From an uncultured Alphaproteobacteria bacterium (GTDB taxonomy: Bacteria > Pseudomonadota > Alphaproteobacteria > CAAGCB01 > CAG-977): DNA of 64,000 nucleotides. The translations under genes were made by a program, and so were the position numbers. The notes under the pieces are model-generated. The model worked only from the letters and a program-made list of their open reading frames with translations, did no database searches and was not told the origin of the DNA. This document shows positions 1 to 64,000 of this stretch, piece by piece. The stretch is from NCBI GenBank assembly GCA_944390195.1, contig CALXOZ010000007.1:18443-82442 (forward strand), written 5' to 3'. Within the stretch, counting starts at the first letter, position 1. Every line of letters starts with the position of its first letter.

Positions 1-175
1 CCGCATTCATCAAACGGGCGGATTGGGCGGCGTAATTTGAAAATTGTTTTTCGCCTTTTTCTTGAAAAGCGGTGATAAAATCACGCCAATGAGCTCTGAT
101 TTGACCGTTCGTGTCGATTAGTTCATTATATCCGCCCGTCGGACAAAAAACCGGATAGGAAAAAAGGGGGTGCAT
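1..175 (-). CDS. Partial CDS, N-terminus only, running off the window start. Resembles COG2308-like circularly permuted ATP-grasp family proteins.
   Basis: Not in the ORF track. Reverse complement from the ATG (complement of 173-175) reads MHPLFSYPVFCPTGGYNELIDTNGQIRAHWRDFITAFQEKGEKQF... and continues to position 1 without a stop. The N-terminal pattern Y-E-L-D-x-G-x-R-x-H-W resembles COG2308 proteins, from memory. Confidence 0.35.
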   Translation of the reverse strand, partial: MHPLFSYPVFCPTGGYNELIDTNGQIRAHWRDFITAFQEKGEKQFSNYAAQSARLMNA

Positions 176-262
176 AAAAAATGCCTTTACTGTCTTTTTA
201 TTTTTAAGATAAAAAAATAAGAGGTTATTAATATTTTTCAACTTAATTTTTACGGAAAAGCC

Positions 263-1033
263 ATGAAGCTGAAAAGCGAAATCATATTTTTCATGTTTGT
301 TTCTTCAGGCTTGACAGTTTCTTTTTTTCATTGTTTCGGGACGAAAGCCCGTTTAATACTGCCTGTCTTGTTGCTCATCGCTTTTATAACAACGGTTTTT
401 GTTTCGTTTTTTTCTCCGGATTGGCGGAAAAAAATGTTTGATTTCTCTTTGAAAATGCAACCGCTGGCGGCTGTGGTCTTTTGTGTCGCTTTTATCTTGT
501 CTTTTTCAAAAGTGCCGATGGTTTTACCGATGCTGTTTGTTACGCTTGTTTTGAACACGATGTGTCTGTGCCGGTGTTTTGAAAATAAAACACGTTTATC
601 CGCTTTTGCTTTTTATTCTTGCTGTTTGGCAGGAGCGGTTCTTGGAGGAACGTTTTCTTGCTTCATTCCTGCGACATCCGGATTCATCTTTTTCGTTCTT
701 GCCGGTCTGCTTTGCCGTCCTTGTGAAAGGAATAGGACTTTTGAGGAAATCTGGAAAGATATTGCACTGCCTTTGTTCGTGTTGCTGTGTTCCTTCGCTT
801 TGTTCCTGACAACGAAACATTCGGACAATTTTCCGGATATCATCGCTGAATCGATTGTCATGGTCATGATTGGAATCTTTCTTATGCCTTCCAAAGTTTC
901 AGGACTCAGATTGATGTTGCTGACGGTCGTTTTGATGATATTCGGCAGTTATGTGTTCTCTTTGAAAAATCCGGCTTCCGTTTTTCACCAACAATTCCGG
1001 ACACTGCTCACAAGCAATTATAAGGCAATGTAG
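263..1033 (+). CDS. Hypothetical polytopic inner-membrane protein, about 8 predicted TM segments.
   Basis: 256-aa ORF that is very hydrophobic, Cys/Phe-rich and has multiple 20-aa hydrophobic stretches. I recognise no family. Confidence 0.4.
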   Translation: MKLKSEIIFFMFVSSGLTVSFFHCFGTKARLILPVLLLIAFITTVFVSFFSPDWRKKMFDFSLKMQPLAAVVFCVAFILSFSKVPMVLPMLFVTLVLNTMCLCRCFENKTRLSAFAFYSCCLAGAVLGGTFSCFIPATSGFIFFVLAGLLCRPCERNRTFEEIWKDIALPLFVLLCSFALFLTTKHSDNFPDIIAESIVMVMIGIFLMPSKVSGLRLMLLTVVLMIFGSYVFSLKNPASVFHQQFRTLLTSNYKAM

Positions 1034-1034
1034 C

Positions 1035-1508
1035 TTAATGTGTTTTCCGAAAATCCGCCGGATCTTGGAAATATTCGCAACGCCATAATCCGAGCTTGTT
1101 TTTCATGGCAAAAAGTTCTTCGTTGAAAAAACGGGTGTCATATTTTGAGCTTACAGCCCAGCCGTTTTCAACCATAAGAGCGTTAAGGCTGAATTCCCGA
1201 CCGTCTTTTTCAATAAAGCATTCAGCAATCAACCGACCGTAAAAATCACGACCGGTAGAACGGCATGAAACAGAGCGGGAACCGATTAAACGGTAAAGTT
1301 CTTTTTTCGCAACCAAACCGCAATCCGAATTTTCGCCGGCGCAACGGCACATTTGTTTTAATTCCGGAGCATCAATTCCGACCAGCCGGACTTTTTGTTT
1401 CCCGATAAAAAGCGTGTCTCCGTCAATGACCGATTGATACCGTTCGGCAAGGAAAGAAAAACTGATGCCGGCAAGAAAAACGACAACATACTTTATGATA
1501 CGCATCAA
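1035..1508 (-). CDS. Secreted thermonuclease / staphylococcal-nuclease-like (SNase) protein.
   Basis: 157 aa. N-terminal signal-like segment, then DGDTLFIGKQKVRLVGIDAPE, which matches the SNase D-G-D-T...R-L-x-G-I-D-A-P-E active-site motif. Confidence 0.65.
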   Translation of the reverse strand: MMRIIKYVVVFLAGISFSFLAERYQSVIDGDTLFIGKQKVRLVGIDAPELKQMCRCAGENSDCGLVAKKELYRLIGSRSVSCRSTGRDFYGRLIAECFIEKDGREFSLNALMVENGWAVSSKYDTRFFNEELFAMKNKLGLWRCEYFQDPADFRKTH

Positions 1509-1589
1509 AAAAACCGTTTCCGACTGGTTATTTAAAGGGATTTTGGTTAAACTGTTTTATCGGGCGATCAGAACACGGAGCCGTATGCA

Positions 1590-4500
1590 ATGTCAAAAAA
1601 AATTTTATGTTTACTGTTATTTTCGGGTATTGTCTTTTTCCATACTTCTGTTTATGCGGAATCTTCGCTGTTTGTCCGGCGTATGGTTCCCGAAGGAACA
1701 GAAGTCAAGCCCACGGATAAGATTGTTTTTGAATTCAGCGAACAGGTTGTCCCTTTAGGAAAGATGGAGCGTTCGGACAACCAAGTCCCGATTGACATCA
1801 AACCGCGATTGAATTGTCAGTGGCGTTGGTTGAACCAATCGTCATTGGGGTGTTTTTTGTCATCAAATGATGGTTTGAAGCCTTCGACTTCTTATCAAAT
1901 AGATGTTTTAAAAGGCTTTACGGCTTTATCCGGAGCGCAAATGGCAAGCAAACAGTCTTTTGTTTTGGAAACCGTCCGTCCCGAAATCAATCCGTCTTAT
2001 TCCCGTTTTATACGTTTTGTGAATCCCGAACGCCCTCAGTGGAAAATATACTTTAATACGGCGGCGGAACCGGAATCCGTTCAGAAACATATTTTTTTCG
2101 AGGTCGGGGATAAAAGGGTCGAAGTCCGTGTTACGCAAGAGCAATGTCAAACGGGAAAAAAGGACTGTTTTACGCAATACTTTGTTGAACCCGTTGAAGA
2201 TTTGGGGATAGACCGGTCTTATGAGTTGAGGTACGAAGCCGGCTTTAAATCCGTTCAAGGCGGTTCTTTGGACTCTCGGAAAGAAGGTGTGATCGGACGG
2301 GCGAAGACGTTGCCCGCATTTAAAGCCGAAGCATTGCAATGTTATGCAAAGGATTTTTCGTTAAAATCGTACACGCCGCAGGAAACAAGAGCAAACCCGC
2401 CGGAATGTTTGTTTGATTATCCTGTCAATATCGTGTTGTCCGGTGAAACGGTATTGGAAAATGTCGGGGATTTTTTAAAGACAAAGCCTCTATTGTCAAT
2501 TCAGGAAAGACCTCAAGTGTCGAACTTGATTTCGATGTATGCTCCGCAAGCGGAAAGTTTTTACAGTATTTCTCTGTCTGACCAATTGATTGACGTTTGG
2601 GGTTCGCCTCTTCAACAACCTGTCGAGTTTTTCTTCCGTTCCGGTTCGCGCAGTCCTCAATTGGATTTACCTTATTCTTCAGTGGTGTTGGAAAGCGGCG
2701 AAAAAACCAGAGCCGTTGGATATGCAACCAATTTAAATCAGGTCAAGATAGATTTTAAAGGGTTTGATGCGCAAAAAAGCATTTCCGGTTCATATGATAT
2801 CCCCGAGATTTCCTCTTTGATCAAAAATGAACCCTATCCGTTTGATTACGGCATTCGTTCCATGTTGAATGATAAAACAGGTTTTATAGCGGGGACTGTT
2901 AAATCTGTTCCTGAATTATCCGGCAATTATGTTTTTACGGCTTCGGTAACCCCGTGGCAGGTTGTCGCCAAAATCGGATGGAAAAACTCGTTGGTTTGGG
3001 TCGTCGATTTAAAAACCGGAAAGCCGGTTCGCGAGGCAACGGTCGAGTTATCCGCCCGTCCGCTTTTTTCTTCCGGTGACCACAAAGAGCAATTGCAACT
3101 GGTTCGCACGGATGAAACGGGGCGTGCCGTTTTAAAAGGATACGAAAAATTCGATCCGGAAGCTAAATTTTTAAACCAATGGGAACCGGATAAGGACTTT
3201 TTGTTTTTAACGGTTTCCAAAGGAAACGACATCGCCGTTCTTCCTTTGAAAAACGAGTTTTCCTTATCGGCGGGAAGCTTAAGCGATTGGGCTGTTTATA
3301 GTGTTTATTCTCCGGAACCTTATCTTTATTTGCGCGCTTTCGGCTTTACGCCGCAGGGAGTGTACCGTCCTGAAGATACAGTTGATTTTAAAATTTATGT
3401 TCGGCAAATAGACAATGAAGGAAAATCGGGGAAAGCCCCTGCAAGCGGTTATGATTTGATGGTAACGGATTCTTCTGGCAAAAGTGTTTACGAACAAAAG
3501 AATTTGTCTTTGTCGGAATTCGGAGCGTTTGACGGTGGTTTTTCATTGCCGTCGACGGCACCGAGTGGATGGTACAATGTTGTTTTAAAATATAAAGACG
3601 CTTCTTTGTATCCGATACGTTTTCTTGTTTCCGATTTTTCCGCTCCGTCATTCAAGTCTTCCACGGAAATCGATTCCGGTGTTGTGAATGCAAAGGAAAA
3701 AGTGGAAGTTGTTTCTCGCGCTTCGTTGTTTTCCGGTGGGGCGTATGCCAAAGCGAAAATGCGCCAAAGCGCTGTGCTGTCCTTTGCTTCCTTTTCTGTC
3801 AAGGTGGGGGATAAGGATTTCAGCTTCAATCCGGATCTGTCCAATGAAGATTATGCGTCGGAAATTCTGATTGATCAAGAAGGCAGCGGTGATGAAAAAG
3901 GAGAGTTAAGACAGACGTTCATTTTGCCTGTATCTGAAAAACCGCATGGGAAAATACGTTTTGAAACAAAAGTTTTTGATGATTCCGGACGTTCTGTTTC
4001 TTCTTTCGCCGTTGCGGATTATTTTGCCGTTGACAGGCTTGTCGGGTTGAGAAACGGAACGGAAACGGCTGTTGTCGGAAAGCCTGTCGATATGGAATAT
4101 GTCGTTGTCGATCCTCGAAAGAAACTTGTTGCTGGCGTTCCTGTCAATGTTGTTTTTTCTCGGAAAATAAACAAGCTGATACGCGAAAAGTCGGCAGGCA
4201 ACGCCTATTTGATGAAATATGTTCAGGAAGATCAAAAGGTCGCGGAATGTATGGGAATGAGCGCGACGGAAATACAAAAATGCTCTTTTATCCCTGAAAA
4301 AAGCGGCTTGTATAAGGCGACGGCGATTATTAACGGGTATTCTTCCGATTTGATGTTTTATGTCGACGGATCCGATTATGTTCCTTGGGCGTTTGCAGAA
4401 AACCGTTTGAAAATCGTTCCGGATAAAAAAGTGTATCAAACAGGAGACACCATTACTTTAACTGTGGAAAATCCTGTTCCGGGGGCTCAAGCGTTAATCA

Positions 4501-7112
4501 CTGTCGAACGTTACGGCGTTTTGGAATCGTTTGTTCAAAAACTCGATCAATCTGTGGATCAAATAAAAATTCCTGTAAAACCGGACTTTTTCCCTGGCGT
4601 ATATCTTTCCGTCGCAGTGTTTTCACAACGTGTGGAACCTTCCGGAAAATCATCTTCGCTTGATTTGGGAAAACCGGCTCAGTGGACGGGATATTTAAAG
4701 GTCGCCGTAGAAGATCCTTCCAACCGGATAAAAGTCGATATCCGTCCGTCAAAAAAGGAATACCGTCCCGGTGAAAAAATGACAGTTCAAATAAATGCGT
4801 CCGTCCAAACGCAAACGCGTCCACCGATCGAAGCGGCGGTCGTCGTTGTCGATGAAGCGGTGTTGTCTTTGCTTCCCGACGGAGTGAAGCGCTTTGATCC
4901 GTATGAAGGATTGAACAAACTTGGTAGTCTGGATGTTCGGACATACAGTTTGATACAACAGTTGATCGGGCGCCAGTCGGTGGAAAAAAAGGGAGCCGAT
5001 CAGGGCGGGGACGGCGGTTCCGATTTTGCTGTGCGCGATGTCTTTAAATTTGTCGGTTATTTCAATCCCTCTATCAAACTTGACGCGAACGGGACAGGGT
5101 CTTTTGAAATGACGATGCCGGACAATTTGACGGGATGGAAAATTATTGTCTTGGCTGTTAGTCCGGAAGATCTGAGTGGGATGGGACAAGCGGAAGTAAC
5201 CGTAACCCGCCCGTTGGAAATTAGGGCATTGTTACCGAACCGGTTGCGTACGGGGGATATATTTTATCCCGCCGTGTCCGTTTTTAACCGAACGAACCGG
5301 GACGCGGTATTGACGGTTTCCATGCAAGCTGAAGGTGATTTGGTTTCAACGGCGGTTGATGAAAAACAAATGAGGTTGCAAGCGTTTGAACGTAAAAAAG
5401 TTACATTTTCTCCTGTTAAGGCATATTTGAAACCTGAAGAAATGAAAGGGGCGGTTTCTTTGACATTCAAAGCTGATGACGGAGAAAATCGCGATGCTTT
5501 GAAACAACGGGTAGATGTTTTGAATTTGACGACACAACAAACGGCGGCATTGTTTGGCAGTGCGGAAGCGGGAAAAACAGAGATACCCGTTGATGTGCCT
5601 TCGGAAATCGAAAAATATGCGGGCGATTTGTCCGTATCGGTTTCTTGCAATGTTTTAAACGGTGTAACGCCGGTATTGCAAGCAATGCGCGATTATCCGT
5701 ATCCGTGCTGGGAACAGAAGATCAGTCGGGCAATTGCCGCAAGTGTTTATGTCGATCAACAAAACGCGATCGGATCGGGGGTATGGGACGATGCTCGAAA
5801 ATTCGTTTCGCAAATGTTGGATCAGGCGGCTTCATATCAAGCGCCGAACGGCGGAATGACCTATTTTGTTGCCCGAAATGATTTGGTCAGCCCTTATTTG
5901 TCGGCTTATACGGCGTATGCTTTTGATTTTCTGGAACGCCACGGTTACAGTATCCCACAGCAAGTCAAAGAAAAATTAACAGCATATTTATCGGACTTTT
6001 TTAAACGTACGGATGATTCCACAGATCGGAAAACGGTGTTGACGACACGGTTGTTATCTGCCGCCTTTTTAAAAAGGCAAGGGGTTGTCAAAGACGCTGA
6101 TATTATGGTTTTCGATCGTTCTGTGCCGTTGATGACGGCGTTTGACAAAGCTCTTTATCTGCAATTAGATCCGGATAATCCTTTGATTTTGAAAGACTTG
6201 ATGAATCAATCCCATCAAACTTCCGGCAGTCTGGTATTTAAAGAAACAGGTCAAAAAGATTATACGCTTTTGTCGTCTTCCTCAAAGACGACGTGTATGG
6301 CTTTGCTTGCCGTTTCCGATATCGACCTTGACATGGCGGAACGTTTGATGCGGGGGGCATACACTTTGCGAACTCCGGACGGGACATGGGAAAATACGCA
6401 AGCCAACGCCTTTTGTCTGATGGGACTTCAGACGTATGCCAAAAAAGCACAGTCCGGCAAGATCGATCTGGATATACAGGCTTTGTTTGATCGTAAAGAA
6501 CTTTTATCAGCATCATGTCGCCGCCAATCGGATCCTGCGTTTGAAAAGAAAATTTCCTTGTTACCCGATCAAGCCGGCAAAAAAGATCGACTGGAGTTGA
6601 ACGCCAAAGGGCAAGGGCGTTATTATTATTCAACAAATTTATCGTATCCGTCCGATCTGAATCAATCGGTGAATGCCGGTATCGAACTGAAACGGGAATA
6701 TTTTGTTTACCGTAATGGCGCTTATGTTCCGCTTGAGCGCTCCGATTCTTTGAAACAAGGGGAAAATGTCAAAGTAACGTTGACATTGAATAACCCTGTT
6801 CCTCAATATTTCATTGCTTTGACGGATCCGGTGGCAGGCGCTTTTGAACCTGTTAACGCCTTGCTGGCGATATCGTCTCAAAGCGATCAGGAAAGGGTGC
6901 AAGATCAAGACGGAACTTTTATAAAAGACATCGGTCATGATTTTGTCGGCTTTTATGCGCAATATTTGCCGGCGGGAGTGCATCAGGTTTCTTACTTGGC
7001 TCAAGTCGTTTGCGCCGGAGAATTTACAGCTTTTCCGGCGAAAGCGGAAGCAATGTACACTCCGGACATTTTTGGTTTGACAGCACGGGATATGATCAAG
7101 GTTGAACCGTAG
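1590..7112 (+). CDS. Alpha-2-macroglobulin family protein, large periplasmic thioester-type protease inhibitor.
   Basis: 1840-aa ORF with an N-terminal signal peptide (MSKKILCLLLFSGIVFFHTSVYA). CWEQ at nt 5706-5717 (YPYPCWEQ) matches the thioester CxEQ motif. It overlaps and is co-oriented with the downstream pbpC, which is the classic bacterial A2M-PbpC pair. Confidence 0.85.
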   Translation: MSKKILCLLLFSGIVFFHTSVYAESSLFVRRMVPEGTEVKPTDKIVFEFSEQVVPLGKMERSDNQVPIDIKPRLNCQWRWLNQSSLGCFLSSNDGLKPSTSYQIDVLKGFTALSGAQMASKQSFVLETVRPEINPSYSRFIRFVNPERPQWKIYFNTAAEPESVQKHIFFEVGDKRVEVRVTQEQCQTGKKDCFTQYFVEPVEDLGIDRSYELRYEAGFKSVQGGSLDSRKEGVIGRAKTLPAFKAEALQCYAKDFSLKSYTPQETRANPPECLFDYPVNIVLSGETVLENVGDFLKTKPLLSIQERPQVSNLISMYAPQAESFYSISLSDQLIDVWGSPLQQPVEFFFRSGSRSPQLDLPYSSVVLESGEKTRAVGYATNLNQVKIDFKGFDAQKSISGSYDIPEISSLIKNEPYPFDYGIRSMLNDKTGFIAGTVKSVPELSGNYVFTASVTPWQVVAKIGWKNSLVWVVDLKTGKPVREATVELSARPLFSSGDHKEQLQLVRTDETGRAVLKGYEKFDPEAKFLNQWEPDKDFLFLTVSKGNDIAVLPLKNEFSLSAGSLSDWAVYSVYSPEPYLYLRAFGFTPQGVYRPEDTVDFKIYVRQIDNEGKSGKAPASGYDLMVTDSSGKSVYEQKNLSLSEFGAFDGGFSLPSTAPSGWYNVVLKYKDASLYPIRFLVSDFSAPSFKSSTEIDSGVVNAKEKVEVVSRASLFSGGAYAKAKMRQSAVLSFASFSVKVGDKDFSFNPDLSNEDYASEILIDQEGSGDEKGELRQTFILPVSEKPHGKIRFETKVFDDSGRSVSSFAVADYFAVDRLVGLRNGTETAVVGKPVDMEYVVVDPRKKLVAGVPVNVVFSRKINKLIREKSAGNAYLMKYVQEDQKVAECMGMSATEIQKCSFIPEKSGLYKATAIINGYSSDLMFYVDGSDYVPWAFAENRLKIVPDKKVYQTGDTITLTVENPVPGAQALITVERYGVLESFVQKLDQSVDQIKIPVKPDFFPGVYLSVAVFSQRVEPSGKSSSLDLGKPAQWTGYLKVAVEDPSNRIKVDIRPSKKEYRPGEKMTVQINASVQTQTRPPIEAAVVVVDEAVLSLLPDGVKRFDPYEGLNKLGSLDVRTYSLIQQLIGRQSVEKKGADQGGDGGSDFAVRDVFKFVGYFNPSIKLDANGTGSFEMTMPDNLTGWKIIVLAVSPEDLSGMGQAEVTVTRPLEIRALLPNRLRTGDIFYPAVSVFNRTNRDAVLTVSMQAEGDLVSTAVDEKQMRLQAFERKKVTFSPVKAYLKPEEMKGAVSLTFKADDGENRDALKQRVDVLNLTTQQTAALFGSAEAGKTEIPVDVPSEIEKYAGDLSVSVSCNVLNGVTPVLQAMRDYPYPCWEQKISRAIAASVYVDQQNAIGSGVWDDARKFVSQMLDQAASYQAPNGGMTYFVARNDLVSPYLSAYTAYAFDFLERHGYSIPQQVKEKLTAYLSDFFKRTDDSTDRKTVLTTRLLSAAFLKRQGVVKDADIMVFDRSVPLMTAFDKALYLQLDPDNPLILKDLMNQSHQTSGSLVFKETGQKDYTLLSSSSKTTCMALLAVSDIDLDMAERLMRGAYTLRTPDGTWENTQANAFCLMGLQTYAKKAQSGKIDLDIQALFDRKELLSASCRRQSDPAFEKKISLLPDQAGKKDRLELNAKGQGRYYYSTNLSYPSDLNQSVNAGIELKREYFVYRNGAYVPLERSDSLKQGENVKVTLTLNNPVPQYFIALTDPVAGAFEPVNALLAISSQSDQERVQDQDGTFIKDIGHDFVGFYAQYLPAGVHQVSYLAQVVCAGEFTAFPAKAEAMYTPDIFGLTARDMIKVEP

Positions 7113-9225
7113 TTTGAAAAAACAAGTTGTTTTCGGTGTGGCGGCGGTTATCTTGTGCCTGAGTGTCATACTGGCGGCTGTTTTTATGAAAACAGCCGCT
7201 TTGCCGGATTCTTTCGACCGGTTGGTTGGCGAATCCGGTAAAACTCAATTTTTGGATTCATCGGGAGAAATACTGAATGCGTCTTATCAAAGCTATTGGA
7301 ATGTTCATGACCGGTTGAAGTTATACGAGATACCGCCGTTATTGGTGAAAATGTTCGTTTTTTCGGAAGATAAAAACTTTTATGAGCATTCCGGCGTTGA
7401 TTTTTTGGCAAAAGCGGCGGCATTTGTTCAAAATGTCAAAGCCTTGAAAATCGTTCGAGGAGCCAGTTCCCTAAGTGAGCAGGTTGTTCGCATGATCGTT
7501 CCCAGAACGCGGACTTTTTTTTCAAAGATCGTGGAAGGTGTTGATGCCGTTCGATTAGAACACCGGTTTTTAAAAAATGACATTTTAGAGTTTTATCTTA
7601 ATCAGGTTCCGTACTCTTCCAACAGACGGGGGATAAAACAAGCGGCTGCATATTATTTTTCAAAGACTCCCGATCGTTTGACAATACGGGAAATGGCGGC
7701 GTTGGTTGTTTTAATCAGAGCTCCGTCTTCGTATGACTTGTATCGTTTTCCTGAAAGGACTGAAGCTTTGATCGACCGGCAGTTGAAAAAATTTAAAGAC
7801 AACAGCCTTATCAACGAACAAGAGTATCAAAGCGCTTTGAAAGAACGGATACAGCTTGTCCCTCCCGAATTGATTGTGTCCGCCAATCATTTTTTGGAAT
7901 ATGTGCGTTTTCTTGAATTGCCCAGTGGACAAGCGATTGAAACGACGTTGGACGCTTTTTTTCAAAAAAAGATATCGGATCTGACACGTCAGCGTTTGAA
8001 AGATTTGCGTTACAGGCATGTGTCAAATGCAGCCGTTTTGGTTGTTGAACGTGAAAGCGGTCGTATTTTATCTTGGGGTGTTGAAAGCACGGATGAAAAA
8101 ACAGCGGCTATTAATGCAGTTTTGGTGGCGCGTCAACCGGCGTCCGCGCAAAAACCGCTACTATATGCTTTGGCGTTGACAAAAGGGATGAGAAGCTGGA
8201 CGGAGATAAACGACGCTCCTTTTTCAAGACCCGTCGGGCAAGGGATCCATCACTTTAAAAACTACAGCCGCACGCATTATGGAAAAGTTACAATGCGTGA
8301 AGCTTTGGGAAATTCGTTGAATATTCCCGCATTGAAAACGATCGAATTTACAGGGATAAAAACGTACTTCGATTTTTTGAAACGCACGGGGTTTTCAGGG
8401 TTGGACAAGCCGTTTGATTTTTATCGGGAAGGGCTGGCTTTGGGAAACGCCGAGGTAACATTGTTCGATTTGACGCGGGCTTATTTGATGTTGGCGAATG
8501 CGGGCGTGTTAAAACCTTTGAAGGCTTTTGAAGGGCAGGAAACCGAGCCTGAAAAACGCGTTCTGCCAGAAACGTCGGCGACTTTGATCGGTAATATCCT
8601 GTCAGATCCTTTGGCAAGGCAATTGGAATTCGGATCGGACAGCATTTTGAATTTTCCCGTACAGACTGCTGTAAAAACAGGGACTTCGACGGATTATCGG
8701 GACGCGTGGGCCATGGGATATAATTCGGATTTCGTTGTCGGTGTGTGGATGGGGAATTTGGACTATCGCCCGATGCTCAATGTAACAGGGGCGGTCGGAC
8801 CGGCGTTATTGCTCCGTTCCGTTTTCGGCGAGCTTAATAAAATGAAAAAAGGGAAGCCCCTTTATTTATCACCGTCTTTAAAAGAAAGGAAAATCGCCGG
8901 AAAGACGGAATATTTTGATCCTGATATTCCGGAAACCGTTTTTTTTGATGATGTCGATCCGGTTGTGGTTTCTCCTGCCGGATCCGTGTCAATAGCGTTG
9001 GATCCGCGTGTGCCGGAACAATATCAAGCTTATCCTTTTTCAATTTCTTTTTTGCCCGAAGGGGCGAGTGTTGTCTGGTCGGTAGACGGGAAAGAATGTA
9101 AAACCGTTCAAACAGACACTTTTTTGTGGCAACCTCGAAAAGGAAATCATACAGTGCAAGCCGAGATCATTTTAAATGATGGTAGGAAAATTATTTTGCC
9201 GCAACGCCGAATAAGCGTTCATTAA
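7102..9225 (+). CDS. pbpC: Penicillin-binding protein 1C, a bifunctional transglycosylase/transpeptidase.
   Basis: 707 aa. TTG start at 7102 overlaps the a2m stop. The glycosyltransferase motif EDKNFYEHSGVD is present, as are the transpeptidase SxxK (SAQK), SLN (SLNIP) and KTG (KTGTS) motifs. Paired with a2m. Confidence 0.85.
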   Translation: MNRSLKKQVVFGVAAVILCLSVILAAVFMKTAALPDSFDRLVGESGKTQFLDSSGEILNASYQSYWNVHDRLKLYEIPPLLVKMFVFSEDKNFYEHSGVDFLAKAAAFVQNVKALKIVRGASSLSEQVVRMIVPRTRTFFSKIVEGVDAVRLEHRFLKNDILEFYLNQVPYSSNRRGIKQAAAYYFSKTPDRLTIREMAALVVLIRAPSSYDLYRFPERTEALIDRQLKKFKDNSLINEQEYQSALKERIQLVPPELIVSANHFLEYVRFLELPSGQAIETTLDAFFQKKISDLTRQRLKDLRYRHVSNAAVLVVERESGRILSWGVESTDEKTAAINAVLVARQPASAQKPLLYALALTKGMRSWTEINDAPFSRPVGQGIHHFKNYSRTHYGKVTMREALGNSLNIPALKTIEFTGIKTYFDFLKRTGFSGLDKPFDFYREGLALGNAEVTLFDLTRAYLMLANAGVLKPLKAFEGQETEPEKRVLPETSATLIGNILSDPLARQLEFGSDSILNFPVQTAVKTGTSTDYRDAWAMGYNSDFVVGVWMGNLDYRPMLNVTGAVGPALLLRSVFGELNKMKKGKPLYLSPSLKERKIAGKTEYFDPDIPETVFFDDVDPVVVSPAGSVSIALDPRVPEQYQAYPFSISFLPEGASVVWSVDGKECKTVQTDTFLWQPRKGNHTVQAEIILNDGRKIILPQRRISVH

Positions 9226-9237
9226 AAAAGGAGTGCC

Positions 9238-10491
9238 ATGAAAAAACCAGAATTATTGTTACCGGCGGGATCTCCGGAAGCTTTGGAAACGGCTTTTTTA
9301 TATGGAGCCGACGCCGTTTATGCCGGATTATCCTCTTTGTCTTTGCGTACGACACGGGGGTTCAGCATGGAAACGCTTCGAGAGGCGATTGAAAAAGCGC
9401 ATCGGAAAAATAAGAAGATCTATCTGACGCTGAATCTTTTTTCAAAGAACAGCGATCTTGACAAGCTGTCCGGTTTTGCACAGACAGTGAATCTACTTGA
9501 TCCGGACGGTCTGATTGTTTCTGATCCCGGAGTGTTTATGTTTATGAAAAAACATGCGCCGTCCATACCATTACACATTTCCACCCAAGCCAATGTCGGA
9601 TCAAGCCTGACAGTTGACTTTTGGCGTTCTTTGGGGGCAAAAGCCTGTGTTTTATCCAGAGAAACGTCTTTTGCGGAGATTTGTGAGATCAAAAAACAAA
9701 TTCCCGACATGAAAATCGAGATGTTCATTCACGGTTCCATGTGTATGAGTTATTCCGGTCGTTGCCTTTTATCTTCTTTTTTGACGGGACGCAGCGCGAA
9801 TCGAGGGCAATGCGCGCATGTATGCCGTTGGAAATATAAATTGTTTTTACAAGAGGAAAGCCGTCCGTTTGAGTTTTTCCCGATACAGGAAGATGAACGC
9901 GGAACATATATCATGAATTCCAAAGACCTTTGTTTGATGCCGAAATTGGATTTGATTTTAAAGGCTGGAATTGATTTGTTAAAAGTCGAAGGGCGCAACA
10001 AAACGCCTTATTATGTCGCTCAAACGGCGAGAGTGTATCGCAAAGCCATCGACGATTGGTTTGAAAATCCGGATGATTGGGATTTCAAACCGTATCAAGC
10101 GGAGTTGGATACATTGCAAAACAGGGGGTATACGTTCGGTTTTTTTGACGGTGTTCCGGACGGTTGCGCACAAAATTACGAATCGACGCAAAGTGTGTCG
10201 GAATACCGTAATGCGGCGGTGATTTCCGATTGGACGGAGCAGGGGGCTGAAGCTGTCATTTACCAAAAAATAAACAGCGGAGACACATTGTCTTTTTTAT
10301 CACCGTATCATTTTTCTCCGGTCGATATAACCATTTCAAGGCTTATTGACGGTTTTTCTAAAAAAGAGGTTGACGTTCTTTCTCCGGGACGTGTCGGGCA
10401 AAGCATTTTCATACCGCGTTCTTTTTTCGGAAAATTCACTGCGGCGGAACTTCCCGTTTTCACAGTGGCACGCTTGAAAGTGAAAAGGTGA
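9238..10491 (+). CDS. Peptidase U32 family protein, collagenase-like (possibly RlhA/TrhP-type).
   Basis: 417 aa. N-terminus LLLPAGSPEALETAFLYGADAVYAG is typical of U32. Cys-rich C-terminal part CxxxxC...C. Confidence 0.8.
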   Translation: MKKPELLLPAGSPEALETAFLYGADAVYAGLSSLSLRTTRGFSMETLREAIEKAHRKNKKIYLTLNLFSKNSDLDKLSGFAQTVNLLDPDGLIVSDPGVFMFMKKHAPSIPLHISTQANVGSSLTVDFWRSLGAKACVLSRETSFAEICEIKKQIPDMKIEMFIHGSMCMSYSGRCLLSSFLTGRSANRGQCAHVCRWKYKLFLQEESRPFEFFPIQEDERGTYIMNSKDLCLMPKLDLILKAGIDLLKVEGRNKTPYYVAQTARVYRKAIDDWFENPDDWDFKPYQAELDTLQNRGYTFGFFDGVPDGCAQNYESTQSVSEYRNAAVISDWTEQGAEAVIYQKINSGDTLSFLSPYHFSPVDITISRLIDGFSKKEVDVLSPGRVGQSIFIPRSFFGKFTAAELPVFTVARLKVKR

Positions 10492-10518
10492 AATAGCATT
10501 TTGATTTCCGGCTTACTT

Positions 10519-10540
10519 TTGCTAAGATGGCTCTTAGCAG
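10519..10540. promoter_or_regulatory. Perfect 8-bp inverted repeat TGCTAAGA-tggc-TCTTAGCA in the U32 to lipoprotein intergenic region.
   Basis: Seen directly, 18 bp upstream of the ATG at 10558. No flanking U-run on the appropriate side, so it is not a canonical terminator. Possible operator or RNA hairpin. Confidence 0.25.
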
Positions 10541-10557
10541 AAAAATGAGGATCTTAA

Positions 10558-11229
10558 ATGAATACGGCGTTGAAAGTCTTTTGCCTGACAGTTCTTTTGG
10601 CATCTTGTACCATTGTCGAATATAAACATGAACCTACAAAAGTGCAGCCGATTGTAAAGCTGTCTTTGATTGATCGCATTCAAACACAAATTGTTGACAT
10701 GCAAAGAGACGTACTTGACGCGCTGCCTGATGAAATTGCGGGATTTAAATCGGTGGAACCCGCAGCGAACCGAGAACAAAACAAACGCGGGGCGGGGTAT
10801 ACGCGTGTTTATCTGGCAGGAGATATCGTTGCAACGGTTTTTGTTTATAATGATCGGGACTTTGATATCCCCGTAAAAATCGATTCAAAAGTGGAAAACC
10901 TGATGGACAAACATCTTGATACGTTTCAGGTCATGCAGTCCTATAAGAATGTTAAAACAGGCAAGGCAAAAAAACGCAATTTCCGTTGGCGTGGCGTGAA
11001 TTATCAAGTGTTGGAGGCGGATGTTGAATTTTCTCAACGCGATGAAGATAAAAAGTCTTTGCTTGTTTTGGGGACGAACAAGGATTTGATGTCGTATGTT
11101 CGTATTCATTATACTTATCCGAAGGCGAAACAAGCGGAAGTGAATAAAAAGAACATTGCTTTCACCCGTTCTGTTTTCGTGGCTTTGCATGATTTCGCCG
11201 TTGCTCAAAATTCACCTGTCGCGCAATAA
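10558..11229 (+). CDS. Hypothetical lipoprotein.
   Basis: 223 aa. Signal peptide plus lipobox LLASC. No recognisable catalytic motif. Confidence 0.5.
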   Translation: MNTALKVFCLTVLLASCTIVEYKHEPTKVQPIVKLSLIDRIQTQIVDMQRDVLDALPDEIAGFKSVEPAANREQNKRGAGYTRVYLAGDIVATVFVYNDRDFDIPVKIDSKVENLMDKHLDTFQVMQSYKNVKTGKAKKRNFRWRGVNYQVLEADVEFSQRDEDKKSLLVLGTNKDLMSYVRIHYTYPKAKQAEVNKKNIAFTRSVFVALHDFAVAQNSPVAQ

Positions 11230-11241
11230 ACCGATAAAGAG

Positions 11242-11670
11242 ATGTTTATGAAGAAATATATTGTTTTATTTTTGTTTTTTCTTTCCGGATGCACCGTAGA
11301 TCCTTCCGGAGAAATCAACCGGACACTGGATATGATGAATCAAGCTTATGAAAATAAAGATCTTGATGCTTTTATGTACTTTATCAGTCCGAATTATTTG
11401 GGGAAAAAAGATATTCTGCAGATCGGTGTTGAAAATGATTTCGCCGGCTTTACGGAAATAGATTATCAAACATCCGTTTTTCATACGGATATCGATCCTC
11501 AAAGCGGTATATATCAGGCGGATGTGTCTTATTCCCGTTCTTTGAAGTCCCCGCGTCATGGCGTCGATAATCAAGAAGGAAAAGCTTTTCTGACGTTTAT
11601 TAAAAAAGACGGCGAATTGAAACTGGTAGATATGTCTGATCCGACACTATACGGTATAATTGCTCCATAA
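11242..11670 (+). CDS. Hypothetical lipoprotein with an NTF2-like (SnoaL/DUF4440-like) fold.
   Basis: 142 aa. Lipobox LSGC. YENKDLDAFMYFISPNY resembles the N-terminal helix pattern of NTF2-like domains. This is inference. Confidence 0.4.
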   Translation: MFMKKYIVLFLFFLSGCTVDPSGEINRTLDMMNQAYENKDLDAFMYFISPNYLGKKDILQIGVENDFAGFTEIDYQTSVFHTDIDPQSGIYQADVSYSRSLKSPRHGVDNQEGKAFLTFIKKDGELKLVDMSDPTLYGIIAP

Positions 11671-11684
11671 AGTTGAAGAAGGTT

Positions 11685-14213
11685 ATGTTGAACGCTGAAG
11701 AAATTATGCAGATGTATGAATCTGCTTATGATGCGCCGCGCGCTTTCGATCCCTTGCATCCTCAGGACGGAACGCTGTCCAGAAAACAAGATGGTCTGCC
11801 GCCTTTGGCGTTGAATGCGGAACAGGTCAAAGCCTGTGTTTCATTGTTGGAACAGGGAAAACAAACACAAAAGATGTTGGACTGCCTGTTAAACCGCGTC
11901 TGTGCGGGTACGTCCGATGCCGCGGCGGTAAAAGCGGATTTTCTGGGACGTGTGGCAAAAAAACAGGTTTTGATTAAAGGCTTGTCCGAACGCGAGGCAA
12001 TCGATCATTTGGGGTATATGAAGGGCGGTCATAATATAGCCGTGTTGATTTCCTTGTTGCAAAATGATGAAACGGCGCCGGCTGCTGTTGCCGTCTTATC
12101 TGAATTGGTTCTTATTTATCAGGCTTTGGATAAAGTAAAATGCTTGTATGAAGCCGGCAACAAATATGCCGCCGCTTTGCTGGAAGCATGGGCAAGGGCG
12201 GATTGGTTCACCCATCGGCACGCATTGGAAGACGAAACGGAACTGGTCGTTTTTAAAATTCCTGACGATATAGAGGCTTCTACGGATTTTTTATCCCATT
12301 CAAAAGGGGGACATACCAGAACGGATATTCCCTTTCATGCCAAACATTATTTTATGAATGAAAAGCTGTTGACCGAATTGGAAGCTTTGAAGTCTGCACA
12401 TCCTGATACCCAAGTGGTTCTGGTCGCCGATAAAATCGGGACGAGCTCTTCCCGTAAATCCGGCATGAACAATATCGAATACAATATCGGTGTGGAAAAT
12501 GAGGATACGCGTTTCCAGCCGGATAAAAAAACACGGGCAATCATTTTCGCCGGAAGTGTTTTAGGACCGATTTTCGCCAAGACGGCTCAAGATATGGGTT
12601 CGATCATTGTTCGTGTGGATACGGACTTGTTCCATACGGGGGATAAAATCCGTGTCGTGTGGCGAACAGGGGAAATTTTATCGCAAACAAGGGAAAAGAG
12701 AGCTTCATTCGTTCCTTTGAAGCAAGAAGAGTTGGACAGTTTGCAAGCCGGCGGGGCGACGGTCTTCCGTATGGGAAAGATATTGACGGCGAAAGCTTCG
12801 GAAATCATAGGCAGAAAATTTCCTTTGCCTTATGGCGAACCGAAGGGTGACGACCAAGATCATCCTATGAGCGCTGCGCAAAAGATCATTGCGAAAGCAG
12901 CCGGATTGAAAAGTGTCCGTCCTTCTCAAACCGTTTATGCCAAAGTGGATACGGTGGCGTCCCAAGATACAACCGGAGCCATGACGGTGCAAGAATTACA
13001 AGGAACCTTAGCAGCGATGCAGTTGGCTGTTCCGTTATTCTTGCAATCGCAATGCCATAATGCCGCTTTGGGATTCAGAACCCCCGCCGTTGTGGAAGCG
13101 AACAAAAAACTGACGGACTTTATAAGAAAAACCGGCGGGATCACTTTGAACATGGGAGACGGTATCATTCATTCATGGCTTAATGAATTGGTCGTCCCGA
13201 ATACGATTGTCGTTGGGGGGGATTCCCATACACGGACTCCGCGAGCGTTGAGTTTTCCTTTGGGATCAGGGGGAATCGCTGAAGCCGCCGCTACCGGTAT
13301 AACGCAAATTACCATCCCCGAGAGTGTGTTGGTTCGTCTGAAAGGCGAGTTCATTCCGGGGATCACCGTAAGGGATCTGGTTAATTATATTCCTTATAAA
13401 GCTCAAAAGTTGTTCGGGAAAAACGTCTTTGAAGGGGCGATTATCGAATTTCAAAGAACCGGTTCCCCTTTTGAAATGATAGATGTTTTTAAAATGACAA
13501 ATTCTTCTGCGGAACGTTCCGCCGCTGCGGCTTATTTTGAACAAGACGCAACGATATTGGCGGACTATATCCGTGAACACAGCTTGCCATTAATCAAACG
13601 GATGATCGAAACGGGGTATGACAATCATTCTGTTTTAGAAAACAGGTGTCAAGCTTTACAAGCTTATCTGGACGATCCGCAAGAAGTTCATTTTGATGAT
13701 GAGTCTGTTTTCAAATATGTTTTAGAGATTGATTTGGAGGAAATCGACCAGCCTTACATTGCTTGTCCGCACACTCCCGATCATGTAAAGCCTTTATCTG
13801 AATTGGCGGGGATTCCCGTAGAGTTTTGTTTCGTCGGTTCATGTATGTCGGGACGGACGGATTTTGAAGATTTCGAGCGTGTAACACGTCCTGTTCAATC
13901 TTTACAAGCCGAAACATGGGTTGCGCCGCCTACTCGCATGATTGCATACGAGTTGCAACAAGCGGGGATATTGGATGCCTTGAAAGAACGGGGGGGTCGT
14001 GTGGAAATTTCCGGATGTTCTTTGTGCATGGGGAATCAAGAGCGTGTTCAAGGGCGACGTAATGTGTTGACGACATCGACACGGAATTTTAAAGGACGCA
14101 TGGGAGACGAAGCCAGTGTTTATCTGGTCTCGGCTTGTGTAGCGGCGACAGGGGCGTTGTTCGGTCGTTTCCCCGCGTTGGATGAATATTTTAAGGCGGT
14201 AAAAAATGGTTAA
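11685..14213 (+). CDS. acnB: Aconitate hydratase B (bifunctional aconitase / 2-methylisocitrate dehydratase).
   Basis: The track ORF begins with TTG at 11673. I favour the ATG at 11685 (MLNAEEIM...), which sits after the GAAGAAGG SD. The N-terminal HEAT-like region, GGDSHTRTP and SGCSLCMGNQERVQGRR match AcnB signatures (SDSHT, SCSLCMGNQARV). About 842 aa. Confidence 0.85.
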   Translation: MLNAEEIMQMYESAYDAPRAFDPLHPQDGTLSRKQDGLPPLALNAEQVKACVSLLEQGKQTQKMLDCLLNRVCAGTSDAAAVKADFLGRVAKKQVLIKGLSEREAIDHLGYMKGGHNIAVLISLLQNDETAPAAVAVLSELVLIYQALDKVKCLYEAGNKYAAALLEAWARADWFTHRHALEDETELVVFKIPDDIEASTDFLSHSKGGHTRTDIPFHAKHYFMNEKLLTELEALKSAHPDTQVVLVADKIGTSSSRKSGMNNIEYNIGVENEDTRFQPDKKTRAIIFAGSVLGPIFAKTAQDMGSIIVRVDTDLFHTGDKIRVVWRTGEILSQTREKRASFVPLKQEELDSLQAGGATVFRMGKILTAKASEIIGRKFPLPYGEPKGDDQDHPMSAAQKIIAKAAGLKSVRPSQTVYAKVDTVASQDTTGAMTVQELQGTLAAMQLAVPLFLQSQCHNAALGFRTPAVVEANKKLTDFIRKTGGITLNMGDGIIHSWLNELVVPNTIVVGGDSHTRTPRALSFPLGSGGIAEAAATGITQITIPESVLVRLKGEFIPGITVRDLVNYIPYKAQKLFGKNVFEGAIIEFQRTGSPFEMIDVFKMTNSSAERSAAAAYFEQDATILADYIREHSLPLIKRMIETGYDNHSVLENRCQALQAYLDDPQEVHFDDESVFKYVLEIDLEEIDQPYIACPHTPDHVKPLSELAGIPVEFCFVGSCMSGRTDFEDFERVTRPVQSLQAETWVAPPTRMIAYELQQAGILDALKERGGRVEISGCSLCMGNQERVQGRRNVLTTSTRNFKGRMGDEASVYLVSACVAATGALFGRFPALDEYFKAVKNG

Positions 14214-15987
14214 GTCTTTTGTCAATGTTGTTCTTCCTGAAGAAACGGCGGGGTTGGCTTATGAAATTGTAAAAAAGGAACTTATTGAGGCTTTCCCTGA
14301 TTTTGTCGGTCAAAACCGTTTGCGTGAACATGATTGGAGTTTGAAAAACAGGATTCAAACAAACGGGGAAGTGATCAAGGAAACATTGGAGCTGGTCGGC
14401 GGAGATGAAAACGCCGTTTTGATCAAAGGTCCGGGGATTACACCGACAAAAGAACAAACGCAAAGTGTTTTGACCATGCTTGATGATTCGCGTAAACCCG
14501 AAGAACTCGGGAAGTTGGTAACAGGGACGCCGAACGGGTATTTGCGCGGGCATTGGTTGGTGAAAGGTAACCTTGAACGTTATGAAAATCCCGGTTTGTC
14601 GGATTTATTGATCTCTTCTTTGCCGGTTTACGATGCGGCGCAAAAGCCCGACGTATTGTTTTTAGAGGGCGGCAGAAAAAAAGACGGTTTCTTTTTCATA
14701 TTGGATAAAGAGTGCGAAGTGCGTGTCGATTTTAACCGGCATACGGTACGGGAACCGGAAAAGTTATCCGCCGGTTCGGCTGTTTATGCTAAATTCACAC
14801 GCCGCAAAGATGTTTGTGATCTGTGCGATAAGGCGATCGCGAAAAGAAAACCGGTTGTTTTTATGTCGAAATATACTGTTCGCCCGCAATTGGACGGTGA
14901 AAAGAAAAAGATCTATAACGACCAAAGACAAAAAGCCGGATTGAAACGGTTGGAAGGCAATCAAGGGGATATTGTTGATGCGGCTTTTGCGCGGTTATTG
15001 GCTCGTCCTGAAAATCGCCCGATAACAGTTTTAGTTCCGGATCCCTCTTACGGTCCGAAAATAGCAACTGTTCTGAGTGCGGTCTATGGGCGAGGGGTAA
15101 AACGGCATTCGGGCGGATTTTCGGTGTGCCGTTTTTCCGCGGGCAAAAGTGAATATGGCGGATTGAACCACGTCGTTGATGTCGACGGGGAATACAAAAT
15201 CGTGATCGGTTCTCAGGAATATAAAATTCCGGTCAAAGCCGGTGATATGTTTGAAGAAATGCACTATGATTATGCGGATGCGAAACGTTATGTCAAACAG
15301 GTCTTTCATCAGGCGATGATCAAAAAGTATGATCGTGTCGTTTTCGCTTTTGATGAAGCGGATCCGTATGATACACCAGTGATCAAAGCTGTTCGGGAAA
15401 CCGCTTTGAAGTTGAAAAAAGTCGAAGGTGATGATTTCTTGATCATGAAGCCTGATGAGGCTGCTGTGATGATGTTTACCGCGCCTTTGCCCGGAGGCAC
15501 ATGTTATGCGTACGATAATTTATGGGGCGATATCGTTTCGGATGCCATAGATTTGGGAACCAGCATAGCTTCCATTGATTCTGTCATTTTATTGGCTGAC
15601 GGGCGCGTGTGGGTCGAAATGGGGGCGGCAGGAACGGCACCGGATTTGATGACTCTTTATAAAAAAGAAGGTCTTCTGCGTTATGACCCTATCCCTATCA
15701 TCGAAGCGTTCAGTATCGGTTTTACGCAAGCGGCTTTAAAAGAACCGGAAAATGAAAAGCTGGCGGTTTATGCCACAGCCCTGCATCAAGCTTATTTGAA
15801 TGTTTTGAAAAAAGGAATTGCCACGCCGGATCTTGTCGAAAAATTAAAACAAGAACATAAAACCGGTGTCGATACGCTGTCGTTCGTAAAGGCGGTCAAA
15901 GTGGAATTGTCAATTCTTTTGGGGTTGAAAGAACAGGAAGGTCTTTTCCGGTCGGATTTTGAAAAAACATTAAAGGAAATCAGATGA
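14206..15987 (+). CDS. Monomeric-type isocitrate dehydrogenase homologue, unusually short at 593 aa.
   Basis: Three segments resemble monomeric IDH (Azotobacter type): the N-terminus VVLPEETAGLAYEIVKKELIEAF, NAVLIKGPGITPT, and DNLWGDIVSDAIDLGTSIAS...EMGAAGTAPD, the last matching the IDH-family NLxxDxxSD...GTAP substrate loop. It overlaps the acnB stop (ATGGTTAA) and the gltA start (ATGA), giving an acn-icd-glt operon context. Confidence 0.5.
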   Translation: MVKSFVNVVLPEETAGLAYEIVKKELIEAFPDFVGQNRLREHDWSLKNRIQTNGEVIKETLELVGGDENAVLIKGPGITPTKEQTQSVLTMLDDSRKPEELGKLVTGTPNGYLRGHWLVKGNLERYENPGLSDLLISSLPVYDAAQKPDVLFLEGGRKKDGFFFILDKECEVRVDFNRHTVREPEKLSAGSAVYAKFTRRKDVCDLCDKAIAKRKPVVFMSKYTVRPQLDGEKKKIYNDQRQKAGLKRLEGNQGDIVDAAFARLLARPENRPITVLVPDPSYGPKIATVLSAVYGRGVKRHSGGFSVCRFSAGKSEYGGLNHVVDVDGEYKIVIGSQEYKIPVKAGDMFEEMHYDYADAKRYVKQVFHQAMIKKYDRVVFAFDEADPYDTPVIKAVRETALKLKKVEGDDFLIMKPDEAAVMMFTAPLPGGTCYAYDNLWGDIVSDAIDLGTSIASIDSVILLADGRVWVEMGAAGTAPDLMTLYKKEGLLRYDPIPIIEAFSIGFTQAALKEPENEKLAVYATALHQAYLNVLKKGIATPDLVEKLKQEHKTGVDTLSFVKAVKVELSILLGLKEQEGLFRSDFEKTLKEIR

Positions 15988-17279
15988 TGGCAAAAACAGT
16001 CAAACTGGAATACGATGGAAAACAGATTGAAATGCCGTTGGTGGAATCAACCACCGGCGAAATGTGTATAGATATTTCGGAACTTCGTTCAAAAACGGGA
16101 CTGACGACATTGGATCCTGGATTCGGAAACACGGCTTCATGTGTCAGCAGGATCACTTATGTCAACGGGGAAAAAGGCATACTTCGTTATCGTGGCATTC
16201 CGATTGAAACGGTTGCCGAAAAAATGACGTTTGTCGAAACAGCATGGTTGTTGATTTACGGGCGTTTGCCGACGATGTCCGAAATGAAAACATTCAGTAC
16301 GCGTTTGACTAATAATGAATTGTTGCATGAAGGCTTGTTGCATCATTTCGACGCTTTTCCACCCAACGGGCAACCCATGTCGATTTTATCAGCGGTTATT
16401 AATTCTTTAATCTGTTATTCTCCGGAAATCATGGATACGACAGATGAAGAAGCCATGCGTAACGCTGTCGCCGCCATCATTTCTAAAGTGCGCACGATTG
16501 CCGCATTTTCTTATCGTAAAGCAATGGGATTGCCTTTTGTTTATCCGGATCCCGCCAGAAGTTATTGTGAAAACTTTTTGCATATGATGTTTTCAATTCC
16601 GCATAAGCCGCATCAACCGACACCTGAAGCGATAAAGGCTCTGAACTTGTTTTTAATGCTACATGCGGATCATGAACAGAATTGTTCGACTTCAACTGTT
16701 CGCATTGTCGGATCGGCGGAAACGAATTTGTTTTCTTCGGTAGCCTCCGGTGTGTGCGCTTTATGGGGAAAATTGCACGGAGGGGCGAATGTCGCCGTTT
16801 TTGAAATGCTTTCCCGTTTGGCACAGGGGAAGGAAAATATTGACGATTTCGTTCAAAGGGTTAAAAACAAGCAAGTCCGTTTAATGGGCTTCGGGCATCG
16901 TGTTTATAAAACATTCGATCCGAGGGCGAAGATTTTAAAAAAAGCCGTTTTCGACCTTTTGGAAACGCAACGGATTGACGATCCTTTGATTGACATCGCT
17001 TTGAAGTTGGAAGAAAAGGCGTTGAATGATGATTACTTTAAAGAACGCCATCTTTACCCTAATGTCGATTTTTATTCTGGGATGATCTTAAGGGCGTTGA
17101 AAATTCCTTTGAACATGTATACGGTGATGTTTGCGATCGGTCGCGTTCCGGGCTGGATAGCGCATTGGCGCGAAGGCAATGAAGGAGCTCGCCGTTTGGC
17201 AAGGCCGAGACAGTTGTATCAAGGAGCCGTCGATACGCCTTTTGTGCCGATTGAACTGCGTCATGGAGACGAACTTTAA
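15984..17279 (+). CDS. gltA: Citrate synthase.
   Basis: 431 aa. KLEYDGKQIEMPLVESTTGE...LDPGF...GILRYRGIPIE and GFGHRVYK are classic citrate synthase motifs. The start overlaps the preceding gene. Confidence 0.9.
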   Translation: MMAKTVKLEYDGKQIEMPLVESTTGEMCIDISELRSKTGLTTLDPGFGNTASCVSRITYVNGEKGILRYRGIPIETVAEKMTFVETAWLLIYGRLPTMSEMKTFSTRLTNNELLHEGLLHHFDAFPPNGQPMSILSAVINSLICYSPEIMDTTDEEAMRNAVAAIISKVRTIAAFSYRKAMGLPFVYPDPARSYCENFLHMMFSIPHKPHQPTPEAIKALNLFLMLHADHEQNCSTSTVRIVGSAETNLFSSVASGVCALWGKLHGGANVAVFEMLSRLAQGKENIDDFVQRVKNKQVRLMGFGHRVYKTFDPRAKILKKAVFDLLETQRIDDPLIDIALKLEEKALNDDYFKERHLYPNVDFYSGMILRALKIPLNMYTVMFAIGRVPGWIAHWREGNEGARRLARPRQLYQGAVDTPFVPIELRHGDEL

Positions 17280-17387
17280 TCGTTCTTTGATTTTTGATAT
17301 TTTCCGGATCGTACCGGATATTGAAAGACAATCTGTTCCGGATTTCGCGAAAACAGGGGGCAGTTTTTCTTACTTGGAAATTTTTCT

Positions 17388-17425
17388 GAAAGCAGCTTTG
17401 GCTTTGGAAGGGCTTTCCTGTTTTT
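17388..17425 (+). terminator. Probable intrinsic terminator after gltA.
   Basis: GAAAGC...GCTTTC stem followed by CTGTTTTT, about 110 nt after the gltA stop. The stem is imperfect. Confidence 0.4.
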
Positions 17426-17990
17426 AACGGATAAATAGTGTCGTAATGCCTTCCTGAGAAAGCTCTCCTCCGAAATGCATAAAACAAAGCATCGACGGAT
17501 CATCTGTAAAGGATTGTTGTTTGTTTTATTGTAGGGCATATATTTCAGGAGGGCTGTTTAAATATTTGCGATTTTTGCGTCATTTTTGCAGATAATCACC
17601 GTTACTTTTTGAAAAGGCGGGGAAGGGGAAGCGTTCTGTCAATCTTGATGTCGAAAACAGTAAGGAAATTTATCAGACAGTGTTGATTTTTCCAGTTTGA
17701 AACGATATCAGCAATAAAGCTTTTTTATCAAGAAGTGATGTAAAAGCTTCACTTGATTTTTTCCGTCCAACAACTTGTTAAAATCCTTTACCTTTAAAAA
17801 ATACCTAATACATACCCCGTATGTTTTGGAACAAAATATTGAAAACGGCTTTTGTTAAATGATGCCTTCGTTTGTTAGACATGACCGGAAGGGTGTGGAC
17901 TTTTGTTTGATCGCCTAATGTCTTGATGTCGTTTTTGATTTTTTTGTGTACTGTTATTATATTGCCGGTATGATATTTCAGGAGAAGCCG

Positions 17991-18347
17991 ATGGCGGTAA
18001 ATGAGCAATTGATCGCAAAAAAAATGGCAAAGGCTTTAGCGTTTTTATGTTTGAATGAACATCTTCAAACGCCTTTGCATAACGGGGAACACCCCGTATC
18101 AAAAACAGGTGATTATTCCGATGTTTTCATCACCGATGCCGAAGGGCGTCAAATCGTTTGGTGCCAAGCTTGTCGTGTGTCATGCAAAGAACGCGAGAGA
18201 GTGTTTGATGATGTCGCAAAAGGGATTTATGATTTTTTACTCAACATTGAAACGGATTTTTATACCAGACGGTTGGAACGCGCATATCGTGCTTGCGTCC
18301 ATTGGAAAAAAGAAGGACTTAAAAAAAAGACAAAAAGGAGAATATAG
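17991..18347 (+). CDS. Hypothetical small protein, 118 aa.
   Basis: The track ORF starts at 17946. I prefer the ATG at 17991, preceded by the AGGAGAAG SD (MAVNEQLIAKK...). A candidate promoter TTGTGT-N17-TATTAT lies upstream. Lys-rich C-terminus. No family recognised. Confidence 0.35.
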   Translation: MAVNEQLIAKKMAKALAFLCLNEHLQTPLHNGEHPVSKTGDYSDVFITDAEGRQIVWCQACRVSCKERERVFDDVAKGIYDFLLNIETDFYTRRLERAYRACVHWKKEGLKKKTKRRI

Positions 18348-18423
18348 CTTTTTTTTGTTTCTTTTATAACGGATTCAAGGTAAAACAAAAATAAGTGTTT
18401 TAACCGATGGATCTGATTTTGAT

Positions 18424-19590
18424 ATGAAAAAATCTGCGTTTTCGGGATTGTTGCCTGTCGGTATGACAGATGTTCTTCCTCCCTTCGTCGATGACGAAGC
18501 CAAGGCTGTAGAAAAAATTATTAATGTGTTCCAAAATAACGGTTATCAACGTGTCGAACCGCCTTTATTGGAATTTGAAGAAACATTATTATCTGAAAAA
18601 TATGTCGATTTATCGCTTCAAACTTTTCGCTTAACGGATTCCGTTTCCGGAAAAATCATGGGATTGCGTGCGGATATGACACCGCAAATCAGCCGGATTG
18701 CCGTAACACGGCTGAAAGACGAACCGCGTCCGCTCCGCTTGGCTTATTTGGGGCACGTTGTGCGTGTTTTTGCCGATCAATTAAATCCATCGCGTCAAAT
18801 TTTGCAAGTCGGAGCCGAGTTGATCGGGGCGGATTGCGCAAAAGCGGACGGAGAAATCATTCTGTTGGCGGCGGAGGCTTTGAGACATTTGAAAATTTCT
18901 TCCGTCATTTTCGATTTGAATTTGCCGACATTATTTCCAGCATTATGTTCAGCAGTCGATATAAATCGTGAAGATCGTGAAAAAATGGTAGATTTTCTTA
19001 ACCGGAAAGACTTTTCCGCCGTGTTGTCGGTATTGGAAACGACAAACAGAAAGGCGCGGGAAGCAAAGCCTTTGTTTGAAGCTTTGTTCCAAGCGTTCGG
19101 GGATTGTCAGCGTGTTTTGGAAATCTTGCGCCCTTTGCGTTTACCACAAGAAGCGGCAGCCGAATGTCATCGTCTGTTTGATGTTATCGCTTTGTTGAAA
19201 AAAGAAGCTCCGGATTTGTCCGTAACAGTAGATGTTCTGGAAAACAGAGGGTTTGAATATCATACGGGGATAGGCTTTTCCGTCTTTTCCAAGCAAAACG
19301 AACATGAATTAGGGCGAGGCGGGCGTTATATCGCCGGTATGGATGGAGCTGTATCACAACCGGCGGTCGGAGTAACGTTGTTTGTTGCCGACATTTTGAA
19401 CGTCTTGAATGACAGGGAAGTGAAAAAAAGAGTGTATGTTCCTATGGATGTTTCTTTTTCACAAGCCGCTCAATTGCGTGAAAAAGGGTATGTAACGGTT
19501 TGTGCGTTAAAATCCGGAAACGATATAGAGGAGGCACGGCGTTTGTCGTGTTCTTGGATTTATTCAAGCGGATGTGTCCAACCGCTTTAG
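18424..19590 (+). CDS. hisZ: ATP phosphoribosyltransferase regulatory subunit HisZ (HisRS paralogue lacking the anticodon-binding domain).
   Basis: 388 aa, the size of HisZ rather than HisS. Class II aaRS-like core with RVEPPLLEFEETL and GLRADMTPQI motifs, and no C-terminal anticodon-binding domain. Confidence 0.6.
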   Translation: MKKSAFSGLLPVGMTDVLPPFVDDEAKAVEKIINVFQNNGYQRVEPPLLEFEETLLSEKYVDLSLQTFRLTDSVSGKIMGLRADMTPQISRIAVTRLKDEPRPLRLAYLGHVVRVFADQLNPSRQILQVGAELIGADCAKADGEIILLAAEALRHLKISSVIFDLNLPTLFPALCSAVDINREDREKMVDFLNRKDFSAVLSVLETTNRKAREAKPLFEALFQAFGDCQRVLEILRPLRLPQEAAAECHRLFDVIALLKKEAPDLSVTVDVLENRGFEYHTGIGFSVFSKQNEHELGRGGRYIAGMDGAVSQPAVGVTLFVADILNVLNDREVKKRVYVPMDVSFSQAAQLREKGYVTVCALKSGNDIEEARRLSCSWIYSSGCVQPL

Positions 19591-19604
19591 CTTTGTTTTT
19601 TTAA

Positions 19605-20906
<1,302 letters not shown>

Positions 20907-20942
20907 TAAAAATCTTTTTATTTAAAGCAAATCATGTAAAAT

Positions 20943-20976
20943 AAGGGAAAGAGCGGAAGCTTTTTCCCTTTTTTCC
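20943..20976 (+). terminator. Intrinsic terminator after purA.
   Basis: AAGGGAAAGAGC-ggaa-GCTTTTTCCCTT stem (one mismatch) followed by TTTTT. Confidence 0.5.
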
Positions 20977-20994
20977 GTACTTCGGAAGGCGAAT

Positions 20995-23043
20995 ATGGCT
21001 GGAAATGATACGTCAACAAATCAAGATCGGTCTTCGGAGTTATTAGCCCCTTTAAAAAATAAAGGGGAAGTGTGCTTTTTAAAAAACAGGTTTCGCATAT
21101 ATCCGGAATTGCCGCTTTTATCATTGGATATGCCTTGTGCAAAGGCGTTTCAAGCCGAAGAAACAAGTGTTTCGGATCGTAAGGTTTTCGCGTTGGTTTG
21201 CCGTCCCGATTTGCCGGTCAGAAAAGATCATATAAAGTCCAGATCCGGTTTGGAAATGGAAGGGATTTTAACTTTGGTTGATGCCGGTATAGCGTTTTGG
21301 GAACCGTTTAAATCCAAAACGATGATTTTGATTTATGAATTGCCTTTGGGCGGGCGTGTCGTGCAGTCTGGGACGTATGATAAGGTTTTACCGGAAGAGG
21401 AAACAGAAAAAATTTCACGCTGGATCCGTCCTTTATTAATGGGGATCAATAATCTGTCCTTGCAGGGGTTGACACATCGGGAAATCCGTCCGGACAATTT
21501 ATTTTATTTGGATGCGGAAAAAACAAAAGTTGTCTGGGGGGATTGCATTTCTTCCCCTGCGGGTTATGACCAGCCATCCTGTTTTGAAACAATTGAATCC
21601 TCGATGTGTTCTGCTGCCGGTAAAGGGAACGGTGTTACGGCAGATGATTTGTATGCTTTCGGGGCGACGCTGGTTTGTTTGGGATTGGGGTATAATCCGG
21701 TCGAACATCTATCCGATGATGAATTGCTGACGTTGAAAATTTATAAAGGATCTTATGCGGCTTTGATCGGAGAAGAACGCATTCCCTTGGCTTTGATCGA
21801 ATTGTTGCGAGGACTTCTGGCGGATAATGTTTCTCAACGCTGGGACATTTCATCAACGCAATTGTGGGCGGACGGAAGACGTTTGACTCCGATCCAATCA
21901 AAATCATTCAATTCGTCTCAACGCCCTTTTTTGTTTAATAATGTCGAATATTTTTCTTATCGTACATTGGCTTATGCTTTTTCTAAAAATTGGGATCTGG
22001 CTTCGGATGCTATCCGTTCCGAAAAATTATTGACTTGGGTTGTTCGGGGGTTCGATGATAAAACAACGGCTGAAGCGATAACGGCATCAATAAATATGGC
22101 ACTGGAACGCTTTTCAATCAAAGAAAAACAAGACGACTTTATCATTGCCAGAACTTGTATGCTTCTGGATTCCAATGCTCCTTTACGCATGCGTGAATGT
22201 TCTTTTATGCCTGATGCTTTGGGAACAATGCTTGCCTTGTATGCTCATGATGAAAAAATGACAAAAACGCTTATCGGTGTCGTGGCGGCCGGATATTTGG
22301 AAAGCTGGTATGAATTTCACCATGATAGAATTTCCGCTCAATATATTAAAAATATGCAAGTTGTTTTGCAAAAACCGGATCTGGGGATGGGGGCGGAAAG
22401 ATTGTTATATGATTTAAATGATAATCTTGCTTGCCAAAGCCCGCTTGTTATTAAAGACTATGTCGATGATATTAAAGATCTGATGCCGGCATTGGAGAAA
22501 ACGGCTAAAACCGTTTCTTATGAAACTTATCCGCTTGACCGGCATATCGCCGCCTTTATTGCCGTTAAATTCGGTTTAAGGTCGGCGGAAGCATTGACTT
22601 TATTAAATTCTCGCAAAGAATATGTTTCAATGCAAGGGATGTTAAATATATTTTCGGCGTTGCAAAGCGCTTTCGGACCCCAAAAACTGTATGCTTTTTG
22701 CGGCTGGATCGGAAAGTGGTTGTCTCCGATTGTTAAAAGCTATCATAGTATTGAAAAACGAATGATATTGGAAAAAAATTTGCCTCAGTTGCTCAAAAAA
22801 GGTAGCCTTCCGGACATTTGCGCCTTTTTGGATGATAAACAAGAGCGTTTGTTGGATACGAATTATTTTGAACAGGCTAAAAAGGAATATGCCAGACTAT
22901 CCGGTGAAATTGAACTCTTGTCAGAAAAGAGCGAAAAAAGAAAAAGTGAAAATATGATCTTAGGCTATCAAATAGCGGCTGTTTTTTGTTTCGGAACGGC
23001 TGTTTTGATGATGTCTTTTTTGCTGTTGTCCGAATTTTTTTAG
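20995..23043 (+). CDS. Atypical protein-kinase-like (PKL) protein, probable pseudokinase, with a long alpha-helical C-terminal region and a C-terminal TM anchor.
   Basis: 682 aa. HREIRPDNLFY resembles the HRDxKPxN catalytic loop with D changed to E. The DFG position, 21 residues downstream, reads WGD. There is no clear Gly-rich loop or VAIK lysine. SPAGYDQP...DDLYAFGATLVCLGLGYNP resembles the APE/activation-segment and helix-F region. The C-terminal hydrophobic stretch is IAAVFCFGTAVLMMSFLLL. Confidence 0.45.
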   Translation: MAGNDTSTNQDRSSELLAPLKNKGEVCFLKNRFRIYPELPLLSLDMPCAKAFQAEETSVSDRKVFALVCRPDLPVRKDHIKSRSGLEMEGILTLVDAGIAFWEPFKSKTMILIYELPLGGRVVQSGTYDKVLPEEETEKISRWIRPLLMGINNLSLQGLTHREIRPDNLFYLDAEKTKVVWGDCISSPAGYDQPSCFETIESSMCSAAGKGNGVTADDLYAFGATLVCLGLGYNPVEHLSDDELLTLKIYKGSYAALIGEERIPLALIELLRGLLADNVSQRWDISSTQLWADGRRLTPIQSKSFNSSQRPFLFNNVEYFSYRTLAYAFSKNWDLASDAIRSEKLLTWVVRGFDDKTTAEAITASINMALERFSIKEKQDDFIIARTCMLLDSNAPLRMRECSFMPDALGTMLALYAHDEKMTKTLIGVVAAGYLESWYEFHHDRISAQYIKNMQVVLQKPDLGMGAERLLYDLNDNLACQSPLVIKDYVDDIKDLMPALEKTAKTVSYETYPLDRHIAAFIAVKFGLRSAEALTLLNSRKEYVSMQGMLNIFSALQSAFGPQKLYAFCGWIGKWLSPIVKSYHSIEKRMILEKNLPQLLKKGSLPDICAFLDDKQERLLDTNYFEQAKKEYARLSGEIELLSEKSEKRKSENMILGYQIAAVFCFGTAVLMMSFLLLSEFF

Positions 23044-23056
23044 GAAAGGGCGAAAA

Positions 23057-23575
23057 ATGGTAAGTGATAAAAAAAAATCAAATGAAATTTTTTTCGCTTC
23101 GGCTCTTTCTTTTTTAATTTTATTCCCGATGCTGTTCTGGATGTTGCCGACTTTTGTTTTTTTCTGTCTTAGTATGTTGCCGACATTTATCGTTCTGATT
23201 ACTGAGATCCATTCAAAAACAAAATTAAAATACAAATGGCTATGTGTCGGCGGACTGAATTTTGCCGGAGCATTGCCTTTTTTGTTTCAATTATGGTTCG
23301 GCAATAATACGTTACAAGAAGCTGTTACGATATTTTTTTGTAACACGGCTTTTGTTATGATTTATTGCTCGGCTTTGGTCGGATGGTTCTTTTATCGTTT
23401 TATTCCTGCAATTGTTTCTGTTTTTTTAGAAATGTCGGATCAACGGCGCCTTGTTTATTTACAAGAGTTACAAACGAAATTAATTGCGAAATGGGGAAAA
23501 GAGGTTAGTTTTGAAGACAACCCTTTCCTGATTGTAAAAGAAAAAATTTCTTCTTCAAAAGACGATTTTTCCTGA
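23057..23575 (+). CDS. Small 4-TM membrane protein, probably co-transcribed with the PKL gene.
   Basis: 172 aa. It begins 14 nt after the upstream stop. Duplicated MLPTF segment (FPMLFWMLPTFVFFCLSMLPTFIVLIT) and four hydrophobic helices. Confidence 0.4.
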   Translation: MVSDKKKSNEIFFASALSFLILFPMLFWMLPTFVFFCLSMLPTFIVLITEIHSKTKLKYKWLCVGGLNFAGALPFLFQLWFGNNTLQEAVTIFFCNTAFVMIYCSALVGWFFYRFIPAIVSVFLEMSDQRRLVYLQELQTKLIAKWGKEVSFEDNPFLIVKEKISSSKDDFS

Positions 23576-23829
23576 TATTGTCTGATGAGCTATCTGTCAT
23601 ATTTACATTTTTGAACCTTTTTTACAAAAGCTTGAAAGGATTACTGTTTGTTTTTGTGAAATAACGAGCAAAACATGGCTTTGATTTATCTGTTTTTTTT
23701 ATCATAACATATCGTTTTATTTCCTTTTTGATGAAACATCTGTCTTGGTCTCTAATTGTCTTTGGAAATTTTTCAGTCGTGTAAGATGTTCTTGTTTAAT
23801 AAGGATTTGGAGTCATAGGAGGAAGCTTT

Positions 23830-23898
23830 ATGCATTCTGGTAAGTGTAAAATGCACCAGTTTAAATTCGTAAAACGTGTGGTTGTTTTTAGATTGTAA
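23830..23898 (+). CDS. Candidate small ORF (22 aa, MHSGKCKMHQFKFVKRVVVFRL) with a canonical AGGAGG SD.
   Basis: AGGAGG at 23817-23822, 7 nt before the ATG. Below the ORF-track size cut-off. Basic peptide in an otherwise empty 420-bp intergenic region. Confidence 0.2.
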   Translation: MHSGKCKMHQFKFVKRVVVFRL

Positions 23899-23995
23899 AG
23901 AGCACTTTTATTGATGCCGGAAAAATTTTTCACCGGTCAGGGTGAGTTCTTCTTGTTTTCCGAAATGAAACCGATAGAAGGGGTTCCCGTTATGA

Positions 23996-24505
23996 TCAAG
24001 TGTCAAGTTTGCAAAAATATAAGGTATTCGTATCCGTGTCGAATAACCCGATGGTAAGGTTGAAAGAAAATCTTTGCAAAATATCAACTTTTGATTCCGT
24101 GTTATTTTTAACCTGCCTGTCAATCAACAAATAATATCCGTTTCGGATTTCCGGAACCAAGGCGTTTCCGTTATTGTCGTTTAAATATGGTCCGTCGCTG
24201 TGTGTTTTATGCGAAATTCCATAAACCAATGTCCGGACGGTTTGATCAAGAGGAAAGGAACGCCAAAAAGGGTTGGATTTTATTTCTGTAACAACCGTGT
24301 TGTCCTCAAAACTGAAAGTAACGCAAGAGGTTCCATCTCCGTTTCCGCTATGAGTGTCATAATTTGAAATTTCTTTTCCGGCGGACACATCAATTCCAAG
24401 TTCTTTTGAGGCGGTATGTCGGACAGATTCCGGACTGCAGGCAATTAAAATAAAAAGTGAAAGAAGAAAAATACACCCAGCTGAAAAAACTTTTTTCATA
24501 AACAT
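23996..24505 (-). CDS. Hypothetical lipoprotein.
   Basis: Track ORF 23996-24538. The likely start is MFMKKVFSAGCIFLLSLFILIACS, with signal peptide and lipobox LIAC. No family recognised. Confidence 0.45.
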   Translation of the reverse strand: MFMKKVFSAGCIFLLSLFILIACSPESVRHTASKELGIDVSAGKEISNYDTHSGNGDGTSCVTFSFEDNTVVTEIKSNPFWRSFPLDQTVRTLVYGISHKTHSDGPYLNDNNGNALVPEIRNGYYLLIDRQVKNNTESKVDILQRFSFNLTIGLFDTDTNTLYFCKLDT

Positions 24506-25154
24506 ATTTATTTCCAATATATTTGCCTTTGTTGACAATTACGATCATATTATTATATGTTTTCTTGTTTTTTTCGACAAGTTCGGAAATTATATTGTAA
24601 GAATGTTATTATGCTTTGAATAAAAGACGCCGCCTGAACTGTAGCGTGCATGTAAAAAGCATATTATAGTCATTGAAACAGATGACAGCGTAAGAATAGT
24701 TCGGGCAGAATTTTTTTACTCTTTAAGATAATATTAAAAATTGATGTTGCTTCATTAATGCTTTTTTTTACATCACAACGGCATCGTATTGAAAATAAAA
24801 TTTTTATTATACAGTTTTTAATCGTTGCCATACGACATTATCGTTTTATCATAAAAAATATAAACGAATTTGCCATGGAATGGTGAAAATATCAGGGCAG
24901 TGTTTTTTTCTATGCTGTCATTTATAATTTCATTTTAGAATATTAAGTATTTCGTTTCTCTGTATTCAAAGCGATATCCGTTTTTTCTCGGGTATAAAAA
25001 ATACTTTCCGGATCATACTTTTTCCTTCTGATACATGAGGAACACTTGTCAGGCATAGAACGTCTTGCAAGAACCAAATGTCTAATTACTGAAGGTTTTT
25101 CCTCTTTAACAAAGCAGTCTTTTAAAAAGAATAACACCTTATGTTGCGATAAGT

Positions 25155-26630
25155 TTAAAAAGCAGTTGAACGCACGGATTTTTTTTCTTTTCGCCAAGCT
25201 AATGGCAAAAGGAGAACGAAAATCGTCATGTATTCCAATCGTCCCAGCATCATTCCGATGGAAAAGATCCATTTTCCCATATCTGGCAGATTGGCGAAAT
25301 GACCGCTTGAACCGATGACGGGACCGAATGCTATGCCGGTGTTCCCCAGAGCGCACAAAGTTCCGCTGATAACAGTCAGGAAATCAAGTCCCAGTAAAGA
25401 TAAAGACAAAACGGAGCACAAAAAGGAAATCAAAAAAATGGCAATGAAAACAAATACGTCAGAAGAAATTTCTTCTGTAATGGGTTTGCCGTTATATTTG
25501 GCGACGAAAATGCCGTGTGGCAGGATTTTCCGTCTAAGGTACTGTAAGGAAGACAGAAACATGATATTGAATCTGAAGATCTTGATGCCGCCGGAGGTTG
25601 ATCCGCTACACGCACCGACAGATAAGGATAAAGTAAGAAAAGTGATTGCGAAATTTCCCAATTGTTCCAAATCCGTATTGACGAAACCGGTTGAAGTGAT
25701 GATGGAAATGAAATTAAAAGCGGCTATGCGCAAGCTGTCAGCAAAAGACTTGTCTCTCATCAGGCAAAGGTAGGAGGTTAAGAGCAGGATGCAAATCAGG
25801 ACGCAAAAGACGTATGTTTTTATTTGCAGATCATTTTTCAAGCTTTTCCAATTTTTTTTGAACAATAGGTAAAAGGACAACAAAGGCATACCGGAAATAA
25901 ACATAAAAAACGCCAAAATCCATTGTGAAGAGTAATTCAGATCTATGGCCGACGTATTTCTGGGAGCCAATCCACCGGTCGGAATCGTTCCCATTGTAAA
26001 AATTAGTGATTCAAAAGAATCCAATCCTGAAAAGCACAGGCAAAGTGTACACAATATTGTCAATAGTGTATAAACGATCATGATTCTGGCTATGATCTGG
26101 GACGTTTTCGGTAAAGTCTTATCGGATTTGTCTGAAGATTCAGTCGCATACAATTGCATACCGCCGATCCGTAAAAGCGGTAATATTCCCAAAGCAATCA
26201 CGATAATTCCGATGCCTCCGAACCATTGCAACATACCTCGCCATAACAGGATGCCTCTGGGTTGAATGGACAAATCCCGTATGATTGTAGAACCTGTTGT
26301 TGTCAATCCGGACATGGCTTCAAAAAAAGAATCCGTATAGCTTAAAGGATATTGTGAGAAAAAGAAAGGCAATGCCGAAAAGCAACAAACCATCAGCCAG
26401 ACAAGCGATGTCGTCAAGTACATTTCCCGTACGGTTAATTTTTCATATTTATTGTAAAAAGTCGCCGTGAACAAAAGACCGAAGAAAACAGTTACAACCG
26501 AAGCCTGCCAAAATCCGTAAGCCGATATGACATTGTCATCAAAAAAATCAAGCATTCCCGGAATGATCATCGTAATTCCGAACAAAATCAGGATACATCC
26601 CGAAACAAAGAAAGTGATGCCGGCTCTCAT
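25155..26630 (-). CDS. trkH: Trk-type potassium uptake protein TrkH.
   Basis: 491 aa polytopic protein. SGLTTTGSTII and GxTTxG-like selectivity-filter repeats are typical of the TrkH/KtrB family. Confidence 0.85.
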   Translation of the reverse strand: MRAGITFFVSGCILILFGITMIIPGMLDFFDDNVISAYGFWQASVVTVFFGLLFTATFYNKYEKLTVREMYLTTSLVWLMVCCFSALPFFFSQYPLSYTDSFFEAMSGLTTTGSTIIRDLSIQPRGILLWRGMLQWFGGIGIIVIALGILPLLRIGGMQLYATESSDKSDKTLPKTSQIIARIMIVYTLLTILCTLCLCFSGLDSFESLIFTMGTIPTGGLAPRNTSAIDLNYSSQWILAFFMFISGMPLLSFYLLFKKNWKSLKNDLQIKTYVFCVLICILLLTSYLCLMRDKSFADSLRIAAFNFISIITSTGFVNTDLEQLGNFAITFLTLSLSVGACSGSTSGGIKIFRFNIMFLSSLQYLRRKILPHGIFVAKYNGKPITEEISSDVFVFIAIFLISFLCSVLSLSLLGLDFLTVISGTLCALGNTGIAFGPVIGSSGHFANLPDMGKWIFSIGMMLGRLEYMTIFVLLLPLAWRKEKKSVRSTAF

Positions 26631-26639
26631 GTGAAACCT

Positions 26640-28415
26640 TTATAAAACGACACAAGCTGTTTTCAGCCAACAGGCGGTTTGTTTGTCAACCAAAGGTGAA
26701 ATTGTGCTGTAAACCTGTTCATGATAATTATTCAGCCATGTTTTTTCAACTGGTGTCAAAGCGGTAAAGTCGATCAAGCGCTTATCGAACGGTGCCAAAC
26801 CGAGCGTAGATAAACCAAAAACTTTTATTTCGGCGTCTTTTGGCAAAGCAACAGGCTTCACCATGACGACGTTTTCCAAACGGATCCCGAATGCACCGGG
26901 CTTATAGTATCCGGGTTCGTTTGAGATCAGCATCCCGGGCATTAAAGGAATTTTACTGCAACTTCTGGCAATTCTTTGCGGTCCTTCATGAACGCTAAGA
27001 TAACTGCCGATGCCATGACCCGTTCCGTGAGCATAATCGACGCCGTCCTTCCATAAGAATTGACGTGCCAGAAGATCAAGCTGAGATCCCGTTGTTCCTT
27101 GACAGAAGACGGCAGATGCCAAAGCAATATGCCCTTTTAAGACTTGAGTATATCGTTTTTTTTCCAGATCGGAAACGATGCCAACGCAAATCGTCCGCGT
27201 AATGTCCGTCGTTCCGTCTAAATATTGGGCTCCGGTGTCGATCAGAAACATTGCGTTGTTTTTTATGCGAGCATTGTTTTTTTCATCTGTGTGGTAATGA
27301 ATGTAAGCGGCATTTTGCCCAGAGGCGGCAATTGTTGAAAAACTTTCTCCGCAATATAAATCGTTTTCCGCACGCAATTGAGCGATTTTATGCACGGCAT
27401 CCATTTCGGTAAGCTCTCCGGAGCTTGCATTAGCGTCAAACCAACATAGAAAACGGCATAAAGCGACACCATCTCTGATATGAGCATTGATAGCGCCGTT
27501 TTGTTCGGTTTTGTTTTTGCAGGCTTTTGGCATCAGACAAGGATCTTCTTTGATATGGATACGAGCGCCTCCTTGAGATAAACGTTCATATATCCAAGCG
27601 GAAGACGAATGTGTATCCAATTGCACTTGCGCTTTTTGAATACTCAAGGCATCCAAGGTCGCAGCCAATAAGTCAGGAGATTTGATATTGACGTTGGGAT
27701 TCAACCGTGTACGGAGACGATCCGTAATTTTTGCGGGATTGACGAACCAATCCAATGTCCCGTTTTTATAAAGGACGGCAAAAGATTGGACAACGGGAAT
27801 ATAAGGGATGTCTTGTCCGCGTACGTTTAACAGCCACGAAATCGATTCCGGAGAACAAAGTACTAATGCGTCGTCTTGATTTATTTTTAATGATTCGGTT
27901 ATGTTTTCAAGTTTTATGGCACTATCCATTCCCGTGTATGTTTCGGGTAAAAAGACAACCGGATTTGTTTTTGTTTCTGGCTTATCCGTCCATAGTTTGT
28001 CAATCGGATTACAGGGAAGGGGCATGATTTTTATTTTAAACGGAGAACAGATTTCCCTGAGGTGTTGGATTTCATCCGGGCTGTGAAGCCAAGGATCGTA
28101 TCCGATTACGGAATTTTCTGGCAAACCGGTTAATATGTTGTTTTGTACGCGGGCGGCAGGTGTTTGAATGACGGTAAATTCACAAGGATCTGTTTCTTTT
28201 TGTGCTTGCAAAGTATAACGCCCGTCAACAAACAGAAAGGCTTTTTTTGGCAAGATGAGCGCTTCTCCGGCGGATCCGGAAAAACCGGTTATCCATTGCA
28301 ACCGTTTTGATTCGGGAGCAACATATTCCCCTTGATATTCGTCTGCGGTCGGAACAAGCACGCCCGAAAAGCCGTTTTCAATCATCCATTGTCTGAGTGC
28401 GTTAAGTTTTTGCAT
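26640..28415 (-). CDS. pepP: Xaa-Pro aminopeptidase (aminopeptidase P), long three-domain form.
   Basis: The track ORF extends to 28532 and would overlap prmA. The ATG at 28415 (MQKLNALRQW...) gives 591 aa. The C-terminal pita-bread metalloenzyme motifs are present: HGTGHGIGSYLSVHE, ISNEPGYY and GIRLEN. Confidence 0.8.
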   Translation of the reverse strand: MQKLNALRQWMIENGFSGVLVPTADEYQGEYVAPESKRLQWITGFSGSAGEALILPKKAFLFVDGRYTLQAQKETDPCEFTVIQTPAARVQNNILTGLPENSVIGYDPWLHSPDEIQHLREICSPFKIKIMPLPCNPIDKLWTDKPETKTNPVVFLPETYTGMDSAIKLENITESLKINQDDALVLCSPESISWLLNVRGQDIPYIPVVQSFAVLYKNGTLDWFVNPAKITDRLRTRLNPNVNIKSPDLLAATLDALSIQKAQVQLDTHSSSAWIYERLSQGGARIHIKEDPCLMPKACKNKTEQNGAINAHIRDGVALCRFLCWFDANASSGELTEMDAVHKIAQLRAENDLYCGESFSTIAASGQNAAYIHYHTDEKNNARIKNNAMFLIDTGAQYLDGTTDITRTICVGIVSDLEKKRYTQVLKGHIALASAVFCQGTTGSQLDLLARQFLWKDGVDYAHGTGHGIGSYLSVHEGPQRIARSCSKIPLMPGMLISNEPGYYKPGAFGIRLENVVMVKPVALPKDAEIKVFGLSTLGLAPFDKRLIDFTALTPVEKTWLNNYHEQVYSTISPLVDKQTACWLKTACVVL

Positions 28416-28426
28416 GAATTTTCCCC

Positions 28427-29317
28427 TTATCTTCCGATAATTAATGTGCTCCAACCTTGCAGCCGGTAACGTTTTTTCAGATGCAATCCGACGCGGCGAT
28501 GCGCATCCAGAACCCAAGCTTCCTGCCGGCAAAGCAGACCGGACAGTACGGCGAGCCCGTCAGCAGCCAAAACGGAGGAAAGGTCTTTTGCCATCAGTGT
28601 CAAAGGACGAGCGAGGATGTTTGAAAAAACCAGATCATAAGGGGCTTTTGATCGTACAATGACAGGTTTGTAGCCGTTTCCGGCACAAGCTGTGATATAA
28701 CGCGCCAAGTGGTTTGTTTTGGCGTTTTCTTTTGTAACGCGGACTGATTCGGGATCAATGTCTGCGGCAAGAACGTTTGTTCTGAATGTTTTTGCGGCAG
28801 CCAAAGCCAAAATTCCGGAACCGCATCCCATATCTAAAATGTTACGGACTTTTTTAAAGCGTGAAATTTCCTGCATCGCCATCAGACACCCTTTTGTTGT
28901 GAAATGTTCTCCGGATCCGAAAGCGGTTGCGGCATCTATTTTTAAAGACAATTTTGTTTTTGGCGGAGGTGTTTGAATATGGGAACCATAGATGTAATAC
29001 CGTCCGACGGAAACGGGGGCAAAGCTGATGAGATTTTCCTTTAACCAATCCTTTTGGGCCAGTTCACTTAATTTATAATCCGGCAGATCCGTTTTTGCCG
29101 CCATAGCCGCCAAAGTTAACGACGTGTTTAATAAATTTTCATCGGGATGATTTTGAAAAATGGCGTCAAGTTTCCATTTTCCCTTATTTTCACCGCTTTC
29201 GATTTCAGATGCTAAGAGCGCGGTGTCCGGGGCATCAAGGGCGCGTTCAAAAAAAGGAACGGCTTGTGCGGGGAGGATGAAAGAAATTTGCCAGTTGCTT
29301 GCAGGTTTTGTATCCAT
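28427..29317 (-). CDS. prmA: Ribosomal protein L11 methyltransferase.
   Basis: 296 aa. The N-terminal W...I pattern and the SAM-binding motif DMGCGSGILALAA match PrmA. Confidence 0.8.
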   Translation of the reverse strand: MDTKPASNWQISFILPAQAVPFFERALDAPDTALLASEIESGENKGKWKLDAIFQNHPDENLLNTSLTLAAMAAKTDLPDYKLSELAQKDWLKENLISFAPVSVGRYYIYGSHIQTPPPKTKLSLKIDAATAFGSGEHFTTKGCLMAMQEISRFKKVRNILDMGCGSGILALAAAKTFRTNVLAADIDPESVRVTKENAKTNHLARYITACAGNGYKPVIVRSKAPYDLVFSNILARPLTLMAKDLSSVLAADGLAVLSGLLCRQEAWVLDAHRRVGLHLKKRYRLQGWSTLIIGR

Positions 29318-29318
29318 A

Positions 29319-31505
29319 TTATGCGCTTTCCAAATATTCAGATAAAATTGTTTTCACATTGCCGTCATTAAATGTAACACGGGCACTGTCAGTATTGACG
29401 GCAATCACTTTGCCATATCCGTAACGGCTGTGATAAACTTCGGATCCCACTTGAAAGGTCGGTTTTTTGCAAGATCCCAAATAGCCGGATTTTTTATTTT
29501 TATAAAAGTAAGTATATTCTCCGTTTTGATAGGCGGTGTTTTCATCATATTTATAATTATATGAAGAAATGTTTTGCATTTCCGCGTGTTCGACAGGAAT
29601 TTCGGAAATAAAGCGGGAAGGAGGATTGTTTTGCCATTGGTTGTAAGTCCGTCTGGATCCGGCAAAGCTGATATACACGCGTTTTTTTGCGCGGGTCAAT
29701 CCGACATAAGCCAGCCGTCGTTCCTCTTCTAAAGCTTTCGAGCCGTTTTCATTCAAGGATTTTTGATGCGGGAAGACGCCTTCCTCCCAGCCCGGAAGAA
29801 AAACGCAGTCGAATTCCAATCCTTTTGCGGCGTGCAAGGTCATGACGGAAATATGATCTCCGGTCAATGCGGTGGTTTCGTTGTCCATGATCAAGCTGAC
29901 ATATTCAAGATAGTCATTAAATGTGTCATACTTTTCTTTAAATTCTCCGATCAATTCGCGTAAATTTTCCATGCGTCCTTCGGATTCTGGGCTTTTATCC
30001 TCTTTGCGCATCTGCATATAGCCGCTTTCTTCCAATATTTTGCATAATAGCTGATCTGCTGGCATCCGGCTTTGTTGCATGCGCCATTGATCATAAATAT
30101 TGAAAAACTGTTCCAGTTTTTTTTGAGAACTCCCTTTTAATTTTTTTTCTTTCAGCAAAGATTGAGCGGCTTCATATAAAGAAATCCGATTTTCAACAGC
30201 TTCTTTGCGGATTGTTTGCAAAGTCGCGTCTCCTATCCCGCGACGGGGTTTATTAATGATACGCGAAAAAGCCATGTCATCTTTAGGTTGGACAAGCAGG
30301 CGTATATAAGCTGTGGCATCCCTGATTTCCTCGCGTTCATAAAAACGCATGCCGGCAATGATTTTATAGGCGATTCCGTATTGCAGCAAAGCTTCCTCTA
30401 TGGCGCGTGTTTGGAAGCTGGCACGAACCAAAACCGCCATTTGAGATAAGGCTGTGCCTGAACGAAGTTCTTTTTCAATTTGTTCACAAATTTTACAAGC
30501 TTCGTCTTCGGCATTCCATACGCCTGTAATTTTTACTTTATCTCCGATTTCCTTTTCGCGTCCTTGCGCGGGGTGCAAAGTTTTTCCCAACCGGTTTTTG
30601 TTGTGGGCTATTAATCCCGAGGCGGCGGCTAAAATATGTGCCGTTGAACGATAATTGCTTTCAAGGCGGATTAAAGTGGCATTGGGAAAGTCTTTTTCAA
30701 ACCGTAGAATATTGCCGATTTCCGCTCCCCGCCAAGAATATATGGATTGATCATCGTCTCCGACGCAACAAATGTTTCCGTATCCGCCGGCAAGCAAACG
30801 CAACCACAGGTATTGTAAAACGTTGGTGTCTTGATATTCGTCAACCAAGATGTATTTGAACTGGTGACGGTATGAATTCAAAATTTCGGGATTGTTCTGA
30901 AACAGCTCCAAGCAATACAATAACAGATCTCCGAAATCAACCGCATTCATGGCTTTCAATCGTTCTTGGTATAAAGAATACAATTGTTTGACATGCAGAT
31001 TGACGGGAAACGAGGCAAAATCCGTTTTTTCAGCACTAAGCCCTTGGTCTTTCAATCGTTGTATCTGATCCAAGATGATGTTGGGCGGGTTGTCTTTCAA
31101 ATCAATGTGTTGATCAAGCATGATTTGTTTAACCAAGCGCTCCTGATCGGAAGCATCCAAAACGTTAAAGCCGGAAGATAAACCGACTTTTTCATAATAT
31201 TGGCGTAAAATACGCAACCCGATGCGATGAAACGTTCCCAACCATAAAAAACGGCTGTCTTCTCCGATCAATCCGGATAAGCGTTCTTGCATTTGTGTCG
31301 CGGCTTTATTGGTGAATGTTACCGCAAGGCATTGGAAAGGTCTGGCTTTTCCTGTTTGAATGATGTAGGCAAGACGGGCTGTCAAAACAGTTGTTTTGCC
31401 GGTTCCCGCGCCGGATAAGACCAAAACAGGACCTTCTGTCGTTTCAACCGCTTGGCGTTGTTCCGGATTTAATCGTGTCAGATCGAAAGAATGTTGCATA
31501 TTCAA
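29319..31505 (-). CDS. uvrD: UvrD/Rep-family DNA helicase II.
   Basis: 728 aa with Walker A LSGAGTGKTTVL, DEYQDTN and helicase motifs III-VI. TTG start at 31505, or ATG at 31499. Confidence 0.85.
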   Translation of the reverse strand: MNMQHSFDLTRLNPEQRQAVETTEGPVLVLSGAGTGKTTVLTARLAYIIQTGKARPFQCLAVTFTNKAATQMQERLSGLIGEDSRFLWLGTFHRIGLRILRQYYEKVGLSSGFNVLDASDQERLVKQIMLDQHIDLKDNPPNIILDQIQRLKDQGLSAEKTDFASFPVNLHVKQLYSLYQERLKAMNAVDFGDLLLYCLELFQNNPEILNSYRHQFKYILVDEYQDTNVLQYLWLRLLAGGYGNICCVGDDDQSIYSWRGAEIGNILRFEKDFPNATLIRLESNYRSTAHILAAASGLIAHNKNRLGKTLHPAQGREKEIGDKVKITGVWNAEDEACKICEQIEKELRSGTALSQMAVLVRASFQTRAIEEALLQYGIAYKIIAGMRFYEREEIRDATAYIRLLVQPKDDMAFSRIINKPRRGIGDATLQTIRKEAVENRISLYEAAQSLLKEKKLKGSSQKKLEQFFNIYDQWRMQQSRMPADQLLCKILEESGYMQMRKEDKSPESEGRMENLRELIGEFKEKYDTFNDYLEYVSLIMDNETTALTGDHISVMTLHAAKGLEFDCVFLPGWEEGVFPHQKSLNENGSKALEEERRLAYVGLTRAKKRVYISFAGSRRTYNQWQNNPPSRFISEIPVEHAEMQNISSYNYKYDENTAYQNGEYTYFYKNKKSGYLGSCKKPTFQVGSEVYHSRYGYGKVIAVNTDSARVTFNDGNVKTILSEYLESA

Positions 31506-31641
31506 GCCTTCGTTGTTTTTTTTGTTTTACTCTGAAACGGGGGGAAATTTCAAGTATGGAAAAGTTTTGTTTTTCTGTAACGTTTCAGAACTTTTGAAAC
31601 AATGGAAAAATAACGGATGATCCTGTTAAAACGGGGCAATT

Positions 31642-31674
31642 AAAAAAATCCCCTTCTTGAATGAAAAGAAGGGG
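31642..31674 (-). terminator. Intrinsic terminator of ppiD.
   Basis: On the minus strand, the CCCCTTCTT / AAGAAGGGG stem with a 7-nt loop is followed by a 7-T run. It lies 10 nt after the ppiD stop. Confidence 0.65.
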
Positions 31675-31683
31675 AAAGGGGGA

Positions 31684-33591
31684 TCAATAATCCGTTTCGT
31701 TATCTTGTATCGTTTTAGTTAGATAAGAAAATGCCTTTTGAGCTGTGTTTTCATAGACCTTCAAGTTTAAATAGGACGCAAAATCGGATAAAAGGGCGTC
31801 TGATTTTTCATTGGCGGTTTGTTCTTGCATCAAACGGCGCAATTCGGTTATTCCCAGCTTGTCTTTTTCAGGATCGGCGGGGGTGATATCGACGGTTTTT
31901 ATAACAAGGTATTCAGCAGGGTCTGAAACGGTAATGATTTCAGTTGTCGGTTTGTTAAACAACTGATATGTCGCTCCTGGCGGCAATTGGTTGCCATAGC
32001 GTGTCAAATCTTTGATCCTCTTATGGGCAATTCCCGTTTTTTTGGAAACGGTTGCTACGGAAGCACCTTTTTCCAATTCTTCTTTTATTGTTTTTGAAAT
32101 TTGTTCGGCTTTTTCTTTTTGCTTTTGAATTTTCCAAGCTTCATTGATTTCTTTTTGAGCTTTTTCAATGGGTCTTAATGCAGGTTCCCTGATGTCGTCG
32201 ACACGCAGGACAAAATAATCCGATCCGTCTTCGATCATCGGGGATTCACGCCCCGGATCACTGACGAAAGCCGTAGCTAAAACGGTTTTAGAAACAGAGA
32301 CGGCTTGATTGTTTTCATTTTTCCCGCTGGGATCGACCAAGGTATAGGTTTTTACAGGGTAGCCGGTGGATTTCGCAATTTCTTCAATTGTTTCTCCGGC
32401 TCCGAAACGGTCGTCCAAAGCGACGACGGTTTCCGACAAGGTATCGTAAGCCATTGTGTCGATCATTTTTTGTTCGATTTCATCGCGGACTTCGTTGAAT
32501 TGTTTTTCAACACGCGGCGTGATTTTGTTGACACGCAAAATTTGCCAGCCGAAAGCGGTTTGAACTGGACCGACAAAATCTCCTTTTTTAGCGGCAAAAA
32601 CGACTTCCGACCAATCTCCCGTCGCCGTCGACGGGGTCAGTTCGCCCAACTTTGTTTGTTCTTCCGTCTGGTTTGCAAATTTTTTTGCGACATCCATGAA
32701 ATCTTGTCCGTCTTGTAAGGCATTGTAGGCTTTATCCGCTTCCTCTTTTGTCGTAAAGAGCATTTGATCAATGTCGCGGATTTCTTCTATGGCATAGGAA
32801 TCCTTGTTTTCGTTATAGATTTCCAACAGTTCTTCGTCAGAGATTTTAATCTTTTTCGCGACATCTTCCAATGTCAGATGCAATACCGTAAAAGTCCTGT
32901 ATTCAGGAGCCATTAATTGATCGGATAATGTTTTATAAATTTGTTCTTTTTCTTCTTTAGACGGTTTTTGCGTGATTTTTAAATCTTCCGGTTTGATGCT
33001 GAAAACATCGGCGGTGCGTTTTTCATTTTTCAAGCTGTATTTCGTTTCCACCAGCTTTGCCGGCTGAATGGAAACCGTTTGAGCCGCTCCGGTCAGTTGT
33101 TGAGCTTTCAAATCTAAAAAAGTGTCATGGATAAAGCGATTTTCGGTCATTCCCATGTCGCTGAGATATTCTTTATAAGCTTTCAGACTGAAAGAACCGT
33201 CGTAATCCGTAAAAACGGGCATATTTGAAATGGCTTGACGGACAGCTTCATCAGAAACGGCCAAATGTAAATCGTCCACAGCCGATTGCATGACGGCTTG
33301 AGAAATCATCTGGCTGAACAAAGAAAAAAGCATGCCGGATTCCAAGGCGTCTTGCACGTTGAAAGGTTTTTGCAAAATACGGCTCATGGAACGAACTTGA
33401 TGATCGAACTCGTCGATGTACTGAGCAACCGTAATCTTTTGACCTTTCAATTCGGCTACAGCCTTTCCTTCATCGGGAATTTTTGTTAAAAACCGATTCG
33501 AACCAAACAATGAAATAAAGCTTAATGCCGTTAAAATTAAAATGCCTTTGACCAACCAGCTGTTTTTTTGGTCGCGAAAAAATTTTAACAT
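31684..33591 (-). CDS. ppiD: Periplasmic chaperone / peptidyl-prolyl isomerase PpiD.
   Basis: 635 aa. The N-terminal single TM (MLKFFRDQKNSWLVKGILILTALSFISLFG) is typical of PpiD. SurA-like and parvulin-like regions follow. Confidence 0.75.
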   Translation of the reverse strand: MLKFFRDQKNSWLVKGILILTALSFISLFGSNRFLTKIPDEGKAVAELKGQKITVAQYIDEFDHQVRSMSRILQKPFNVQDALESGMLFSLFSQMISQAVMQSAVDDLHLAVSDEAVRQAISNMPVFTDYDGSFSLKAYKEYLSDMGMTENRFIHDTFLDLKAQQLTGAAQTVSIQPAKLVETKYSLKNEKRTADVFSIKPEDLKITQKPSKEEKEQIYKTLSDQLMAPEYRTFTVLHLTLEDVAKKIKISDEELLEIYNENKDSYAIEEIRDIDQMLFTTKEEADKAYNALQDGQDFMDVAKKFANQTEEQTKLGELTPSTATGDWSEVVFAAKKGDFVGPVQTAFGWQILRVNKITPRVEKQFNEVRDEIEQKMIDTMAYDTLSETVVALDDRFGAGETIEEIAKSTGYPVKTYTLVDPSGKNENNQAVSVSKTVLATAFVSDPGRESPMIEDGSDYFVLRVDDIREPALRPIEKAQKEINEAWKIQKQKEKAEQISKTIKEELEKGASVATVSKKTGIAHKRIKDLTRYGNQLPPGATYQLFNKPTTEIITVSDPAEYLVIKTVDITPADPEKDKLGITELRRLMQEQTANEKSDALLSDFASYLNLKVYENTAQKAFSYLTKTIQDNETDY

Positions 33592-33774
33592 ATCCGGATC
33601 CTCTGTTAGGAAAGTTGTAAGAACGCAAAAATAATAAAGATATGAAATTATTCTTGCAACAGCCTTTTTCTAAAAAAAGCTTAAAAAAGCAAATAAATGT
33701 TTTTTTCGATGCGGTGTTGTGTTAAACCTTGATGAAATTTGTTGAAACGTTTTTCGTATTGAGGAGAATATAAC

Positions 33775-34530
33775 ATGCAAAGGCGTCCTTTAATTGCCGG
33801 AAATTGGAAGATGAATTGTCTGAAAGAGGAAGCATACGCTTTGGCGAAAGGGGTCGCAGAAAAATATGCGGCTTGCACGGATCCCGAATGCGATGTGCTG
33901 GTTTGTCCGCCCGCAATCTGGATTTTGCCTGTCGTTGATGCTGTTAAGGGGCGCGTTGCCGTCGGTGCCCAAGATGCGCACGCTGCAAAGTCGGGAGCCC
34001 ATACGGGGGATGTCAGTGTTCCCATGATCAAAGATGCCGGCGCTCGTTTTGTCATTGTAGGGCATTCGGAACGCCGCGCGGATCACCATGAAACGGACGC
34101 CGATGTGAAAGCGAAGGCCAAAGCCGTTATTGCCGACGGATTGACGGCTGTTATTTGTATCGGTGAAACTCAAGATCAACGGGATGCGGGAAAAACAATT
34201 GATGTTTGCCGCACCCAGATACAAGGTTCCGTTCCAGAAGAAGCAAATGCTCAAAACGTTGTTATTGCTTATGAACCGGTTTGGGCTATCGGTACGGGGC
34301 GTACGCCGACAACAAAAGATGTTGAAGAGGTTCATGCGGCTGTTCGTGCTGAAATCGCGGCAAAGTTGGGACAGAAAGTTGCCGAAGAAATGCGCATCTT
34401 ATATGGCGGTTCCGTGAAACCTTCCAATGCCAAAGAATTAATGGCTCTGCAAGATGTTGATGGCGCTCTTGTCGGAGGGGCAAGTTTGAAAGTCGACGAT
34501 TTTTGGGCTATTGTCGAAACCTGTTTATAA
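33775..34530 (+). CDS. tpiA: Triosephosphate isomerase.
   Basis: 251 aa. PLIAGNWKMN, IVGHSERR, YEPVWAIGTG and YGGSV are classic TIM motifs. GAGGAG SD. Confidence 0.9.
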   Translation: MQRRPLIAGNWKMNCLKEEAYALAKGVAEKYAACTDPECDVLVCPPAIWILPVVDAVKGRVAVGAQDAHAAKSGAHTGDVSVPMIKDAGARFVIVGHSERRADHHETDADVKAKAKAVIADGLTAVICIGETQDQRDAGKTIDVCRTQIQGSVPEEANAQNVVIAYEPVWAIGTGRTPTTKDVEEVHAAVRAEIAAKLGQKVAEEMRILYGGSVKPSNAKELMALQDVDGALVGGASLKVDDFWAIVETCL

Positions 34531-34551
34531 TTCTGAAAGAAAGAAAAAGGT

Positions 34552-34878
34552 ATGCATACATTTATTCTGGTTGTTCACGTTATTCTGGCTGTCTGTCTGG
34601 TATGTGTGATTTTAATGCAACGATCCGAAGGCGGGGCTCTTGGCGGTCTTGGCGGCGGCATGGGAAGCTTTATGACGGGAAGGTCGGTCGGAAACATCTT
34701 GACTCGCACAACGGCAATTCTGGCAACTTGTTTTATGGTTACCAGCCTGACTCTGGCAATTATGAGTAAAGGCGAAGCTGCTAAAGCACAAAAGTCTTTT
34801 ATGGAAGAAAAGCCTGCTGTCGTTGAAACAGAAGCGAATGCAACCAAAGAGCCGGTCGTTCCGGTTTCTTCCAAATAA
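34552..34878 (+). CDS. secG: Preprotein translocase subunit SecG.
   Basis: 108 aa. Two TM segments with the [15 protein letters not shown] Gly-rich loop typical of SecG. Immediately downstream of tpiA. Confidence 0.8.
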
Positions 34879-34894
34879 ACAGAAAATCGGAAAT

Positions 34895-34927
34895 AAAAAC
34901 GGGAACATTTTGTTCCCGTTTTTTTAT
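34895..34927 (+). terminator. Intrinsic terminator after secG.
   Basis: ACGGGAAC-atttt-GTTCCCGT stem followed by TTTTTTT. A second T-run follows at 34938-34947. Confidence 0.7.
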
Positions 34928-35036
34928 GTATGATTCCCGTTTTTTTTACGGATTGATAAAATTTCTTTGGAAAGATAAAATTTTCCGATTAAAATGTTTT
35001 GTTAAATTAGTCTATTGTTCCTTTAGGAGAAATTTT

Positions 35037-37194
<2,158 letters not shown>

Positions 37195-37212
37195 TATTGC
37201 CACAAATTCCAT

Positions 37213-37244
37213 AAAAACAGAGAGGGGAGCCTCTCTGTTTTTTT
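37213..37244 (+). terminator. Intrinsic terminator after eno.
   Basis: CAGAGAGG-ggag-CCTCTCTG stem followed by a 7-T run, 19 nt after the stop. An A-run precedes it, so it could act bidirectionally. Confidence 0.8.
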
Positions 37245-37845
37245 ATGGGGAAGATATGGTCTTTCCTTGTTTTGCAAAAACAGACAAGTGATCCTTGCTT
37301 GTTGAAGATAAATAAAATGTCGTAACAGACGAAGCCTGAAAACGGAAAGCGGATTATTTATAAGGCAAAAAAATACTTGGAAAAATCTTTTTATTTGAAG
37401 TTATTTAAAATCATATTTTATGGATCGTTAAATGCGAATAGAATTCAATTTGTTAAATATTATAAGTTTGAAATTTATGGATACGAGAATTGTTGTTTAT
37501 CTTATGAATTTATAGAAGCCTGTTATTTTTGTTTTGAAATTTTTTATGGTAAGAGGCTTTTATAAATGTTCTAAAAAATCCGGAATTGAAGTGGGACGAA
37601 GAAAGGCGGCTTATTTTGAAATGTTTCTCTTGTTTGCTCCTGTTACTTAAGTTTTGATGCAGTGATCTTATTTGAAAATTAAAGGTTTTTCAAAAACTTT
37701 CTGGTTGCCCTTTTTCCTCCGACGGAAATTCTTGCCGGATTGGAACAAAGAGGTGTCTTTGTGTTTTTTGTAGAATATCATCAATTTTTTATGATTGGAA
37801 AAATGATTAAAAGGCGGGGCGATAATTTAAAAGCGCTCCGGAAAC

Positions 37846-37870
37846 GGGTGGAGAGGGGGAGGGAGAGGGG
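37846..37870 (+). repeat. G-rich tract matching a canonical G-quadruplex motif (GGG-N6-GGGGG-N1-GGG-N3-GGGG).
   Basis: GGGTGGAGAGGGGGAGGGAGAGGGG is conspicuous within a roughly 900-bp AT-rich non-coding region. Confidence 0.5.
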
Positions 37871-38097
37871 AGTTTGGAAAGGCCGTCCGTTATCATATTA
37901 CAACTGAGAATTGGAATGGAGTGTGTTATAGGCTTATTATGGAAAAGTTTTAAAAGAAAATGAAATATTCGGAGAAAAACGTCAAAATCATTTAAAAATC
38001 TTTTTGTTTTTTCCGGTTGATATTAGTCTTATGGCATATGTTGCAGTTCTTTTGAACTGTTTTGAAAAGCAATGGGTGTTACACAGTCTGTTTGGCA

Positions 38098-38124
38098 TGA
38101 AAAATCCCGCATTTTATGCGGGAT
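38098..38124 (-). terminator. Intrinsic terminator of the 38150-38602 lipoprotein gene.
   Basis: Minus-strand ATCCCGCAT-aaa-ATGCGGGAT stem followed by TTTTTC, 26 nt after the stop. Confidence 0.65.
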
Positions 38125-38149
38125 CTCTTTTCGGTAATTGAATGAAAAT

Positions 38150-38602
38150 CTATTCTTCGCTGAAAATACGATAAGCCTCTGCCGGATCGTCAGTGTCCTG
38201 TACTTTCAAGTCCATCGGGCAAAGTCCAGTTTTCGTCCGGTTGAGTATATTATCCAATACTTGGTCGGCGCTGTATTTTATACCATATTTTTCATAGATT
38301 TTAATTGCCGGCTTAGATATGACCGGTGTGTAAACTTCTTTGACTTGTCCGTAGACGTGTAATAACGCTGATGCTTTTCCAACAATGCGGTCTGCGACAA
38401 AAGCGTCTTTGAACGTGCCGTCATTCAAACGGATTAATAAAGGATCAAGGCCTCTTTCATCATAAAATGTTGTTTTTCCGTCTTTATATACGATAAGGGT
38501 ATGTTCCTTTAACTGATTACGAAGGAAATCCGTGTCAGGACGTTTTGACATTGAACAAGCTATTAATAAAATAGTCATCAAGCCGATAAAAAAAGATTTC
38601 AT
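38150..38602 (-). CDS. Hypothetical lipoprotein.
   Basis: 150 aa. Signal peptide plus lipobox LIACS. No family recognised. It has its own terminator and is flanked by long non-coding DNA. Confidence 0.5.
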   Translation of the reverse strand: MKSFFIGLMTILLIACSMSKRPDTDFLRNQLKEHTLIVYKDGKTTFYDERGLDPLLIRLNDGTFKDAFVADRIVGKASALLHVYGQVKEVYTPVISKPAIKIYEKYGIKYSADQVLDNILNRTKTGLCPMDLKVQDTDDPAEAYRIFSEE

Positions 38603-39090
38603 AATATCAACTCCATAAAAAAGGACATTAGAGAATACAAACCTAAAAAAGTTTTAAGTCAATACAAAAAAGTACATATTTTAAAGGTTTTTTTTACTGT
38701 TGAAAATCTGTTTTACGGATTTATGTAACAGAATAAAGAAAAAGCTATTTTAATCATTGTATGACAATAATGTAGAGACTGATTGATTTGCCATAAAGCG
38801 AAGGGGAAACATAATCTGAAAGAAGGGAAAAAGAAGTCTGTTTATGAAAGATTTCTTCGCCTATTTCCAGTTTTTAAGGTTAATAAAGGTATAAAATGAG
38901 TATAAAGAAGCTAGTTATAAATTTTAATTTTTTATAATATTGTCATCTTTAGCCTTAAAAAATCAATTTGATATAAAGCACTTTGTGGATTTCCATTCAT
39001 TTTTAAAAATCAGGAATGCATTGAAAATATTATTGAATTTTTGTGTGGGCAATGTCATTCAGTTAAAAAAATCTGTCATACGAAAAACGG

Positions 39091-39275
39091 TTTTTCATAT
39101 ATTTATTGGTCTGTATTTTTTGTTGCCGGTTTTATGGTAAAAATTGAACGCCTATGATAGGCATGACAACACGATCGTCTTTAAGCTGATTTAATTGTAG
39201 GAAATTGTTCTGTCATGTATTGGTGAATGTTAAAAATATAAAATAATACAGGATCATCTTTAAAGATGCTTTTTT
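39091..39275 (+). repeat. Copy 1 of a dispersed composite non-coding element, ending in palindrome plus T-run. Candidate sRNA or MITE-like repeat.
   Basis: Three blocks are nearly identical to the reverse complement of 49554-49681. Block A (39091-39134) is TTTTTCATATATTTATTGGTCTGTATTTTTTGTTGCCGGTTTTA. Block B (39215-39237) is ATGTATTGGTGAATGTTAAAAAT. Block C (39252-39275) is GATCATCTTTAAAGATGCTTTTTT. Copy 1 carries an extra 80-bp insert between blocks A and B. Confidence 0.6.
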
Positions 39276-39892
39276 AACAAAATATCCCAAGCTCAAAGCG
39301 AGAGACGCTTTTTATTTCCGTTCAGTCTGGCGGAGTGGCAACCTCTTTGGAGTTTGAACCGCAGGCACGATTTAAAAGACGCTTTCTTAACAAGTGTCTC
39401 CAACACAAGTTTACATCCATACTTTTCTTACATATATGGATATCACCGTATTTTTCTGTAAATCCCCCGTACTCCCATAAACCGGAAATTACCTTATTTA
39501 TCCGACTTTTCATTCCTCATTTTTCCCAAAAACGATCGAACAGAACGCGTTTAATAAATCACAACCGCTTAAAAAAGATGTGCTCGCCGCCTCACTGGGC
39601 TAAACAACCTCTCCATAAACATCAAAAAAACAAAATATACAAAATACTTTATCCCATTAATCTCAGAGAATATTTTCTCTCGATCATTCAATAAACAGGA
39701 ATATACCTAACCACTAAAACACTTCACACTCTTTCACAGGCAATACAAAAAAATGTTTTCTATTCTTTTTTATAAAAAACATCTCATCTCTGTTCATTCC
39801 TACTAAAAAAACATACCTAAGCTCATTCCTAAAAAATAAGGGCGAATCCTGTGAAACTTTTTTATTCTATAAAACCGCAGAATTGTTTTTCA

Positions 39893-39925
39893 CAAAAAAA
39901 ATCCTCCAAGACAGGAGGATTTTTC
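39893..39925 (-). terminator. Intrinsic (bidirectional) terminator, about 200 nt downstream of the pmm-like gene.
   Basis: AAAAAAATCCTCC-aagaca-GGAGGATTTTT. The 7-8 bp GC-containing stem has an A-run on one side and a T-run on the other. Confidence 0.55.
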
Positions 39926-40077
39926 GTTTTACGGATATAAAAAAACATTTAAGCCTTTTGAAATGATGAGTTATAGCCCACTTCTTTTATTGTTTCAAAA
40001 GATAAATATCTTTGCCAGTACTTTAAAAGACATATATCAAATGTAAATCTTTTAAATTTATTCTAGAATAAAGACAA

Positions 40078-40123
40078 AATATGGCAAAAATATGGTTTGA
40101 ATTATGGCGAATTATGGCAAGGA
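40078..40123. repeat. Iteron-like direct repeats (A/T)TATGGC(A/G)A, four copies at about 10-14 bp spacing.
   Basis: aaatATGGCAAAaatATGGtttgaaTTATGGCGAaTTATGGCAAgg, immediately 3' of the pmm stop (40132). Confidence 0.4.
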
Positions 40124-40131
40124 AGCCTTAT

Positions 40132-43159
<3,028 letters not shown>

Positions 43160-43290
43160 CTAAGAACTTTTAATAAGAATCATTGTTTAAGAATCATCTG
43201 AAAAATACTTTGTAACAGGATTACGAATCCGAGCCCGTCTGTCAAGAAAAGCTTGTTTTTAGCTTGTTTTATGCGGTATTAAAGCCGGTC

Positions 43291-44097
43291 TTACGAAGAG
43301 ATGTCTTCTCCTATTGCCTGCAAAATGGCGCGTAATTCTTGTCTTGCTGCGATGTGAGGCATTGACATTGAGATTCCCACCTTGGGTTTTCCGACATCAA
43401 GAAGCGTCAATCCTTTTAAAAAAAGTTCTCTGAACACGACCCGTTCCCCCAATCCGGACAAAGCTGTAAAATTGATTCTTTTACCCAAGGCTTCCAGCAA
43501 CTTCCAAATCAATTTTTCATTTCGTGTCGAAACATGCATCATACGGTTGCGCAAAACGAACCATCTTGTTTGAGGCTTTTTTTGCGAAGCGCGTTGTTGG
43601 CGTGCCTGCCAAACGGTTTGAGCATAATGTGCCGGAGATTTGATCGTCAGTGTTTCCGGTTCGATTTGAGCCAGAACATCCAAATCAATCAGACTGTCGT
43701 TCAACGGTGTAATCAAAACGTCTGCGACAACATGAGCCAAACGGAACAAATAGCTGTCTGCCCCCGGTGTGTCGATGATGATCACATCGTTTTCTTTTTG
43801 CAATTTGTCCAGTTGTTTTATAAAAGCGTCTTCATCTTCTTTTCTTTGTTGGGGATCGGGGTTTGCGCGCACAGTTACACTAAGGTGTACGGGCAGTTCC
43901 AAAGCGACATGATGCAATTCGGCATAATCCGCCCTGTTTTGAATATAATGAGTCAACGTCCCTTGACGCCCGTCCAGATCAATTGAAGCGACCGTCTTTT
44001 TTTGATGTAGCAACCAAGCTATCAAATGCATTGCCAACGTTGATTTTCCGGTACCGCCTTTTTCGTTACCGATTACAATTATTTTCCCTTTCGGCAT
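43291..44097 (-). CDS. mipZ: ParA/MinD-superfamily ATPase of the MipZ type (division-site positioning).
   Basis: Track ORF runs to 44145. The ATG at 44097 (MPKGKIIVIGNEKGGTGKSTLAMHL) gives a deviant Walker A GNEKGGxGKST, which is characteristic of MipZ rather than ParA (KGGVGKTT). About 268 aa. Confidence 0.7.
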   Translation of the reverse strand: MPKGKIIVIGNEKGGTGKSTLAMHLIAWLLHQKKTVASIDLDGRQGTLTHYIQNRADYAELHHVALELPVHLSVTVRANPDPQQRKEDEDAFIKQLDKLQKENDVIIIDTPGADSYLFRLAHVVADVLITPLNDSLIDLDVLAQIEPETLTIKSPAHYAQTVWQARQQRASQKKPQTRWFVLRNRMMHVSTRNEKLIWKLLEALGKRINFTALSGLGERVVFRELFLKGLTLLDVGKPKVGISMSMPHIAARQELRAILQAIGEDISS

Positions 44098-44176
44098 AAG
44101 TATCCCCGCTTTTTTTTGAACAGATCCTAACCAGCGGAAGACCAAAATTCAAGATTTTTAAATTCGATAAAAAAAT

Positions 44177-44206
44177 CACGATTTATTTGTTATTTTTTTC
44201 ACGATT
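44177..44206 (+). promoter_or_regulatory. Direct repeat TCACGATT(T/A)A, two copies spaced 22 bp apart, upstream of hydC.
   Basis: TCACGATTTA at 44177-44186 and TCACGATTAA at 44199-44208. The two-helical-turn spacing suggests a direct-repeat operator. Confidence 0.3.
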
Positions 44207-44213
44207 AAGACTT

Positions 44214-44257
44214 GCTTTTAACGCATCGAAAGTTTAAAACTTAAAATGCGTAAAAGC
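44214..44257 (+). promoter_or_regulatory. Nested 44-bp palindrome 60-100 nt upstream of the hydC start, either an operator or a 5'-UTR hairpin.
   Basis: GCTTTTAACGCAT-cga-AAGTTTAAAACTT-aaa-ATGCGTAAAAGC. The outer arms are complementary apart from one extra A. The inner 13-bp palindrome is perfect. Confidence 0.35.
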
Positions 44258-44315
44258 CGAAACAATCAAGACCGATTTTAACCGGCTACCCGTCATACTT
44301 TTTGGAGAAAGCTAA

Positions 44316-44822
44316 ATGAGTGAAACGACAGGGCATGAAATATCAGCCTTTGATAAAATAGAAAAGGTCAAGGAGATTTTGGATAAGAATGGTCGCCAAA
44401 GTTCTCGATTGATCCCCATTTTGCAGGAAGTACAGGAAGTTTACCGTTACCTGCCTAAGGAAATTATGAATTATGTTGCACAAGCGCTCGGCATTCCTGC
44501 CGGTCGTGTTTACGGTGTTGCGACGTTTTACGCCCACTTTTCTTTAGACCCTAAAGGGCGTTACTTAATCCGTTTATGCGACGGCACAGCCTGTCATGTA
44601 CGCGGATCGGAACCGATATTGCACGCTTTACGTGACAAATTGGGATTGAGCGCGGAAAAACCAACAACCGATGATATGATGTTTACAATTGAAACCGTTT
44701 CCTGTCTGGGCGCTTGCGGTTTGGCTCCGGTCGTCGTTGTGAACGAAGACGTTCATGGACAAATGACACCGGATAAAGCGGTTAAAATGATTGATGATAT
44801 TTTGCAGGCGGAGAATTCTTGA
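44316..44822 (+). CDS. hydC: NuoE-like [2Fe-2S] thioredoxin-fold subunit of a trimeric [FeFe] hydrogenase (HydC/HndA type).
   Basis: 168 aa. Cys pattern C...C-x35-CxxxC (RLCDGTACHVRGS...VSCLGACGLAP) typical of NuoE/HydC. The stop overlaps the hydB start. Confidence 0.8.
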   Translation: MSETTGHEISAFDKIEKVKEILDKNGRQSSRLIPILQEVQEVYRYLPKEIMNYVAQALGIPAGRVYGVATFYAHFSLDPKGRYLIRLCDGTACHVRGSEPILHALRDKLGLSAEKPTTDDMMFTIETVSCLGACGLAPVVVVNEDVHGQMTPDKAVKMIDDILQAENS

Positions 44823-46723
44823 TGACTGAAAATTTGGAAAAAATTGCTTCTGACTACAAAGCAATGCACGACACCGTAACCCGCCGTATGGTAATTTGCG
44901 CAGGGACGGGGTGTATTGCAAACGGATCGTTGAAACTGTACGAAGCCCTTTTAAAAGAAATTCAAAAAGCCGGTATCAATGTCGCTGTTGAATTGAAATC
45001 CGAAGACCATAATAAAAAATCTCTGTTATCCAAAAGCGGCTGTCAGGGATTTTGTCAGATGGGACCTTTGTTGACAATAGAACCGGACGGTATTTTATAT
45101 TGTCGCGCACATGCGGCGGATGCTGCTGAAATCGTAGAAAAAACACTTAAAAATAACGAATTGATTGACCGTTTGGTCTATAAAAACCCGACGGACGGTT
45201 CTCATTGCCGCGGGACGAACGACATTCCGTTTTATACACGCCAACGTCGTACCGTTTTAAAAGCCTGCGGTCATGTCAATCCGGAAGATATTCGCGAATA
45301 TATTTATCATGACGGTTATAAAGCTGCTCAAAAAGCCTATACGGAAATGAGTGATGAAGACGTTTGCAAAGAAATTTTGGATTCCGGTTTGCGCGGACGT
45401 GGCGGCGGCGGTTTCCCGACAGGTTTGAAATGGGATTTGACCCGTAAAGTCAAAGGTGAGAAAAAATACGTTATTTGTAACGCTGATGAAGGCGATCCGG
45501 GGGCTTTTATGGATCGTTCCGTTATGGAAGGCAATCCTCACTCCGTTATTGAAGGAATGATGATCGCCGCAAGGGGAATCGGTGCCGATGAAGGTTACAT
45601 TTATGTCCGTGCCGAATATCCCTTGGCTGTCAAGCGTATGCGTAAAGCCATTGAGGACGCTCAAAACATCGGCGTTCTGGGACACGACATCTTCGGTTCC
45701 GGTAAAAATTTCATCCTGCACGTCATGGAAGGGGCGGGCGCGTTCGTTTGCGGTGAAGAAACAGCATTAATGGCTTCCATTGAAGGCTCGCGCGGTATGC
45801 CGCGTCCGAAACCGCCTTTCCCAGCTCAGTCGGGGTTGTGGGGAAAGCCGACGGTCATTAATAACGTTGAAACTTTAGCAAGCGTTCCGATGATCATTCT
45901 GCACGGTGCCGCGAATTACCGCTCCGTCGGTACGCAAAAATCCCCTGGAACAAAAACATTTGCAGTAACGGGGCATGTCGCAAACACAGGCTTGATCGAA
46001 GTCCCCTTTGGAACGACTTTGCGTGAAATCATCTTTGATATCGGCGGCGGCGTCTTGAACGCAAAAGGCGAAGTCGATAACGATAGTTTCAAAGCCGTGC
46101 AAATCGGCGGTCCGTCCGGCGGATGCCTGACTGCGGAACATTTGGATTTGCCGATTGATTTCGATTCTTTGCGTTCTGCAGGCGCTATGGTCGGTTCGGG
46201 CGGTCTTGTCGTCATGAACAAAAACACTTGCATGGTCAGTGTCGCCCGTTTCTTTATGCAATTTACGCAAAACGAATCATGTGGCAAATGTACTCCGTGC
46301 CGTGAAGGAACAAAACAAATGCTCGCCCTGCTGGATGATATCATGGCGGGTCGCGCTACCGAAGAAACTCTGGATCTGTTGGAAGAAACCGCTAAAACCG
46401 TCCAAAAAGCCTCTTTATGCGGTTTAGGTAAGACAGCTCCGAATCCGGTATTGTCCACTTTACGTTATTTCCGGGACGAATATTTGGCGCATGTACGCGA
46501 TAAAACATGCCCAACCGGTCAATGCAAAGCTTTGGCAAAACCGGAAATCGATCCGATTCTGTGCCGCGGTTGTACCGCGTGCGCACGGAAATGTCCTGTC
46601 GGGGCCATATCTGGAACGGTTAAAAAACCACATGTTATTGATCCGACAAAATGTATTAAGTGCGGTGTTTGCGCCGCAACGTGTAAGTTCGGTGCCGTAA
46701 AAGGCATCGCTCCCCGTGCTTGA
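44822..46723 (+). CDS. hydB: NuoF-like NADH-binding flavoprotein subunit of a bifurcating [FeFe] hydrogenase (HydB/HndC type).
   Basis: The track ORF starts at TTG 44819, but the ATG at 44822 (TGATG overlap) is preferred. An N-terminal thioredoxin-like 2Fe-2S domain is followed by the NuoF core (GLRGRGGGGFPTGLKW FMN/NADH site; the CxxCxxC N3 cluster appears as ESCGKCTPCREG). Two 4Fe-4S ferredoxin motifs sit at the C-terminus. Confidence 0.85.
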   Translation: MTENLEKIASDYKAMHDTVTRRMVICAGTGCIANGSLKLYEALLKEIQKAGINVAVELKSEDHNKKSLLSKSGCQGFCQMGPLLTIEPDGILYCRAHAADAAEIVEKTLKNNELIDRLVYKNPTDGSHCRGTNDIPFYTRQRRTVLKACGHVNPEDIREYIYHDGYKAAQKAYTEMSDEDVCKEILDSGLRGRGGGGFPTGLKWDLTRKVKGEKKYVICNADEGDPGAFMDRSVMEGNPHSVIEGMMIAARGIGADEGYIYVRAEYPLAVKRMRKAIEDAQNIGVLGHDIFGSGKNFILHVMEGAGAFVCGEETALMASIEGSRGMPRPKPPFPAQSGLWGKPTVINNVETLASVPMIILHGAANYRSVGTQKSPGTKTFAVTGHVANTGLIEVPFGTTLREIIFDIGGGVLNAKGEVDNDSFKAVQIGGPSGGCLTAEHLDLPIDFDSLRSAGAMVGSGGLVVMNKNTCMVSVARFFMQFTQNESCGKCTPCREGTKQMLALLDDIMAGRATEETLDLLEETAKTVQKASLCGLGKTAPNPVLSTLRYFRDEYLAHVRDKTCPTGQCKALAKPEIDPILCRGCTACARKCPVGAISGTVKKPHVIDPTKCIKCGVCAATCKFGAVKGIAPRA

Positions 46724-46740
46724 ATGAAAGGTGAAGCTTG

Positions 46741-48723
46741 ATGACTGAAAAGAAAACTCTGTTCATTGACGGCAAAGAAGTCGTAATCGAAAATGAACGC
46801 AATATTTTAGAGCTGTGCCGTAAAGCGGGGATCGATATCCCGACGTTTTGCTACCAGCCGGAATTGAGTATCTATGGCGCATGCCGGCTATGCTTGGTTG
46901 AAATCGAAGGCAGAGGTATTTTGTCTTCGTGTTCCACACCTCCTGAAGCAGGCTTGAAAATAAAAACAAATACGGATGAAATCCGTCAATTGCGCCGTAC
47001 GACAATGGAATTGCTGTTGGCGTCCCATCCTCAAGATTGTTTGAAGTGCGGGAAAAGTACACACTGCAAATTGCAGGAAATCGCCCGTAAGGTGGGAGTA
47101 AAAGAAATCCGTTACAAACATTCGGTCAAAGACCTGCCGGTAGATAACAGTTCTTATTCTTTGGTGCGTGATCCCGCAAAGTGTATTTTGTGTGGCAATT
47201 GCGTGCGGATGTGCGCTGAAATTCAGGGAATCGGAGCCGTCAACTTTGCCAATCGCGGATCAAATAGTACGGTTATTACGGCGTTTGGTAAGGATATGGC
47301 TAAAACGGAATGTGTCAACTGCGGTCAATGTGCCGCCGTTTGCCCGACCGGAGCGTTACAAATCAAGTCTGAAATTGATGAAACAATGAAAGACATCAAC
47401 AATCCCGAAAAGATAACGGTTGTCCAAATAGCTCCGGCCGTCCGTGTCGCCATAGCAGAAGAATTTGGTCTGCCTGCCGGTGTGGATTCAACGAAAAAGA
47501 TTGTTTCCGCTTTAAAAAAGATCGGTGTCGATTATGTTTATGATACCAACTTTACAGCAGACATGACGATTGTCGAGGAAGCCACTGAATTTGTACAACG
47601 CTTACAGAACGGCGGCACATTCCCGATGTTTACCTCATGTTGTCCGGCATGGATCAAATATGCGGAAACGTATTATCCGTCTTTATTAAAGAACATCAGT
47701 TCCTGTCGTTCTCCGCAAGGAATGTTTGGCGCAATCGTGCGTAAAGCGATGCCTGGCGTTACCGGAAAAGACAACAAAGATATCGTTTCGATTTCCATTA
47801 TGCCCTGCACGGCCAAAAAGTTCGAAGCCCGTCGCGATCAGTTCATTCATGACGGCAAAGCGGAAATTGATCATGTCCTGACAACGCAAGAATTGGCTGA
47901 GATGTTGAAATCAGCCGGTATCAATCTGGCGGAAATCGATGATGTCGAATTGGATATGCCGTTAGGCATGTACACCGGTGCCGGCGTTATTTTCGGCGTT
48001 ACCGGAGGCGTGATGGAGGCCGTGTTGCGTTTTGCTGCGGAAAAAGTCGGCGGCGTCAAAGACGCAATTGAATTTAAAAACGTTCGCGGTTTTGAAGGCA
48101 TTCGTGAAGCTGAAGTCGAATTAAACGGCAGAACGTTCAAATTAGCGGTTGTTCATGGGTTGGCGAATGCCGGAAAAGTGGCTCAATCCGTTATTGATGG
48201 AACATGTAAGTATGATTTGATCGAAGTGATGGCTTGCCCGATGGGATGTGTCGGCGGTGCTGGACAGCCTGTCAGCGAAGGTTGTGTCAAAAAGAAACTT
48301 CGTGCTCAAGGATTATATAAGGCTGATGAATCGTGTGCATTGCGTAAATCTCAAGAGAACACAGCTGTTTATGACGTTTACGAAAAATACTTTGAAGGTG
48401 GTCCCGCAACACATGCGGCGCATGAGAATCTACATACGACATATGTTTGCCGACCGAAAACGGAAATGGAAATGAGCATCAATAAGGCTGATAAGGATGC
48501 TGTTCGAGTCGAGCTGAATTTATCAGGTGAAAATATGCGCAAAGGTGTTGAAAACCTGATGGGTGACGTTTTGGCGAAAATCCGTGAGAACGACTTGCAA
48601 AAACGAACAAAAGTCGTAGTTACTTTTGGACATACGGGAGAGGATCCGATGGTTTCAGTCGCTGGAAAAGCGGTTAATCCTGATGTGGACGATGTTATAA
48701 AAGCCATTATTGAGAATAAATAA
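46741..48723 (+). CDS. hydA: [FeFe]-hydrogenase catalytic subunit (group A, HydA) with N-terminal 2Fe-2S and 4Fe-4S domains.
   Basis: All three H-cluster motifs are present: L1 TSCCPAW, L2 MPCTAKKFE and L3 EVMACPMGCVGGAGQP. N-terminal plant-type 2Fe-2S (CRLC...C) and F-cluster CxxCxxCxxxCP motifs. Track ORF starts at TTG 46738; the ATG at 46741 sits after a GGTGAAG SD. Confidence 0.85.
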   Translation: MTEKKTLFIDGKEVVIENERNILELCRKAGIDIPTFCYQPELSIYGACRLCLVEIEGRGILSSCSTPPEAGLKIKTNTDEIRQLRRTTMELLLASHPQDCLKCGKSTHCKLQEIARKVGVKEIRYKHSVKDLPVDNSSYSLVRDPAKCILCGNCVRMCAEIQGIGAVNFANRGSNSTVITAFGKDMAKTECVNCGQCAAVCPTGALQIKSEIDETMKDINNPEKITVVQIAPAVRVAIAEEFGLPAGVDSTKKIVSALKKIGVDYVYDTNFTADMTIVEEATEFVQRLQNGGTFPMFTSCCPAWIKYAETYYPSLLKNISSCRSPQGMFGAIVRKAMPGVTGKDNKDIVSISIMPCTAKKFEARRDQFIHDGKAEIDHVLTTQELAEMLKSAGINLAEIDDVELDMPLGMYTGAGVIFGVTGGVMEAVLRFAAEKVGGVKDAIEFKNVRGFEGIREAEVELNGRTFKLAVVHGLANAGKVAQSVIDGTCKYDLIEVMACPMGCVGGAGQPVSEGCVKKKLRAQGLYKADESCALRKSQENTAVYDVYEKYFEGGPATHAAHENLHTTYVCRPKTEMEMSINKADKDAVRVELNLSGENMRKGVENLMGDVLAKIRENDLQKRTKVVVTFGHTGEDPMVSVAGKAVNPDVDDVIKAIIENK

Positions 48724-48739
48724 AAACGAATAGTGCAAT

Positions 48740-48772
48740 AAAGCCCTCTGTGCAAGTCAGAGGGCTTTTTGT
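48740..48772 (+). terminator. Intrinsic terminator of the hydCBA operon.
   Basis: AAAGCCCTCTG-tgcaagt-CAGAGGGCTTT stem followed by TTTT, 17 nt after the hydA stop. Confidence 0.8.
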
Positions 48773-49290
48773 ATATGGGACATTTTGTACTGAAAGGTGA
48801 TTATAAAACAAAAGAAGTCAACATACATTTTAGAGAAATATCTGAAGATAAATATTAAAGTTCAAAATAAAGAGTATGTTTAGGAAAAATGCGAAAGGAG
48901 ATAAAAAACATTTTTTTTCATTGTAGGTGGAATACAGTGATGTGTTTAAGCATATTCCGGTTTATCGAATAACTGTTTTTTTTTGAGACCGATTGGAAGA
49001 TTCGATTTTATATATTCCAGCTATGCCAGAGAGATTGTTTTGGCAAATGGTCGATGAGGAACACCTGATATTTCAAATCTTTTTTTAACGGTTGTGATTT
49101 GACAAATGTGGTTTATTCGATTGTTTTCATGATAATGAAGGATAAAAAAACAAATAAATAAGATGCATTTTCGTTTTAAGGGGTAAATTGTTTTCAAGTT
49201 TATGAAGGATGAAAGAGGATGGGGAAAGAGTCAGAAGTACGAGAATATCCGGAAATGCAAGAAACATATGAACAGAACCGTGCACTTGGG

Positions 49291-49548
49291 ACACCTTGTT
49301 AAGAAGGCGTCTCTTAAGGCTTTTGAATAATTCGAAAAACGTAACAGTTGAGAGCGAATAGTGGTCTTTAACTTTATATTCGGTACACCTTGTTAAGAAG
49401 GCGTCTCTTAAGGCTTTTGAATAATTCGAAAAACATAACAGTTGAGAGCGAACAGTGGTCTTTAACTTTATATTCGGTACACCTTGTTAAGAAGGCAGCT
49501 CTTAAAGCATTTGAATAATTCGAAAAACGTAACAGTTGAGAGCGAACA
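49291..49548. repeat. Tandem array of a 94-bp unit, about 2.75 copies, non-coding.
   Basis: Units begin at 49291, 49385 and 49479; the third is truncated after about 70 nt. Identity between units is 95% or higher. Each carries an internal palindrome TTAAGA-aggcgtc-TCTTAA and TTCGAA. The 94-bp period is not a multiple of 3. The track ORF 49374-49562 lies inside the array and is spurious. Confidence 0.9.
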
Positions 49549-49553
49549 AAGGG

Positions 49554-49681
49554 AAAAAGCATCTTTAAAGATGATCTTGCATTGTTTTAAACATTTTTAA
49601 CATTCCGCCAATACATAACCAAACACTTCCTTATATTAAAACCGGCAACAAAAAATACAGACCAATAAAATATATGAAAAA
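49554..49681 (-). repeat. Copy 2 of the dispersed composite element (blocks A, B, C), lying 83-210 nt downstream of the mutL stop on the minus strand and abutting the 94-bp tandem array.
   Basis: The reverse complement matches copy 1 blocks A (49637-49681), B (49593-49616) and C (49554-49576). Block C, read on the minus strand, is GATCATCTTTAAAGATGCTTTTT, a palindrome plus T-run. It could double as the mutL terminator. Confidence 0.6.
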
Positions 49682-49763
49682 GTCTGTTAAGCTGGATTAG
49701 GCGAAGACTGTCAATGCACCTATAACTTTCAATATGATTTCAAAACCGGAGTATTTTTAAAAT

Positions 49764-51596
49764 TTATTCTCTTCGTCCGAATAATTTTTCAATGTCTTTT
49801 AGTTTCAATTCAATATATGTCGGGCGTCCGTGAATGCATTGACCGGAATAGGGGACGGCTTCCATTTGCCGTAACAATGAGTTCATCTCTGAAACATCAA
49901 GCGTTTTGCCCGCACGAACAGAAGTATGACATGCCATTGTCGCCGCGATTTTCTTTATCCGTTCTGTAAGCGCCATATCACTGCCGAATTCGATCAATGT
50001 GTCTGCTATATCGGTAATTAACGTTTTAACGTTTGTTTCTCCTAAAATCGCGGGTATTGCTCGAACTAAAACGGCATCTGTTCCAAAAGGTTCAAACAGA
50101 AGCCCCGTTTTTTCCAATTCATTTTTTTGCTTGAGGAATGCATCGCATTTTTCACCGGATAATTCTACGATTTCGGGTAGTAAAAGGTATTGTGCCGGTG
50201 CGTTTCCCTCTTGCATATTTTTTTTGATTTTTTCATAAGTCAGACGTTCATGTGCGGCATGTTGGTCGACAATGGCAATTCCATCTTGTGTTTGTGAAAT
50301 AATATATGTTTTGTGCAATTGTGCTCTGGCTAATCCCAAAGGGGGAAAAATATCCGGTTCCGATTGTTGATGCTTGTCAATATCAACGGTTTCCTGACTG
50401 ATAGGAGCGGAAAATAACTCTTCAGCATTAAACAAAACTCTGGTTTCTTTTAAAGAAGGGGTTGATTTTGCATGATACCGGAACGATCCGTTTTTAAACG
50501 GTAGGGAAAACTTTTTTAATGACGTTGACGACGGTGAAGGAAAAACAGGTGGGGCTTCGACAGCGACTTTTAAGGCCGTATCGGACAAAGTTGACGAAGT
50601 GCGAAAAGCTGAACCCATTAAAGCTTGTCGTACAGCTGTGATAATCATTCCCCTGACAGCTTGAGAGTTTCTGAAACGGACTTCCGCTTTTGTCGGATGA
50701 ACGTTAACATCGACATCTTCCGGTGGAATCGTTAAAAACAGTACGACAACAGGGAAACGGTCTGATGCTATTAACTCTTGATAAGCAACTTTAATCGCAC
50801 TGAACAACACCTTATCGCGGACAGGGCGATTGTTAACAAAAAAATACTGAGATGCGGCGGTCGATTTGTTCAAAGTGGGAATTCCGATAAATCCGTTTAA
50901 ATGAATATCTTCCTTTTGAATATCCACCGGAACTGCGTTATCACTGAATTCTTTTCCGATGACATCGGTGATGCGTTCGATTTTATTGTTTGATAAAATG
51001 GGTTTTAATTCCAGACGTTTCTTCTTTTCGTCGGATAAAGTAAAACCAACATGAGGATGGGCTAATGCCAATTTTTCAATAATTTCTTGAATATAGCTTG
51101 TTTCCGTTTGTGCGGATTTCAAAAATTTCAATCGGGCAGGGACAGCATAAAACAAATCCCTTACCTCTACCCGTGTACCGACCGGAGCACTTGCCGGTTC
51201 GGGATCATATTTTTTTCCGCCTTCGACAAATAACGTCCATGCCGTATCCATTGTTGCGGTTCTGGACGTAATGCGCATGCGTGACACGGAGGCAATGGAG
51301 GGTAAAGCTTCGCCTCTGAATCCTAAAAAACGTATGTCGAATAAATCATCGTCCGGCAGTTTTGAGGTCGCAAAACGTTCGACTGCCAAATTCAATTCTT
51401 CAACCGTCATGCCTTTGCCGTTGTCTATGACCGTTAAAGCCGCTTTACCGGCTTCATTCAAAATGATGTCGATCTTTGTGGCTTGAGCGTCCAAGGCGTT
51501 TTCAATCAATTCTTTTACCGCCGATGCCGGACGTTCCAAAACTTCTCCGGCGGCGATGCGGTTGACCAATGTCGGCGGTAAAAGACGCAATGTCAT
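49764..51596 (-). CDS. mutL: DNA mismatch repair protein MutL.
   Basis: 610 aa. The GHKL ATPase motifs are LRLLPPTLVNRIAAGEVLERPASAVKELIENALDA, DNGKGM and GFRGEAL. The C-terminal dimerisation domain is present. Confidence 0.9.
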   Translation of the reverse strand: MTLRLLPPTLVNRIAAGEVLERPASAVKELIENALDAQATKIDIILNEAGKAALTVIDNGKGMTVEELNLAVERFATSKLPDDDLFDIRFLGFRGEALPSIASVSRMRITSRTATMDTAWTLFVEGGKKYDPEPASAPVGTRVEVRDLFYAVPARLKFLKSAQTETSYIQEIIEKLALAHPHVGFTLSDEKKKRLELKPILSNNKIERITDVIGKEFSDNAVPVDIQKEDIHLNGFIGIPTLNKSTAASQYFFVNNRPVRDKVLFSAIKVAYQELIASDRFPVVVLFLTIPPEDVDVNVHPTKAEVRFRNSQAVRGMIITAVRQALMGSAFRTSSTLSDTALKVAVEAPPVFPSPSSTSLKKFSLPFKNGSFRYHAKSTPSLKETRVLFNAEELFSAPISQETVDIDKHQQSEPDIFPPLGLARAQLHKTYIISQTQDGIAIVDQHAAHERLTYEKIKKNMQEGNAPAQYLLLPEIVELSGEKCDAFLKQKNELEKTGLLFEPFGTDAVLVRAIPAILGETNVKTLITDIADTLIEFGSDMALTERIKKIAATMACHTSVRAGKTLDVSEMNSLLRQMEAVPYSGQCIHGRPTYIELKLKDIEKLFGRRE

Positions 51597-51599
51597 AAG

Positions 51600-53255
<1,656 letters not shown>

Positions 53256-53271
53256 CTAAAGAATCATTTTT

Positions 53272-54675
53272 TTAAAGGTTAGCAGGTTTGCCGACGACAA
53301 CAAAGAACAAACTGTCCGGTAACAACAATTTTGCGGCTGTCTTTTTTGCTTGTGCCAATGTAACGGAGTTGATCAAATCATTGTATTTTTCCAGATAATC
53401 TATTCCCAAATCATAATATTGCATGCCGGCTAAAAAAGAGGCAAGATCGCCGCTGGATGTAAAAGCCATCGGAAAAGAACCTGTCATATAAGTTTTCGCG
53501 TCTTGTAATTCTTGAGCATACGGTCCTTCTTTTGCCATTTTTTTCCATTGTTCTTGTATGATTTCAATGGCTTGTGCCAGTTTAGCATTATCGGAACCGA
53601 CATATCCCACGATCATCGGAGCGTTTGGATTGACGTTCAATGTCGTTCCCACGCTGTAAGCCAGTCCTTTTTTTTCACGGACTTCGTCAAACAGGCGGGC
53701 GGAAAAAGATCCGCTGCCGAAAATGTAATTGACAAGAAGGGCTGCGTAAAAATCCGGATCGTTCCGTGCGATGCCTTTATGACCGAACAAGACGGCGCTT
53801 TGCGGCACATCCATTGATAAGATGTCGATCCTGCCGGAAAGTTCGGCTGTAAACGGTTCTGGAAATGTTACGCGGGATTTTTCGGGCAGATCTGCAAAAG
53901 TCTTTTCAATCAAGGGTTTCAGTTCCTCGGCGGAAATATTGCCGGCGACACCGATAATCATGTTATCACGCGCCAGCCTGTCGGAAACAAGAGTTCGCAA
54001 ATTTGACCGTGTGATTGAACGAACCGTCCTTTTTGTCGGCAACATATGTCCGTAAGGATGATCACCGTAAACAAGCCTTGCCCAGCGTTCCGCAGCGATG
54101 GCGTCGGGATTGCCTTTGCGCGCGTCGATACCGGCATACATTTGTTCTTTCATCCGTTGAATGGCTTTGCGATCAAAACGCGGAGAGTGCAAAGCAAGGC
54201 GGAACAGTTCGAAAGCTTCTTCCTTATTTGCGCGCAACGTTTCCAAAGAAGCGCTTAAAGTGTCCGAAGAGGCGCCGAATTGCATTGCAATGGCTTTTTC
54301 CGCCAAAATCTCTGTAAACTGTTCGCCGCTGTAACGTCCAGAGCCTTCGTCCATCAAAGACATTGCCAAGGTGGATAATCCTGTCAATCTTTTGGGATCG
54401 GACGCCTTTCCCCCTTTAAACAGGACGTTGACGGCAATGACAGGAGTGGATTTTTCTTCAATCAGCCAAGCTTCGATTCCGCTGTCCGTAACAACCTTTT
54501 GTACCGGAGGAATGTGAAAGGGAACCGGAGTGATTTTTGGCAATTCGACATTTTGTTCGACTTTTTGAACCGTTGCGGGTTTTTTGACGGTGATTTTGTT
54601 TTTTTTGACCGGCTGGGCGATGCTTGTCGAAGCGAATATCAAACACGTTACTAAAAAAACAATTTGTTTTTTCAT
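53272..54675 (-). CDS. M16-family zinc peptidase (pitrilysin/PqqL-like), probably the inactive or partner subunit.
   Basis: Track ORF runs to 54783. The ATG at 54675 gives the signal peptide MKKQIVFLVTCLIFASTSIA, and an ATGA overlap with the upstream M16 gene. Peptidase_M16 N- and C-domain architecture without an HxxEH motif. Confidence 0.7.
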   Translation of the reverse strand: MKKQIVFLVTCLIFASTSIAQPVKKNKITVKKPATVQKVEQNVELPKITPVPFHIPPVQKVVTDSGIEAWLIEEKSTPVIAVNVLFKGGKASDPKRLTGLSTLAMSLMDEGSGRYSGEQFTEILAEKAIAMQFGASSDTLSASLETLRANKEEAFELFRLALHSPRFDRKAIQRMKEQMYAGIDARKGNPDAIAAERWARLVYGDHPYGHMLPTKRTVRSITRSNLRTLVSDRLARDNMIIGVAGNISAEELKPLIEKTFADLPEKSRVTFPEPFTAELSGRIDILSMDVPQSAVLFGHKGIARNDPDFYAALLVNYIFGSGSFSARLFDEVREKKGLAYSVGTTLNVNPNAPMIVGYVGSDNAKLAQAIEIIQEQWKKMAKEGPYAQELQDAKTYMTGSFPMAFTSSGDLASFLAGMQYYDLGIDYLEKYNDLINSVTLAQAKKTAAKLLLPDSLFFVVVGKPANL

Positions 54676-55985
54676 AAAGCCTCCTGCGGCATCAAGTAGG
54701 TTGTTACCGATGAAGAAGTCAACATGTCCGCATAAGCTTTTTGAACTTCTTCCAAAGTTACTTTTTCTATATTTGACGCCCAATTGTTCAAATCTTTTAT
54801 GGTCAACCCCAACACATAAAAGCGTCCGATCAAATTAGCCGCCGTTTCCGGATTGTCATTCAGGTATTCCAAATCGGAAACCAAACGTTTCTTGGCTTTG
54901 TCGACATCTTTTTGGCGGATTGAGGAAGGATCCAGAAATTGATCCAACTGCTTTTCCAAATCCGCAAGAGGAATGCCTTCTTTTGCCGTCAATGCGATGG
55001 AAAAGGTGCCTCTGTCCAAAGAAAAGCCGGAATAACCGGCGCTTGCCGATCGGGCTGATTTCTTATTGACAATGAAATGCTTGTATAATTTCCCTAAATG
55101 ATATCGTCCCAATATTTCGTCCAAAACGGCGTAAGCATGGCTTTGTTCTTTGTTTTCGGACAGATATGAGGGGACAACGTAGACTCTGAGCAAGGAATGC
55201 AGTTGTGCTTGGGGATGGCGCATTTCTATTTTAGAACGCACGGGGTGGGGCAGAACGAATTGTCTTTTTGAGGTGGCGGTGCGACTGGGGGCGATTTTCC
55301 CGTAATATTTTTGAGCCAAGGGTTTGAGCTCTTTTGCGGTGATGTCTCCGGCGACCACCAAGATGGCGTTGTCAGGCGCGTAATGGGCGCGATAAAAGCG
55401 CTTTACATCTTCCAATGTCAAAGAGGACAACTCTTTTTTCGTTCCAATGATCGGACGGGAATAAGGGTGTTCCGACCATAACAGGTTATTTCTTCGTTCG
55501 CTTAATAAAGCCGAAGGGTTGTTTTCCGTACGCATGAGACGTTCTTCTTTGACGACTTCAAGTTCAGGATCGAATTGCTGTTGCGAAAAACGAAGGTTCT
55601 TCATACGGTCGGATTCTAAAAACATGACTAATTCCAACCGGTCACGTGCAATGTTTTGGTAATAAGCCGTGTAGTCGTACGAAGTAAAAGCGTTTTCACT
55701 GCCTCCGTTGCGCGCGATGATTTTTGAAAATTCTCCGTCGGGAACTTTGGACGTTCCTTTGAACATCATGTGTTCCAATACATGAGCCGTTCCGGATTTG
55801 CCTAAAGGATCATCAATTGATCCCGTCTTGTACCAAACCATGTGTGTAACAACAGGGGCTCGGTGATTTTCGATGACAACGACTTGCATACCGTTATCCA
55901 GTTTGAATGTCTCTGCATTGAAAACGGAACCAAAAGCCGGTGAAAAAAATAAAAACAATGTTAAAAAAAAGATTATGGGGCGCAT
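54672..55985 (-). CDS. M16-family zinc peptidase, catalytic subunit (HxxEH present).
   Basis: GTAHVLEHMMFKGT is the inverted zinc-binding HxxEH motif. Signal peptide MRPIIFFLTLFLFFSPAFG from the ATG at 55985. The track ORF starts with TTG at 56006. Confidence 0.75.
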   Translation of the reverse strand: MRPIIFFLTLFLFFSPAFGSVFNAETFKLDNGMQVVVIENHRAPVVTHMVWYKTGSIDDPLGKSGTAHVLEHMMFKGTSKVPDGEFSKIIARNGGSENAFTSYDYTAYYQNIARDRLELVMFLESDRMKNLRFSQQQFDPELEVVKEERLMRTENNPSALLSERRNNLLWSEHPYSRPIIGTKKELSSLTLEDVKRFYRAHYAPDNAILVVAGDITAKELKPLAQKYYGKIAPSRTATSKRQFVLPHPVRSKIEMRHPQAQLHSLLRVYVVPSYLSENKEQSHAYAVLDEILGRYHLGKLYKHFIVNKKSARSASAGYSGFSLDRGTFSIALTAKEGIPLADLEKQLDQFLDPSSIRQKDVDKAKKRLVSDLEYLNDNPETAANLIGRFYVLGLTIKDLNNWASNIEKVTLEEVQKAYADMLTSSSVTTYLMPQEAL

Positions 55986-56002
55986 TTGTTTCCTCGGCGG
56001 TA

Positions 56003-56293
56003 TCAATTATCCGCTTGAGCGTCAGTGTTTGTAAAAGGTTGCTTTTTCGTTTGAGTGTCAGTATTTGTAAAAGGCTGTTTTTTTGTTTGTTTCGATTTTT
56101 TTGTCGTCTTTTTTGTTTTTTTCTTGACCGTTTTTGCAGGTTTCGGTGCGCGTAACAAATAATCGGGCGGTAAAACCAGCGGGTTGTTCGTTGAAATACC
56201 TTCAGCTTCTGGACCTCGATCCTTGTCCAAAGAATAACGATCCGCACATCCTGAAAGGCAAAGCAACAAAAACAAACAAAATATTTTTTTCAT
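56003..56293 (-). CDS. Small lipoprotein, DUF3035-like, with an internal 12-aa tandem duplication.
   Basis: Start MKKIFCLFLLLCLSGC, with lipobox LSGC. PLVLPPDY resembles the DUF3035 motif, from memory. Lys-rich tail containing QTKKQPFTNTD(T/A) twice. Confidence 0.45.
   Translation of the reverse strand: MKKIFCLFLLLCLSGCADRYSLDKDRGPEAEGISTNNPLVLPPDYLLRAPKPAKTVKKKTKKTTKKSKQTKKQPFTNTDTQTKKQPFTNTDAQADN
56017..56088. repeat. 36-bp in-frame tandem duplication inside the DUF3035-like lipoprotein gene.
   Basis: Units 56017-56052 and 56053-56088 (GAGCGTCAGTGTTTGTAAAAGGTTGCTTTTTCGTTT and GAGTGTCAGTATTTGTAAAAGGCTGTTTTTTTGTTT). Together they encode QTKKQPFTNTD twice. Confidence 0.8.
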
Positions 56294-56303
56294 GATTCCC
56301 TCT

Positions 56304-56930
56304 CTACTTTTCAACCGGCAAAGCCATGATATTCGTACTGAGCATGACTTGTGCGTATTTGTCGGCTATGTTTGCCAAAGCCGTTTCTTGCATTTTCTTG
56401 CCGGATATAACTCTTGTTGCGTCCCATGAAACAACATCGCGGGATGCGGTCAGATCCGCAGCAAGCAAACAGGTGTATCCTAAATGACAAGCGTCGTGGG
56501 CGCTTGCCGAAATTGTCGACGGAGTTGACATACCGGTCAAAATCAATGTGTCAATCCCATGGGATTGCAGGACGGTATGTATTCCGGAACCTGAAAAAAT
56601 GCTGGAAGCGTATTTTGTTTCCACAAGATGATTTTTCCTTGGCACAACAGGAGGATAAAACTCGACCGCATTGCTTTGCGGGGCAAACACAGGGCTCGCC
56701 GGACTTTTTGCCAAATGGCGCACATGAATGCTTAAAATTTTGTGCTTATCCGCCCAATCCATCATTTTTACAGCGCAAGGTAATAGAGTCTCCGCTTCTT
56801 CGACAGGCAAGGCGCCTGTAAAATGTTCCGCTTGAAATTCAATCAATAATAAAGCCGTTTTCTTGCTTTTCAATTTTGTAATGTCCGCCGCACCGGACAG
56901 TTTGCGAAACGTGTTGGGAATTGACGACAT
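56304..56930 (-). CDS. Isochorismatase-family (cysteine hydrolase) protein.
   Basis: 208 aa. KKTALLLIEFQAEHF matches the isochorismatase N-terminal strand pattern (ALLxIDxQxxF). There is a conserved Cys region near the C-terminus. Confidence 0.55.
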   Translation of the reverse strand: MSSIPNTFRKLSGAADITKLKSKKTALLLIEFQAEHFTGALPVEEAETLLPCAVKMMDWADKHKILSIHVRHLAKSPASPVFAPQSNAVEFYPPVVPRKNHLVETKYASSIFSGSGIHTVLQSHGIDTLILTGMSTPSTISASAHDACHLGYTCLLAADLTASRDVVSWDATRVISGKKMQETALANIADKYAQVMLSTNIMALPVEK

Positions 56931-56931
56931 T

Positions 56932-57456
56932 TTAATTTTCCTTTTTTGTTGTCTGTTCTGGTTGTCTTTCTGGATCGGATAACTTTTCTATCGGAGCGAA
57001 AAATAAATTCCAAATTAAAATAAAACAAGCTCCGACACAAATGGCGGAATCTGCGATATTGAACGCCGGCCAATGGTAATCTCCGATATGAAAGTCCAAA
57101 AAGTCGATAACGGCGCGAAAACGAATGCGATCAATGACGTTGCCTAAAGCGCCGCCTAAAATCAGCCCGAAACAATTGATTGTCGATTGGTCTTTTTCCA
57201 TGGACATCCAATGTAAAACAACACCGCAAACCAATAAGGCGACGACCACTAAAACCCAAGGCATTGCCGGATGATCCGAATGGAGCATGGAAAAGCTTAC
57301 CCCTTTGTTCCAAGCAAGCACGAAATTAAAAAAAGGAGTGATCTTGACAGGTGAAACGTGGTCGGAAAAGTAAAACAAAACAAAAGCTTTGCTGATTTGA
57401 TCCGCCAATAAAACAGCTAAGCCGTAAAATAATCCTTTTTTCATTCCTTGTGTCAT
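56932..57456 (-). CDS. lspA: Lipoprotein signal peptidase (signal peptidase II).
   Basis: 174 aa with four TM segments. NxGxAF-like (WNKGVSFS) and FNIAD motifs typical of LspA. The start overlaps the ribF stop. Confidence 0.85.
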   Translation of the reverse strand: MTQGMKKGLFYGLAVLLADQISKAFVLFYFSDHVSPVKITPFFNFVLAWNKGVSFSMLHSDHPAMPWVLVVVALLVCGVVLHWMSMEKDQSTINCFGLILGGALGNVIDRIRFRAVIDFLDFHIGDYHWPAFNIADSAICVGACFILIWNLFFAPIEKLSDPERQPEQTTKKEN

Positions 57457-58370
57457 TTAAGAATCCTTTTGACTGTCTGAGTATCTTTCATAATTTGCAT
57501 TTTCAGTTCTTCCATCGAATTGAAGCGGACTTCCGGACGAATGAATGTCAATAATTTAACACGCAAACGTTTGCCGTACAGATCGCCGTTAAATCCTAAA
57601 ATATGCGCTTCTAATAAAAAACCTTCGCCGTTGACGGTCGGGCGTGTACCGATATTGGCAACCGCTTTGTAATGTTGTCCGTTCATTTCAACGCAAGCCG
57701 CGTATACGCCAATGCGCGGTAAAATGGATTCCTGAGGTTTTATATTGATGGTCGGAAAACCCAAAAGTCGTCCTTGCTGTTTACCGTGAATGACATAACC
57801 TTCGATTTCAAAAGGATGTTCCATCAATCCTGACGCCTTTTCCACTTCGCCGTCACGTAAAAATGACCGGATTCTTGAGGAAGAGATGATTTCTGCATTC
57901 TGATCCCTTAATTTGGGAACGGCGGTTACTGGTAATGACGGATAATGATTGCGAATGTAAGCTATATCGCCTTGCCGGTTTTTACCGAATCCGTAGTCTT
58001 CTCCGACAACGATATGCGCGGCATGCAACCCGTTGATTAAAACGTCATTAATAAAATCATCCGCGCTCATGTCGGCAAAAGAACGGTTGAAGGCAAAAAC
58101 AAAAAAACCGTCGATCGGCAATTGGCAAATGGCTCGGACTTTTGAACGAATCGGGGTGATCCTGAATGTTCTGCCTCCTGGACGGAAAAAACCGCTGGGA
58201 TGCGGTTCAAATGTCATCAAAACAACGGGGCGCTTTTCTTTTCGTGCTATTTTAACGGCTGTTTCCACTACAGCGCGATGACCTTTGTGAAAACCGTCAA
58301 AATTGCCGATTGCGACAACGGCGTTTTGAAATGAGGGCGGAACATTGCGCCATGAGTGAAAAAATTTCAT
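57453..58370 (-). CDS. ribF: Bifunctional riboflavin kinase / FAD synthetase.
   Basis: 305 aa. The N-terminal FMN adenylyltransferase motif is GNFDGFHKGH. The C-terminal riboflavin kinase region (GFPTINI, PRIGVYA) is present. Confidence 0.9.
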   Translation of the reverse strand: MKFFHSWRNVPPSFQNAVVAIGNFDGFHKGHRAVVETAVKIARKEKRPVVLMTFEPHPSGFFRPGGRTFRITPIRSKVRAICQLPIDGFFVFAFNRSFADMSADDFINDVLINGLHAAHIVVGEDYGFGKNRQGDIAYIRNHYPSLPVTAVPKLRDQNAEIISSSRIRSFLRDGEVEKASGLMEHPFEIEGYVIHGKQQGRLLGFPTINIKPQESILPRIGVYAACVEMNGQHYKAVANIGTRPTVNGEGFLLEAHILGFNGDLYGKRLRVKLLTFIRPEVRFNSMEELKMQIMKDTQTVKRILK

Positions 58371-58434
58371 TTCAATACTTGTCCTGAAAATTTATAATTG
58401 CCTAAATATAATATACTGTGAAAAAAGGTTAAAG

Positions 58435-59169
58435 ATGTCATTTGTTTTTCCTGTCGTCTTCGGTCATAGGGGAGCCAAAGCGGTTGAAATCGAAAACACA
58501 ATAGAAGCTTTCAGGTATGCTTGTCAATCGGGCGTTCGTTGGGTTGAATTGGATGCGATGCTTTCCAAAGACAAACAACCGGTGGTGTTTCATGATGAAA
58601 CTTTGGATCGCTTAAGCGGTGTACACGCCCGTTTAGACCAATTGACGTTAAAAGAATTAAAGGAAGTTTCTTTGATTAATGACAGACGGATACCCACTCT
58701 TGATGAAGTCTTGGACTGCTTGAACGGGTACGACGGCGGCGTTAATATCGAAATAAAACCTTCTTGCCGGCAAGCGGAGCGCGAAACGGCGCAAAAGGTC
58801 TGGCAAGTCGTTCGTCAAAAGGGGTTCGACGATCCGAAAAGAGTGTTCTTTTCAAGTTTCGCTTGGGATTCTTTGGAAGAAATCGGAAAAATAGCTCCCC
58901 ATATAAAAAGAGGACTGCTGCTTGAGGATCTTCGTCCTGATTGGCGTTTCTTCGCTCGTAAAATTCAAGCCTACTCGATTAACTGTGACGCTCGTTTGTT
59001 GACTGTATCATTAATCAATGAGATAAAAAAAGCGGGGTATCGTTTAATGGCGTATACCGTTAACGACCCCGCTCAAGCTGTTTATCTTTACCGTCATGGT
59101 GTTGACGGCTTTTTTTGCGATGATCCCGTTTCCATGATTGAGGTTTTGAAGAACGTTCAGCGCCTTTGA
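58435..59169 (+). CDS. Glycerophosphodiester phosphodiesterase (UgpQ/GlpQ family).
   Basis: 244 aa. The HRG motif (FGHRGA), ENT, VELD and the HDET-like motif (FHDETLDR) are characteristic of the GDPD family. Confidence 0.8.
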   Translation: MSFVFPVVFGHRGAKAVEIENTIEAFRYACQSGVRWVELDAMLSKDKQPVVFHDETLDRLSGVHARLDQLTLKELKEVSLINDRRIPTLDEVLDCLNGYDGGVNIEIKPSCRQAERETAQKVWQVVRQKGFDDPKRVFFSSFAWDSLEEIGKIAPHIKRGLLLEDLRPDWRFFARKIQAYSINCDARLLTVSLINEIKKAGYRLMAYTVNDPAQAVYLYRHGVDGFFCDDPVSMIEVLKNVQRL

Positions 59170-59885
59170 GCGATGACGCATTGGTACATATCTCCAAAAA
59201 ACGTCTTTTTCACCCAGATGAGTTTGTCTGTTTCAGGGGCAAAGTCCTTGATTTCGTTATACCAAAGGCTTTCAGCGAATGGCTCGTACAAACGGTTGAA
59301 CAACTTGACGGGATATTTTAACAAATGAAATTTTTGAGGGCGGGCATAGTCGATAAAAATCATTTTCCCTCTTGATTTTAAAGCGTTGAATGCTCTTTTC
59401 AATGTGGCTTTTTTGCGTGCGTCCGGCAGTTCGTGTAACACAAAATAGCCAAGCACGACATCATAACGGCAATCATTTTCTATTGTAAAATCCCGTTTTT
59501 TCATTTCCACATTCAACCAAGGCGAAACTCGCCGCTTTGCGGCTTGGATATGGGCGAAGGAAACGTCTTCAATGTGATAAACCCCCTGCGAATCCATTCT
59601 TGAAGCAACGTTTCTTTCAAATGAACCCGACGCTATCCCCAACTGCAAAACATCATTGCCGGGAACGATTTCGCTGGTAACGATTTTGGTTAATTTCCTG
59701 CCGTAAAAAAAATTCCCGAGTCCCGCGACCCATTCGTCATCGAAAAATTTTGATAAAAACGGATCCAGATAACGTCGTTTGTACACGGATTGTAAATATT
59801 CGGGAATGTGAGACTTTTCCTTTTTGGAAGAAAGTCCAGAGGAAGTTAATGAAGTAGAGGAAGTGTCGTTTTTATTTTCAGTCAT
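59157..59885 (-). CDS. Class I SAM-dependent methyltransferase with a low-complexity Ser/Thr-rich N-terminus.
   Basis: 242 aa. Rossmann-like methyltransferase core (VLQLGIASG..., DVVLGYFVLHELPD). The N-terminus MTENKNDTSSTSLTSSGLSSKKEKS is low complexity. Substrate unknown. Confidence 0.5.
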   Translation of the reverse strand: MTENKNDTSSTSLTSSGLSSKKEKSHIPEYLQSVYKRRYLDPFLSKFFDDEWVAGLGNFFYGRKLTKIVTSEIVPGNDVLQLGIASGSFERNVASRMDSQGVYHIEDVSFAHIQAAKRRVSPWLNVEMKKRDFTIENDCRYDVVLGYFVLHELPDARKKATLKRAFNALKSRGKMIFIDYARPQKFHLLKYPVKLFNRLYEPFAESLWYNEIKDFAPETDKLIWVKKTFFGDMYQCVIAQRR

Positions 59886-59888
59886 TAT

Positions 59889-60515
59889 TTAATCAATCAG
59901 TCCTAATTTCTTTCCGGCAATTACAGCTCCGGTCCGGTTGGCAACATTAAGGGTTTTTAAAATGGCGGTTACATGAAGTTTGACGGTTCCTTCAGATAAG
60001 TCCAGCTCTTTGGCTATGATTTTGTTGGATTTGCTTTGTCCCATCAAGCGCAAAACATCCAGTTGTCGCGGGGTTAACAGCCCCTTGTGTTCCAAAGGGG
60101 GGTGCGTATGTTCGGACAGATTCAACAATTCCGTGGGCAGGTACAAACCGCCCGATAAAATTAACTGTAATGCGCTTAAAATTAATTTGCTTGACGCGGT
60201 TTTGGGAATGAAACCCGAAGCGCCGATATCAACGGCTTGTAAAACATTTTCGGATTCCGTTACAGCCGATAAAATGACAACGGGTGTTTCCGGATTGTGT
60301 TCCTTTAATAAACGCAACGATTCACGCCAGTTCAATCCAGGCATTGCTAAATCGGTCAGAATGAGGTCGTAAAAAACGGTTCCGTCTGCTTTTTCCTGCA
60401 ATTCCTTGTGGTTGTGTACGGTATCAATAGCGATATTGCTATCCAAACCGGATAAAACCAAACGCAACCCGTCTAAAAACAATTCGTGATCATCGGCAAT
60501 TAAAATTTTCAACAT
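59889..60515 (-). CDS. Two-component response regulator, NarL/FixJ (LuxR-type HTH) family.
   Basis: Track ORF runs to 60560. The ATG at 60515 gives MLKILIADDHELF..., with phospho-acceptor DLAMPG and a C-terminal LuxR HTH (LTPRQLDVLRLMGQSKSNKIIAKELDLSEGTVKLH). No histidine kinase gene is adjacent. Confidence 0.75.
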   Translation of the reverse strand: MLKILIADDHELFLDGLRLVLSGLDSNIAIDTVHNHKELQEKADGTVFYDLILTDLAMPGLNWRESLRLLKEHNPETPVVILSAVTESENVLQAVDIGASGFIPKTASSKLILSALQLILSGGLYLPTELLNLSEHTHPPLEHKGLLTPRQLDVLRLMGQSKSNKIIAKELDLSEGTVKLHVTAILKTLNVANRTGAVIAGKKLGLID

Positions 60516-60577
60516 TGGAAACTCCGATCTGTTTAAGCTATAGTGTAATGGTAAAAACAATTTAAAAACAGGAAAAA

Positions 60578-61822
60578 ATGTTTAAAGGAAAAGTTTTTGA
60601 TCTAGGGCGCCAAGGAGACGGCGTATTGAAGCATGACGGTGAAAATATCTTCATACCGGGAGGGCTTTGGGGCGAAACGGTGGAATACGAGATTGTCGAC
60701 CGTCAACAGGGGCGTTTGACAAAAATTCTGGATCCTTGTGTGGACAGGGTTCAACCTGTTTGCTCTTTTTTTTATGAGTGTGGCGGGTGTAATTTACAAC
60801 ACTTGAATGTTGAAGCCTACTGTCGTTTTAAAATGAAGTGTTTGAAAGAGTTGCTCAAATCCGCAGAGATTGTAACGGATTTTGACGATCCGGTTTTTAT
60901 CAAACCGGAAAGTCGCAGACGTGCAACTTTCGCTTTTTCTTGGGACGGATCGAAACGGCGATTCGGTTTTAACGCAAAACACAGTACAAAAATTGTAGAA
61001 ATAAATTGTTGTACTGTTTTGGTTCCGGAACTGGAAAAGCTGATACCGGCTTTGCGTTCGTATTTAAAGGATCAAAAACATTTTTTCCCCAAAAAATCAG
61101 GTGCGGGAGACATATTTGTCCAGTTGACGGATAGCGGAGCGGATATTTTGATCACTTTTCCTTTCAAACCTGATTTGCAATGGCGCCAAAGTGCCGCCGT
61201 CTTCAGCCATGAAAATGATATTGCCCGTATTTCTTGGCGTACCGGTGTAAATCAAGAACCGGAACCTGTTGTCATGTTACATGTACCGGAAATAAAAATC
61301 GGCGATTTTATTTTGTGTCCTCCTGCGGGCGCTTTTTTACAGCCCAGTGTTGAAGGACAGCAGGTTTTAACGCAAACGGTCGTCGAATATGCCGGTAAGG
61401 CGAAAAGAATTTGCGATTTATTTTGTGGAACAGGAACGTTTGCCTTGTCTTTGCTTAAAAAGAAAAGAACTGTCGTCGGGGTGGACAATGTTTCTTGTGC
61501 TTTGTCGGCTTTGTATGCCGCTTCCTCAAGCAGAATAAAAACACATCTGCGCGATTTGTTTGAAACCCCTCTTTATCCTGATGAACTTGACGGTTTCGAT
61601 GCTGTCGTTTTCGATCCGCCCAGAGCCGGTGCAAAAGCGCAATGCGAACAACTCGCCTTATCGGACGTACCGCGTGTCATTGCTGTTTCTTGCAATCCAG
61701 TAACCTTTATACGGGACGCCCGTATTTTAATGCAGGGCGGTTACCGATTAAATCGGTTGCGTCCGGTTGATCAATTCGCTTTTACCCCCCATATGGAACT
61801 GGTCGCCTTGTTTGAAAAGTAA
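60578..61822 (+). CDS. 23S rRNA (uracil-C5)-methyltransferase, RlmD/RumA-like, with TRAM domain and 4Fe-4S cluster.
   Basis: 414 aa. N-terminal TRAM region, a Cys cluster (CSFFYECGGCNLQH...C), SAM motif DLFCGTGTF and a C-terminal catalytic Cys region (VSCNP). Confidence 0.75.
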   Translation: MFKGKVFDLGRQGDGVLKHDGENIFIPGGLWGETVEYEIVDRQQGRLTKILDPCVDRVQPVCSFFYECGGCNLQHLNVEAYCRFKMKCLKELLKSAEIVTDFDDPVFIKPESRRRATFAFSWDGSKRRFGFNAKHSTKIVEINCCTVLVPELEKLIPALRSYLKDQKHFFPKKSGAGDIFVQLTDSGADILITFPFKPDLQWRQSAAVFSHENDIARISWRTGVNQEPEPVVMLHVPEIKIGDFILCPPAGAFLQPSVEGQQVLTQTVVEYAGKAKRICDLFCGTGTFALSLLKKKRTVVGVDNVSCALSALYAASSSRIKTHLRDLFETPLYPDELDGFDAVVFDPPRAGAKAQCEQLALSDVPRVIAVSCNPVTFIRDARILMQGGYRLNRLRPVDQFAFTPHMELVALFEK

Positions 61823-61823
61823 T

Positions 61824-62459
61824 TTACTCTTCATCCTCTTTTTGTAAATTCCTGCAAGCGAACTGTAAAAAGCTGGCAATCAGATTTTCATTCCACACTT
61901 TAATATTATGAGGGACTTTTAAAACTGCCGGTGTGAAATTCCAAATATACTTTATATTGGAGTCGATCAAGAACTCGGCTGTTTTTTGCGCGCAAGCGCG
62001 TGGTACAGTTAAAATGGCCAGTTCTATTCCCAACCGTTGCATCAGATTGGGCAAACGGGAAATATGAAAAATTTGTTTGTTATTGACAGTCATGTCGACT
62101 TTTTGAGGGTCGTTGTCAAACAAAGCCAATATGTTCAGACCGTAGTCGTTAAAGGCACTGTATTTCGCCAAAGCCAGTCCTAAATGTCCGGCGCCGACGA
62201 TAACGGCATCTTTGGTCATCTTAAATCCCAAAGTGTCTTCAATCGAATCCTTTAGCGCGTGCACGCTGTAACCGACACGGCAACGACCGGCATTGTTGAG
62301 CAGCTTGAAATCCTTTCGCACTTGAGAATCGTCGATATTCAAGCGTGCGGCGATTTGCGGGCTGGAAATCGTGTCAATATCGTTATCAATGTATTCTATC
62401 AGAATACTGTGGTAAAGCGTCAAGCGTCCCAGTACTTTTTCAGGGATTTCTGTTTTCAT
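61824..62459 (-). CDS. rex: Redox-sensing transcriptional repressor Rex (NADH/NAD+ sensor).
   Basis: The ATG at 62459 gives MKTEIPEKVLGRLTLYHSIL... The winged-helix N-domain, the Rossmann motif AVIVGAGHLG, and the AILTVP and NFTP motifs match Rex. The track ORF starts at TTG 62477. Confidence 0.8.
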   Translation of the reverse strand: MKTEIPEKVLGRLTLYHSILIEYIDNDIDTISSPQIAARLNIDDSQVRKDFKLLNNAGRCRVGYSVHALKDSIEDTLGFKMTKDAVIVGAGHLGLALAKYSAFNDYGLNILALFDNDPQKVDMTVNNKQIFHISRLPNLMQRLGIELAILTVPRACAQKTAEFLIDSNIKYIWNFTPAVLKVPHNIKVWNENLIASFLQFACRNLQKEDEE

Positions 62460-62645
62460 GGCAATTCCTAAATTCAAATACCCTTTAAGATCGACAGTTT
62501 AGGCTGAAAAAGTAAAAAAATCCAGTCTGGATTTCATTTATTTGAGATTTTTTTCACTATTTCAAACGGCACAGAAATAAAGGATTTTTCTGAAAAATAT
62601 TTTCTGTAACGATTGATTTTTGTTCTTTGTTAAGCTAGATTTTGC

Positions 62646-62659
62646 GTGAACAAAATCAC
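62646..62659. promoter_or_regulatory. Candidate Rex operator (GTGA-N6-TCAC) in the divergent rex / ferredoxin promoter region.
   Basis: cGTGAacaaaaTCACt matches 8 of 10 positions of the TGTGA-N6-TCACA Rex consensus. It is centred about 30 bp upstream of the ferredoxin ATG (62683). Confidence 0.4.
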
Positions 62660-62682
62660 TAATTCCAAAGATGAGGAAAATA

Positions 62683-62955
62683 ATGTCCGAAAACGGGAAA
62701 ATAGCCATTACAGTGTGTATGGGAAGTTCATGTTTTGCACGCGGGAATGCGGAAAATCTGTCTTTTATTGAAAATTTTGTTAAAGAAAAAAAATTGGATG
62801 CTAAAATCGATTTGTGCGGGGCACGTTGTGAAAACAAATGTGCGACAGGGCCGCATGTGAAAATCAACGGTACGGTATATTGCGGTGTTACGCCGGAAAT
62901 GCTTAAAGCCGTCTTGAATAAAGCTGTGGAAGGAAATAAAGTTGTAGAAGGATAA
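62683..62955 (+). CDS. Thioredoxin-like [2Fe-2S] ferredoxin (NuoE/HndA-type), standalone.
   Basis: 90 aa from the ATG at 62683, preceded by an AGGA SD. Cys motif CMGSSCFARG...CGARCENKCATGP (Cx4C...Cx3C). Confidence 0.7.
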   Translation: MSENGKIAITVCMGSSCFARGNAENLSFIENFVKEKKLDAKIDLCGARCENKCATGPHVKINGTVYCGVTPEMLKAVLNKAVEGNKVVEG

Positions 62956-62959
62956 TTCA

Positions 62960-64000
62960 ATGGATAAATCCAGTCCCGTATATACCTTGGAAAATGAATG
63001 TCATGATTGTTATAAATGTGTACGCCAATGCAGTGTGAAAGCCATTCGTGTTAAAAACGGGCACGCATCGGTGATAGCGAATAAATGTATTGCTTGCGGG
63101 CATTGTGTTGAAATTTGTCCTTCAAAGGCGAAACGTGTCCGCGATGATGTCAATAAAGCCAGAGCCTTGTTGGCATCGGGAAAGGACGTTTATGTTTCTT
63201 TGGCTCCAAGTTGGGCGGGGTTACTGGATTGTTCCAAACATGAAATCGTATCGGCATTAAAGCAATTGGGGTTTAAAGGGGTTTCGGAAACCGCTTTGGG
63301 GGCGCAGGAAGTTTCCATAGAAACAACGAAAATCATTTCCAATTCTGAACGTAATTTGTTCATTTCAACCGCTTGCCCCGCCATTGTCGATTACATCCGT
63401 TATTATTTGCCGGAATATACTCCTTATTTAACACCGATTGCTTCTCCGGCATTGACGCATGCCATGTTTTTAAAAAAGACTTACGGTGAAGAAATCGGTG
63501 TCGTCTTCATCGGTCCGTGCATTGCCAAAAAAAACGAAGCCGACCGCCATCCCGATTTAATCAATGTTTCTTTGACATTTAAAGAATTAATGGCTTGGCT
63601 TGAGGAGGCGCGCATCACATTAAAAGCTCCGGTTGATCCTTGTGAAACTTTCGTTCCGTATGAAGCTGATGAAGGGGCTTTGTACCCCATAGAAGGCGGA
63701 ATGAACAAAACAATAGAGATATGCGGGGCTCCGAAAGATATCCAGCTCATTAACATCAGTCCGGTGCAACGGTTTAAAGCGGCTTTGAAAAATTTGGATC
63801 CCGACACCTTAAAACGCAAGGTGTTTATCGAGGCTTTGGCTTGTGAAGGCGGGTGCACGGCAGGACCGGGGGCGAATTCGTCCAAAGCCGGATTGGAAGT
63901 GGTTTCGGATATTTTAAATTATTCTCATTTGCGCGAACGGGTGCCGGATCAGCCAGAAGTCGTTGTTAATGAAAAGTTTGATCCCGCTCCGATCGAAAAA
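62960..64000 (+). CDS. Partial (3'-truncated) putative sensory-type [FeFe]-hydrogenase-like protein (group C/D, HydS-like).
   Basis: Not in the ORF track because it runs off the window. ATG at 62960 follows a GAAGGA SD. Two 4Fe-4S ferredoxin motifs sit at the N-terminus (CHDCYKCVRQC...CIACGHCVEICP). The H-cluster motifs are variant: L1 STACPAIV (TSCCP with the first Cys changed to Ala), L2 GPCIAKKNE, and L3 EALACEGGCTAGPG. Confidence 0.65.
   Translation, partial: MDKSSPVYTLENECHDCYKCVRQCSVKAIRVKNGHASVIANKCIACGHCVEICPSKAKRVRDDVNKARALLASGKDVYVSLAPSWAGLLDCSKHEIVSALKQLGFKGVSETALGAQEVSIETTKIISNSERNLFISTACPAIVDYIRYYLPEYTPYLTPIASPALTHAMFLKKTYGEEIGVVFIGPCIAKKNEADRHPDLINVSLTFKELMAWLEEARITLKAPVDPCETFVPYEADEGALYPIEGGMNKTIEICGAPKDIQLINISPVQRFKAALKNLDPDTLKRKVFIEALACEGGCTAGPGANSSKAGLEVVSDILNYSHLRERVPDQPEVVVNEKFDPAPIEK

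Follow-up and report, generated by a model that had tools for sequence, protein, structure and literature searches.

Monomeric isocitrate dehydrogenases (IDHs) are thought to be derived from dimeric IDHs via partial gene duplication. In type II homodimers of ~410 aa, e.g. human IDH1 and the enzymes of Thermotoga maritima (1ZOR) and Ostreococcus tauri (NAD-IDH, 6IXL), the partner subunit supplies a Lys and an Asp. Known enzymes close to the protein described here include the monomeric IDHs of Azotobacter vinelandii (AvIDH; 1ITW/1J1W), Corynebacterium glutamicum (2B0T), Mycobacterium (ICD2; 5KVU, 4ZDA), and Pseudomonas aeruginosa (IDH2; 6G3U). Type III IDHs are described as uniform in size, with ~740 residues and a mass of 80-85 kDa (PMC8287583, PMC5979607); in the NADP+-specific ones, His589, Arg600, and Arg649 serve as ligands of the 2'-phosphate (PMC4360740, PMC10574006).

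The icd-like gene (14206..15987, stop codon included; all coordinates refer to the forward strand) is located in a window of 64 kb, the whole stretch of DNA that was analyzed, within which no other IDH-like ORFs were found. It starts with ATG and comprises 593 codons, followed by a TGA stop (15985-15987). Upstream lies acnB (aconitate hydratase 2; 11673..14213), assigned by NF006690, Pfam, junction sequence, and gene calls; the gene callers place its start 12 nt further in, resulting in 842 aa. Its product scores 795 bits against NF006690 (cutoff 782), shows the Pfam domains Aconitase_B_N, Aconitase_2_N, and Aconitase, and carries the annotation of a bifunctional enzyme that also acts as 2-methylisocitrate dehydratase. 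Downstream follows gltA (type I citrate synthase; 15984..17279, alternative start 15987), assigned by NF004126, junction sequence, and gene calls; its product reaches 554 bits (cutoff 505) and does not pass the cutoff of the 2-methylcitrate synthase equivalog. The two flanking genes named in an earlier note on this DNA are thus confirmed by their NCBIfam scores, and the overlaps it had described on both sides are visible in the junction sequences. At the acnB/icd-like junction (...AAAAATGGTTAAG), the icd-like ATG at 14206 is situated inside the last acnB codons, which end with a TAA at 14211-14213, giving an overlap of 8 nt (ATGGTTAA). At the icd-like/gltA junction (...ATCAGATGATGG), the TGA at 15985-15987 and the ATG at 15984 form an ATGA overlap; a second in-frame gltA ATG at 15987, used by the gene callers on identical contigs, would give a 1-nt TGATG overlap instead, and from the sequence the choice between the two starts is ambiguous.

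The identical contigs agree on this gene arrangement. Among 27 species-level loci, the icd-like gene stands between acnB and gltA in all 25 that have an upstream flank; the remaining two end short upstream, and both keep the icd-like gene next to gltA. Adjacent and co-oriented genes, overlapping junctions, and synteny conserved across related loci uphold the acnB-icd-gltA operon proposed earlier; a promoter/terminator scan around it gave signal at chance level. The icd-like gene is probably translationally coupled to both acnB and gltA, and the three genes would represent the oxidative branch leading from oxaloacetate and acetyl-CoA via citrate and isocitrate to 2-oxoglutarate.

The 593-aa product belongs to the monomeric (type III) IDH fold and has diverged very far, its identity to solved IDHs being 15-19%. 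It matches PF03971 (monomeric IDH) with 57.2 bits (gathering cutoff 25), restricted to residues 275-537 (profile positions 371-640), and PF00180 with 31 bits. The equivalog TIGR00178 ('NADP-dependent isocitrate dehydrogenase, monomeric') is missed by ~900 bits (46.1 vs. a cutoff of 950); the type II equivalogs TIGR00127 (44 vs. 397 bits) and NF006156 (43 vs. 335 bits) are missed as well and match the C-terminal 140 residues only. In a raw sequence search of the PDB, the top matches are type II IDHs aligned with the C-terminal 120 residues (E 1.6e-10), and the best monomeric-type match is 7Y1U. The profile alignment to the Azotobacter enzyme that the earlier note had suggested (hhalign against the canonical monomeric IDH profile/AvIDH) revealed homology with a probability of 99.7%, pairing residues 3-590 with AvIDH 3-689 and leaving the canonical protein incompletely covered. 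All N-terminal and substrate-loop signatures listed in that note were found: PEETAGLAYEIV, NAVLIKGPGITPT, DNLWGDIVSD, LGTS, and EMGAAGTAPD have their AvIDH counterparts in TDEAPALATYSL, ANIIKLPNISAS, GNVLRDYLTD, LGTS, and ETGAGGSAPK, respectively.

An AlphaFold model (AF2; pLDDT 87.6, pTM 0.88), likewise suggested earlier, displays the fold of a monomeric-type IDH, the least confident segment being residues 101-120 of the substrate loop (pLDDT 58-66). Monomeric-type IDHs take all of the first 14 places among the Foldseek matches in the PDB (TMq 0.68-0.79, E 1e-25 to 1e-30), with 7Y1U as the best (E 1e-30, TMq 0.78), and type II dimers cover about half of the query (TMq ~0.5). Superposition on a monomeric IDH comprises 560 of the 593 residues, and on the type II dimer 1zor only ~379. 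The model predicts a single-chain two-domain fold in which domain II holds both pseudo-dimer halves. Domain I would consist of residues ~1-127 and ~453-593, and domain II of the twofold-repeated segment ~128-452, whose secondary-structure pattern occurs twice in the model; by sequence, an internal twofold repeat was not detected (hhalign E 0.15). Residues 128-300 (14587..15105) make up the first domain II half, termed the 'pseudo second subunit', as derived from hhalign pairs, the gap list, and the model; the second half (residues 301-452; 15106..15561), derived from hhalign pairs and a 49-sequence covariation table, contains R309, Y317, G441, and D442-I-V-S-D446. A single polypeptide may in this way form the pseudo-dimer that ordinary IDHs assemble from two subunits. 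The first half would give Lys222 and Asp258, whose equivalents in dimeric IDHs come from the other subunit, and the second half Tyr317, Asp442, and Asp446; compared with type II enzymes, the extra half-domain of ~170 residues would render the site self-contained.

The protein does not reach the ~740 residues of type III IDHs. Compared with the 741 aa of AvIDH, it lacks 148, and every characterised monomeric IDH is longer by ~150 residues; this short form is real and strongly conserved. The difference of ~150 aa given in the earlier note was right, because the alignment leaves the canonical protein incompletely covered. Its placement of the missing residues between positions 95 and 460 applies to the largest gap (47 aa by hhalign, Av 297-343), located between the catalytic Lys and Asp in the first half of domain II, but not to the about 22 aa lost N-terminally, before query residue ~105, and the about 50 aa lost at the C-terminus (Av ~690-741); several segments of 4-8 residues are missing in addition. 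Loss of the 47-aa helical segment and of the C-terminus could expose surfaces, and dimeric and tetrameric type III IDHs are documented (PMC5979607, PMC8287583). An obligate homo-oligomer like Acinetobacter IDH2 or diatom IDH2, with inter-subunit contacts possibly replacing the deleted segments, is nevertheless unlikely: in the model, one chain holds the complete set of catalytic residues, their order (Lys, Asp, Tyr, Asp, Asp) is one that self-sufficient monomeric IDHs typically show, and no sequence feature demands a partner.

The catalytic residues of AvIDH, which we take to be Ser132, Asn135, Arg139, Arg145, Lys255, Asp350, Tyr420, Asp548, and Asp552 (residue identities were checked against the AvIDH sequence), recur in the same order as T108, N110, R114, R125, K222, D258, Y317, D442, and D446. 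The substrate-binding loop T108-P-N110-G-Y-L-R114 ... K-G-N-L-E-R125 (14527..14580) corresponds to AvIDH S132, N135, R139, and R145; hhalign pairs 108 with 132, 110 with 135, and 125 with 145, and R114 is the probable equivalent of R139, judging from the constant distance of 4 between N and R. Further hhalign pairs are the catalytic K222 (codon 14869-14871) with K255, the metal ligand D258 (codon 14977-14979) with D350, the catalytic Y317 (15154-15156) with Y420, and, in the metal motif D442-I-V-S-D446 (15529-15543), D442 with D548 and D446 with D552. Among 21 family members with 49-77% identity to the window protein, N110, R114, R125, K222, D258, R309, Y317, D442, and D446 are invariant, and T108 is replaced by Ser in two; nor do these positions vary among 19 more distant relatives, which share ~20% identity. 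The predicted isocitrate- and metal-binding residues, whose absence the earlier note would have taken as evidence against its reading, are present and near-invariant.

The third substrate arginine of AvIDH, R547, is replaced by G441, and R309 (15130-15132), an arginine of the dimer type, is found opposite AvIDH G411 (both by hhalign). The query resembles type II enzymes in this third arginine on the strand preceding the catalytic Tyr (cf. R132 of IDH1) and in the Gly before the first metal Asp. Across 49 aligned sequences, Arg occupies either the R309 or the R547 position, never both or neither, except in P0129, an aberrant sequence unaligned at the R309 position. This covariation suggests that R309 substitutes for Arg547. 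The three carboxylates of isocitrate would then be held by Arg114, Arg125, and Arg309, and its gamma-carboxylate would be read by Thr108 and Asn110.

The Ser/Thr-x-Asn motif is considered specific to IDHs (S113/N115 in E. coli IDH). An altered substrate specificity, which the earlier note had considered, is unlikely because this gamma-carboxylate motif (Ser/Thr108-x-Asn110) and all three arginines are conserved. The extreme divergence (15-19% identity to solved IDHs), the failed IDH equivalog cutoffs, and the annotation of AcnB as bifunctional 2-methylisocitrate dehydratase would fit a beta-decarboxylating dehydrogenase acting on another substrate (homoisocitrate, 3-isopropylmalate, tartrate/D-malate, or a 2-methylisocitrate-related compound) rather than a TCA-cycle IDH. 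Besides the conserved motif, such an enzyme is rendered highly improbable by the structure matches to isopropylmalate and homoisocitrate dehydrogenases, which comprise ~330 residues only vs. 560 for monomeric IDH, by gltA, which passes the cutoff for type I citrate synthase and not that for 2-methylcitrate synthase, and by the genes, which correspond exactly to the citrate-to-2-oxoglutarate branch wherever flanks remain.

With a probability of roughly 80%, the ORF encodes a functional IDH that has the single-chain architecture of the monomeric (type III) class and is unusually short. The reading as a compact homologue of monomeric-type IDHs, encoded within an acnB-icd-gltA operon, is supported by profiles, predicted fold, the near-invariant catalytic set, and synteny, and the gene is under purifying selection (dN/dS about 0.1; 0.07-0.11 in unsaturated pairs). 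We infer an active, monomeric, metal-requiring enzyme that would convert isocitrate to 2-oxoglutarate by oxidative decarboxylation, using Mn2+ or Mg2+ and NAD(P)+, and that most probably supplies 2-oxoglutarate. It shares with monomeric IDHs the two-domain single-chain fold, the residue order Ser/Thr, Asn, Arg, Arg, Lys, Asp, Tyr, Asp, Asp, the metal motif D-x-x-x-D, and a cofactor loop of the type G-x-G-G-(S/T)-A-P; it differs in its low identity (15-21%), in the exchanged third arginine (Gly for Arg547, Arg309 at Gly411), and in Asp/Leu for Lys588/His589.

The cofactor loop G473-A-A-G-T-A-P-D480-L481 ... R492-Y-D494 (15622..15687) aligns with AvIDH G581...K588-H589...R600-W-D602 (hhalign). 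Leu481 occupies the His589 position (Met or Phe in some family members) and Asp480 that of Lys588 (Ala in 5/21 members); the Arg600 position is kept as Arg/Lys492 in the 593-aa family, and in the poorly aligned Arg649 region, a mostly basic Lys552 is close by. The NAD+-specific monomeric IDHs of Campylobacter (CaIDH, CcIDH; 7Y1U from C. corcagiensis) also carry Leu at the His589 position (CaIDH Leu584), but CaIDH is of full length (731 aa) and has Asp at the Arg600 position. The D-L pair is found at the site of D-M in NAD-specific type II enzymes (OlIDH D326/M327). The PaIDH2 H589L single mutant remains NADP-dependent. With His589 exchanged for Leu yet Arg600 kept, the 593-aa enzyme may prefer either NAD+ or NADP+.

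The 593-aa family comprises 77 clusters of ~593 aa from gut and rumen alphaproteobacterial metagenome-assembled genomes. A few relatives from metagenomes, rare and 589-813 aa long (P0084-P0101, P0104, P0115), are nearer to the query (E 1e-28 to 1e-67; P0115 7e-15) than any canonical IDH (1e-13). They harbor the catalytic set and the R...G arrangement of the query and mostly D-L, and P0089 (589 aa) and P0095 (596 aa) are equally short; they differ in showing only ~27% identity, other lengths, and other insertions, and P0094 and the 629-aa P0076, the two for which the gene neighborhood was inspected, lie outside any acnB-gltA operon. A rough neighbor-joining tree was built from distances and rooted on type II dimers; its branches are long, and its deeper order has 24-55% support. 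In this tree, the canonical ~740-aa enzymes group together with 100% support, and both the gut family (monophyletic at 99.5%) and each of the 19 odd-length relatives fall outside their clade. With 19% identity to the canonical clade and 21% to type II dimers, the gut family is no more similar to the former than to the latter.

The compact monomeric-type homologue proposed in the earlier note thus stands, but a reduction from the 740-aa form is not borne out by this rough tree. Secondary minimisation of a ~740-aa monomeric IDH as a gut symbiont underwent reductive evolution, as opposed to an independent deep-branching short lineage, appears doubtful in view of the excluded gut family and its low identity to the canonical clade, within the limits of a rough distance method with long branches. 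It would be in line with the fold and domain order of the 740-aa enzymes, with losses that are peripheral and scattered, as repeated small deletions would give, and with three full-length monomeric sequences (P0077, P0117, P0119) that have an arginine of the R309 type together with D-L in the cofactor loop. A tentative proposal is that the 593-aa gut enzymes and their 589-813-aa relatives constitute an unrecognised deep-branching single-chain IDH subfamily from an early dimer-to-monomer stage. If true, the half-domain duplication would already have been there, together with a dimer-type third arginine (no Arg547) and an NAD-type D-L pair, and without the helical and C-terminal embellishments; the canonical 740-aa NADP enzymes would be derived, and the short ones would represent a near-minimal working architecture.

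A conserved, evidently functional form of 593 aa marks ~150 residues of the ~740-aa architecture as dispensable and indicates that the third substrate arginine can occupy either of two positions. The protein is a small, tractable object for structural and evolutionary work on the dimer-to-monomer transition. The database label 'NADP-dependent' given to these proteins rests on a weak domain match and may mislead metabolic modelling of Alphaproteobacteria from gut and rumen, for which it matters whether the 2-oxoglutarate branch yields NADH or NADPH.

The icd-like open reading frame (ORF) at window 14206..15987 (+) codes for 593 aa from an ATG start and overlaps both of its neighbors, as the earlier note had claimed. 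Its start sits inside the final codons of acnB, where AAAAATGGTTAAG leads to the acnB TAA stop at 14211-14213, and its TGA stop (15985-15987) is overlapped by the ATG of gltA at 15984. The gltA start is ambiguous (15984 vs. 15987, a tandem ATGATG), the second ATG being the one chosen by gene callers on identical metagenome contigs, and so is the start of acnB (TTG at 11673 by the ORF rule, 11685 by gene callers, i.e. +12 nt); neither ambiguity affects the icd-like ORF. The upstream neighbor encodes AcnB (NF006690, 795 bits) and the downstream neighbor a type I citrate synthase (NF004126, 554 bits), both over the cutoff. The motifs quoted in the earlier note were all found in the 593-aa translation, and no further sequence resembling an isocitrate dehydrogenase (IDH) was found within the 64-kb window. 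Promoter and terminator consensus counts in window 9000-18500 equaled those of shuffled sequence, so operon boundaries cannot be set by such a scan.

In related loci, acnB-icd-gltA usually follows a U32 peptidase gene and two ORFs without annotation. The two ORFs (window 10558-11229 and 11242-11670, both +; 223 and 142 aa) gave no match to Pfam or NCBIfam even at E≤1. The order U32 peptidase gene, ORFs, acnB is kept in 23 of 27 related loci, the remaining four ending short of this region upstream, and the two ORFs may share one transcription unit with acnB-icd-gltA. Further upstream, a gene for an 1840-aa bacterial alpha-2-macroglobulin (window 1590-7112, +; domains MG2, A2M_BRD, A2M, and bMG10) overlaps by 11 nt a gene for a PBP1C-type transglycosylase/transpeptidase (7102-9225, +), the two forming the known A2M-PbpC pair. 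Downstream of purA, a 682-aa ORF (20995-23043, +), with 65-73% identity in related loci, shows a sub-threshold match to a protein kinase domain (23.7 bits vs. a cutoff of 31.7) and no other match.

Library profiles recognize the 593-aa protein weakly. Pfam PF03971 (monomeric IDH) matches residues 275-537 with 57 bits and PF00180 scores 31 bits, while the NCBIfam equivalogs for monomeric IDH and type II IDHs reach 46 bits (cutoff 950) and about 44 bits (cutoffs 335-397), respectively. A sequence search of the PDB returned human IDH1 as best match, restricted to the last 120 residues (E 1.6e-10), followed by monomeric IDHs (E 1e-9 to 1e-4). A profile of 21 family members was then compared with a second one, built from canonical monomeric IDHs and led by the 741-aa Azotobacter vinelandii enzyme (AvIDH), whose numbering was checked against the AvIDH sequence. 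The resulting alignment covers query residues 3-590 and AvIDH residues 3-689 with 99.7% probability at 21% identity. A confident AlphaFold2 model built from the family alignment (mean pLDDT 87.6, pTM 0.88) retrieved monomeric-type IDHs as the top 14 Foldseek matches in the PDB (7Y1U, 5KVU, 1ITW/1J1W, 6G3U, 4ZDA, 2B0T, and 5Z16; TMq 0.68-0.79), whereas type II dimers covered half of the query at TMq of about 0.5. Taken together, these matches indicate that the modeled fold is a single-chain type III architecture and not a dimeric IDH plus appendage, and with the profile alignment they bear out the initial proposal of a compact monomeric-type IDH homologue. In the monomeric arrangement, the first half of domain II acts as the second subunit. 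An internal repeat (hhalign, residues 128-300 vs. 300-452) appeared in the expected register and was not significant (E 0.15, probability 0.4%), so that the pseudo-dimer claim rests on the fold match rather than on sequence self-similarity. Type III IDHs are described as proteins of about 740 aa that fall into monomeric NAD(P), dimeric, and tetrameric subgroups (PMC8287583). The 593-aa protein may also work as an oligomer, as dimeric and tetrameric type III IDHs are documented (PMC8287583, PMC5979607).

According to the profile alignment, the protein lacks several separate AvIDH segments. About 22 residues are absent from the N-terminal part of domain I (AvIDH 52-59, 110-116, and 121-127), followed by 203-207 and by about 65 residues given as between Lys255 and Asp350 (265-268, 282-288, 297-343, and 361-367); the largest single gap is that of 47 residues at 297-343. 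At the C-terminus, roughly the last 40-50 residues (AvIDH ~690-741) are missing. The earlier note had confined the loss to residues 95-460; a little over half of it falls there and the rest lies outside. By the limits published for one type III enzyme (domain I, 5-134 and 564-739; domain II, 135-563; PMC5979607), domain I and domain II are trimmed alike.

The catalytic residues have counterparts in the same profile alignment: Thr108 (AvIDH Ser132), Asn110 (Asn135), Arg125 (Arg145), Lys222 (Lys255), Asp258 (Asp350), Tyr317 (Tyr420), Asp442 (Asp548), and Asp446 (Asp552). Arg114 is equated with Arg139 because the Asn-to-Arg spacing is fixed at four. A by-eye match of Lys120 to AvIDH Arg145 was dropped, as profile alignment and conservation favor Arg125. 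The 593-aa protein shares with monomeric IDHs their hallmark succession of Lys and Asp followed by Tyr, Asp, and Asp. All mapped positions are invariant across the 21 aligned family members, apart from position 108, which is Ser in two, and in 19 relatives at only ~20% identity it is again these columns that do not vary. Nei-Gojobori dN/dS ranges from 0.07 to 0.11 for unsaturated pairs; these low values and the invariant catalytic residues exclude a pseudoenzyme in practice. Activity on an altered substrate is unlikely because the Thr/Ser-x-Asn motif and the arginine set are conserved and the operon partners are AcnB and citrate synthase.

The one canonical residue not kept is AvIDH Arg547, the third isocitrate-binding arginine; its position is occupied by Gly441. 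Arg309, eight residues ahead of the catalytic Tyr, is invariant and lies at the site of AvIDH Gly411, where dimeric IDHs have their R132/R153 arginine. Both positions covary across 49 aligned sequences. Arg followed by Gly is found in the family of ~593-aa proteins from gut Alphaproteobacteria (gut family), in rare relatives of odd length (Gly at the second position in 18 of 19, Val in P0115), and in three full-length monomeric sequences (P0077, P0117, and P0119). The reverse, Gly followed by Arg, occurs in 10 of the 11 other canonical sequences, AvIDH included. The eleventh, the aberrant P0129, has Gly at the second position and is unaligned at the first; leaving P0129 aside, a sequence with Arg at both or neither position does not occur among the 49. 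In type II dimers the second position is Gly, and their own arginine fell outside the R309 column in the alignment. This covariation argues that the site would retain three arginines. The three full-length sequences (765, 746, and 741 aa) combine Arg at AvIDH Gly411 and Gly at Arg547 with Asp-Leu at Lys588/His589, so arginine relocation and a non-NADP-type loop are not limited to short forms.

NADP+ specificity of type III IDHs depends on His589, Arg600, and Arg649; the NAD+-specific Campylobacter IDH has Leu for His589 and Asp for Arg600, and NAD+-specific type II IDHs have Asp/Met at the pair equivalent to IDH1 R314/H315 (PMC4360740; PMC10574006). In the gut family, Lys588/His589 are replaced by Asp480/Leu481 (Ala at 480 in five and Met or Phe at 481 in two of 21 members), Arg600 is retained as Arg/Lys492, and a mostly basic position, Lys552 here, falls close to that of Arg649 where the alignment is poor. 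An NAD+-specific label derived from Asp480/Leu481 was rejected, given the conservation of Arg492 and the continued NADP dependence of Pseudomonas aeruginosa IDH2 carrying the single substitution H589L (PMC10574006). The database label 'NADP-dependent' is to be regarded as putative for this family.

A word-indexed protein search yielded 77 clusters at 90% identity, 72 of them full-length (592-595 aa, 61-77% identical to the window protein); three contain shorter, probably truncated sequences, one a 629-aa protein (49% identity), and one a canonical 765-aa enzyme (E 5e-5). Among species-representative genomes, 27 loci were found, all from uncultured Alphaproteobacteria of human gut, rumen, horse, and other gut samples, 'Acetobacter sp. 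CAG:977' among them. These genomes presumably belong to the GTDB order RF32. The order acnB-icd-gltA is present in all 25 loci with upstream flank, and icd-gltA is kept in the two truncated upstream. On one contig with an identical icd-like protein (L031), gltA is split into two ORFs (10020-11311; 140 and 282 aa), which is a frameshift or assembly error. A contig of 71 kb assigned to 'Limosilactobacillus gorillae' (L015, CAVCSV010000007.1) carries an alphaproteobacterial PBP-U32-acnB-icd-gltA locus laid out nearly identically to loci L014 and L016-L018, and is probably mis-binned.

Searched exhaustively with the profile, 1.8 billion representatives gave only 118 matches at E≤1e-3. Scores intermediate between the gut family and the canonical 741-aa enzymes were obtained for about 20 rare, full-length proteins 589-813 aa long (E 1e-28 to 1e-67, P0115 7e-15; canonical enzymes ~1e-13); their catalytic residues are the same, and for the most part so are the Arg...Gly and Asp-Leu features. 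A further word-indexed search, with a profile of 19 such relatives, gave 5 matches that added nothing on their names or taxonomy. Two relatives with readable contigs, P0094 and P0076, both lack the acnB-gltA context. P0076 (L029 8001-9890, 629 aa, GCA_054015435.1), at 49% identity the closest relative that is not itself of the 593-aa group, is encoded not between acnB and gltA but beside glnA, pyrF, and the gene for a Crp-type regulator, with type IV secretion genes close by. A neighbor-joining tree was built from 370 well-occupied columns with P0129 left out; it is a rough, distance-based tree whose branches are long. It recovers the gut family as monophyletic (99.5%) and groups the canonical enzymes, without that family, at 100%; P0089, P0095, and P0096 (~590-670 aa) adjoin the type II dimers (split 99.5%), and the other branching order has 24-55% support. 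In this rough tree, the 593-aa form does not nest within the sampled canonical enzymes, and ancestral or derived shortness would both fit.

A literature search for a short (~590-aa), 'type IV', or RF32/gut-alphaproteobacterial IDH found no paper. The best-supported reading is that the icd-like product would be a working isocitrate dehydrogenase. Together with AcnB and citrate synthase, it would form a translationally coupled three-gene unit leading from oxaloacetate and acetyl-CoA to 2-oxoglutarate. As these proteins already bear an automatic IDH name in databases, the identity of the gene is no surprise; new are the compact architecture, the apparent arginine relocation, and the placement outside the canonical clade.

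What the first reader, a model, noticed from the sequence alone, without database searches (positions are those of the whole stretch)
20995..23575. Atypical protein-kinase-like (probable pseudokinase) protein with a C-terminal membrane anchor, plus a co-transcribed 4-TM partner
The 682-aa product has a eukaryotic-like kinase core with degraded catalytic residues. HRE replaces HRD, and WGD sits where DFG is expected, exactly 21 residues after the His. There is no obvious Gly-rich loop or VAIK Lys. An APE-like segment and an F-helix-like segment (DDLYAFGATLVCLGLGYNP) are retained. The core is followed by about 350 aa of helical sequence and a terminal TM helix. A 172-aa 4-TM protein starts 14 nt downstream and carries a duplicated MLPTF segment. 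The pair looks like a membrane-tethered pseudokinase scaffold or signalling module of unknown function.
Basis: partly seen in the sequence, partly recalled or inferred. Interest (0 to 1): 0.5.

Follow-up and report, generated by a model that had tools for sequence, protein, structure and literature searches.

The report
Membrane-anchored dead kinase with small partner
This is a real, strongly conserved gene pair of Rhodospirillales-type Alphaproteobacteria: a protein with a kinase fold that lacks all three catalytic residues, is joined to a helical domain unlike any solved structure and tethered to the membrane by its last helix, and sits next to a small four-helix membrane protein; nobody has studied what the pair does.

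Summary

The 172-aa, roughly 4-TM partner starts 13 nt after the stop codon. It lies directly downstream in 82 of 85 loci, within a conserved hisZ-purA-[pair]-rluD/rpoH arrangement.

The family has about 1,175 50%-identity clusters, all named members are Rhodospirillales, and it is not among the seven named bacterial pseudokinase families.

Best reading: a non-catalytic, membrane-tethered scaffold or switch complex. Its cellular role is unknown.

The parts
20943..20970 (+). Terminator-like hairpin (12-bp stem followed by a T-run) after the purA stop codon (20904-20906). It ends about 14 nt upstream of the RBS and about 25 nt upstream of the ATG.
   Evidence: Terminator scan. The same hairpin plus T-run is kept in gut-clade relatives with different stem sequences, i.e. 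compensatory changes.
20984..20989 (+). RBS-like GGAAGG, 5 nt before the ATG of the pseudokinase gene.
   Evidence: Sequence read directly.
20995..23043 (+). Gene for the 682-aa tail-anchored pseudokinase.
   Evidence: ORF. 229 full-length homologues. AlphaFold model with pLDDT 90.2 and pTM 0.83.
21073..21879 (+). Protein-kinase-like domain (aa ~27-295).
21199..21201 (+). Cys69 codon at the beta3 'VAIK' lysine position.
   Evidence: Cys in 264 of 325 members, never Lys.
21475..21498 (+). Catalytic-loop remnant H161-R-E-I-R-P-D-N168. The HRD Asp is replaced, and the loop Lys is replaced by an invariant Arg.
   Evidence: Residue 163 is A/S/E/N/G/Q, with Asp in 1 of 325. R162, R165 and N168 are nearly invariant.
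21532..21546 (+). DFG remnant V180-W181-G182-D183-C184.
   Evidence: No Asp at residue 180 or 181 in 325 members. G182 is present in 323 of 325, residue 183 is D or E in 314 of 325, and C184 is present in 278 of 325.
21880..22830 (+). Conserved all-helical domain (aa ~296-612) with no solved structural counterpart.
22384..22545 (+). Most invariant segment of the protein (aa 464-517): G464-x-G466-x-E468-R469-x-x-Y472 ... C480-x-S482 ... D515-x-H517.
   Evidence: Y472 and D515 are present in 325 of 325 members, C480 in 324, S482 in 323.
22831..22944 (+). Juxtamembrane amphipathic stalk helix (aa ~613-650) with heptad positions F625, A628, Y632, L635, I639, L642 and invariant D621.
   Evidence: Model secondary structure. 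Family hydrophobicity profile.
22951..23040 (+). C-terminal transmembrane tail anchor (aa ~653-682). At most a few residues follow the hydrophobic stretch.
   Evidence: Kyte-Doolittle score 2.44 over 653-682. Helix 646-681 in the model. A hydrophobic C-terminus is present in all aligned members.
23043..23050 (+). RBS-like GGAAAGGG for the partner gene, overlapping the last base of the upstream stop codon.
   Evidence: Sequence read directly.
23057..23575 (+). Gene for the 172-aa polytopic (~4-TM) partner. It has a conserved GGLNFAGxLPxLxxLW segment and a cytoplasmic amphipathic C-terminal helix ending in WGxEV.
   Evidence: ORF. 36 homologues with the single sequence and 275 with the profile. 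Alignment A3. Hydropathy. Directly downstream of the pseudokinase gene in 82 of 85 loci.

Best explanation
The two genes encode the subunits of a conserved inner-membrane complex of Rhodospirillales-type Alphaproteobacteria.

The large subunit lies entirely in the cytoplasm and is tethered by a C-terminal tail-anchor helix. Its N-terminal domain is a structurally intact protein-kinase fold that has lost the Gly-rich loop and all three catalytic residues (Lys, Asp, Asp). It therefore does not transfer phosphate. It acts instead as a binding or conformational-switch module, probably held in a fixed 'active-like' shape. It may recognise an anionic or phosphorylated ligand through the retained basic and polar catalytic-loop residues R76, R162, R165, N168 and D/E183.

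This domain is packed against a family-specific helical domain that carries an invariant polar site. A heptad stalk next to the membrane lets the protein pair with itself or with the conserved cytoplasmic C-terminal helix of the ~4-TM partner. The partner is the membrane-embedded half of the complex.

Shown: the fold, the loss of catalytic residues across the family, the domain architecture, the tail anchor, the conserved adjacency, and vertical inheritance at a fixed chromosomal site.

Inferred: physical complex formation, absence of any catalysis, ligand binding, and the scaffold or switch role. The cellular process served is not known.
For: - Catalytic residues absent family-wide: 0 of 325 Lys at the beta3 site, 1 of 325 Asp at the HRD site, 0 of 325 Asp at either possible DFG position. 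The Gly-rich loop is replaced by a conserved Pro/Ala segment.
- Structural C-lobe residues are kept: H161, R162, E198, D218, R282, W283. This argues for a folded, selected domain rather than decay.
- The architecture is fixed: among the 150 best of 1,175 representatives, almost all are ~660-740 aa with the C-domain at ~290-680.
- The tail anchor is conserved.
- The partner lies directly downstream in 82 of 85 loci, often with 4-nt overlaps, and has the same taxonomic range.
- Both proteins have conserved amphipathic, heptad-like helices next to the membrane.
- The chromosomal context hisZ-purA-[pair]-rluD/rpoH is the same from gut MAGs to Terasakiella, Magnetospirillum and Azospirillum. There are no phage matches, and hits to defence models are only weak, generic kinase-domain hits. 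This points to a housekeeping role.
- Precedent: membrane pseudokinases acting as scaffolds, namely EssB/YukC and the MviN pseudokinase domain (review PMC12599244).
Against: - There is no direct evidence that the two proteins bind each other. No complex model could be run.
- The near-invariance of R165, N168 and D/E183 is unusual for a fully dead cleft. It could mean nucleotide binding or a non-canonical reaction.
- The strongest conservation is in the C-terminal domain (Y472, C480, S482, D515, H517, D621). This resembles an active or metal-binding site more than a scaffold surface.
- The tail-anchor helix itself is poorly conserved (mean column identity 0.385). A specific helix-helix contact with the partner inside the membrane is therefore not supported.
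- Three loci lack an adjacent partner gene.
- No phenotype or expression data were found.
Confidence: 0.55

Rival explanations
1. The C-terminal helical domain is the working part: a new enzyme or a metal- or ligand-binding module built around the invariant E468/R469/Y472/C480/S482/D515/H517 site (for example a Cys-His-Asp-type centre or a metal site). The dead kinase domain serves as its regulator or substrate-recruiting arm, and the partner holds the assembly at the membrane.
For: The most invariant polar residues of the protein lie in a contiguous 55-residue helix-loop-helix-loop-helix stretch of this domain: Y472 and D515 in 325 of 325 members, C480 in 324, S482 in 323, H517 in 319 (secondary structure). 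The domain is never found without the kinase-like domain, apart from the shorter representatives listed. Its fold has no solved counterpart, so a function cannot be excluded by analogy.
Against: No similarity to any known enzyme or metal-binding fold or family. Invariant residues can also be structural or form a protein-protein interface.
Confidence: 0.2
2. The kinase-like domain still binds a nucleotide in an unusual way and catalyses a non-canonical reaction, as SelO does with AMPylation and SidJ with glutamylation. Alternatively it transfers phosphate using relocated residues, as WNK kinases do with a relocated lysine.
Against: No compensating lysine is conserved in beta2: residue 50 is Lys in only 95 of 325 members. 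There is no Gly-rich loop. There is no acidic residue at the HRD or DFG-Asp positions in essentially any member. No alternative acidic or basic pair is evident in the N-lobe apart from R76.
Confidence: 0.12
3. The pair is an accessory, horizontally moving module such as an anti-phage defence or toxin system that uses a kinase-like sensor.
For: Weak hits of the kinase-like region to the defence-kinase models mad6, PD-T4-6, MkoA and PglW (E 1.5e-5 to 0.03).
Against: These hits cover only the generic kinase core and are far below any family threshold. The pair sits at the same chromosomal site between housekeeping genes across 31-100% identity. No copy was found in phage genomes. The only 'plasmid' copies are on ~1-Mb Azospirillum chromids with the same housekeeping neighbours.
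Confidence: 0.02

Closest known systems
EssB/YukC, the membrane pseudokinase of the Firmicute type VIIb secretion system
   Same: A bacterial kinase-fold domain with all three catalytic motifs degraded and no Gly-rich loop. It is attached to the membrane by a single helix and acts as a non-catalytic, dimerising scaffold together with other membrane proteins (PMC12599244, read).
GLW pseudokinase family of the Kannan-lab atlas of bacterial Ser/Thr kinases
   Same: Proteobacterial. All members lack the Lys, Asp and Asp residues. [quoted passage not shown]
   Different: In GLW, a Gly-Leu-Trp motif replaces HRD and a poly-Leu/Trp motif replaces VAIK. This family keeps His-Arg (H-R-[ASE]-I-R-P-x-N) and has A-L-V-Cys at beta3. 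No GLW sequence was available for direct comparison.
Pseudokinase domain of MviN (ActPs3 family) in Mycobacterium
   Same: A catalytically dead Hanks-type domain physically tied to a polytopic membrane protein, used as a regulatory docking module on the cytoplasmic face (PMC12599244).
   Different: In MviN the domain is fused to a 14-TM flippase, lacks most of the activation loop, and is actinobacterial. Here the polytopic protein is a separate ~4-TM subunit, and the catalytic-loop His, Arg and Asn are retained.
WNK kinases (best structural match)
   Different: WNKs are active eukaryotic kinases with a relocated catalytic Lys in beta2 and intact HRD and DFG aspartates. This family has neither.

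Membership tests
Hanks-type (eukaryotic-like) protein kinase fold, Pfam PF00069 | Bilobal kinase fold | tested here: met
Hanks-type (eukaryotic-like) protein kinase fold, Pfam PF00069 | Score above Pfam's gathering threshold | tested here: not met
   23.7 bits against a cut-off of 31.7 for this protein. Many relatives do carry a precomputed PF00069 hit.
Hanks-type (eukaryotic-like) protein kinase fold, Pfam PF00069 | Catalytic triad VAIK-Lys, HRD-Asp and DFG-Asp, plus a Gly-rich loop | tested here: not met
   The residues here are Cys69, Glu163 and Val180/Trp181. In the family there is 0 of 325 Lys, 1 of 325 Asp and 0 of 325 Asp. There is no GxGxxG motif.
Hanks-type (eukaryotic-like) protein kinase fold, Pfam PF00069 | C-lobe scaffold residues (HRD His and Arg, catalytic-loop Asn, APE Glu, F-helix Asp, alphaH-alphaI Arg) | tested here: met
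   H161, R162, N168, E198, D218 and R282 are invariant or nearly so.
Pseudokinase (sequence definition: lacks at least one of the three catalytic residues) | Absence of the Lys, Asp or Asp residues | tested here: met
   All three are absent in this protein and across the family.
Pseudokinase (functional definition) | No phosphotransfer or nucleotide binding | not testable with these tools
   Needs biochemistry (thermal shift, ITC, radiolabel assay).
GLW bacterial pseudokinase family | A GLW motif in place of HRD, and a poly-Leu/Trp motif in place of VAIK | tested here: not met
   The catalytic loop is T-H-R-[ASE]-I-R-P-D-N and beta3 is F-A-L-V-C. This was compared with the published description only.
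GLW bacterial pseudokinase family | [quoted passage not shown] | tested here: met
   Alphaproteobacteria; TM helix at 653-682.
EssB/YukC (T7SSb) | Extracellular domain after the TM helix, and neighbouring T7SS genes | tested here: not met
   The protein ends with the hydrophobic tail-anchor helix. The neighbours are hisZ, purA, rluD and rpoH.
WNK-like active kinases with a relocated lysine | Conserved compensating Lys in beta2, with intact HRD and DFG aspartates | tested here: not met
   Residue 50 is Lys in 95 of 325 members. The aspartates are absent.
Class IV lanthionine synthetase LanL (best NCBIfam hit) | Full-length match above the cut-off, and a LanC-type cyclase domain | tested here: not met
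Defence-system kinases (PglW, MAD6, PD-T4-6) | Family-level HMM match and a defence-island context | tested here: not met
   Only weak kinase-core hits. The context is conserved and housekeeping. There are no phage copies.

The most novel reading that the evidence does not exclude
The pair is a previously unrecognised, order-wide membrane machine of Rhodospirillales. A dead kinase domain senses a cytoplasmic (possibly phosphorylated or anionic) signal and controls a new-fold C-terminal domain that has its own catalytic or metal-binding Cys/His/Asp-type site. The small polytopic partner acts as the membrane effector or substrate channel. That would be both a new enzyme or sensor fold and a new pseudokinase-regulated membrane process.
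Probability: 0.2. Interest if true: 0.75.

Novelty: new variant of a known kind. Interest (0 to 1): 0.55.

Why it matters
Bacterial pseudokinases are barely studied. The 2025 atlas and review name seven families, almost all of unknown function. This family is not one of them, probably because it scores below Pfam's kinase threshold.

Several features make it attractive:
- It is large (about 1,175 clusters at 50% identity).
- It is restricted to one major alphaproteobacterial lineage that includes gut and rumen bacteria, Magnetospirillum and Azospirillum.
- It is inherited at a fixed chromosomal position.
- It combines a structurally intact but catalytically stripped kinase fold with a domain that has no solved counterpart and with an almost always adjacent membrane partner.

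Genetically tractable hosts such as Azospirillum and Magnetospirillum carry it, so its function can be tested directly. A result would add a new example of how dead kinases are used at bacterial membranes and would define a new protein fold.

It would also correct two database errors. The large protein is often named 'serine/threonine protein kinase'. The partner is named 'acyl-CoA synthetase'.

Tried and rejected
- Family libraries. Pfam, NCBIfam and PADLOC scans of both proteins gave only sub-threshold, generic kinase-core hits for the large protein. For the partner the only hit was a non-significant DUF1189 match (E 0.046).
- Defence or mobile-element reading. Rejected on synteny and on the absence of phage copies.
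- LanL relationship. Rejected.
- WNK-style relocated lysine. Rejected.
- Cys69-Cys184 pair in the former ATP cleft as a redox or metal site. Losses of the two cysteines co-occur more than expected (17 observed; Fisher p = 0.002). The sequences are phylogenetically related and 74 members lack only one of the two, so this remains an idea, not a finding.
- Promoter for the pair. The consensus scan found none between the purA terminator and the ATG, so the transcription start is unresolved.
- Literature. Searches on pseudokinases in Alphaproteobacteria and Rhodospirillales, on Azospirillum kinases, and of the RB-TnSeq preprint found no characterisation.
- RNA genes. tRNA and Rfam scans of the window found nothing.
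Full report
**Observation.** The two ORFs exist exactly as described: 20995..23043 + (682 aa) and 23057..23575 + (172 aa). A 13-nt spacer with an RBS-like GGAAAGGG separates them. HRE is at residues 161-163, WGD at 181-183, and the F-helix-like DDLYAFGATLVCLGLGYNP at 217-235. MLPTF occurs twice in the small protein, at residues 29 and 40. A Kyte-Doolittle scan finds a single strongly hydrophobic stretch in the large protein, at its very end (653-682). In the small protein it finds hydrophobic stretches at 12-50, 62-81 and 89-124, which means about four membrane helices. The upstream genes on the same strand are gltA, hisZ and purA. Downstream on the other strand are a lipoprotein-like ORF, trkH and an aminopeptidase P gene.

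**Kinase fold with all catalytic residues missing.**
- By sequence the similarity to kinases is real but weak. Pfam Pkinase gives E 3.6e-5 and 23.7 bits, below the 31.7-bit gathering score. The best NCBIfam hit is the kinase core of LanL at 28.8 bits against a cut-off of 650. phmmer against the PDB finds MELK at 3e-5, aligning HRE to HRD, RPDN to KPEN, W-G to F-G, and the DDLYAFG segment to the F-helix.
- I aligned 325 distinct family members to a family HMM. The beta3 lysine site is Cys in 264 and never Lys. The HRD-Asp site is A/S/E/N/G/Q, with Asp once. Neither candidate DFG-Asp position is ever Asp.
- The Gly-rich loop is replaced by a conserved Pro/Ala-rich turn.
- The residues that hold a kinase C-lobe together are invariant or nearly so: H161, R162, N168, E198 (APE), D218 (F-helix) and R282-W283. 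The catalytic-loop Lys is replaced by an invariant Arg (R165).
- This is therefore a folded, selected, triple-degraded pseudokinase family, not a decaying gene.

**C-terminal half.**
- Residues ~296-612 are all-helical in the model, apart from one short beta-hairpin at ~312-319. A long helix (615-644) and the terminal TM helix (646-681) follow.
- Pfam and a PDB profile search also found nothing meaningful.
- An exhaustive phmmer search of 1.84 billion cluster representatives with this half alone found 1,175 proteins at E <= 1e-3 and 944 at E <= 1e-10. Among the best 150, nearly all are 660-740 aa with the domain at ~290-680. The listed matches therefore all show this one architecture; the shorter ones (e.g. 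192-572 aa) are presumably fragments.
- The most invariant polar residues of the whole protein are in this domain: G464, G466, E468, R469, Y472 (325/325), C480 (324/325), S482, D515 (325/325), H517, Q557 and D621 (325/325).
- The stalk helix has a conserved heptad pattern: F625, A628, Y632, L635, I639, L642.

**Partner and gene neighbourhood.**
- The 172-aa protein has 36 homologues by single-sequence search and 275 by profile search. All listed ones are 134-212 aa, none carries a Pfam domain, and they come from the same taxa.
- Conserved features are L41-P42-T43, a G-G-L-N-F-A-G-x-L-P-x-L-x-x-L-W segment, G109-W110, P117, and a cytoplasmic amphipathic C-terminal helix ending in W146-G147-x-E-V.
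- A scan of one genome per species found 345 species with the pseudokinase. I examined 85 loci, including the window. The partner gene lies directly downstream in 82, often overlapping by 4 nt. purA is directly upstream in 70, hisZ is present in 54, and a convergent rluD and/or rpoH follows in many.
- Individual contigs at 32-36% identity show the same pair and largely the same flanking genes: an unnamed complete genome, Tistlia, Terasakiella, and one further metagenome-assembled contig. So does the annotated Azospirillum thermophilum chromid.
- There are three exceptions. One has an integrase inserted right after the pseudokinase gene. Two have unrelated convergent genes there.

**Distribution.** The nearest relatives of the window protein (59-81% identity) come from metagenomes and MAGs, several of them human-gut and rumen 'Alphaproteobacteria/Rhodospirillaceae' bins. 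More distant members are in Magnetospirillum, Phaeospirillum, Roseospira, Terasakiella, Magnetovibrio, Tistlia and Azospirillum. Every named member I saw belongs to the Rhodospirillales, apart from a few bins labelled with other phyla (Marinimicrobia, Bacteroidota), which I take to be mis-binned or mislabelled. No phage genome carries the C-domain. The only 'plasmid' copies are on ~1-Mb Azospirillum chromids with the same housekeeping neighbours.

**Transcription signals.** A 12-bp GC-rich hairpin followed by a T-run lies at 20943-20970, between the purA stop codon and the pseudokinase ATG. In the gut-clade relatives the hairpin is kept while its stem sequence changes in a compensatory way, so it is very likely the purA terminator. 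Only about 25 nt remain before the ATG, and no sigma-70-like promoter was found there. How the pair is transcribed in this organism is therefore open: by read-through, or from a promoter upstream of or overlapping the terminator. In Terasakiella there are about 130 nt between the terminator and the gene. Nothing resembling a strong terminator lies between the two genes of the pair. Co-transcription is thus likely but remains inferred.

**Mechanism.**
- My best reading (confidence 0.55) is a heteromeric inner-membrane complex. The tail-anchored protein is the cytoplasmic scaffold or switch, and the ~4-TM protein is the membrane-embedded subunit.
- The dead kinase domain would act by binding, not by catalysis, as in EssB/YukC or the MviN pseudokinase domain (PMC12599244).
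- The invariant R76, R162, R165, N168 and D/E183 could form a pocket for an anionic ligand. Alternatively they could lock the short, conserved activation segment (P188, D192, Q193, P194) in one conformation. That step is inference.
- The heptad stalk and the partner's amphipathic C-terminal helix are candidate contact elements. The poorly conserved TM anchor is probably only a tether.
- Two rivals remain open. (a) The C-terminal domain may itself be a new enzyme or metal- or ligand-binding module (0.2). (b) The kinase-like cleft may carry out a non-canonical reaction (0.12). Rival (a) is compatible with part of the main reading.
- A defence or mobile-module reading is essentially excluded (0.02).

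**Comparison with what is known.** The Kannan-lab atlas (bioRxiv 10.1101/2025.01.12.632604) and review (PMC12599244) define seven bacterial pseudokinase families: ActPs1-3, GLW, CP1, DYD and DLHK. The closest by description is GLW, which is proteobacterial, lacks all three residues and has a C-terminal TM. GLW, however, is defined by Gly-Leu-Trp in place of HRD and poly-Leu/Trp in place of VAIK. This family keeps His-Arg and has Cys at beta3, so it fails GLW's defining features. It works most like EssB/YukC but is not a member of that family: it has no extracellular domain, no T7SS context, and is far less reduced. I found no paper that characterises either protein.

**Verdict.** The work adds family-wide proof of pseudokinase status, a C-terminal domain with no solved counterpart and an invariant polar site, an almost always adjacent partner gene, lineage-wide synteny, and the family's absence from the current pseudokinase classification. 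Novelty: a new variant (a new family with a new architecture) of a known kind, bacterial membrane pseudokinases. Interest is 0.55: it is a well-defined, testable unknown in tractable organisms, with no known function and no link yet to a major open question.

Noticed in passing
window 23057-23575 and homologues P0136, P0150, P0151, P0305, P0322, P0347: NCBI/RefSeq names many copies of the ~170-aa membrane partner 'acyl-CoA synthetase'. This cannot be right for a small polytopic membrane protein with no matching domain, and looks like a propagated mis-annotation.
   Followed up: partly
window 20907-20942: Between the purA stop codon and the terminator hairpin, the gut-clade relatives share a nearly identical AT-rich stretch (…CTTTTTATTTGAT..AAATCATGTAAAATA…) ending in a -10-like TAAAAT just before the hairpin. 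It could be a promoter firing into the hairpin, a regulatory site, or simply a conserved 3' UTR.
   Followed up: no
L032 8352-9647: In one Rhodospirillaceae MAG a tyrosine-integrase-like gene sits directly after the pseudokinase gene where the partner gene normally is. This suggests an insertion that displaced or removed the partner.
   Followed up: no
L088 (Azospirillum thermophilum NZ_CP029356.1, 598914-614035): In Azospirillum the whole housekeeping block hisZ-purA-pseudokinase-partner-rpoH lies on a ~0.9-1.5-Mb replicon listed as a plasmid (a chromid), not on the main chromosome.
   Followed up: partly
window 37200-40100: Low-GC stretch (0.33-0.40, against ~0.43 elsewhere) with a change in GC-skew sign. 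It has only one ORF of 150 aa or more (a lipoprotein-like 150-aa ORF at 38150-38602) and lies between eno and phosphomannomutase/phosphoglucomutase-type genes.
   Followed up: no
window 17280-18423: About 1.1 kb between gltA and hisZ has only short overlapping ORFs, the longest being 133 aa at 17946-18347. No tRNA or Rfam match was found anywhere in the window.
   Followed up: no
window protein residues 69 and 184 (nt 21199-21201 and 21544-21546): Two conserved cysteines line the former ATP cleft: C69 at the beta3-Lys site and C184 just after the DFG remnant. Their losses co-occur more often than expected (17 double losses; Fisher p = 0.002, not corrected for phylogeny). This hints at a possible redox or metal site.
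   Followed up: partly

Follow-up and report, generated by a model that had tools for sequence, protein, structure and literature searches.

The locus and its gene neighborhood

Pfam analysis of the window (the whole stretch of DNA studied here, 64,000 nt) gave the gene order enolase (+), DUF1893 (-), gap 1, a 9-kb block, gap 2, MutL (-) and PGI (-). The block contains genes for PGM_a, PGM_b and a MipZ-like ATPase, all on the minus strand, and for NuoE-, NuoF- and HydA-like proteins, all on the plus strand. The latter three are subunits of an [FeFe]-hydrogenase (HydABC), and the PGMs are two phosphoglucomutases. Terminators lie between the terminal genes of the block and the repeats that flank it, at about 39893-39935 for PGM_a and at about 48740-48768 for HydA. 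Among the neighbors and the other sizeable ORFs scanned in the 64-kb window, Pfam identified no Resolvase, Phage_integrase or transposase domain, and no tRNA or tmRNA was found.

Gaps 1 and 2 are 1,529 and 1,040 nt long, in keeping with an earlier description of this DNA made from its letters alone (the sequence-only reading), which had placed two copies of a short element in unusually long gene-free surroundings. Both gaps are occupied by the arms of an inverted repeat, which lie directly outside the 9-kb block (Table 1).

Table 1. Features of the locus. Positions are those of the window; the limits of the two arms are approximate.
Feature	Position	Strand	Basis or remark
DUF1893 (TM1506-family) gene	38150..38602	-	Fixed left neighbor; adjoins HydA in relatives
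Arm 1, left inverted repeat	38975..39868	+	Read from outer to inner end; five collinear matches to 49785-48811
Outer flank of arm 1 (f1)	39001..39090	+	71% identical to outer flank of arm 2
Block A	39091..39134	+	Longest identity island; switch point of chimeric arms
Copy-1-specific 80 nt between A and B	39135..39214	+	Alignment; 20 unrelated nt in copy 2
Block B	39215..39237	+	Matches 49593-49616, within the 82%-identical B-C segment
Block C	39252..39275	+	Palindromic hairpin, then T run
Degenerate relative of the 94-nt unit, single	39372..39443	+	Hairpin GACGCTT-TCTTAAC-AAGTGTC
Arm 1 inner body (b1)	39400..39842	+	Strongly G-poor on plus strand; GC skew, junction mapping
Junction-specific 26-nt segment (i1)	39843..39868	+	Junction comparison
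Invertible 9-kb block	39869..48810	.	Pfam; inverted relative to L002, L004, L007, L003, L005, L025, L028, L037 and L042
PGM_a-proximal spacer with terminator	39869-40131		Left end of block
HydA-proximal spacer with terminator	48724-48810		Right end of block
Arm 2, right inverted repeat	48811..49785	-	Local matches, alignment, gap mapping
Tandem array of 94-nt units in arm 2	49288..49569	-	2.7 copies in window
Copy 2 of the A-B-C element	49554..49681	-	C' 49554-49576, B' 49593-49616, A' 49637-49681
mutL	49764..51596	-	Fixed right neighbor; 3' end faces arm 2; adjoins PGM_a in relatives

Two diverged inverted repeats and their conserved islands

Local comparison of the gaps gave five collinear inverted matches, which define two non-coding inverted repeats of ~0.9 kb. 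The sequence-only reading had described a composite element of ~185 bp; the homology instead spans this full length. When the arms were aligned pairwise, after removal of two of the three tandem 94-nt units, identity was 75% in ungapped columns, with many indels. Toward the arm ends, similarity tapers to a low level. The arm 1 body has a GC skew of -0.4 to -0.68, mirrored in arm 2 by a skew of +0.26 to +0.39.

Within the arms, three short blocks stand out. As had been claimed, they reappear as the reverse complement: the A, B and C patterns each occur twice in the window, versus 0.00 expected from 100 shuffles. Block A matches the reverse complement of 49637-49681 at 44 of 45 positions, with a perfect run of 33 nt (39102-39134), and its 27-nt core is identical in 17 arm copies; block A of L035 and L039 carries 1-2 SNPs. 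The B-C segment (39190-39274) is 82% identical to 49640-49554, and within it 39252-39274, in block C, forms a perfect 23-mer match to 49554-49576. We asked how long such runs should be under a uniform identity of 75%, and obtained P about 0.013 for a run of at least 33 nt and P about 0.02 for a second run of at least 23 nt. With P about 0.01–0.02, the blocks therefore exceed chance runs within the larger repeat by only a modest margin, although some local functional constraint on blocks A and C is conceivable. Blocks A, B and C are thus the best-preserved islands of two larger, diverged inverted repeats.

Other details of the earlier description fared variably. Copy 1 does have 80 nt between A and B, but "extra insert" is not an apt term for them, as copy 2 has 20 unalignable nt at the same place. 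The copy-1-specific stretch includes a small hairpin (39148-39164) that is terminator-like on the minus strand. A relative of the 94-nt unit does follow block C in copy 1: 39377-39394 equals the hairpin motif of the unit with 0 mismatches, and 39372-39443 is 73% identical to 49317-49245. Copy number of the array differs among strains, with 2.7 units in the window and in L035 and 4.7 in L025; in L028 the array is rearranged.

The block is inverted relative to sister species

For comparison, we collected 22 related loci by a scan with the MipZ-like protein, one genome being taken per species. Nearly all derive from uncultured gut or rumen Alphaproteobacteria, and their MipZ-like proteins are 68–81% identical to that of the window. 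In the closest relatives, the order is DUF1893, then HydA-NuoF-NuoE-MipZ-PGM_b-PGM_a, then MutL-PGI, and about 110 and 400 nt separate the genes at the two boundaries. The left boundary (DUF1893 next to the segment from HydA to PGM_a) is seen in L002, L004 and L007, and the right one (PGM_a next to MutL-PGI) in L003 and L005. Relative to these sister species, the whole 9-kb block of the window is inverted, the orientation of the outer genes is unchanged, and arms lie at both junctions. No arm-like sequence was found in any of the 22 related loci. A longer PGM_a-MutL gap in L005 was considered as a possible site of an arm and ruled out, since ORFs fill it.

Both orientations occur within the species

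An identical PGM_a protein is present in the public collection, the next homologue being 70% identical. A same-species set of 32 loci was obtained by exact matching to PGM_a variants, DUF1893 and PGI, and across this set PGM_a DNA is 99.8–100% identical; exact look-ups of the MutL and the 661-aa HydA of the window returned no record. Orientation was called by gap mapping, and the calls were then confirmed with anchors and exact diagnostic 30-mers. Eight same-species contigs have the order of the sister species (L025, L028, L023, L024, L030, L033, L037 and L042), and one of these, L025, carries both of the corresponding junctions on a single 80.8-kb scaffold. The opposite order was seen in the window and in five contigs (L027, L029, L031, L032 and L034). 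There are four junction types: J1 and J4 come from five separate samples each, J2 from three, and J3 from the window and one further sample. The assemblers also differ (megahit k87, SPAdes-type and Logan).

Whichever order is present, DUF1893 adjoins arm 1 (through 39842) and MutL adjoins arm 2 (from about 48904). For example, 38603-39842 and the gap on the DUF1893 side of L025 share 98.7% identity, even though the L025 block is flipped. Because the arms keep their outer neighbors in both orders, this exchange maps to the inner arm edges. Yet flipping the block of one orientation does not exactly give the other. The segment 39843-39868 is restricted to the junction of arm 1 with the PGM_a side; the 26-mer at the other junction differs from it (65% identical). 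The inner 57–93 nt of arm 2 also depend on orientation. Comparison of the junction sequences revealed no common core at the inner junctions, and attempts to rebuild a reciprocal exchange there at nucleotide level gave no solution, because the junction-proximal sequences are orientation-specific. The inversion may therefore date far back, may have been imprecise, or may have involved more than a reciprocal exchange.

Orientation varies in part with the study of origin, a pattern that fits stable strain lineages as well as ongoing flipping. A four-gamete test on PGM_a SNPs, aimed at distinguishing a single inversion from recurrent ones, had too few sites.

The arms exchange sequence with each other

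Three contigs from three samples carry chimeric arms. L035 runs from the DUF1893 flank through block A into body 2 (98.9% identical), and L050 and L051 run from the MutL flank through block A into body 1 (98.3–98.5%). These are reciprocal products in which the arm switches inside block A, though all three come from low-coverage (about 3-4x) short-read assemblies, where a 45-nt repeat could cause mis-joins. The MutL genes of L050 and L028 differ at one of 1,833 sites, and the bodies beside them are different. In L027 and L039, f1 is replaced on the DUF1893 side by a distinct flank of the arm 2 type, 91–92% identical to 49637-49762. A 1-nt indel adjoining block A is swapped between the arms when the window is compared with L025. 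Taken at face value, these contigs show the arms to be mosaics of one another, exchanged at the outer flank, at block A and at the inner end.

The ends of contigs are also informative. De Bruijn assemblers halt at a branch, or k-1 bases beyond a merge. Position 39842 is the last base common to both continuations of arm 1, and it is the terminal base of L050 and L051. The ends of L029 and L032 are at 39766, that is 39842-76, which fits k = 77. Outward from PGM_a, the last base common to both junction types is 39869, where L034 (k = 87) ends. Likewise, 39134 is the last base common to the paths from A to body 1 and from A to body 2, and L036, a k87 contig from the same sample as L034, ends at this base. 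In all, ends at inner-junction branch points come from five contigs in four samples, and the end at block A from L036. As these contigs end exactly at branch points, alternative junctions appear to coexist in single samples, at both levels. The contig ends alone would thus imply two continuations per sample, whether through strain mixture or through switching. The inverted arms explain the repeated assembly breaks at this locus in this species, which give contigs of about 9.1 kb.

Recombination between arms as the probable basis of the inversion

These data show that diverged, non-coding inverted repeats bracket a segment whose orientation varies, both relative to sister species and among conspecific contigs. 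We consider it probable that the locus represents an inverted duplication specific to this lineage, and that recombination between its arms flips the segment. Among the options raised by the sequence-only reading, that of a recombinogenic repeat is the one borne out, the copies being located at the ends of a 9-kb segment found in both orientations and exchanging sequence mutually.

The arms would date from such a duplication within this lineage of uncultured Alphaproteobacteria from gut or rumen. Crossing-over between them would flip the intervening segment, and gene conversion would copy patches from arm to arm; such exchange would largely account for the persistence of perfect identity in block A. 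The exchange is most likely the work of general cellular recombination enzymes and not of a dedicated invertase. With divergent promoters of its own and terminators at both ends, the block is predicted to keep its operons intact when flipped, and the orientation polymorphism may well be neutral.

Alternatively, the inversion could be programmed, as in phase variation. A recombinase encoded elsewhere would use two sites, block A and another at the inner ends of the arms, giving four states in which the ~0.7-kb non-coding bodies are swapped between the upstream side of DUF1893 and the 3' side of mutL, and the block is flipped. We regard this as unlikely. It would account for the four junction-type combinations seen, for the switching of all three chimeras within the same 45-nt block, identical in nearly all strains and arms, and for the coexisting junctions that exact branch-point ends indicate within samples; block A, 45 nt long, would also suit as an identical core for one level of exchange. 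Four-variant systems built from nested inverted repeats have precedent (PMC4272514). However, no recombinase was found among the ORFs scanned in the 64 kb, and the inner junctions have no common core, their proximal sequence varying with orientation. Exchange in the outer flank (L027, L039) also means that switching is not confined to one site. Moreover, as the longest identical stretch, block A is the likeliest place for any homology-dependent exchange, and the housekeeping operons, with their own promoters and terminators, include no obvious switched gene. That the locus is a two-level DNA switch, with a recombinase encoded elsewhere acting at block A and at the inner junctions, seems to us distinctly improbable. 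If it were, two ~0.7-kb non-coding cassettes would move between the upstream side of DUF1893 and the 3' (antisense) side of mutL, the hydrogenase/phosphoglucomutase block would also be reversed, and an uncultured gut alphaproteobacterium would have its core metabolism or its mismatch-repair expression under phase variation.

Another alternative is that the arms encode paralogous non-coding RNAs, either small (an A-B-C unit ending at block C) or long (a transcript of the G-rich strand). The conserved blocks would then reflect RNA function, and the inversion would be incidental. The features in line with this are identity islands somewhat longer than expected, the strong and mirrored strand asymmetry of the arm bodies, and the unit hairpin, where a paired deletion of one base in copy 1 leaves the pairing intact (GACGCCTT/AAGGTGTC versus GACGCTT/AAGTGTC) and only one of the strands gives a G-U pair. 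The kept pairing amounts to one event, which is weak evidence for RNA structure. Arguing against an RNA, a search of the 64 kb with Rfam at the gathering score gave no match, and at a permissive threshold the two gaps gave only weak terminator-type matches outside the arms. Folding z-scores ranged from +0.6 to -1.5 on both strands, with no excess stability for A-C, for block A alone or for the 94-nt unit, and the predicted folds of the copies differ. Block C, earlier called terminator-like, has a 5-bp AU-rich hairpin that the terminator scan did not call. Promoter-like sites were not above the level of shuffled sequence (11 versus 7.6 and 3 versus 4.2 expected), and a search of block A by hand for promoters gave no convincing match. 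A protein-sponge RNA was rejected as well, GGA motifs on the G-rich strand being no more frequent than expected (10 observed versus 9.5–9.8). Nor is the sequence conserved in the 22 related loci. Like bacterial sRNA genes with intrinsic terminators, the arms contain short repeated non-coding blocks in intergenic DNA, with a hairpin and T run; unlike them, they lack a promoter, stable structure, a strong terminator and conservation across species. We therefore think an RNA reading quite unlikely, and the sRNA family first proposed is not upheld. Block B was also considered as a dif-like site, with no convincing match.

That the arms belong to or derive from a mobile family, such as a MITE, an IS end or a prophage end, inserted at both sites, is very improbable. 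Two copies do lie at positions that are otherwise short intergenic spacers, they are absent in sister species, and tandem repeats occur inside; as in MITEs, short non-coding blocks are repeated in intergenic DNA. But terminal inverted repeats and target-site duplications were not seen around either arm, and we found just two copies in the 64 kb and none in the further same-species flanks examined. Phage, plasmid and viral collections gave no match to the arms, and an exact scan for block A found it absent from the metagenome collection and from the viral collection. No transposase or recombinase was found among the ORFs scanned in the 64 kb, and the MITE proposed earlier is unsupported. The copies were also checked as ends of an IS or prophage, with no sign of either. 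A coding or pseudogene origin was rejected, as ORFs in the arms belong to no Pfam family.

One contig, L031, seemed to join arm 1 to a locus that in L055 has an IS4/5 element, and its 72-nt tail was followed up as a possible third copy or IS link. The tail was traced to a VanZ-AraC spacer in the polysaccharide locus of another organism. This spacer carries the IS4/5 insertion in L055, and the element is unrelated to the arms. The unrelated VanZ-AraC locus shares only 22 nt, an AT-rich match, with the window, and the L031 link is therefore best explained as an assembly chimera.

Finally, although mis-assembly is common at inverted repeats and the arms are where many contigs break, an artefact of assembly in the window or the metagenome contigs is extremely improbable as the source of the apparent inversion, given the unique sequence on both sides of each of the four junction types, their recovery from the samples and assemblers listed above, and the lack at the inner junctions of a long identical repeat able to cause a mis-join.

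Significance of the locus

The probable reading, of an inverted duplication with recombining arms, corrects an annotation trap: short conserved blocks that could pass for an sRNA or a MITE are the most conspicuous parts of diverged repeats lying at the breakpoints of an inversion. The locus also provides a case of a small inversion polymorphism, flanked by repeats and affecting housekeeping genes, in a little-known lineage of uncultured Alphaproteobacteria from gut or rumen. If flipping were frequent and enzyme-driven, the locus would be an unusual target of phase variation, which the present evidence does not require.

Comparison with known inversion systems

Chromosomal inversions are also known to be flanked by rrn, IS elements and prophages. 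The nearest parallel to the arms described here is one in which long inverted repeats flank the flipping segment, several crossover regions lie inside the repeats, short-read assemblies break or mislead at them, and both arrangements occur in one species. In S. aureus, the chromosome flips between two copies of hsdMS, each of 1,748 bp, and inversion between these 1.7-kb repeats is recA-independent (PMC6778178). The repeats of our locus differ from the S. aureus type in being non-coding, in being 75% identical, and in having a longest perfect run of 33 nt; the flipped segment comprises 9 kb of housekeeping genes, and one level of exchange is at the innermost edge of the repeat. Arms of this identity, with so short a perfect stretch, are a poor substrate for RecA-type recombination. 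Because of this low identity and the recA-independent precedent, RecA should not be assumed to act here.

Invertons comprise invertase-driven invertible promoters, intragenic invertons and shufflons (PMC11892184; 10.1101/2023.03.11.532203; PMC4272514). They resemble the present locus in that a segment bounded by inverted repeats occurs in both orientations, and in that multiple repeat pairs can yield four variants, as in a P2-like prophage locus of EPEC in which several inverted-repeat pairs give four variants (PMC4272514). Invertons, however, have short repeats (tens of nt) and usually an adjacent invertase, and the flip of a promoter or coding sequence alters expression. Four-variant systems have nearby invertases and defined cores, neither of which is seen at this locus. 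Here the ORFs scanned within 64 kb include no invertase, there is no common core at the inner junctions, and the flipped genes have their own promoters and terminators.

In the flip-flop of plastid genomes, too, two inverted repeats bracket a single-copy region found in both orientations, and gene conversion preserves identity in parts of the repeats. Plastid inverted repeats are 20–25 kb long, essentially identical and gene-rich, and the isomers are equimolar; the arms described here are short and diverged. The locus adds a further case to the known chromosomal inversions flanked by repeats, and its non-coding arms are what makes it unusual.

Assembly of the inversion locus

The inversion locus systematically fragments assemblies of this species, since contigs of ∼9 kb that consist of the invertible block alone recur in independent assemblies made with k-mer 87 (see table). 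One same-species contig, L031, departs from the DUF1893 flank at window position 39064 and enters a VanZ–AraC spacer already known from the polysaccharide locus of another organism (contigs L055 and L056). Contig L043 ends at this very base. Because the sequence common to the window and that spacer is a 22-nt AT-rich match and nothing more, the join is probably a cross-organism assembly chimera. The AraC-type regulator gene, intact in L056, is interrupted in L055 just past its start codon by an IS4/5-family element with DUF4096 and DDE_Tnp_1 ORFs and terminal repeats TAGGG(T/C)GTGTTTCCAAAT; this element has no relation to the arms.

Gene callers predicted a 54-aa ORF spanning the junction of arm 1 and HydA. 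It is confined to contigs with the sister-species order (DUF1893 beside HydA), that is, to one orientation only, and is probably spurious.

Coordinates of features in the window and in related contigs
Feature	Sequence	Position	Detail
Block-only contig	L023		9,082 nt
Block-only contig	L026		8,107 nt
Block-only contig	L034		9,115 nt
VanZ–AraC spacer	L031 (tail)	2825-2896	
VanZ–AraC spacer matching L031 tail	L055	517-613	
VanZ–AraC spacer matching L031 tail	L056	10276-10391	
IS4/5-family element	L055	~620-1545	
Junction ORF	L025	2590-2754	54 aa
Junction ORF	L037	810-974	54 aa
Junction ORF	L042	1324-1488	54 aa
94-nt array	window	49288-49569	2.7 copies
94-nt array	L035	356-612	2.7 copies
94-nt array	L025	12122-12567	4.7 copies
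94-nt array	L028	5275-5666	rearranged; internal duplications of 26 and 39 nt
Enolase/DUF1893 interval	window	37195-38149	955 nt
Stretch without sizeable ORFs	window	17280-18369	1,090 nt
Sole ORF of that stretch	window	17946-18347	133 aa
Stretch without sizeable ORFs	window	24539-25154	616 nt
PGM_a and PGM_b	window	40132-43153	14-nt overlap
MutL gene	window	49764-51596	

Variation among strains

The 94-nt tandem array within arm 2 varies from strain to strain. Strain variability is highest in the enolase/DUF1893 interval, a third long gene-free region, where dense SNPs accompany indels of 6, 13 and 23 nt (L027, L035 and L036). GC skew there is strongly positive, up to +0.5, and the interval contains neither an Rfam match nor arm-like sequence. 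Two further stretches of the window lack sizeable ORFs; the sole ORF of the longer one matches no Pfam family.

Within the block, PGM_a and PGM_b are tandem, overlapping phosphoglucomutase/phosphomannomutase paralogues. Identity to relatives is 47–70% for PGM_a versus 84–95% for PGM_b, and PGM_a is evolving much faster than PGM_b. Blocks of SNPs are shuffled among contigs in the DUF1893 region and in the MutL gene (window and L025–L051; for example, MutL sites 34/37, 259-265 and 289-303), a pattern indicating that strains of this species recombine frequently with one another.

Follow-up and report, generated by a model that had tools for sequence, protein, structure and literature searches.

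The hydCBA genes described here probably form a tricistronic operon, delimited by a promoter-like site and a terminator, for a heterotrimeric flavin-based electron-bifurcating or confurcating [FeFe] hydrogenase of the HydABC (Bfu) family. They lie in a 64-kb stretch of alphaproteobacterial DNA, referred to below as the window, whose features are collected in Table 1. Gene content, conservation of cofactor ligands, operon boundaries, synteny and the monophyly of the clade were all observed directly.

Table 1. Features of the hydCBA locus and of the rex-hydS region in the window
Feature	Position	Strand	Remarks
Left arm of degenerate inverted repeat (~0.7 kb) flanking pgmG-pgm-mipZ-hydCBA	39091..39763	.	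70-98% identity in collinear inverted segments
mipZ	43291..44145	-	PF09140, 306 bits; divergent neighbour upstream of hydC
Rex-like box TTGTTATTTTTTTCACGA upstream of hydC	44187..44204	+	3 mismatches to TTGTGAANNNNTTCACAA
Sigma-70-like promoter candidate, TTAACG-18-TAAAAT	44218..44247	+	consensus match only
hydC	44316..44822	+	NuoE-like [2Fe-2S] subunit, 168 aa
hydB	44822..46723	+	NuoF-like FMN/NADH subunit; 633 aa from ATG; alternative start 44819
hydA	46741..48723	+	group A (M3-type) [FeFe] hydrogenase catalytic subunit, 660 aa; ATG start, upstream TTG at 46738
Vestigial thioredoxin-like C-terminal domain of HydA (residues 572-660)	48454..48720	+	from alignment and AF2 model
Intrinsic terminator 3' of hydA	48740..48777	+	11-bp stem with 6 G-C pairs, then TTTTTGTAT
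Right arm of inverted repeat	48901..49681	.	contains a 94-nt tandem repeat (x2.7) at 49288-49569
rex (redox-sensing repressor)	61824..62477	-	NF003994, 224 bits (cutoff 130); candidate regulator
Rex-like box TTGAGATTTTTTTCACTA in the divergent rex / fdx-hydS intergenic region	62542..62559	+	3 mismatches; near-identical to the hydC box
Small thioredoxin-like [2Fe-2S] ferredoxin, 94 aa	62671..62955	+	PF01257, 41.5 bits
hydS-like sensory-type (group C) [FeFe] hydrogenase	62960..64000	+	cut off by the window end after 346 aa

A sequence-only reading of this DNA had proposed a complete hydC-hydB-hydA set adjoining mipZ, and three co-directional ORFs are found exactly where it placed them, with mipZ next to them. 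The 1-nt junction between hydC and hydB was also correct, as the hydC stop codon and the hydB ATG overlap by one nucleotide (TGATG). The 15 nt given for the hydB-hydA junction holds only approximately: the spacer measures 17 nt to the ATG used by relatives and 14 nt to the upstream TTG. We take hydC-hydB-hydA to be the gene order of Thermotoga maritima as well. The promoter candidate, detected by a consensus scan, lies inside a sequence block kept among close relatives. At the other end, the terminator begins 17 nt past the hydA stop codon and was graded strong.

The catalytic subunit contains every H-cluster motif that had been quoted for it as canonical for group A. With TSCCPxW, MPCxxKxxE and ExMxCxxGCxxGxGQP as the group A criteria for L1 to L3, the HydA translation reads FTSCCPAW (L1), IMPCTAKKFE (L2) and EVMACPMGCVGGAGQP (L3), and these residues, the GAGQP variant included, are invariant in a 41-sequence alignment. 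The domains comprise Fer2_4, a NuoG 4Fe-4S domain, two Fer4, Fe_hyd_lg_C (PF02906, 319 bits against a cutoff of 22) and Fe_hyd_SSU. Proton-transfer segments are found as TSCC, ADMTIVEEATEF, VQRL and RSPQGMFG; E279, E280, E283, R287 and S324 (window numbering) are invariant across the 41 sequences, and we take the proton-path residues to match C299, E279, E282, S319 and R286 of CpI. HydA scored 498.8 bits against the 'group A' model TIGR02512 (cutoff 405.95). Among named models HydA comes closest to NF040763, 'NADH-dependent [FeFe] hydrogenase, group A6', although its 730.4 bits, reached over residues 8-571, fall just short of the cutoff of 765 and so confer no formal membership. The best solved matches were T. 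kivui HydA1 (8a6t_A, 577 bits) and T. maritima HydA (515 bits). An AF2 model (pTM 0.80) returned 8a6t_A and 7p8n_a as top Foldseek matches and matched T. maritima HydA including its C-terminal domain.

HydB had been described as a NuoF homologue with an additional N-terminal 2Fe-2S domain and two C-terminal [4Fe-4S] clusters, and both the domains and the ligand cysteines are there. Pfam and NCBIfam searches revealed a weak N-terminal PF01257 match, Complex1_51K, SLBB, NADH_4Fe-4S and two Fer4 domains. Ligands are kept at every cluster site (C26/C31/C74/C78, C487/C490/C493/C533, C563/C568, C581-C591 and C611-C621), and every ligand cysteine of A. mobile HydB, from the N-terminal [2Fe-2S] and the NuoF-type [4Fe-4S] to the hinge and the C-terminal 2x[4Fe-4S], is aligned with a cysteine in the window protein. 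The FMN/NADH motifs, which a careful alignment might have found missing, are retained (GGGGFPTG and GAGAFVCGEETAL), and the Bfu-type DPGAFMDR is also present. HydB reached 811 bits with A. mobile Bfu HydB (7t2r_B, 60.7% identity), 769 bits with T. kivui HydB and 741 bits with T. maritima HydB. HydC is NuoE-like as proposed: it matches PF01257 with 179 bits, among solved structures it is closest to T. maritima HydC (7p5h_C, 180 bits), and its four cysteines (CxxxxC...CxxxC) align with those of the T. maritima protein.

The concern that these ORFs might be mere NADH:quinone oxidoreductase fragments found no support. A complex I NuoEFG module, which would have a molybdopterin-like C-terminal domain in NuoG, neighbouring nuo genes and a NuoF free of extra domains, was rejected on three counts: in HydA the H-cluster domain follows the NuoG-like N-terminus, HydB scored only 383 bits against complex I Nqo1 compared with its 811 bits for Bfu HydB, and no nuo genes flank the operon. 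A formate dehydrogenase-linked (A4) enzyme was dismissed as well, there being no FDH gene adjoining.

HydB retains the full set of Fe-S ligands and its FMN/NADH motifs, and for all three subunits the best solved homologues belong to bifurcating enzymes (T. kivui, T. maritima, A. woodii, A. mobile). Thus, the trimeric NADH/ferredoxin-dependent bifurcating type proposed from the sequence is the best reading. Known bifurcating and non-bifurcating enzymes are separated by sequence features only empirically, and the same three-subunit layout is possible in non-bifurcating enzymes. A non-bifurcating NADH-only [FeFe] hydrogenase, like Hyd1ABC of Syntrophomonas wolfei or HydAB of Syntrophus aciditrophicus, would fit this layout and the name of the closest NCBIfam model. 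In such enzymes NADH drives H2 formation with no need of ferredoxin, and this works only while the partial pressure of H2 is very low. We consider this quite improbable, since the window HydB has ligands for the extra clusters B2-B5, which together with Bfu-type residues are absent from non-bifurcating homologues (Schut 2022), and since its best solved matches are all bifurcating. Of the Bfu-specific residues near the FMN/NADH site (A202, M204 and F182 of A. mobile HydB), two, A202 and M204, could be placed in an alignment with the A. mobile protein, and both are matched, in a PGAFMDRS segment identical to its own.

From homology to the solved enzymes, NADH would bind HydB at the FMN, the C-terminal 2x[4Fe-4S] domain of HydB would exchange electrons with ferredoxin, and HydC would supply a [2Fe-2S] cluster beside the flavin. 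The NuoG-like Fe-S chain in HydA would then carry electrons to the H-cluster, the site of proton reduction to H2. The predicted net reaction is NADH + 2 reduced ferredoxin + 3 H+ <-> NAD+ + 2 oxidised ferredoxin + 2 H2. For this enzyme we infer dependence on ferredoxin, the physiological direction and control by Rex. The direction is most likely H2-producing, i.e. confurcating, with reoxidation of glycolytic NADH and reduced ferredoxin in fermentation. A true bifurcating enzyme working mainly in uptake, which would turn gut H2 into NADH and reduced ferredoxin and feed rhodoquinone-dependent fumarate respiration, is conceivable as HydABC enzymes are reversible, H2 is plentiful in gut and rumen, and an RquA gene is located 10 kb away. 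Direction is not readable from sequence. Still, we regard predominant uptake as rather unlikely: the window showed neither a fumarate reductase gene nor one for complex I, and relatives have a fermentative module of the Ruminococcus albus type by rex (hydS, PP2C phosphatase and group B hydrogenase, with adhE in L082).

An active enzyme, whether confurcating or bifurcating, needs the H-cluster maturation system HydE/HydF/HydG, which was searched for in the window and in the literature on sister species. No hydE, hydF, hydG or PFOR gene was found in the 64 kb, in which every ORF of at least 300 aa was scanned and no radical-SAM or HydF-type protein appeared; the only ferredoxin gene counted there is the small thioredoxin-like [2Fe-2S] one. 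The missing maturases and the older literature on Rhodospirillum rubrum, for which an inactive relic was once argued, might be taken to mean that this operon, too, is inactive. This is very improbable, as the full set of catalytic and ligand residues is intact and has been kept in at least 15 species (72-95% identity), and sister species within the clade are reported to have maturases. A pseudogene and a binning chimera were also considered and rejected. An assembly or binning chimera with a Firmicutes or Planctomycetota contig would explain why the nearest HydA relatives outside the clade are non-proteobacterial anaerobes with at most 56% identity. It is hardly credible, because the operon is physically joined to mipZ, pgm and further housekeeping genes here and in at least 12 independent assemblies (human, rumen, horse), and its GC content of 45-47% is near the 43% of the window.

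The organism belongs to an uncultured gut and rumen clade of Alphaproteobacteria that includes Acetobacter sp. CAG:977. Synteny of pgm-mipZ-hydCBA is common to at least 12 species of this clade, and the adjacency of mipZ and hydC is likewise kept in at least 12. Alphaproteobacterial HydA sequences form one clade (NJ bootstrap 100/100), and the operon was probably gained once by the ancestor of the gut clade and inherited vertically since. The window represents a species other than CAG:977, and its nearest public HydA (L001) is 95% identical. The sequence-only reading had called the combination uncommon for the class. Its rarity stands, yet the statement went too far, since the hydCBA operon, HydEFG maturases and RquA have already been published for this very gut lineage (Degli Esposti 2016, PMC4967309; Stairs 2018). 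As the operon has been known in the lineage since 2016, the find is sound but ordinary, and its novelty is low.

The operon block is inverted between the two 0.7-kb inverted repeats, an element without further copies in the rest of the window or in relatives. Its classification as an IS element, a MITE or a phase-variation switch was rejected, given the lack of a neighbouring recombinase gene and the position of the promoters inside the block.

A distinct feature of the window HydA is its C-terminal domain, in which the four [2Fe-2S] cysteines of the CxxxxC...CxxxC pattern are all replaced or deleted; no cysteine is left. The tail can be aligned to its counterpart in T. maritima HydA and to C-terminal domains of outgroup sequences that bear CxxxxC...CxxxC. 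It gave no Pfam match, PF01257 included, even at E<=10, whereas an outgroup tail matches PF01257 at 2e-9. Its identity therefore rests on the alignment and the structure model, in which blocks of the tail are predicted with pLDDT >90 in a beta/alpha fold. The domain evolves faster than the protein core. Hence, HydA is not of the T. maritima type with respect to the A5 cluster: the domain is kept and predicted to fold, and the cysteine ligands are gone. It is a speculative idea with little probability at present that the clade carries a natural HydABC variant whose bridge C-terminal domain lacks the A5 cluster and has been lost altogether in sister sublineages, the enzyme being part of a complete toolkit for H2 homeostasis in the style of Clostridia, with Rex boxes and a cluster of hydS, PP2C phosphatase and group B hydrogenase. 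If this were true, and if the cluster-free domain still took part in conformational gating, the clade would offer an evolutionary series for testing the role of the HydA bridge domain. Its complete anaerobic module would, moreover, bring into sharper focus the debate on alphaproteobacterial donation of anaerobic enzymes to eukaryotes.

Expression of hydCBA may be tuned by Rex, a sensor of the NADH/NAD+ ratio. The Rex-like box upstream of hydC is kept in L002-L005 and L010 and occurs as a one-base variant in L007; it is not kept in the more distant L011, L012 and L018. The box in the rex intergenic region is identical in L081, and L082 has a variant at the same place. Across the window, the Rex consensus with up to three mismatches yielded 9 matches where 8.5 were expected, i.e. 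chance level. Given this match frequency, the case for Rex operators rests on the position of the boxes, their similarity to each other and their conservation in close relatives, which together are no more than suggestive.

Divergent from rex, the 94-aa ferredoxin gene has its counterpart in the same place in both L081 and L082, and the truncated ORF behind it is predicted to encode a sensory hydrogenase of group C (HydS type). The criteria for group C were Ala or some residue other than Cys at CpI C299, a small one at M353, a 4-Cys FeS domain at the C-terminus, to which PAS may be added, and linkage to a phosphatase or kinase. The ORF has sTACP in L1 (Ala at the CpI C299 position), GPC in L2 (Gly at M353) and ALACEGGC in L3. 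The assignment draws on TACP and GPC and on the domains and neighbours of its relatives: full-length relatives of ~569 aa combine Fer4, Fe_hyd_lg_C and PF04060, some with an added PAS domain, and their hydS is followed by genes for a SpoIIE phosphatase, a ferredoxin and a group B hydrogenase.

Rex and an oxidative TCA branch had been cited in favour of a fermentative or anaerobic alphaproteobacterium. While rex, acnB and gltA were confirmed in the window, the putative icd gene (14206-15987) gave only weak, partial matches to IDH families. The proposal of an anaerobic, fermentative lifestyle is itself strengthened by the presence of RquA, Rex and the HydS-type cluster in the same window, which also encodes glycolytic genes. 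As a separate observation, searches of the 64 kb for tRNA genes and Rfam families gave no match.

Electron-confurcating hydrogenases allow fermenters to dispose of NADH as H2 and are the main source of H2 in gut and rumen. The presence of the operon in an alphaproteobacterium that also has rhodoquinone synthesis and a module for sensing H2 bears on the lifestyle of an uncultured gut lineage and on the debate about an alphaproteobacterial origin of anaerobic metabolism in eukaryotes. These points have been in the literature since 2016-2018; the window mainly adds a clean, complete example, the cysteine-less C-terminal domain of HydA and candidate Rex operators.

The gene content resembles the H2 system of R. 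albus, which combines a bifurcating A3 enzyme with a sensory group C hydrogenase, a phosphatase, a ferredoxin-only hydrogenase and AdhE (Greening 2019, PMC6776011). Taken together, the window and the relatives L081 and L082 have hydABC and rex, a ferredoxin, hydS, a SpoIIE phosphatase, a further ferredoxin and a monomeric hydrogenase, with adhE in L082. In contrast to R. albus, the host is an alphaproteobacterium, the second catalytic hydrogenase belongs to NCBIfam group B1 instead of A1, and hydCBA is 14 kb away from the hydS cluster. The closest described counterpart is the operon of Acetobacter sp. CAG:977 (L011), which shares clade, gene order and the mipZ-pgm neighbourhood (Degli Esposti 2016, PMC4967309); HydA is 74%, HydB 84-86% and HydC 78% identical. 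Maturases, PFO, ferredoxin and a second hydrogenase type have been documented in sister genomes. Unlike in CAG:977, repeats specific to the lineage enclose an inverted operon block in the window, and hydA is no longer followed by the TM1506 gene. Each subunit has a homologue in T. maritima HydABC (7P5H/7P8N; Furlan 2022, PMC9499530), and HydB has in common with it the [2Fe-2S] domain at the N-terminus and the 2x[4Fe-4S] bridge domain at the C-terminus. HydA, at ~40% identity, shares the thioredoxin-like C-terminal domain but not the four A5 [2Fe-2S] cysteines. The T. kivui and A. woodii HydABC complexes (8A6T, 8A5E) and the A. mobile NiFe-HydABCSL complex (7T2R) are the best solved matches, with identical cofactor ligands in HydB. 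Their HydA proteins, unlike that of the window, have no C-terminal domain, and A. mobile uses a NiFe module in place of the H-cluster.

On sequence criteria, hydCBA very probably encodes a hydrogenase of the electron-bifurcating HydABC (Bfu) family, as the sequence-only reading had proposed. For all three subunits the top solved matches are electron-bifurcating complexes. HydA scored 577 bits against HydA1 of T. kivui (8a6t_A), 515 against T. maritima HydA and 504 against A. woodii HydA1, all above the monomeric CpI. HydB matched the A. mobile Bfu HydB (7t2r_B) with 811 bits and 60.7% identity, followed by T. kivui (769), T. maritima (741) and A. woodii (739), but reached only 383 bits against Nqo1 of complex I. 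The best solved match of HydC was T. maritima HydC (180 bits). The AF2 model built for HydA (pTM 0.80) matches 8a6t_A and also T. maritima 7p8n_a; the latter alignment spans 667 columns and takes in the C-terminal domain. In the alignment, each cluster-ligand cysteine of A. mobile HydB is paired with a cysteine in the window HydB. The FMN/NADH motifs GGGGFPTG and GAGAFVCGEETAL, whose presence had been left to a careful alignment, and the Bfu-type DPGAFMDR match the bifurcating enzymes residue for residue. Clusters B2 to B5 of HydB and these residues are reported as absent from non-bifurcating homologues, namely S. wolfei Hyd1ABC, Nqo, R. eutropha and R. capsulatus Fdh (Schut et al. 2022; see also Losey 2020), and their retention thus argues for a Bfu-type HydABC. 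Ferredoxin dependence and the physiological direction are inferred: most likely, the enzyme would be confurcating and H2-producing and would serve fermentative redox balance in this uncultured gut alphaproteobacterium, the direction being less certain than the enzyme type.

The three hyd ORFs lie exactly where they had been placed, and the H-cluster strings TSCCPAW, MPCTAKKFE and EVMACPMGCVGGAGQP are all present in translated HydA. Pfam and NCBIfam profiles bear out the proposed subunit architecture. HydC is a NuoE-type thioredoxin-like [2Fe-2S] protein (PF01257, 179 bits). HydB, described as a NuoF homologue with an additional N-terminal thioredoxin-like 2Fe-2S domain and a C-terminal 2x[4Fe-4S] domain, shows a weak N-terminal PF01257 match followed by the Nuo51 FMN domain, SLBB, the NuoF 4Fe-4S region and two Fer4 domains. 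HydA comprises Fer2_4, the NuoG His-ligated 4Fe-4S region, two Fer4 domains, Fe_hyd_lg_C (319 bits) and the small-subunit domain. It exceeds the cutoff of TIGR02512 ([FeFe] hydrogenase, group A; 499 vs 406) and falls slightly below that of NF040763 ('NADH-dependent, group A6'; 730 vs 765). The 1-nt junction reported between hydC and hydB is real, the hydB ATG sharing one base with the hydC stop (TGATG). The 15 nt given for the hydB-hydA junction are approximate, because relatives place the HydA start at the ATG at 46741, 17 nt from the hydB stop. As described, mipZ (PF09140, 306 bits) lies beside the operon, upstream and divergent. The unit is bounded by a promoter-like site and a strong terminator and therefore appears to be tricistronic. 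Its GC content (45-47%) is close to the 43% of the window.

Features of the hydrogenase loci and their surroundings (nucleotide positions in the window; residues for HydB ligands)
Feature	Position	Strand	Detail
TM1506/DUF1893 gene (PF08973)	38150-38602	-	function unassigned
Inverted repeat arms, ~0.7 kb	39091-39763 and 48901-49681		degenerate, 70-98% identity, non-coding, low GC
Rex-like box, 18 bp	44187		TTGTTATTTTTTTCACGA; upstream of hydC
Sigma-70-like promoter candidate	44218-44247		upstream of hydC
hydC	44316-44822	+	ORF, 168 aa
hydB	44819/44822-46723	+	ORF
HydB N-terminal [2Fe-2S] ligands	C26/C31/C74/C78
HydB NuoF-type [4Fe-4S] ligands	C487/C490/C493/C533
HydB hinge-site ligands	C563/C568
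HydB ferredoxin-like domain ligands	C581/C584/C587/C591 and C611/C614/C617/C621
hydA	46738/46741-48723	+	ORF
Intrinsic terminator	48740-48777		strong; 11-bp stem then T-run, 17 nt past hydA stop
rquA (rhodoquinone-biosynthesis methyltransferase)	59157-59885	-	NF038261, 180 vs cutoff 175
rex	61824-62477	-	near right window end
Rex-like box, 18 bp	62542		TTGAGATTTTTTTCACTA; rex/fdx intergenic region
Thioredoxin-like [2Fe-2S] ferredoxin gene (fdx)	62671-62955	+	94 aa; divergent from rex
HydS-like group C [FeFe] hydrogenase gene	62960 to window end (64000)	+	divergent from rex; incomplete at window edge

Residues 572-660 of HydA correspond in the alignments to the thioredoxin-like [2Fe-2S] domain at the C-terminus of T. 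maritima HydA and to the tails of the nearest outgroups, which carry CxxxxC...CxxxC and match PF01257. All four cysteines are lost in the window and in close relatives, and PF01257 does not match the window HydA tail even at E<=10. A confident fold is predicted for the tail (AF2, pLDDT above 90). It has diverged faster than the core (72% vs 94% identity to P0001, a relative HydA, and about 50% vs about 78% at mid range) and is wholly deleted in other sublineages of the clade, leaving 575-587 aa. In T. maritima, the [2Fe-2S] cluster of this domain (A5) is electronically isolated, and other characterised bifurcating enzymes have no HydA C-terminal domain (Furlan et al. 2022, PMC9499530). Thus, the cysteine loss is no argument against function.

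Among GTDB species representatives, 18 loci showed 70-95% HydA identity, all from uncultured 'Alphaproteobacteria' or 'Rhodospirillaceae' MAGs of human gut, rumen or horse faeces, one being Acetobacter sp. CAG:977. Below these, identity drops to 53% or less (Planctomycetota, Bacillota, Ignavibacteria, Sumerlaeota and Gastranaerophilales), a gap also seen in a second search. The order pgmG-pgm-mipZ followed by hydC-hydB-hydA is kept in at least 12 of the species represented. In a neighbour-joining tree, whose taxon sampling is biased by the pattern search, the alphaproteobacterial HydA proteins are monophyletic (100/100 bootstraps) on a long stem among non-proteobacterial anaerobes. Gap, synteny and tree fit a single old acquisition by an ancestor of the gut clade with subsequent vertical descent.

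In relatives, the TM1506/DUF1893 gene comes immediately after hydA and shares its strand, which points to a conserved link with the hydrogenase operon; genes for a DUF6782 metallopeptidase-like and a thioredoxin-reductase-like protein come next. In the window the TM1506/DUF1893 gene is found on the opposite side of the pgmG-to-hydA block, and an inverted repeat flanks the 9.1-kb block. Thus, seen against at least 6 relatives, the block is turned around with respect to its flanks; relatives lack the repeat. Within the right arm, 3' of the hydA terminator, lies a 94-nt tandem repeat (49288-49569; 2.7 copies, 95% matches). The left arm is contained in one of two low-GC stretches (33-37%; 37195-40131 and 22000-26000) with few or no convincing ORFs. 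ORFs without family matches around the second are 20995-23043 (weak kinase-like match), 23057-23575 and 23996-24538.

Elsewhere, the gene between acnB and gltA (14206-15987, +), read earlier as icd, encodes a 593-aa protein whose matches to monomeric and dimeric isocitrate dehydrogenase families are only weak and partial (PF03971, 57 bits over roughly one third of the model). It could be an IDH-like enzyme of divergent or unusual type. An 1840-aa bacterial alpha-2-macroglobulin (A2M, bMG10, MG2) directly followed by a PBP1C-type penicillin-binding protein (1590-9225, +) is the classic yfhM-pbpC pair.

None of the ORFs of 300 aa or more in the 64-kb window encodes HydE, HydF or HydG. These maturases are listed for sister genomes together with PFO, a short ferredoxin and a second hydrogenase type (Degli Esposti et al. 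2016, PMC4967309), and Stairs et al. 2018 (PMC5953543) reported RquA, [FeFe] hydrogenase and HydE-G together in the same gut lineage, 'MAG Azo/Aceto'. The operon was thus already known in this lineage and, as its evolutionary implications are published too, novelty is low; the cysteine-less HydA domain, the candidate Rex operators and the inversion between repeat arms add only a little. The RquA-hydrogenase association known from the latter study recurs here: rquA lies between the two hydrogenase loci and adjoins a LuxR-type response regulator. A peptidase U32 protein (9238-10491, +) matches best TrhP (prephenate-dependent tRNA U34 hydroxylase), then UbiU (anaerobic ubiquinone hydroxylase), both under cutoff, and could be related to O2-independent quinone biosynthesis in a rhodoquinone-making anaerobe.

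The Rex-like boxes of the two loci are alike and kept in close relatives. Matches to the Rex consensus with 3 mismatches are not enriched across the window, so Rex control remains hypothetical. The HydS-like gene product carries the motifs TACP, GPC and ALACEGGC of the sensory group C type; full-length relatives have about 569 aa with Fer4, Fe_hyd_lg_C, PF04060 and, in some, PAS. In the syntenic loci L081 (9742-14638) and L082 (9739-17463) of relatives, a SpoIIE-type phosphatase gene comes after the HydS-like gene, then genes for a further small ferredoxin and for a monomeric group B hydrogenase (TIGR04105, 510 vs cutoff 450), with adhE next in L082. Completed in this way, the predicted rex/fdx/hydS cluster resembles the H2-regulated cluster of Ruminococcus albus (Greening et al. 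2019, PMC6776011) and, judged by gene content, is an R. albus-type putative H2-sensing module in an alphaproteobacterium.

Follow-up and report, generated by a model that had tools for sequence, protein, structure and literature searches.

The 94-nt tandem array at 49291-49548 is probably a non-coding minisatellite, located within a pair of lineage-specific inverted repeats that undergo general recombination. The array differs in copy number between strains, the element that holds it has an inverted paralogue, the block of genes between the two copies occurs in alternative arrangements within the species, and the element is absent from sister species. The locus is a recombination hotspot where a VNTR and an inverted-repeat-mediated inversion of a metabolic block, both of them well-known kinds of variation, are found together. 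The first-pass annotation of the window (the whole 64,000-nt stretch of DNA analyzed here, from an uncultured Alphaproteobacteria bacterium) had described the array and made no mention of a strain-inverted gene block bracketed by the two inverted copies.

The 94-nt array and the element around it

TRF detected the array with a period of 94, 2.7 copies (2.74 units), 95% matches, no indels and a score of 474, as compared to 115 for the runner-up tandem array in the 64-kb window, which bears out the earlier description of a 94-bp unit repeated about 2.75 times. Unit identities in a repeat search were 100, 97 and 78%, the third unit being partial. As had likewise been described, the array lies in the gap of about 1 kb, namely 1040 nt, between hydA, which codes for the [FeFe]-hydrogenase large subunit (46738-48723, plus strand) and is the last gene of the hydC-hydB-hydA operon, and the MutL gene (49764-51596, minus strand). 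The hairpin motif and the TTCGAA reported for each unit are present in all three: the palindrome TTAAGA-N7-TCTTAA was found in three of three units by motif scan and strain comparison (starts 49299, 49393 and 49487; span 49299-49505), with a spacer alternating between GCGTC and GCAGC, and one TTCGAA/GAATAATTC palindrome occurs in every unit. Scanning the whole window with the relaxed pattern TTAARA-N7-TYTTAA returned the three array units and position 39372 only. An ORF of 62 aa (49374-49562, minus strand) does span the array; it has no Pfam match, and the period is not a multiple of three, in accordance with its earlier dismissal as an artefact of the repeat. The array shares with CRISPR arrays the regularly spaced repeats containing a palindrome. 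However, its 94-nt units are contiguous and head-to-tail with no intervening unique sequence, and no cas genes were found among the annotated neighbors, nor any cas domains within ~10 kb; the earlier exclusion of a CRISPR was hence correct.

Short-word blastn of the gap containing the array against the 1529-nt gap at 38603-40131 revealed five collinear blocks in inverted orientation: 39091-39134 matched 49681-49637 (98%), 39190-39274 matched 49640-49554 (82%), 39372-39443 matched 49317-49245 (73%), 39474-39582 matched 49182-49074 (73%) and 39686-39763 matched 48970-48901 (70%). Since homology between the copies is found on both sides of the array, the array lies inside an element rather than adjoining it. 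This non-coding element of ~0.7-0.8 kb consists in copy 2 (48901-49681, minus strand) of a core and a body, B2, which carries the array, and in copy 1 (39091-39790, plus strand) of a core and a body, B1, with a single degenerate unit; the inverted paralogues are ~72% identical and 9 kb apart. The first-pass annotation had the array fused to a short A-B-C element. The inverted match of 49554-49681 to copy 1 is confirmed, and the end it gave for copy 2, 83 nt from the mutL stop, agrees with position 49681, but the array is neither fused to nor abutting the element: it is internal to a unit of ~0.8 kb. Similarly, the degenerate relative of the unit placed at 39300-39399 is real but partial, corresponding to the third of the five blocks. 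By motif scan, the array-unit palindrome has one degenerate counterpart in copy 1, TTAAAA-N7-TCTTAA at 39372-39390. On these alignments, the array is an internal tandem duplication in B2, whereas B1 keeps one degenerate unit.

The outer end of each copy is formed by the core, which spans 44 bp in copy 1 (TTTTCATATATTTATTGGTCTGTATTTTTTGTTGCCGGTTTTA; 39091-39134, plus strand), where junction alignments identify it as the outer exchange site, and 44/45 bp in copy 2 (49637-49681, minus strand). The two cores are 98-100% identical, whereas the sequence flanking them is only ~60-80% identical or cannot be aligned. Diverged homology continues outward to ~39020 at copy 1 and to ~49757, at the mutL stop, at copy 2; the latter is seen in the strain contigs L090 and L098, where the repeat reaches ~75 nt further outward, so that the identity of the core stands out within a diverged repeat of greater length. 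Moreover, the copies share the 14-nt palindrome CATCTTTAAAGATG (49560-49573; copy-1 counterpart at 39255-39268), followed by a T-run on the minus strand and present in the window in the two elements only, and the 12-nt motif CGGTTGTGATTT (49089-49100; as reverse complement at 39556-39567 in copy 1). The GC content of the gaps with the elements is 33-36%, as compared to 43-48% in the coding sequence of the region. Two elements of ~0.8 kb and other long AT-rich gaps are kept in a genome that is otherwise fairly compact, which counts against the reading as a minisatellite in recombining repeats.

A coding sequence or pseudogene remnant was rejected: six-frame comparison of stop-free segments from both gaps, Pfam searches at E ≤ 1 with all element ORFs and the ORFs of the adjacent gaps gave nothing. 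Peptide similarities between copy 1 and copy 2 were present in every frame on both strands, which indicates conservation at the DNA level and not of an ORF. With regard to transcription, no canonical terminator was predicted 3' of mutL, and read-through from mutL into the element and the array is therefore plausible; the CATCTTTAAAGATG palindrome with its T-run would be the sole terminator-like candidate there, and a weak one. It was also considered that the element might be the gene of a long non-coding RNA or of a long leader or antisense RNA, with the 94-nt units as repeated RNA modules, and transcription could then proceed from hydA towards mutL, antisense to the 3' end of the latter, or, for copy 1, enter DUF1893. 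We regard this as improbable. In its favor, the strand that such transcription would use is G-rich and C-poor, as coding strands are here, the unit stem changes from G-C to G-U between B2 and B1 on this strand only, and the interval between mutL and the array has no terminator. When whole elements were folded in comparison to shuffled sequences, both elements on both strands yielded z = -0.5, -1.2, -0.9 and -2.7, a weak and inconsistent signal: the last value belongs to the copy-1 minus strand, which folds somewhat better than its shuffles, but the three others are between -0.5 and -1.2, and single units folded no better than shuffles (z = +0.5 and -1.0). Additionally, the B1/B2 consensus fold obtained with RNAalifold and column-shuffle controls reached -28 to -42 kcal/mol as compared to -106 to -173 kcal/mol for the single sequences, with a structure conservation index of 0.24-0.29. 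A structured non-coding RNA was rejected on the basis of these shuffle-level folds and the low index. No Rfam 15 family matched anywhere in the window at gathering score, and in a permissive scan (E ≤ 10) of both gaps the sole matches were terminator-like noise located outside the elements; predictions on both copies identified no promoter or terminator common to them, and the element is missing from the sister species and from all DNA collections scanned. The proposal in the first-pass annotation of an sRNA gene with repeated modules thus finds no support, given the lack of an Rfam family, the shuffle-like folding, the low index and the lack of shared transcription signals. Neither DnaA nor CtrA boxes were present in the gaps, the sign of the GC skew does not change here, and no tRNA or tmRNA genes were found.

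Array length and block orientation across strains

By its MutL, the window belongs to an uncultured "Alphaproteobacteria" lineage of the gut or rumen, and one protein cluster is 99% identical to this MutL. Exact-protein look-ups with MutL variants, DUF1893, PGM465 and HydA provided 36 contigs of the same species from several projects and assemblers; the MutL of the window itself and P0122 had no exact record. All strain data are short-read metagenome assemblies, and array lengths as well as linkages across the 44-bp repeat could include assembly error. The core and labelled segments were mapped onto every contig, X1 being the DUF1893-side flank, X2 the mutL-side, Y1 the pgm-side and Y2 the hydA-side flank.

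The array comprises 2.74 units in the window, 2.73 units in L086, 4.74 units in L096/L085, and 2.74 units with an internal duplication of 26 nt in L099/L084. Three variant sites (GCGTC/GCAGC, AAGGCT/AAAGCA and ACG/ACA) are re-assorted among the units, and the extra units of L096 carry diagnostic variants. The comparison of copy number between strains that had been suggested earlier thus yielded a range of 2.7 to 4.7 units with shuffled variants, as the minisatellite reading proposed there implied. Varying length together with the shuffling of unit variants shows that the array is a true VNTR: its copies are in tandem, non-coding and polymorphic in number between strains in short-read assemblies. 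Slippage, unequal exchange or conversion among the 94-nt units would produce a pattern of this kind. A second VNTR, 6 kb away and coding, is also strain-variable, indicating that instability of tandem repeats is general in the species. In its head-to-tail, non-coding repeats, strain-variable length and shuffled variants the array resembles the intergenic VNTRs or minisatellites of bacteria (MLVA-type loci) and could be used as a strain marker and for strain typing. Unlike those, it lies inside one of a pair of inverted repeats whose paralogous copy has one degenerate unit, and its variation is known from metagenome assemblies of an uncultured species only.

The arms of the unit palindrome were invariant in 16 of 16 complete units (window, L086, L096/L085 and L099/L084), and in L104, a contig that ends within the array, one further complete unit also has intact arms, the second unit being incomplete. 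Fixed arms combined with a spacer that varies across strains hint at constraint. Accordingly, the palindromes (TTAAGA-N7-TCTTAA, GAATAATTC/TTCGAA and CATCTTTAAAGATG) could be imagined as a DNA-binding platform for a dimeric protein, the occupancy of which would be tuned by copy number, as a centromere-like or iteron-like array or an operator array; we give this little credence. The palindromes are confined to the two elements within 64 kb, the arms are constant in the complete units while the spacer is not, and a gene for a ParA/MipZ-family ATPase is located in the bracketed block. In sopC of the F plasmid, 43-bp tandem repeats each contain a short inverted repeat. The array is similar to sopC and to iteron arrays in its palindrome-bearing tandem units and the ParA-family ATPase gene in the neighborhood. 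By contrast, its context is chromosomal and its unit longer, no ParB/SopB partner gene exists and neither ParB nor another DNA-binding gene is adjacent, and the ATPase, a conserved homologue of MipZ, likewise occurs without the array, namely in sister species lacking the element. Furthermore, a single degenerate site, one arm of which is mutated, is all that copy 1 contains, the motif is absent from the scanned collections (a 22-nt degenerate unit motif had 0 matches in metagenome and viral contig collections), and recent duplication with concerted evolution among units can account for the invariance of the arms.

With regard to the genes between the two copies (pgm465, pgm545, the MipZ-family ATPase gene, hydC, hydB and hydA), three arrangements were seen, in which the pgm-pgm-mipZ-hydCBA block has both orientations. 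The first is that of the window, DUF1893-X1-core-B1-Y1-[pgm..hydA]-Y2-B2-core-X2-mutL, with independent support from L098, L102 and L105. The second results from a flip at the core and was found as mutL-X2-core-B1-Y1-pgm in L083 and L117, which derive from different samples; the reciprocal linkage, DUF1893-X1-core-B2, is present in L086, with hydA-Y2-B2 in the same sample. Junction alignments of L083, L086 and L117 placed the switch of flanks exactly within the core. Comparison of the X2-core-B1 and X1-core-B2 linkages with the window defines the segment flipped by core-to-core exchange as 39135-49636, which comprises both bodies and all six genes. The third arrangement, class I, reads DUF1893-X1-core-B1-Y2'-[hydA..pgm]-Y1'-B2-core-X2-mutL; one 80-kb contig (L096/L085) covers it in full, and L084, L088, L093, L101, L104 and L106 show parts of it. 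Here the inner gene block at 39830-48900, as defined by the class I contigs and the sister species (sister-conserved part 39914-48709), is flipped while the bodies stay in place. The inner junctions of class I carry diverged alleles with different breakpoints: simple reciprocal products were ruled out on this basis, and the diverged alleles indicate an older event. The block is hence flanked by inverted homologous sequences and occurs in both orientations, with junctions inside the repeats, at the core and at the inner ends.

Besides these flips, L110 and L113, from two datasets, contain B2/B1 hybrids in which the switch occurs within the shared 12-nt motif, L090 and L098 have an X2-like, conversion-like patch beside X1, and two samples are compatible with both copies being of B1 type, possibly after homogenization. 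Substitutions in the core are present in some strains (L086 and L090). It is very improbable that the differences in array length and the alternative linkages are mis-assemblies of short reads. Several of the contigs, all from short-read metagenome assemblies, have coverage of ~3x, and assembly stages with low k can go wrong at a 44-bp repeat, but the linkages were recovered repeatedly, from independent samples and projects and with independent assemblers (MEGAHIT k87, SPAdes-style NODE and Logan). Moreover, the class I junctions have their own diverged alleles and are found on an 80-kb contig, the 12-nt motif where the hybrids of two datasets change over is too short for graph collapse, and the extra units of L096 are distinguished by diagnostic variants.

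Sister species and the origin of the elements

In the sister species represented by L114-L116, HydA is 89-92% identical and the pgm-pgm-mipZ-hydCBA block is kept; the sequence at 39914-48709 of the window aligns at 76-79%, whereas no homologues of X1, core, B1, B2 or X2 were found in these three contigs. In L116, hydA is followed by DUF1893 47 nt on and on the same strand, which implies that the adjacency seen in the core flip and in class I is ancestral and that the arrangement of the window is a derived inversion. In the closest species-representative MAGs, whose MutL is 71-73% identical, synteny stops at the mutL stop, the downstream gaps measure 67-285 nt and the element is absent. A 22-nt core pattern had 0 matches in genome, metagenome and viral contig collections. 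Absence from the sister species, taken together with the end of synteny at the mutL stop in the closest MAGs, identifies the elements as lineage-specific additions at synteny breakpoints.

As to where they came from, we consider it possible, and compatible with general recombination between them, that the elements are what is left, after decay, of a mobile or duplicated segment, such as a non-autonomous element or the scar of an IS or prophage, which landed at both ends of the block while the chromosome of this lineage was rearranged. Their position exactly at the synteny breakpoints with respect to both sister species and closest MAGs, their AT-richness (GC of 33-36% as compared to 43-48% in coding sequence) and their restriction to the lineage are in line with this origin. 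However, only short inverted matches at chance level were found at the termini and none common to both copies, so that the terminal inverted repeats typical of MITE and IS elements are lacking; the elements and adjacent gaps contain no transposase remnant or Pfam match, distant blastn detected no similarity of the elements to plasmids or phages, and two copies only are present in the window and overlapping contigs, with none in the scanned collections.

Probable general recombination and the alternative of programmed inversion

The mode of recombination can be addressed through the exchange points and the gene content of the region. Pfam annotations identified no recombinase domain (Phage_integrase, Resolvase or other) inside the block or within ~10 kb on either side. 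Exchange points are several: the core, the inner junction with diverged alleles, the 12-nt motif of L110 and L113, and the X2 patch of L090 and L098. The absence of a nearby recombinase, the multiple exchange points and the conversion and hybrid products argue for general homologous recombination and slippage, and we infer a general process (RecA-type or slippage), as opposed to a programmed one, and an array that serves no dedicated function. We propose that the 94-nt array was born by tandem duplication of a segment inside B2 and that the two diverged inverted copies at the block ends would be acted upon by the machineries for general recombination and replication slippage. Among the 94-nt units, slippage or unequal exchange would change copy number and shuffle variants, a crossover between the inverted copies would flip 9-10.5 kb, such a flip having taken place one or more times at the 44-bp core and once at the inner ends, and gene conversion would give rise to hybrid and possibly homogenized copies, while probably maintaining the identity of the core.

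Inversions between inverted paralogues have been described for long inverted repeats (LIR) in Lactobacillus crispatus (PMC12199158), and chromosomal inversions were found in S. pneumoniae D39 (PMC6212727). As with inversions at rrn operons, IS copies and long inverted repeats, inverted paralogues bracket a segment that is flipped between strains, and exchanges take place at patches of identity and are accompanied by conversion and hybrid copies. The repeats here differ in being short (~0.8 kb), non-coding and ~72% identical, and are neither rrn, IS nor prophage; furthermore, no more than 44 bp make up the patch that contains the best-defined crossover. The promoters of both operons of the block are located in its central divergent region and their terminators inside the flipped DNA: an intrinsic terminator of hydCBA is predicted at 48740-48768 (plus strand), and the pgm-operon terminator at 39893-39928 is a hairpin, TCCTCC-AAGAC-AGGAGGA, with T/A runs on both sides, recognized from the sequence, from sub-threshold terminator-type Rfam matches and from its retention in the sister-species alignment. 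With divergent promoters of their own and internal terminators, the operons would change in orientation and not in structure upon a flip, which is probably nearly neutral; an effect on the co-orientation of replication and transcription is speculation.

An identical core amid diverged flanks would also suit a selected site for a recombinase or another binding protein. Programmed site-specific inversion, as in a large inverton or a shufflon-like system, is the main rival; it would have the core as the target of a recombinase encoded elsewhere, and reversible flipping of the hydrogenase/PGM/MipZ cassette with B1 and B2 would create population heterogeneity; in our judgment this is unlikely. Invertons are programmed invertible DNA with short inverted repeats and a dedicated invertase (PMC11892184; bioRxiv 10.1101/2023.03.11.532203; PMC7672463). 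The short identical inverted flanks, here the 44-bp core, the two orientations and the gut organism are shared with them, the core being a near-perfect identity island in diverged repeats, and clean reciprocal core-junction products were obtained from at least three samples. Moreover, where k exceeded the length of the core (k=87 and similar), several contigs end exactly at the core boundary (L087 and L106) or 10 nt beyond it (L092), which suggests the presence of both linkages in one and the same sample, as would be the case with frequent, possibly programmed switching. Incompatible linkages occur within one sample, e.g., in ERZ16268171 (L084 as compared to L109) and ERZ24773511; however, coexisting strains would look alike, and mixed linkages per sample may be due to them.

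Contrarily to known invertons, the flipped DNA consists of 9-10.5 kb of housekeeping and fermentation operons, complete with their own promoters and terminators, and not of a promoter or gene fragment, and an ON/OFF output or expression switch is not evident. While near-identical inverted borders are present, a recombinase is found neither inside the block nor within ~10 kb, and crossover is not restricted to a single site, as exchange also occurred at the inner junction, the 12-nt motif and the conversion patch. Inspection of the core sequence revealed no internal dyad symmetry, and the core tolerates the substitutions seen in L086 and L090. A more specific form of programmed inversion, which we judge improbable, is that a recombinase encoded in trans acts at the core to flip the 10-kb cassette of HydABC, the two phosphoglucomutases and MipZ, thereby exchanging the body (B1, or B2 with its VNTR) that is located upstream of the gene for the DUF1893 lipoprotein or antisense to mutL, with the output tuned by the minisatellite. 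If this held, it would constitute an operon-scale programmed inversion of an electron-bifurcating-type [FeFe] hydrogenase cassette in a gut alphaproteobacterium, and programmed switching of any kind at this locus, if true, would add entire metabolic cassettes to the promoters and gene fragments that make up invertons.

Under general recombination, which we favor, the locus offers a clean natural case in which 44-bp identity patches in diverged non-coding repeats suffice for recurrent inversion and conversion. It also documents an inversion polymorphism of a 9-10 kb block of fermentation and hydrogen-metabolism genes in a gut alphaproteobacterium that is uncultured and has been seen in metagenomes only. 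For work with this species it follows that MAGs may hold either orientation and should be read with this caution in mind, and the recombining repeats explain why its assemblies break downstream of mutL, hydA, pgm and DUF1893.

A coding tandem repeat in a lipoprotein gene

The gene of a small lipoprotein (MKKIFCLFLLLCLSGC...), located on the minus strand at 56003-56293 of the window, carries an in-frame tandem repeat of 66 nt, i.e., a K/T-rich unit of 22 aa by which the reading frame is kept. The same gene was found in the metagenome contigs L081 (5238-5594), L082 (5304-5594) and L085 (5172-5594). The unit is present once in the window, L082 and L083 (96-aa product), twice in L081 (118 aa) and three times in L085 (140 aa), and the second-strongest TRF match of the window (56015-56089) overlaps it. 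This repeat is a second VNTR, a coding one, 6 kb from the 94-nt array.

The DUF1893 gene and its flanking gap

The DUF1893/TM1506 protein, encoded on the minus strand at 38150-38602, possesses a lipoprotein-type signal (…LLIAC). The arrangement in the sister-species contig L116, where the gene of this protein comes immediately after hydA and has the same orientation, is suggestive of a functional connection to the hydrogenase operon. Between enolase and the DUF1893 gene lies a third long ORF-free, AT-rich gap (37195-38149; 955 nt, approximately 35% GC), with a hairpin terminator at 38104-38124. Neither an Rfam match nor a convincing ORF was detected in this gap, and the small ORFs called there by gene callers differ from strain to strain.

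Gene calls and a motif cluster in the invertible block

In class I strains, in which the block is inverted relative to the window, gene callers place a 54-aa ORF just 3' of hydA (L096 2590-2754; L106 5501-5665; L088 810-974); it is probably spurious, since its counterpart in the window (approximately 48775-48860) comprises only 27 aa. The second phosphoglucomutase (41516-43153, minus strand) was called with 501 aa in L084 (4674-6179) and with 544-545 aa in the other sequences; the shorter call could be due to a frameshift, a truncation or an assembly error. Directly downstream of the stop codon of pgm465, the other phosphoglucomutase gene, approximately four copies of a 10-11-nt motif (GAATTATGGC / AATATGGCAA) are clustered at 40066-40120. 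This cluster is non-coding, yet it is kept in the sister species (L116, approximately 1040-1090; L114, approximately 3340-3390), and it could act as an operator array or give rise to a small RNA.
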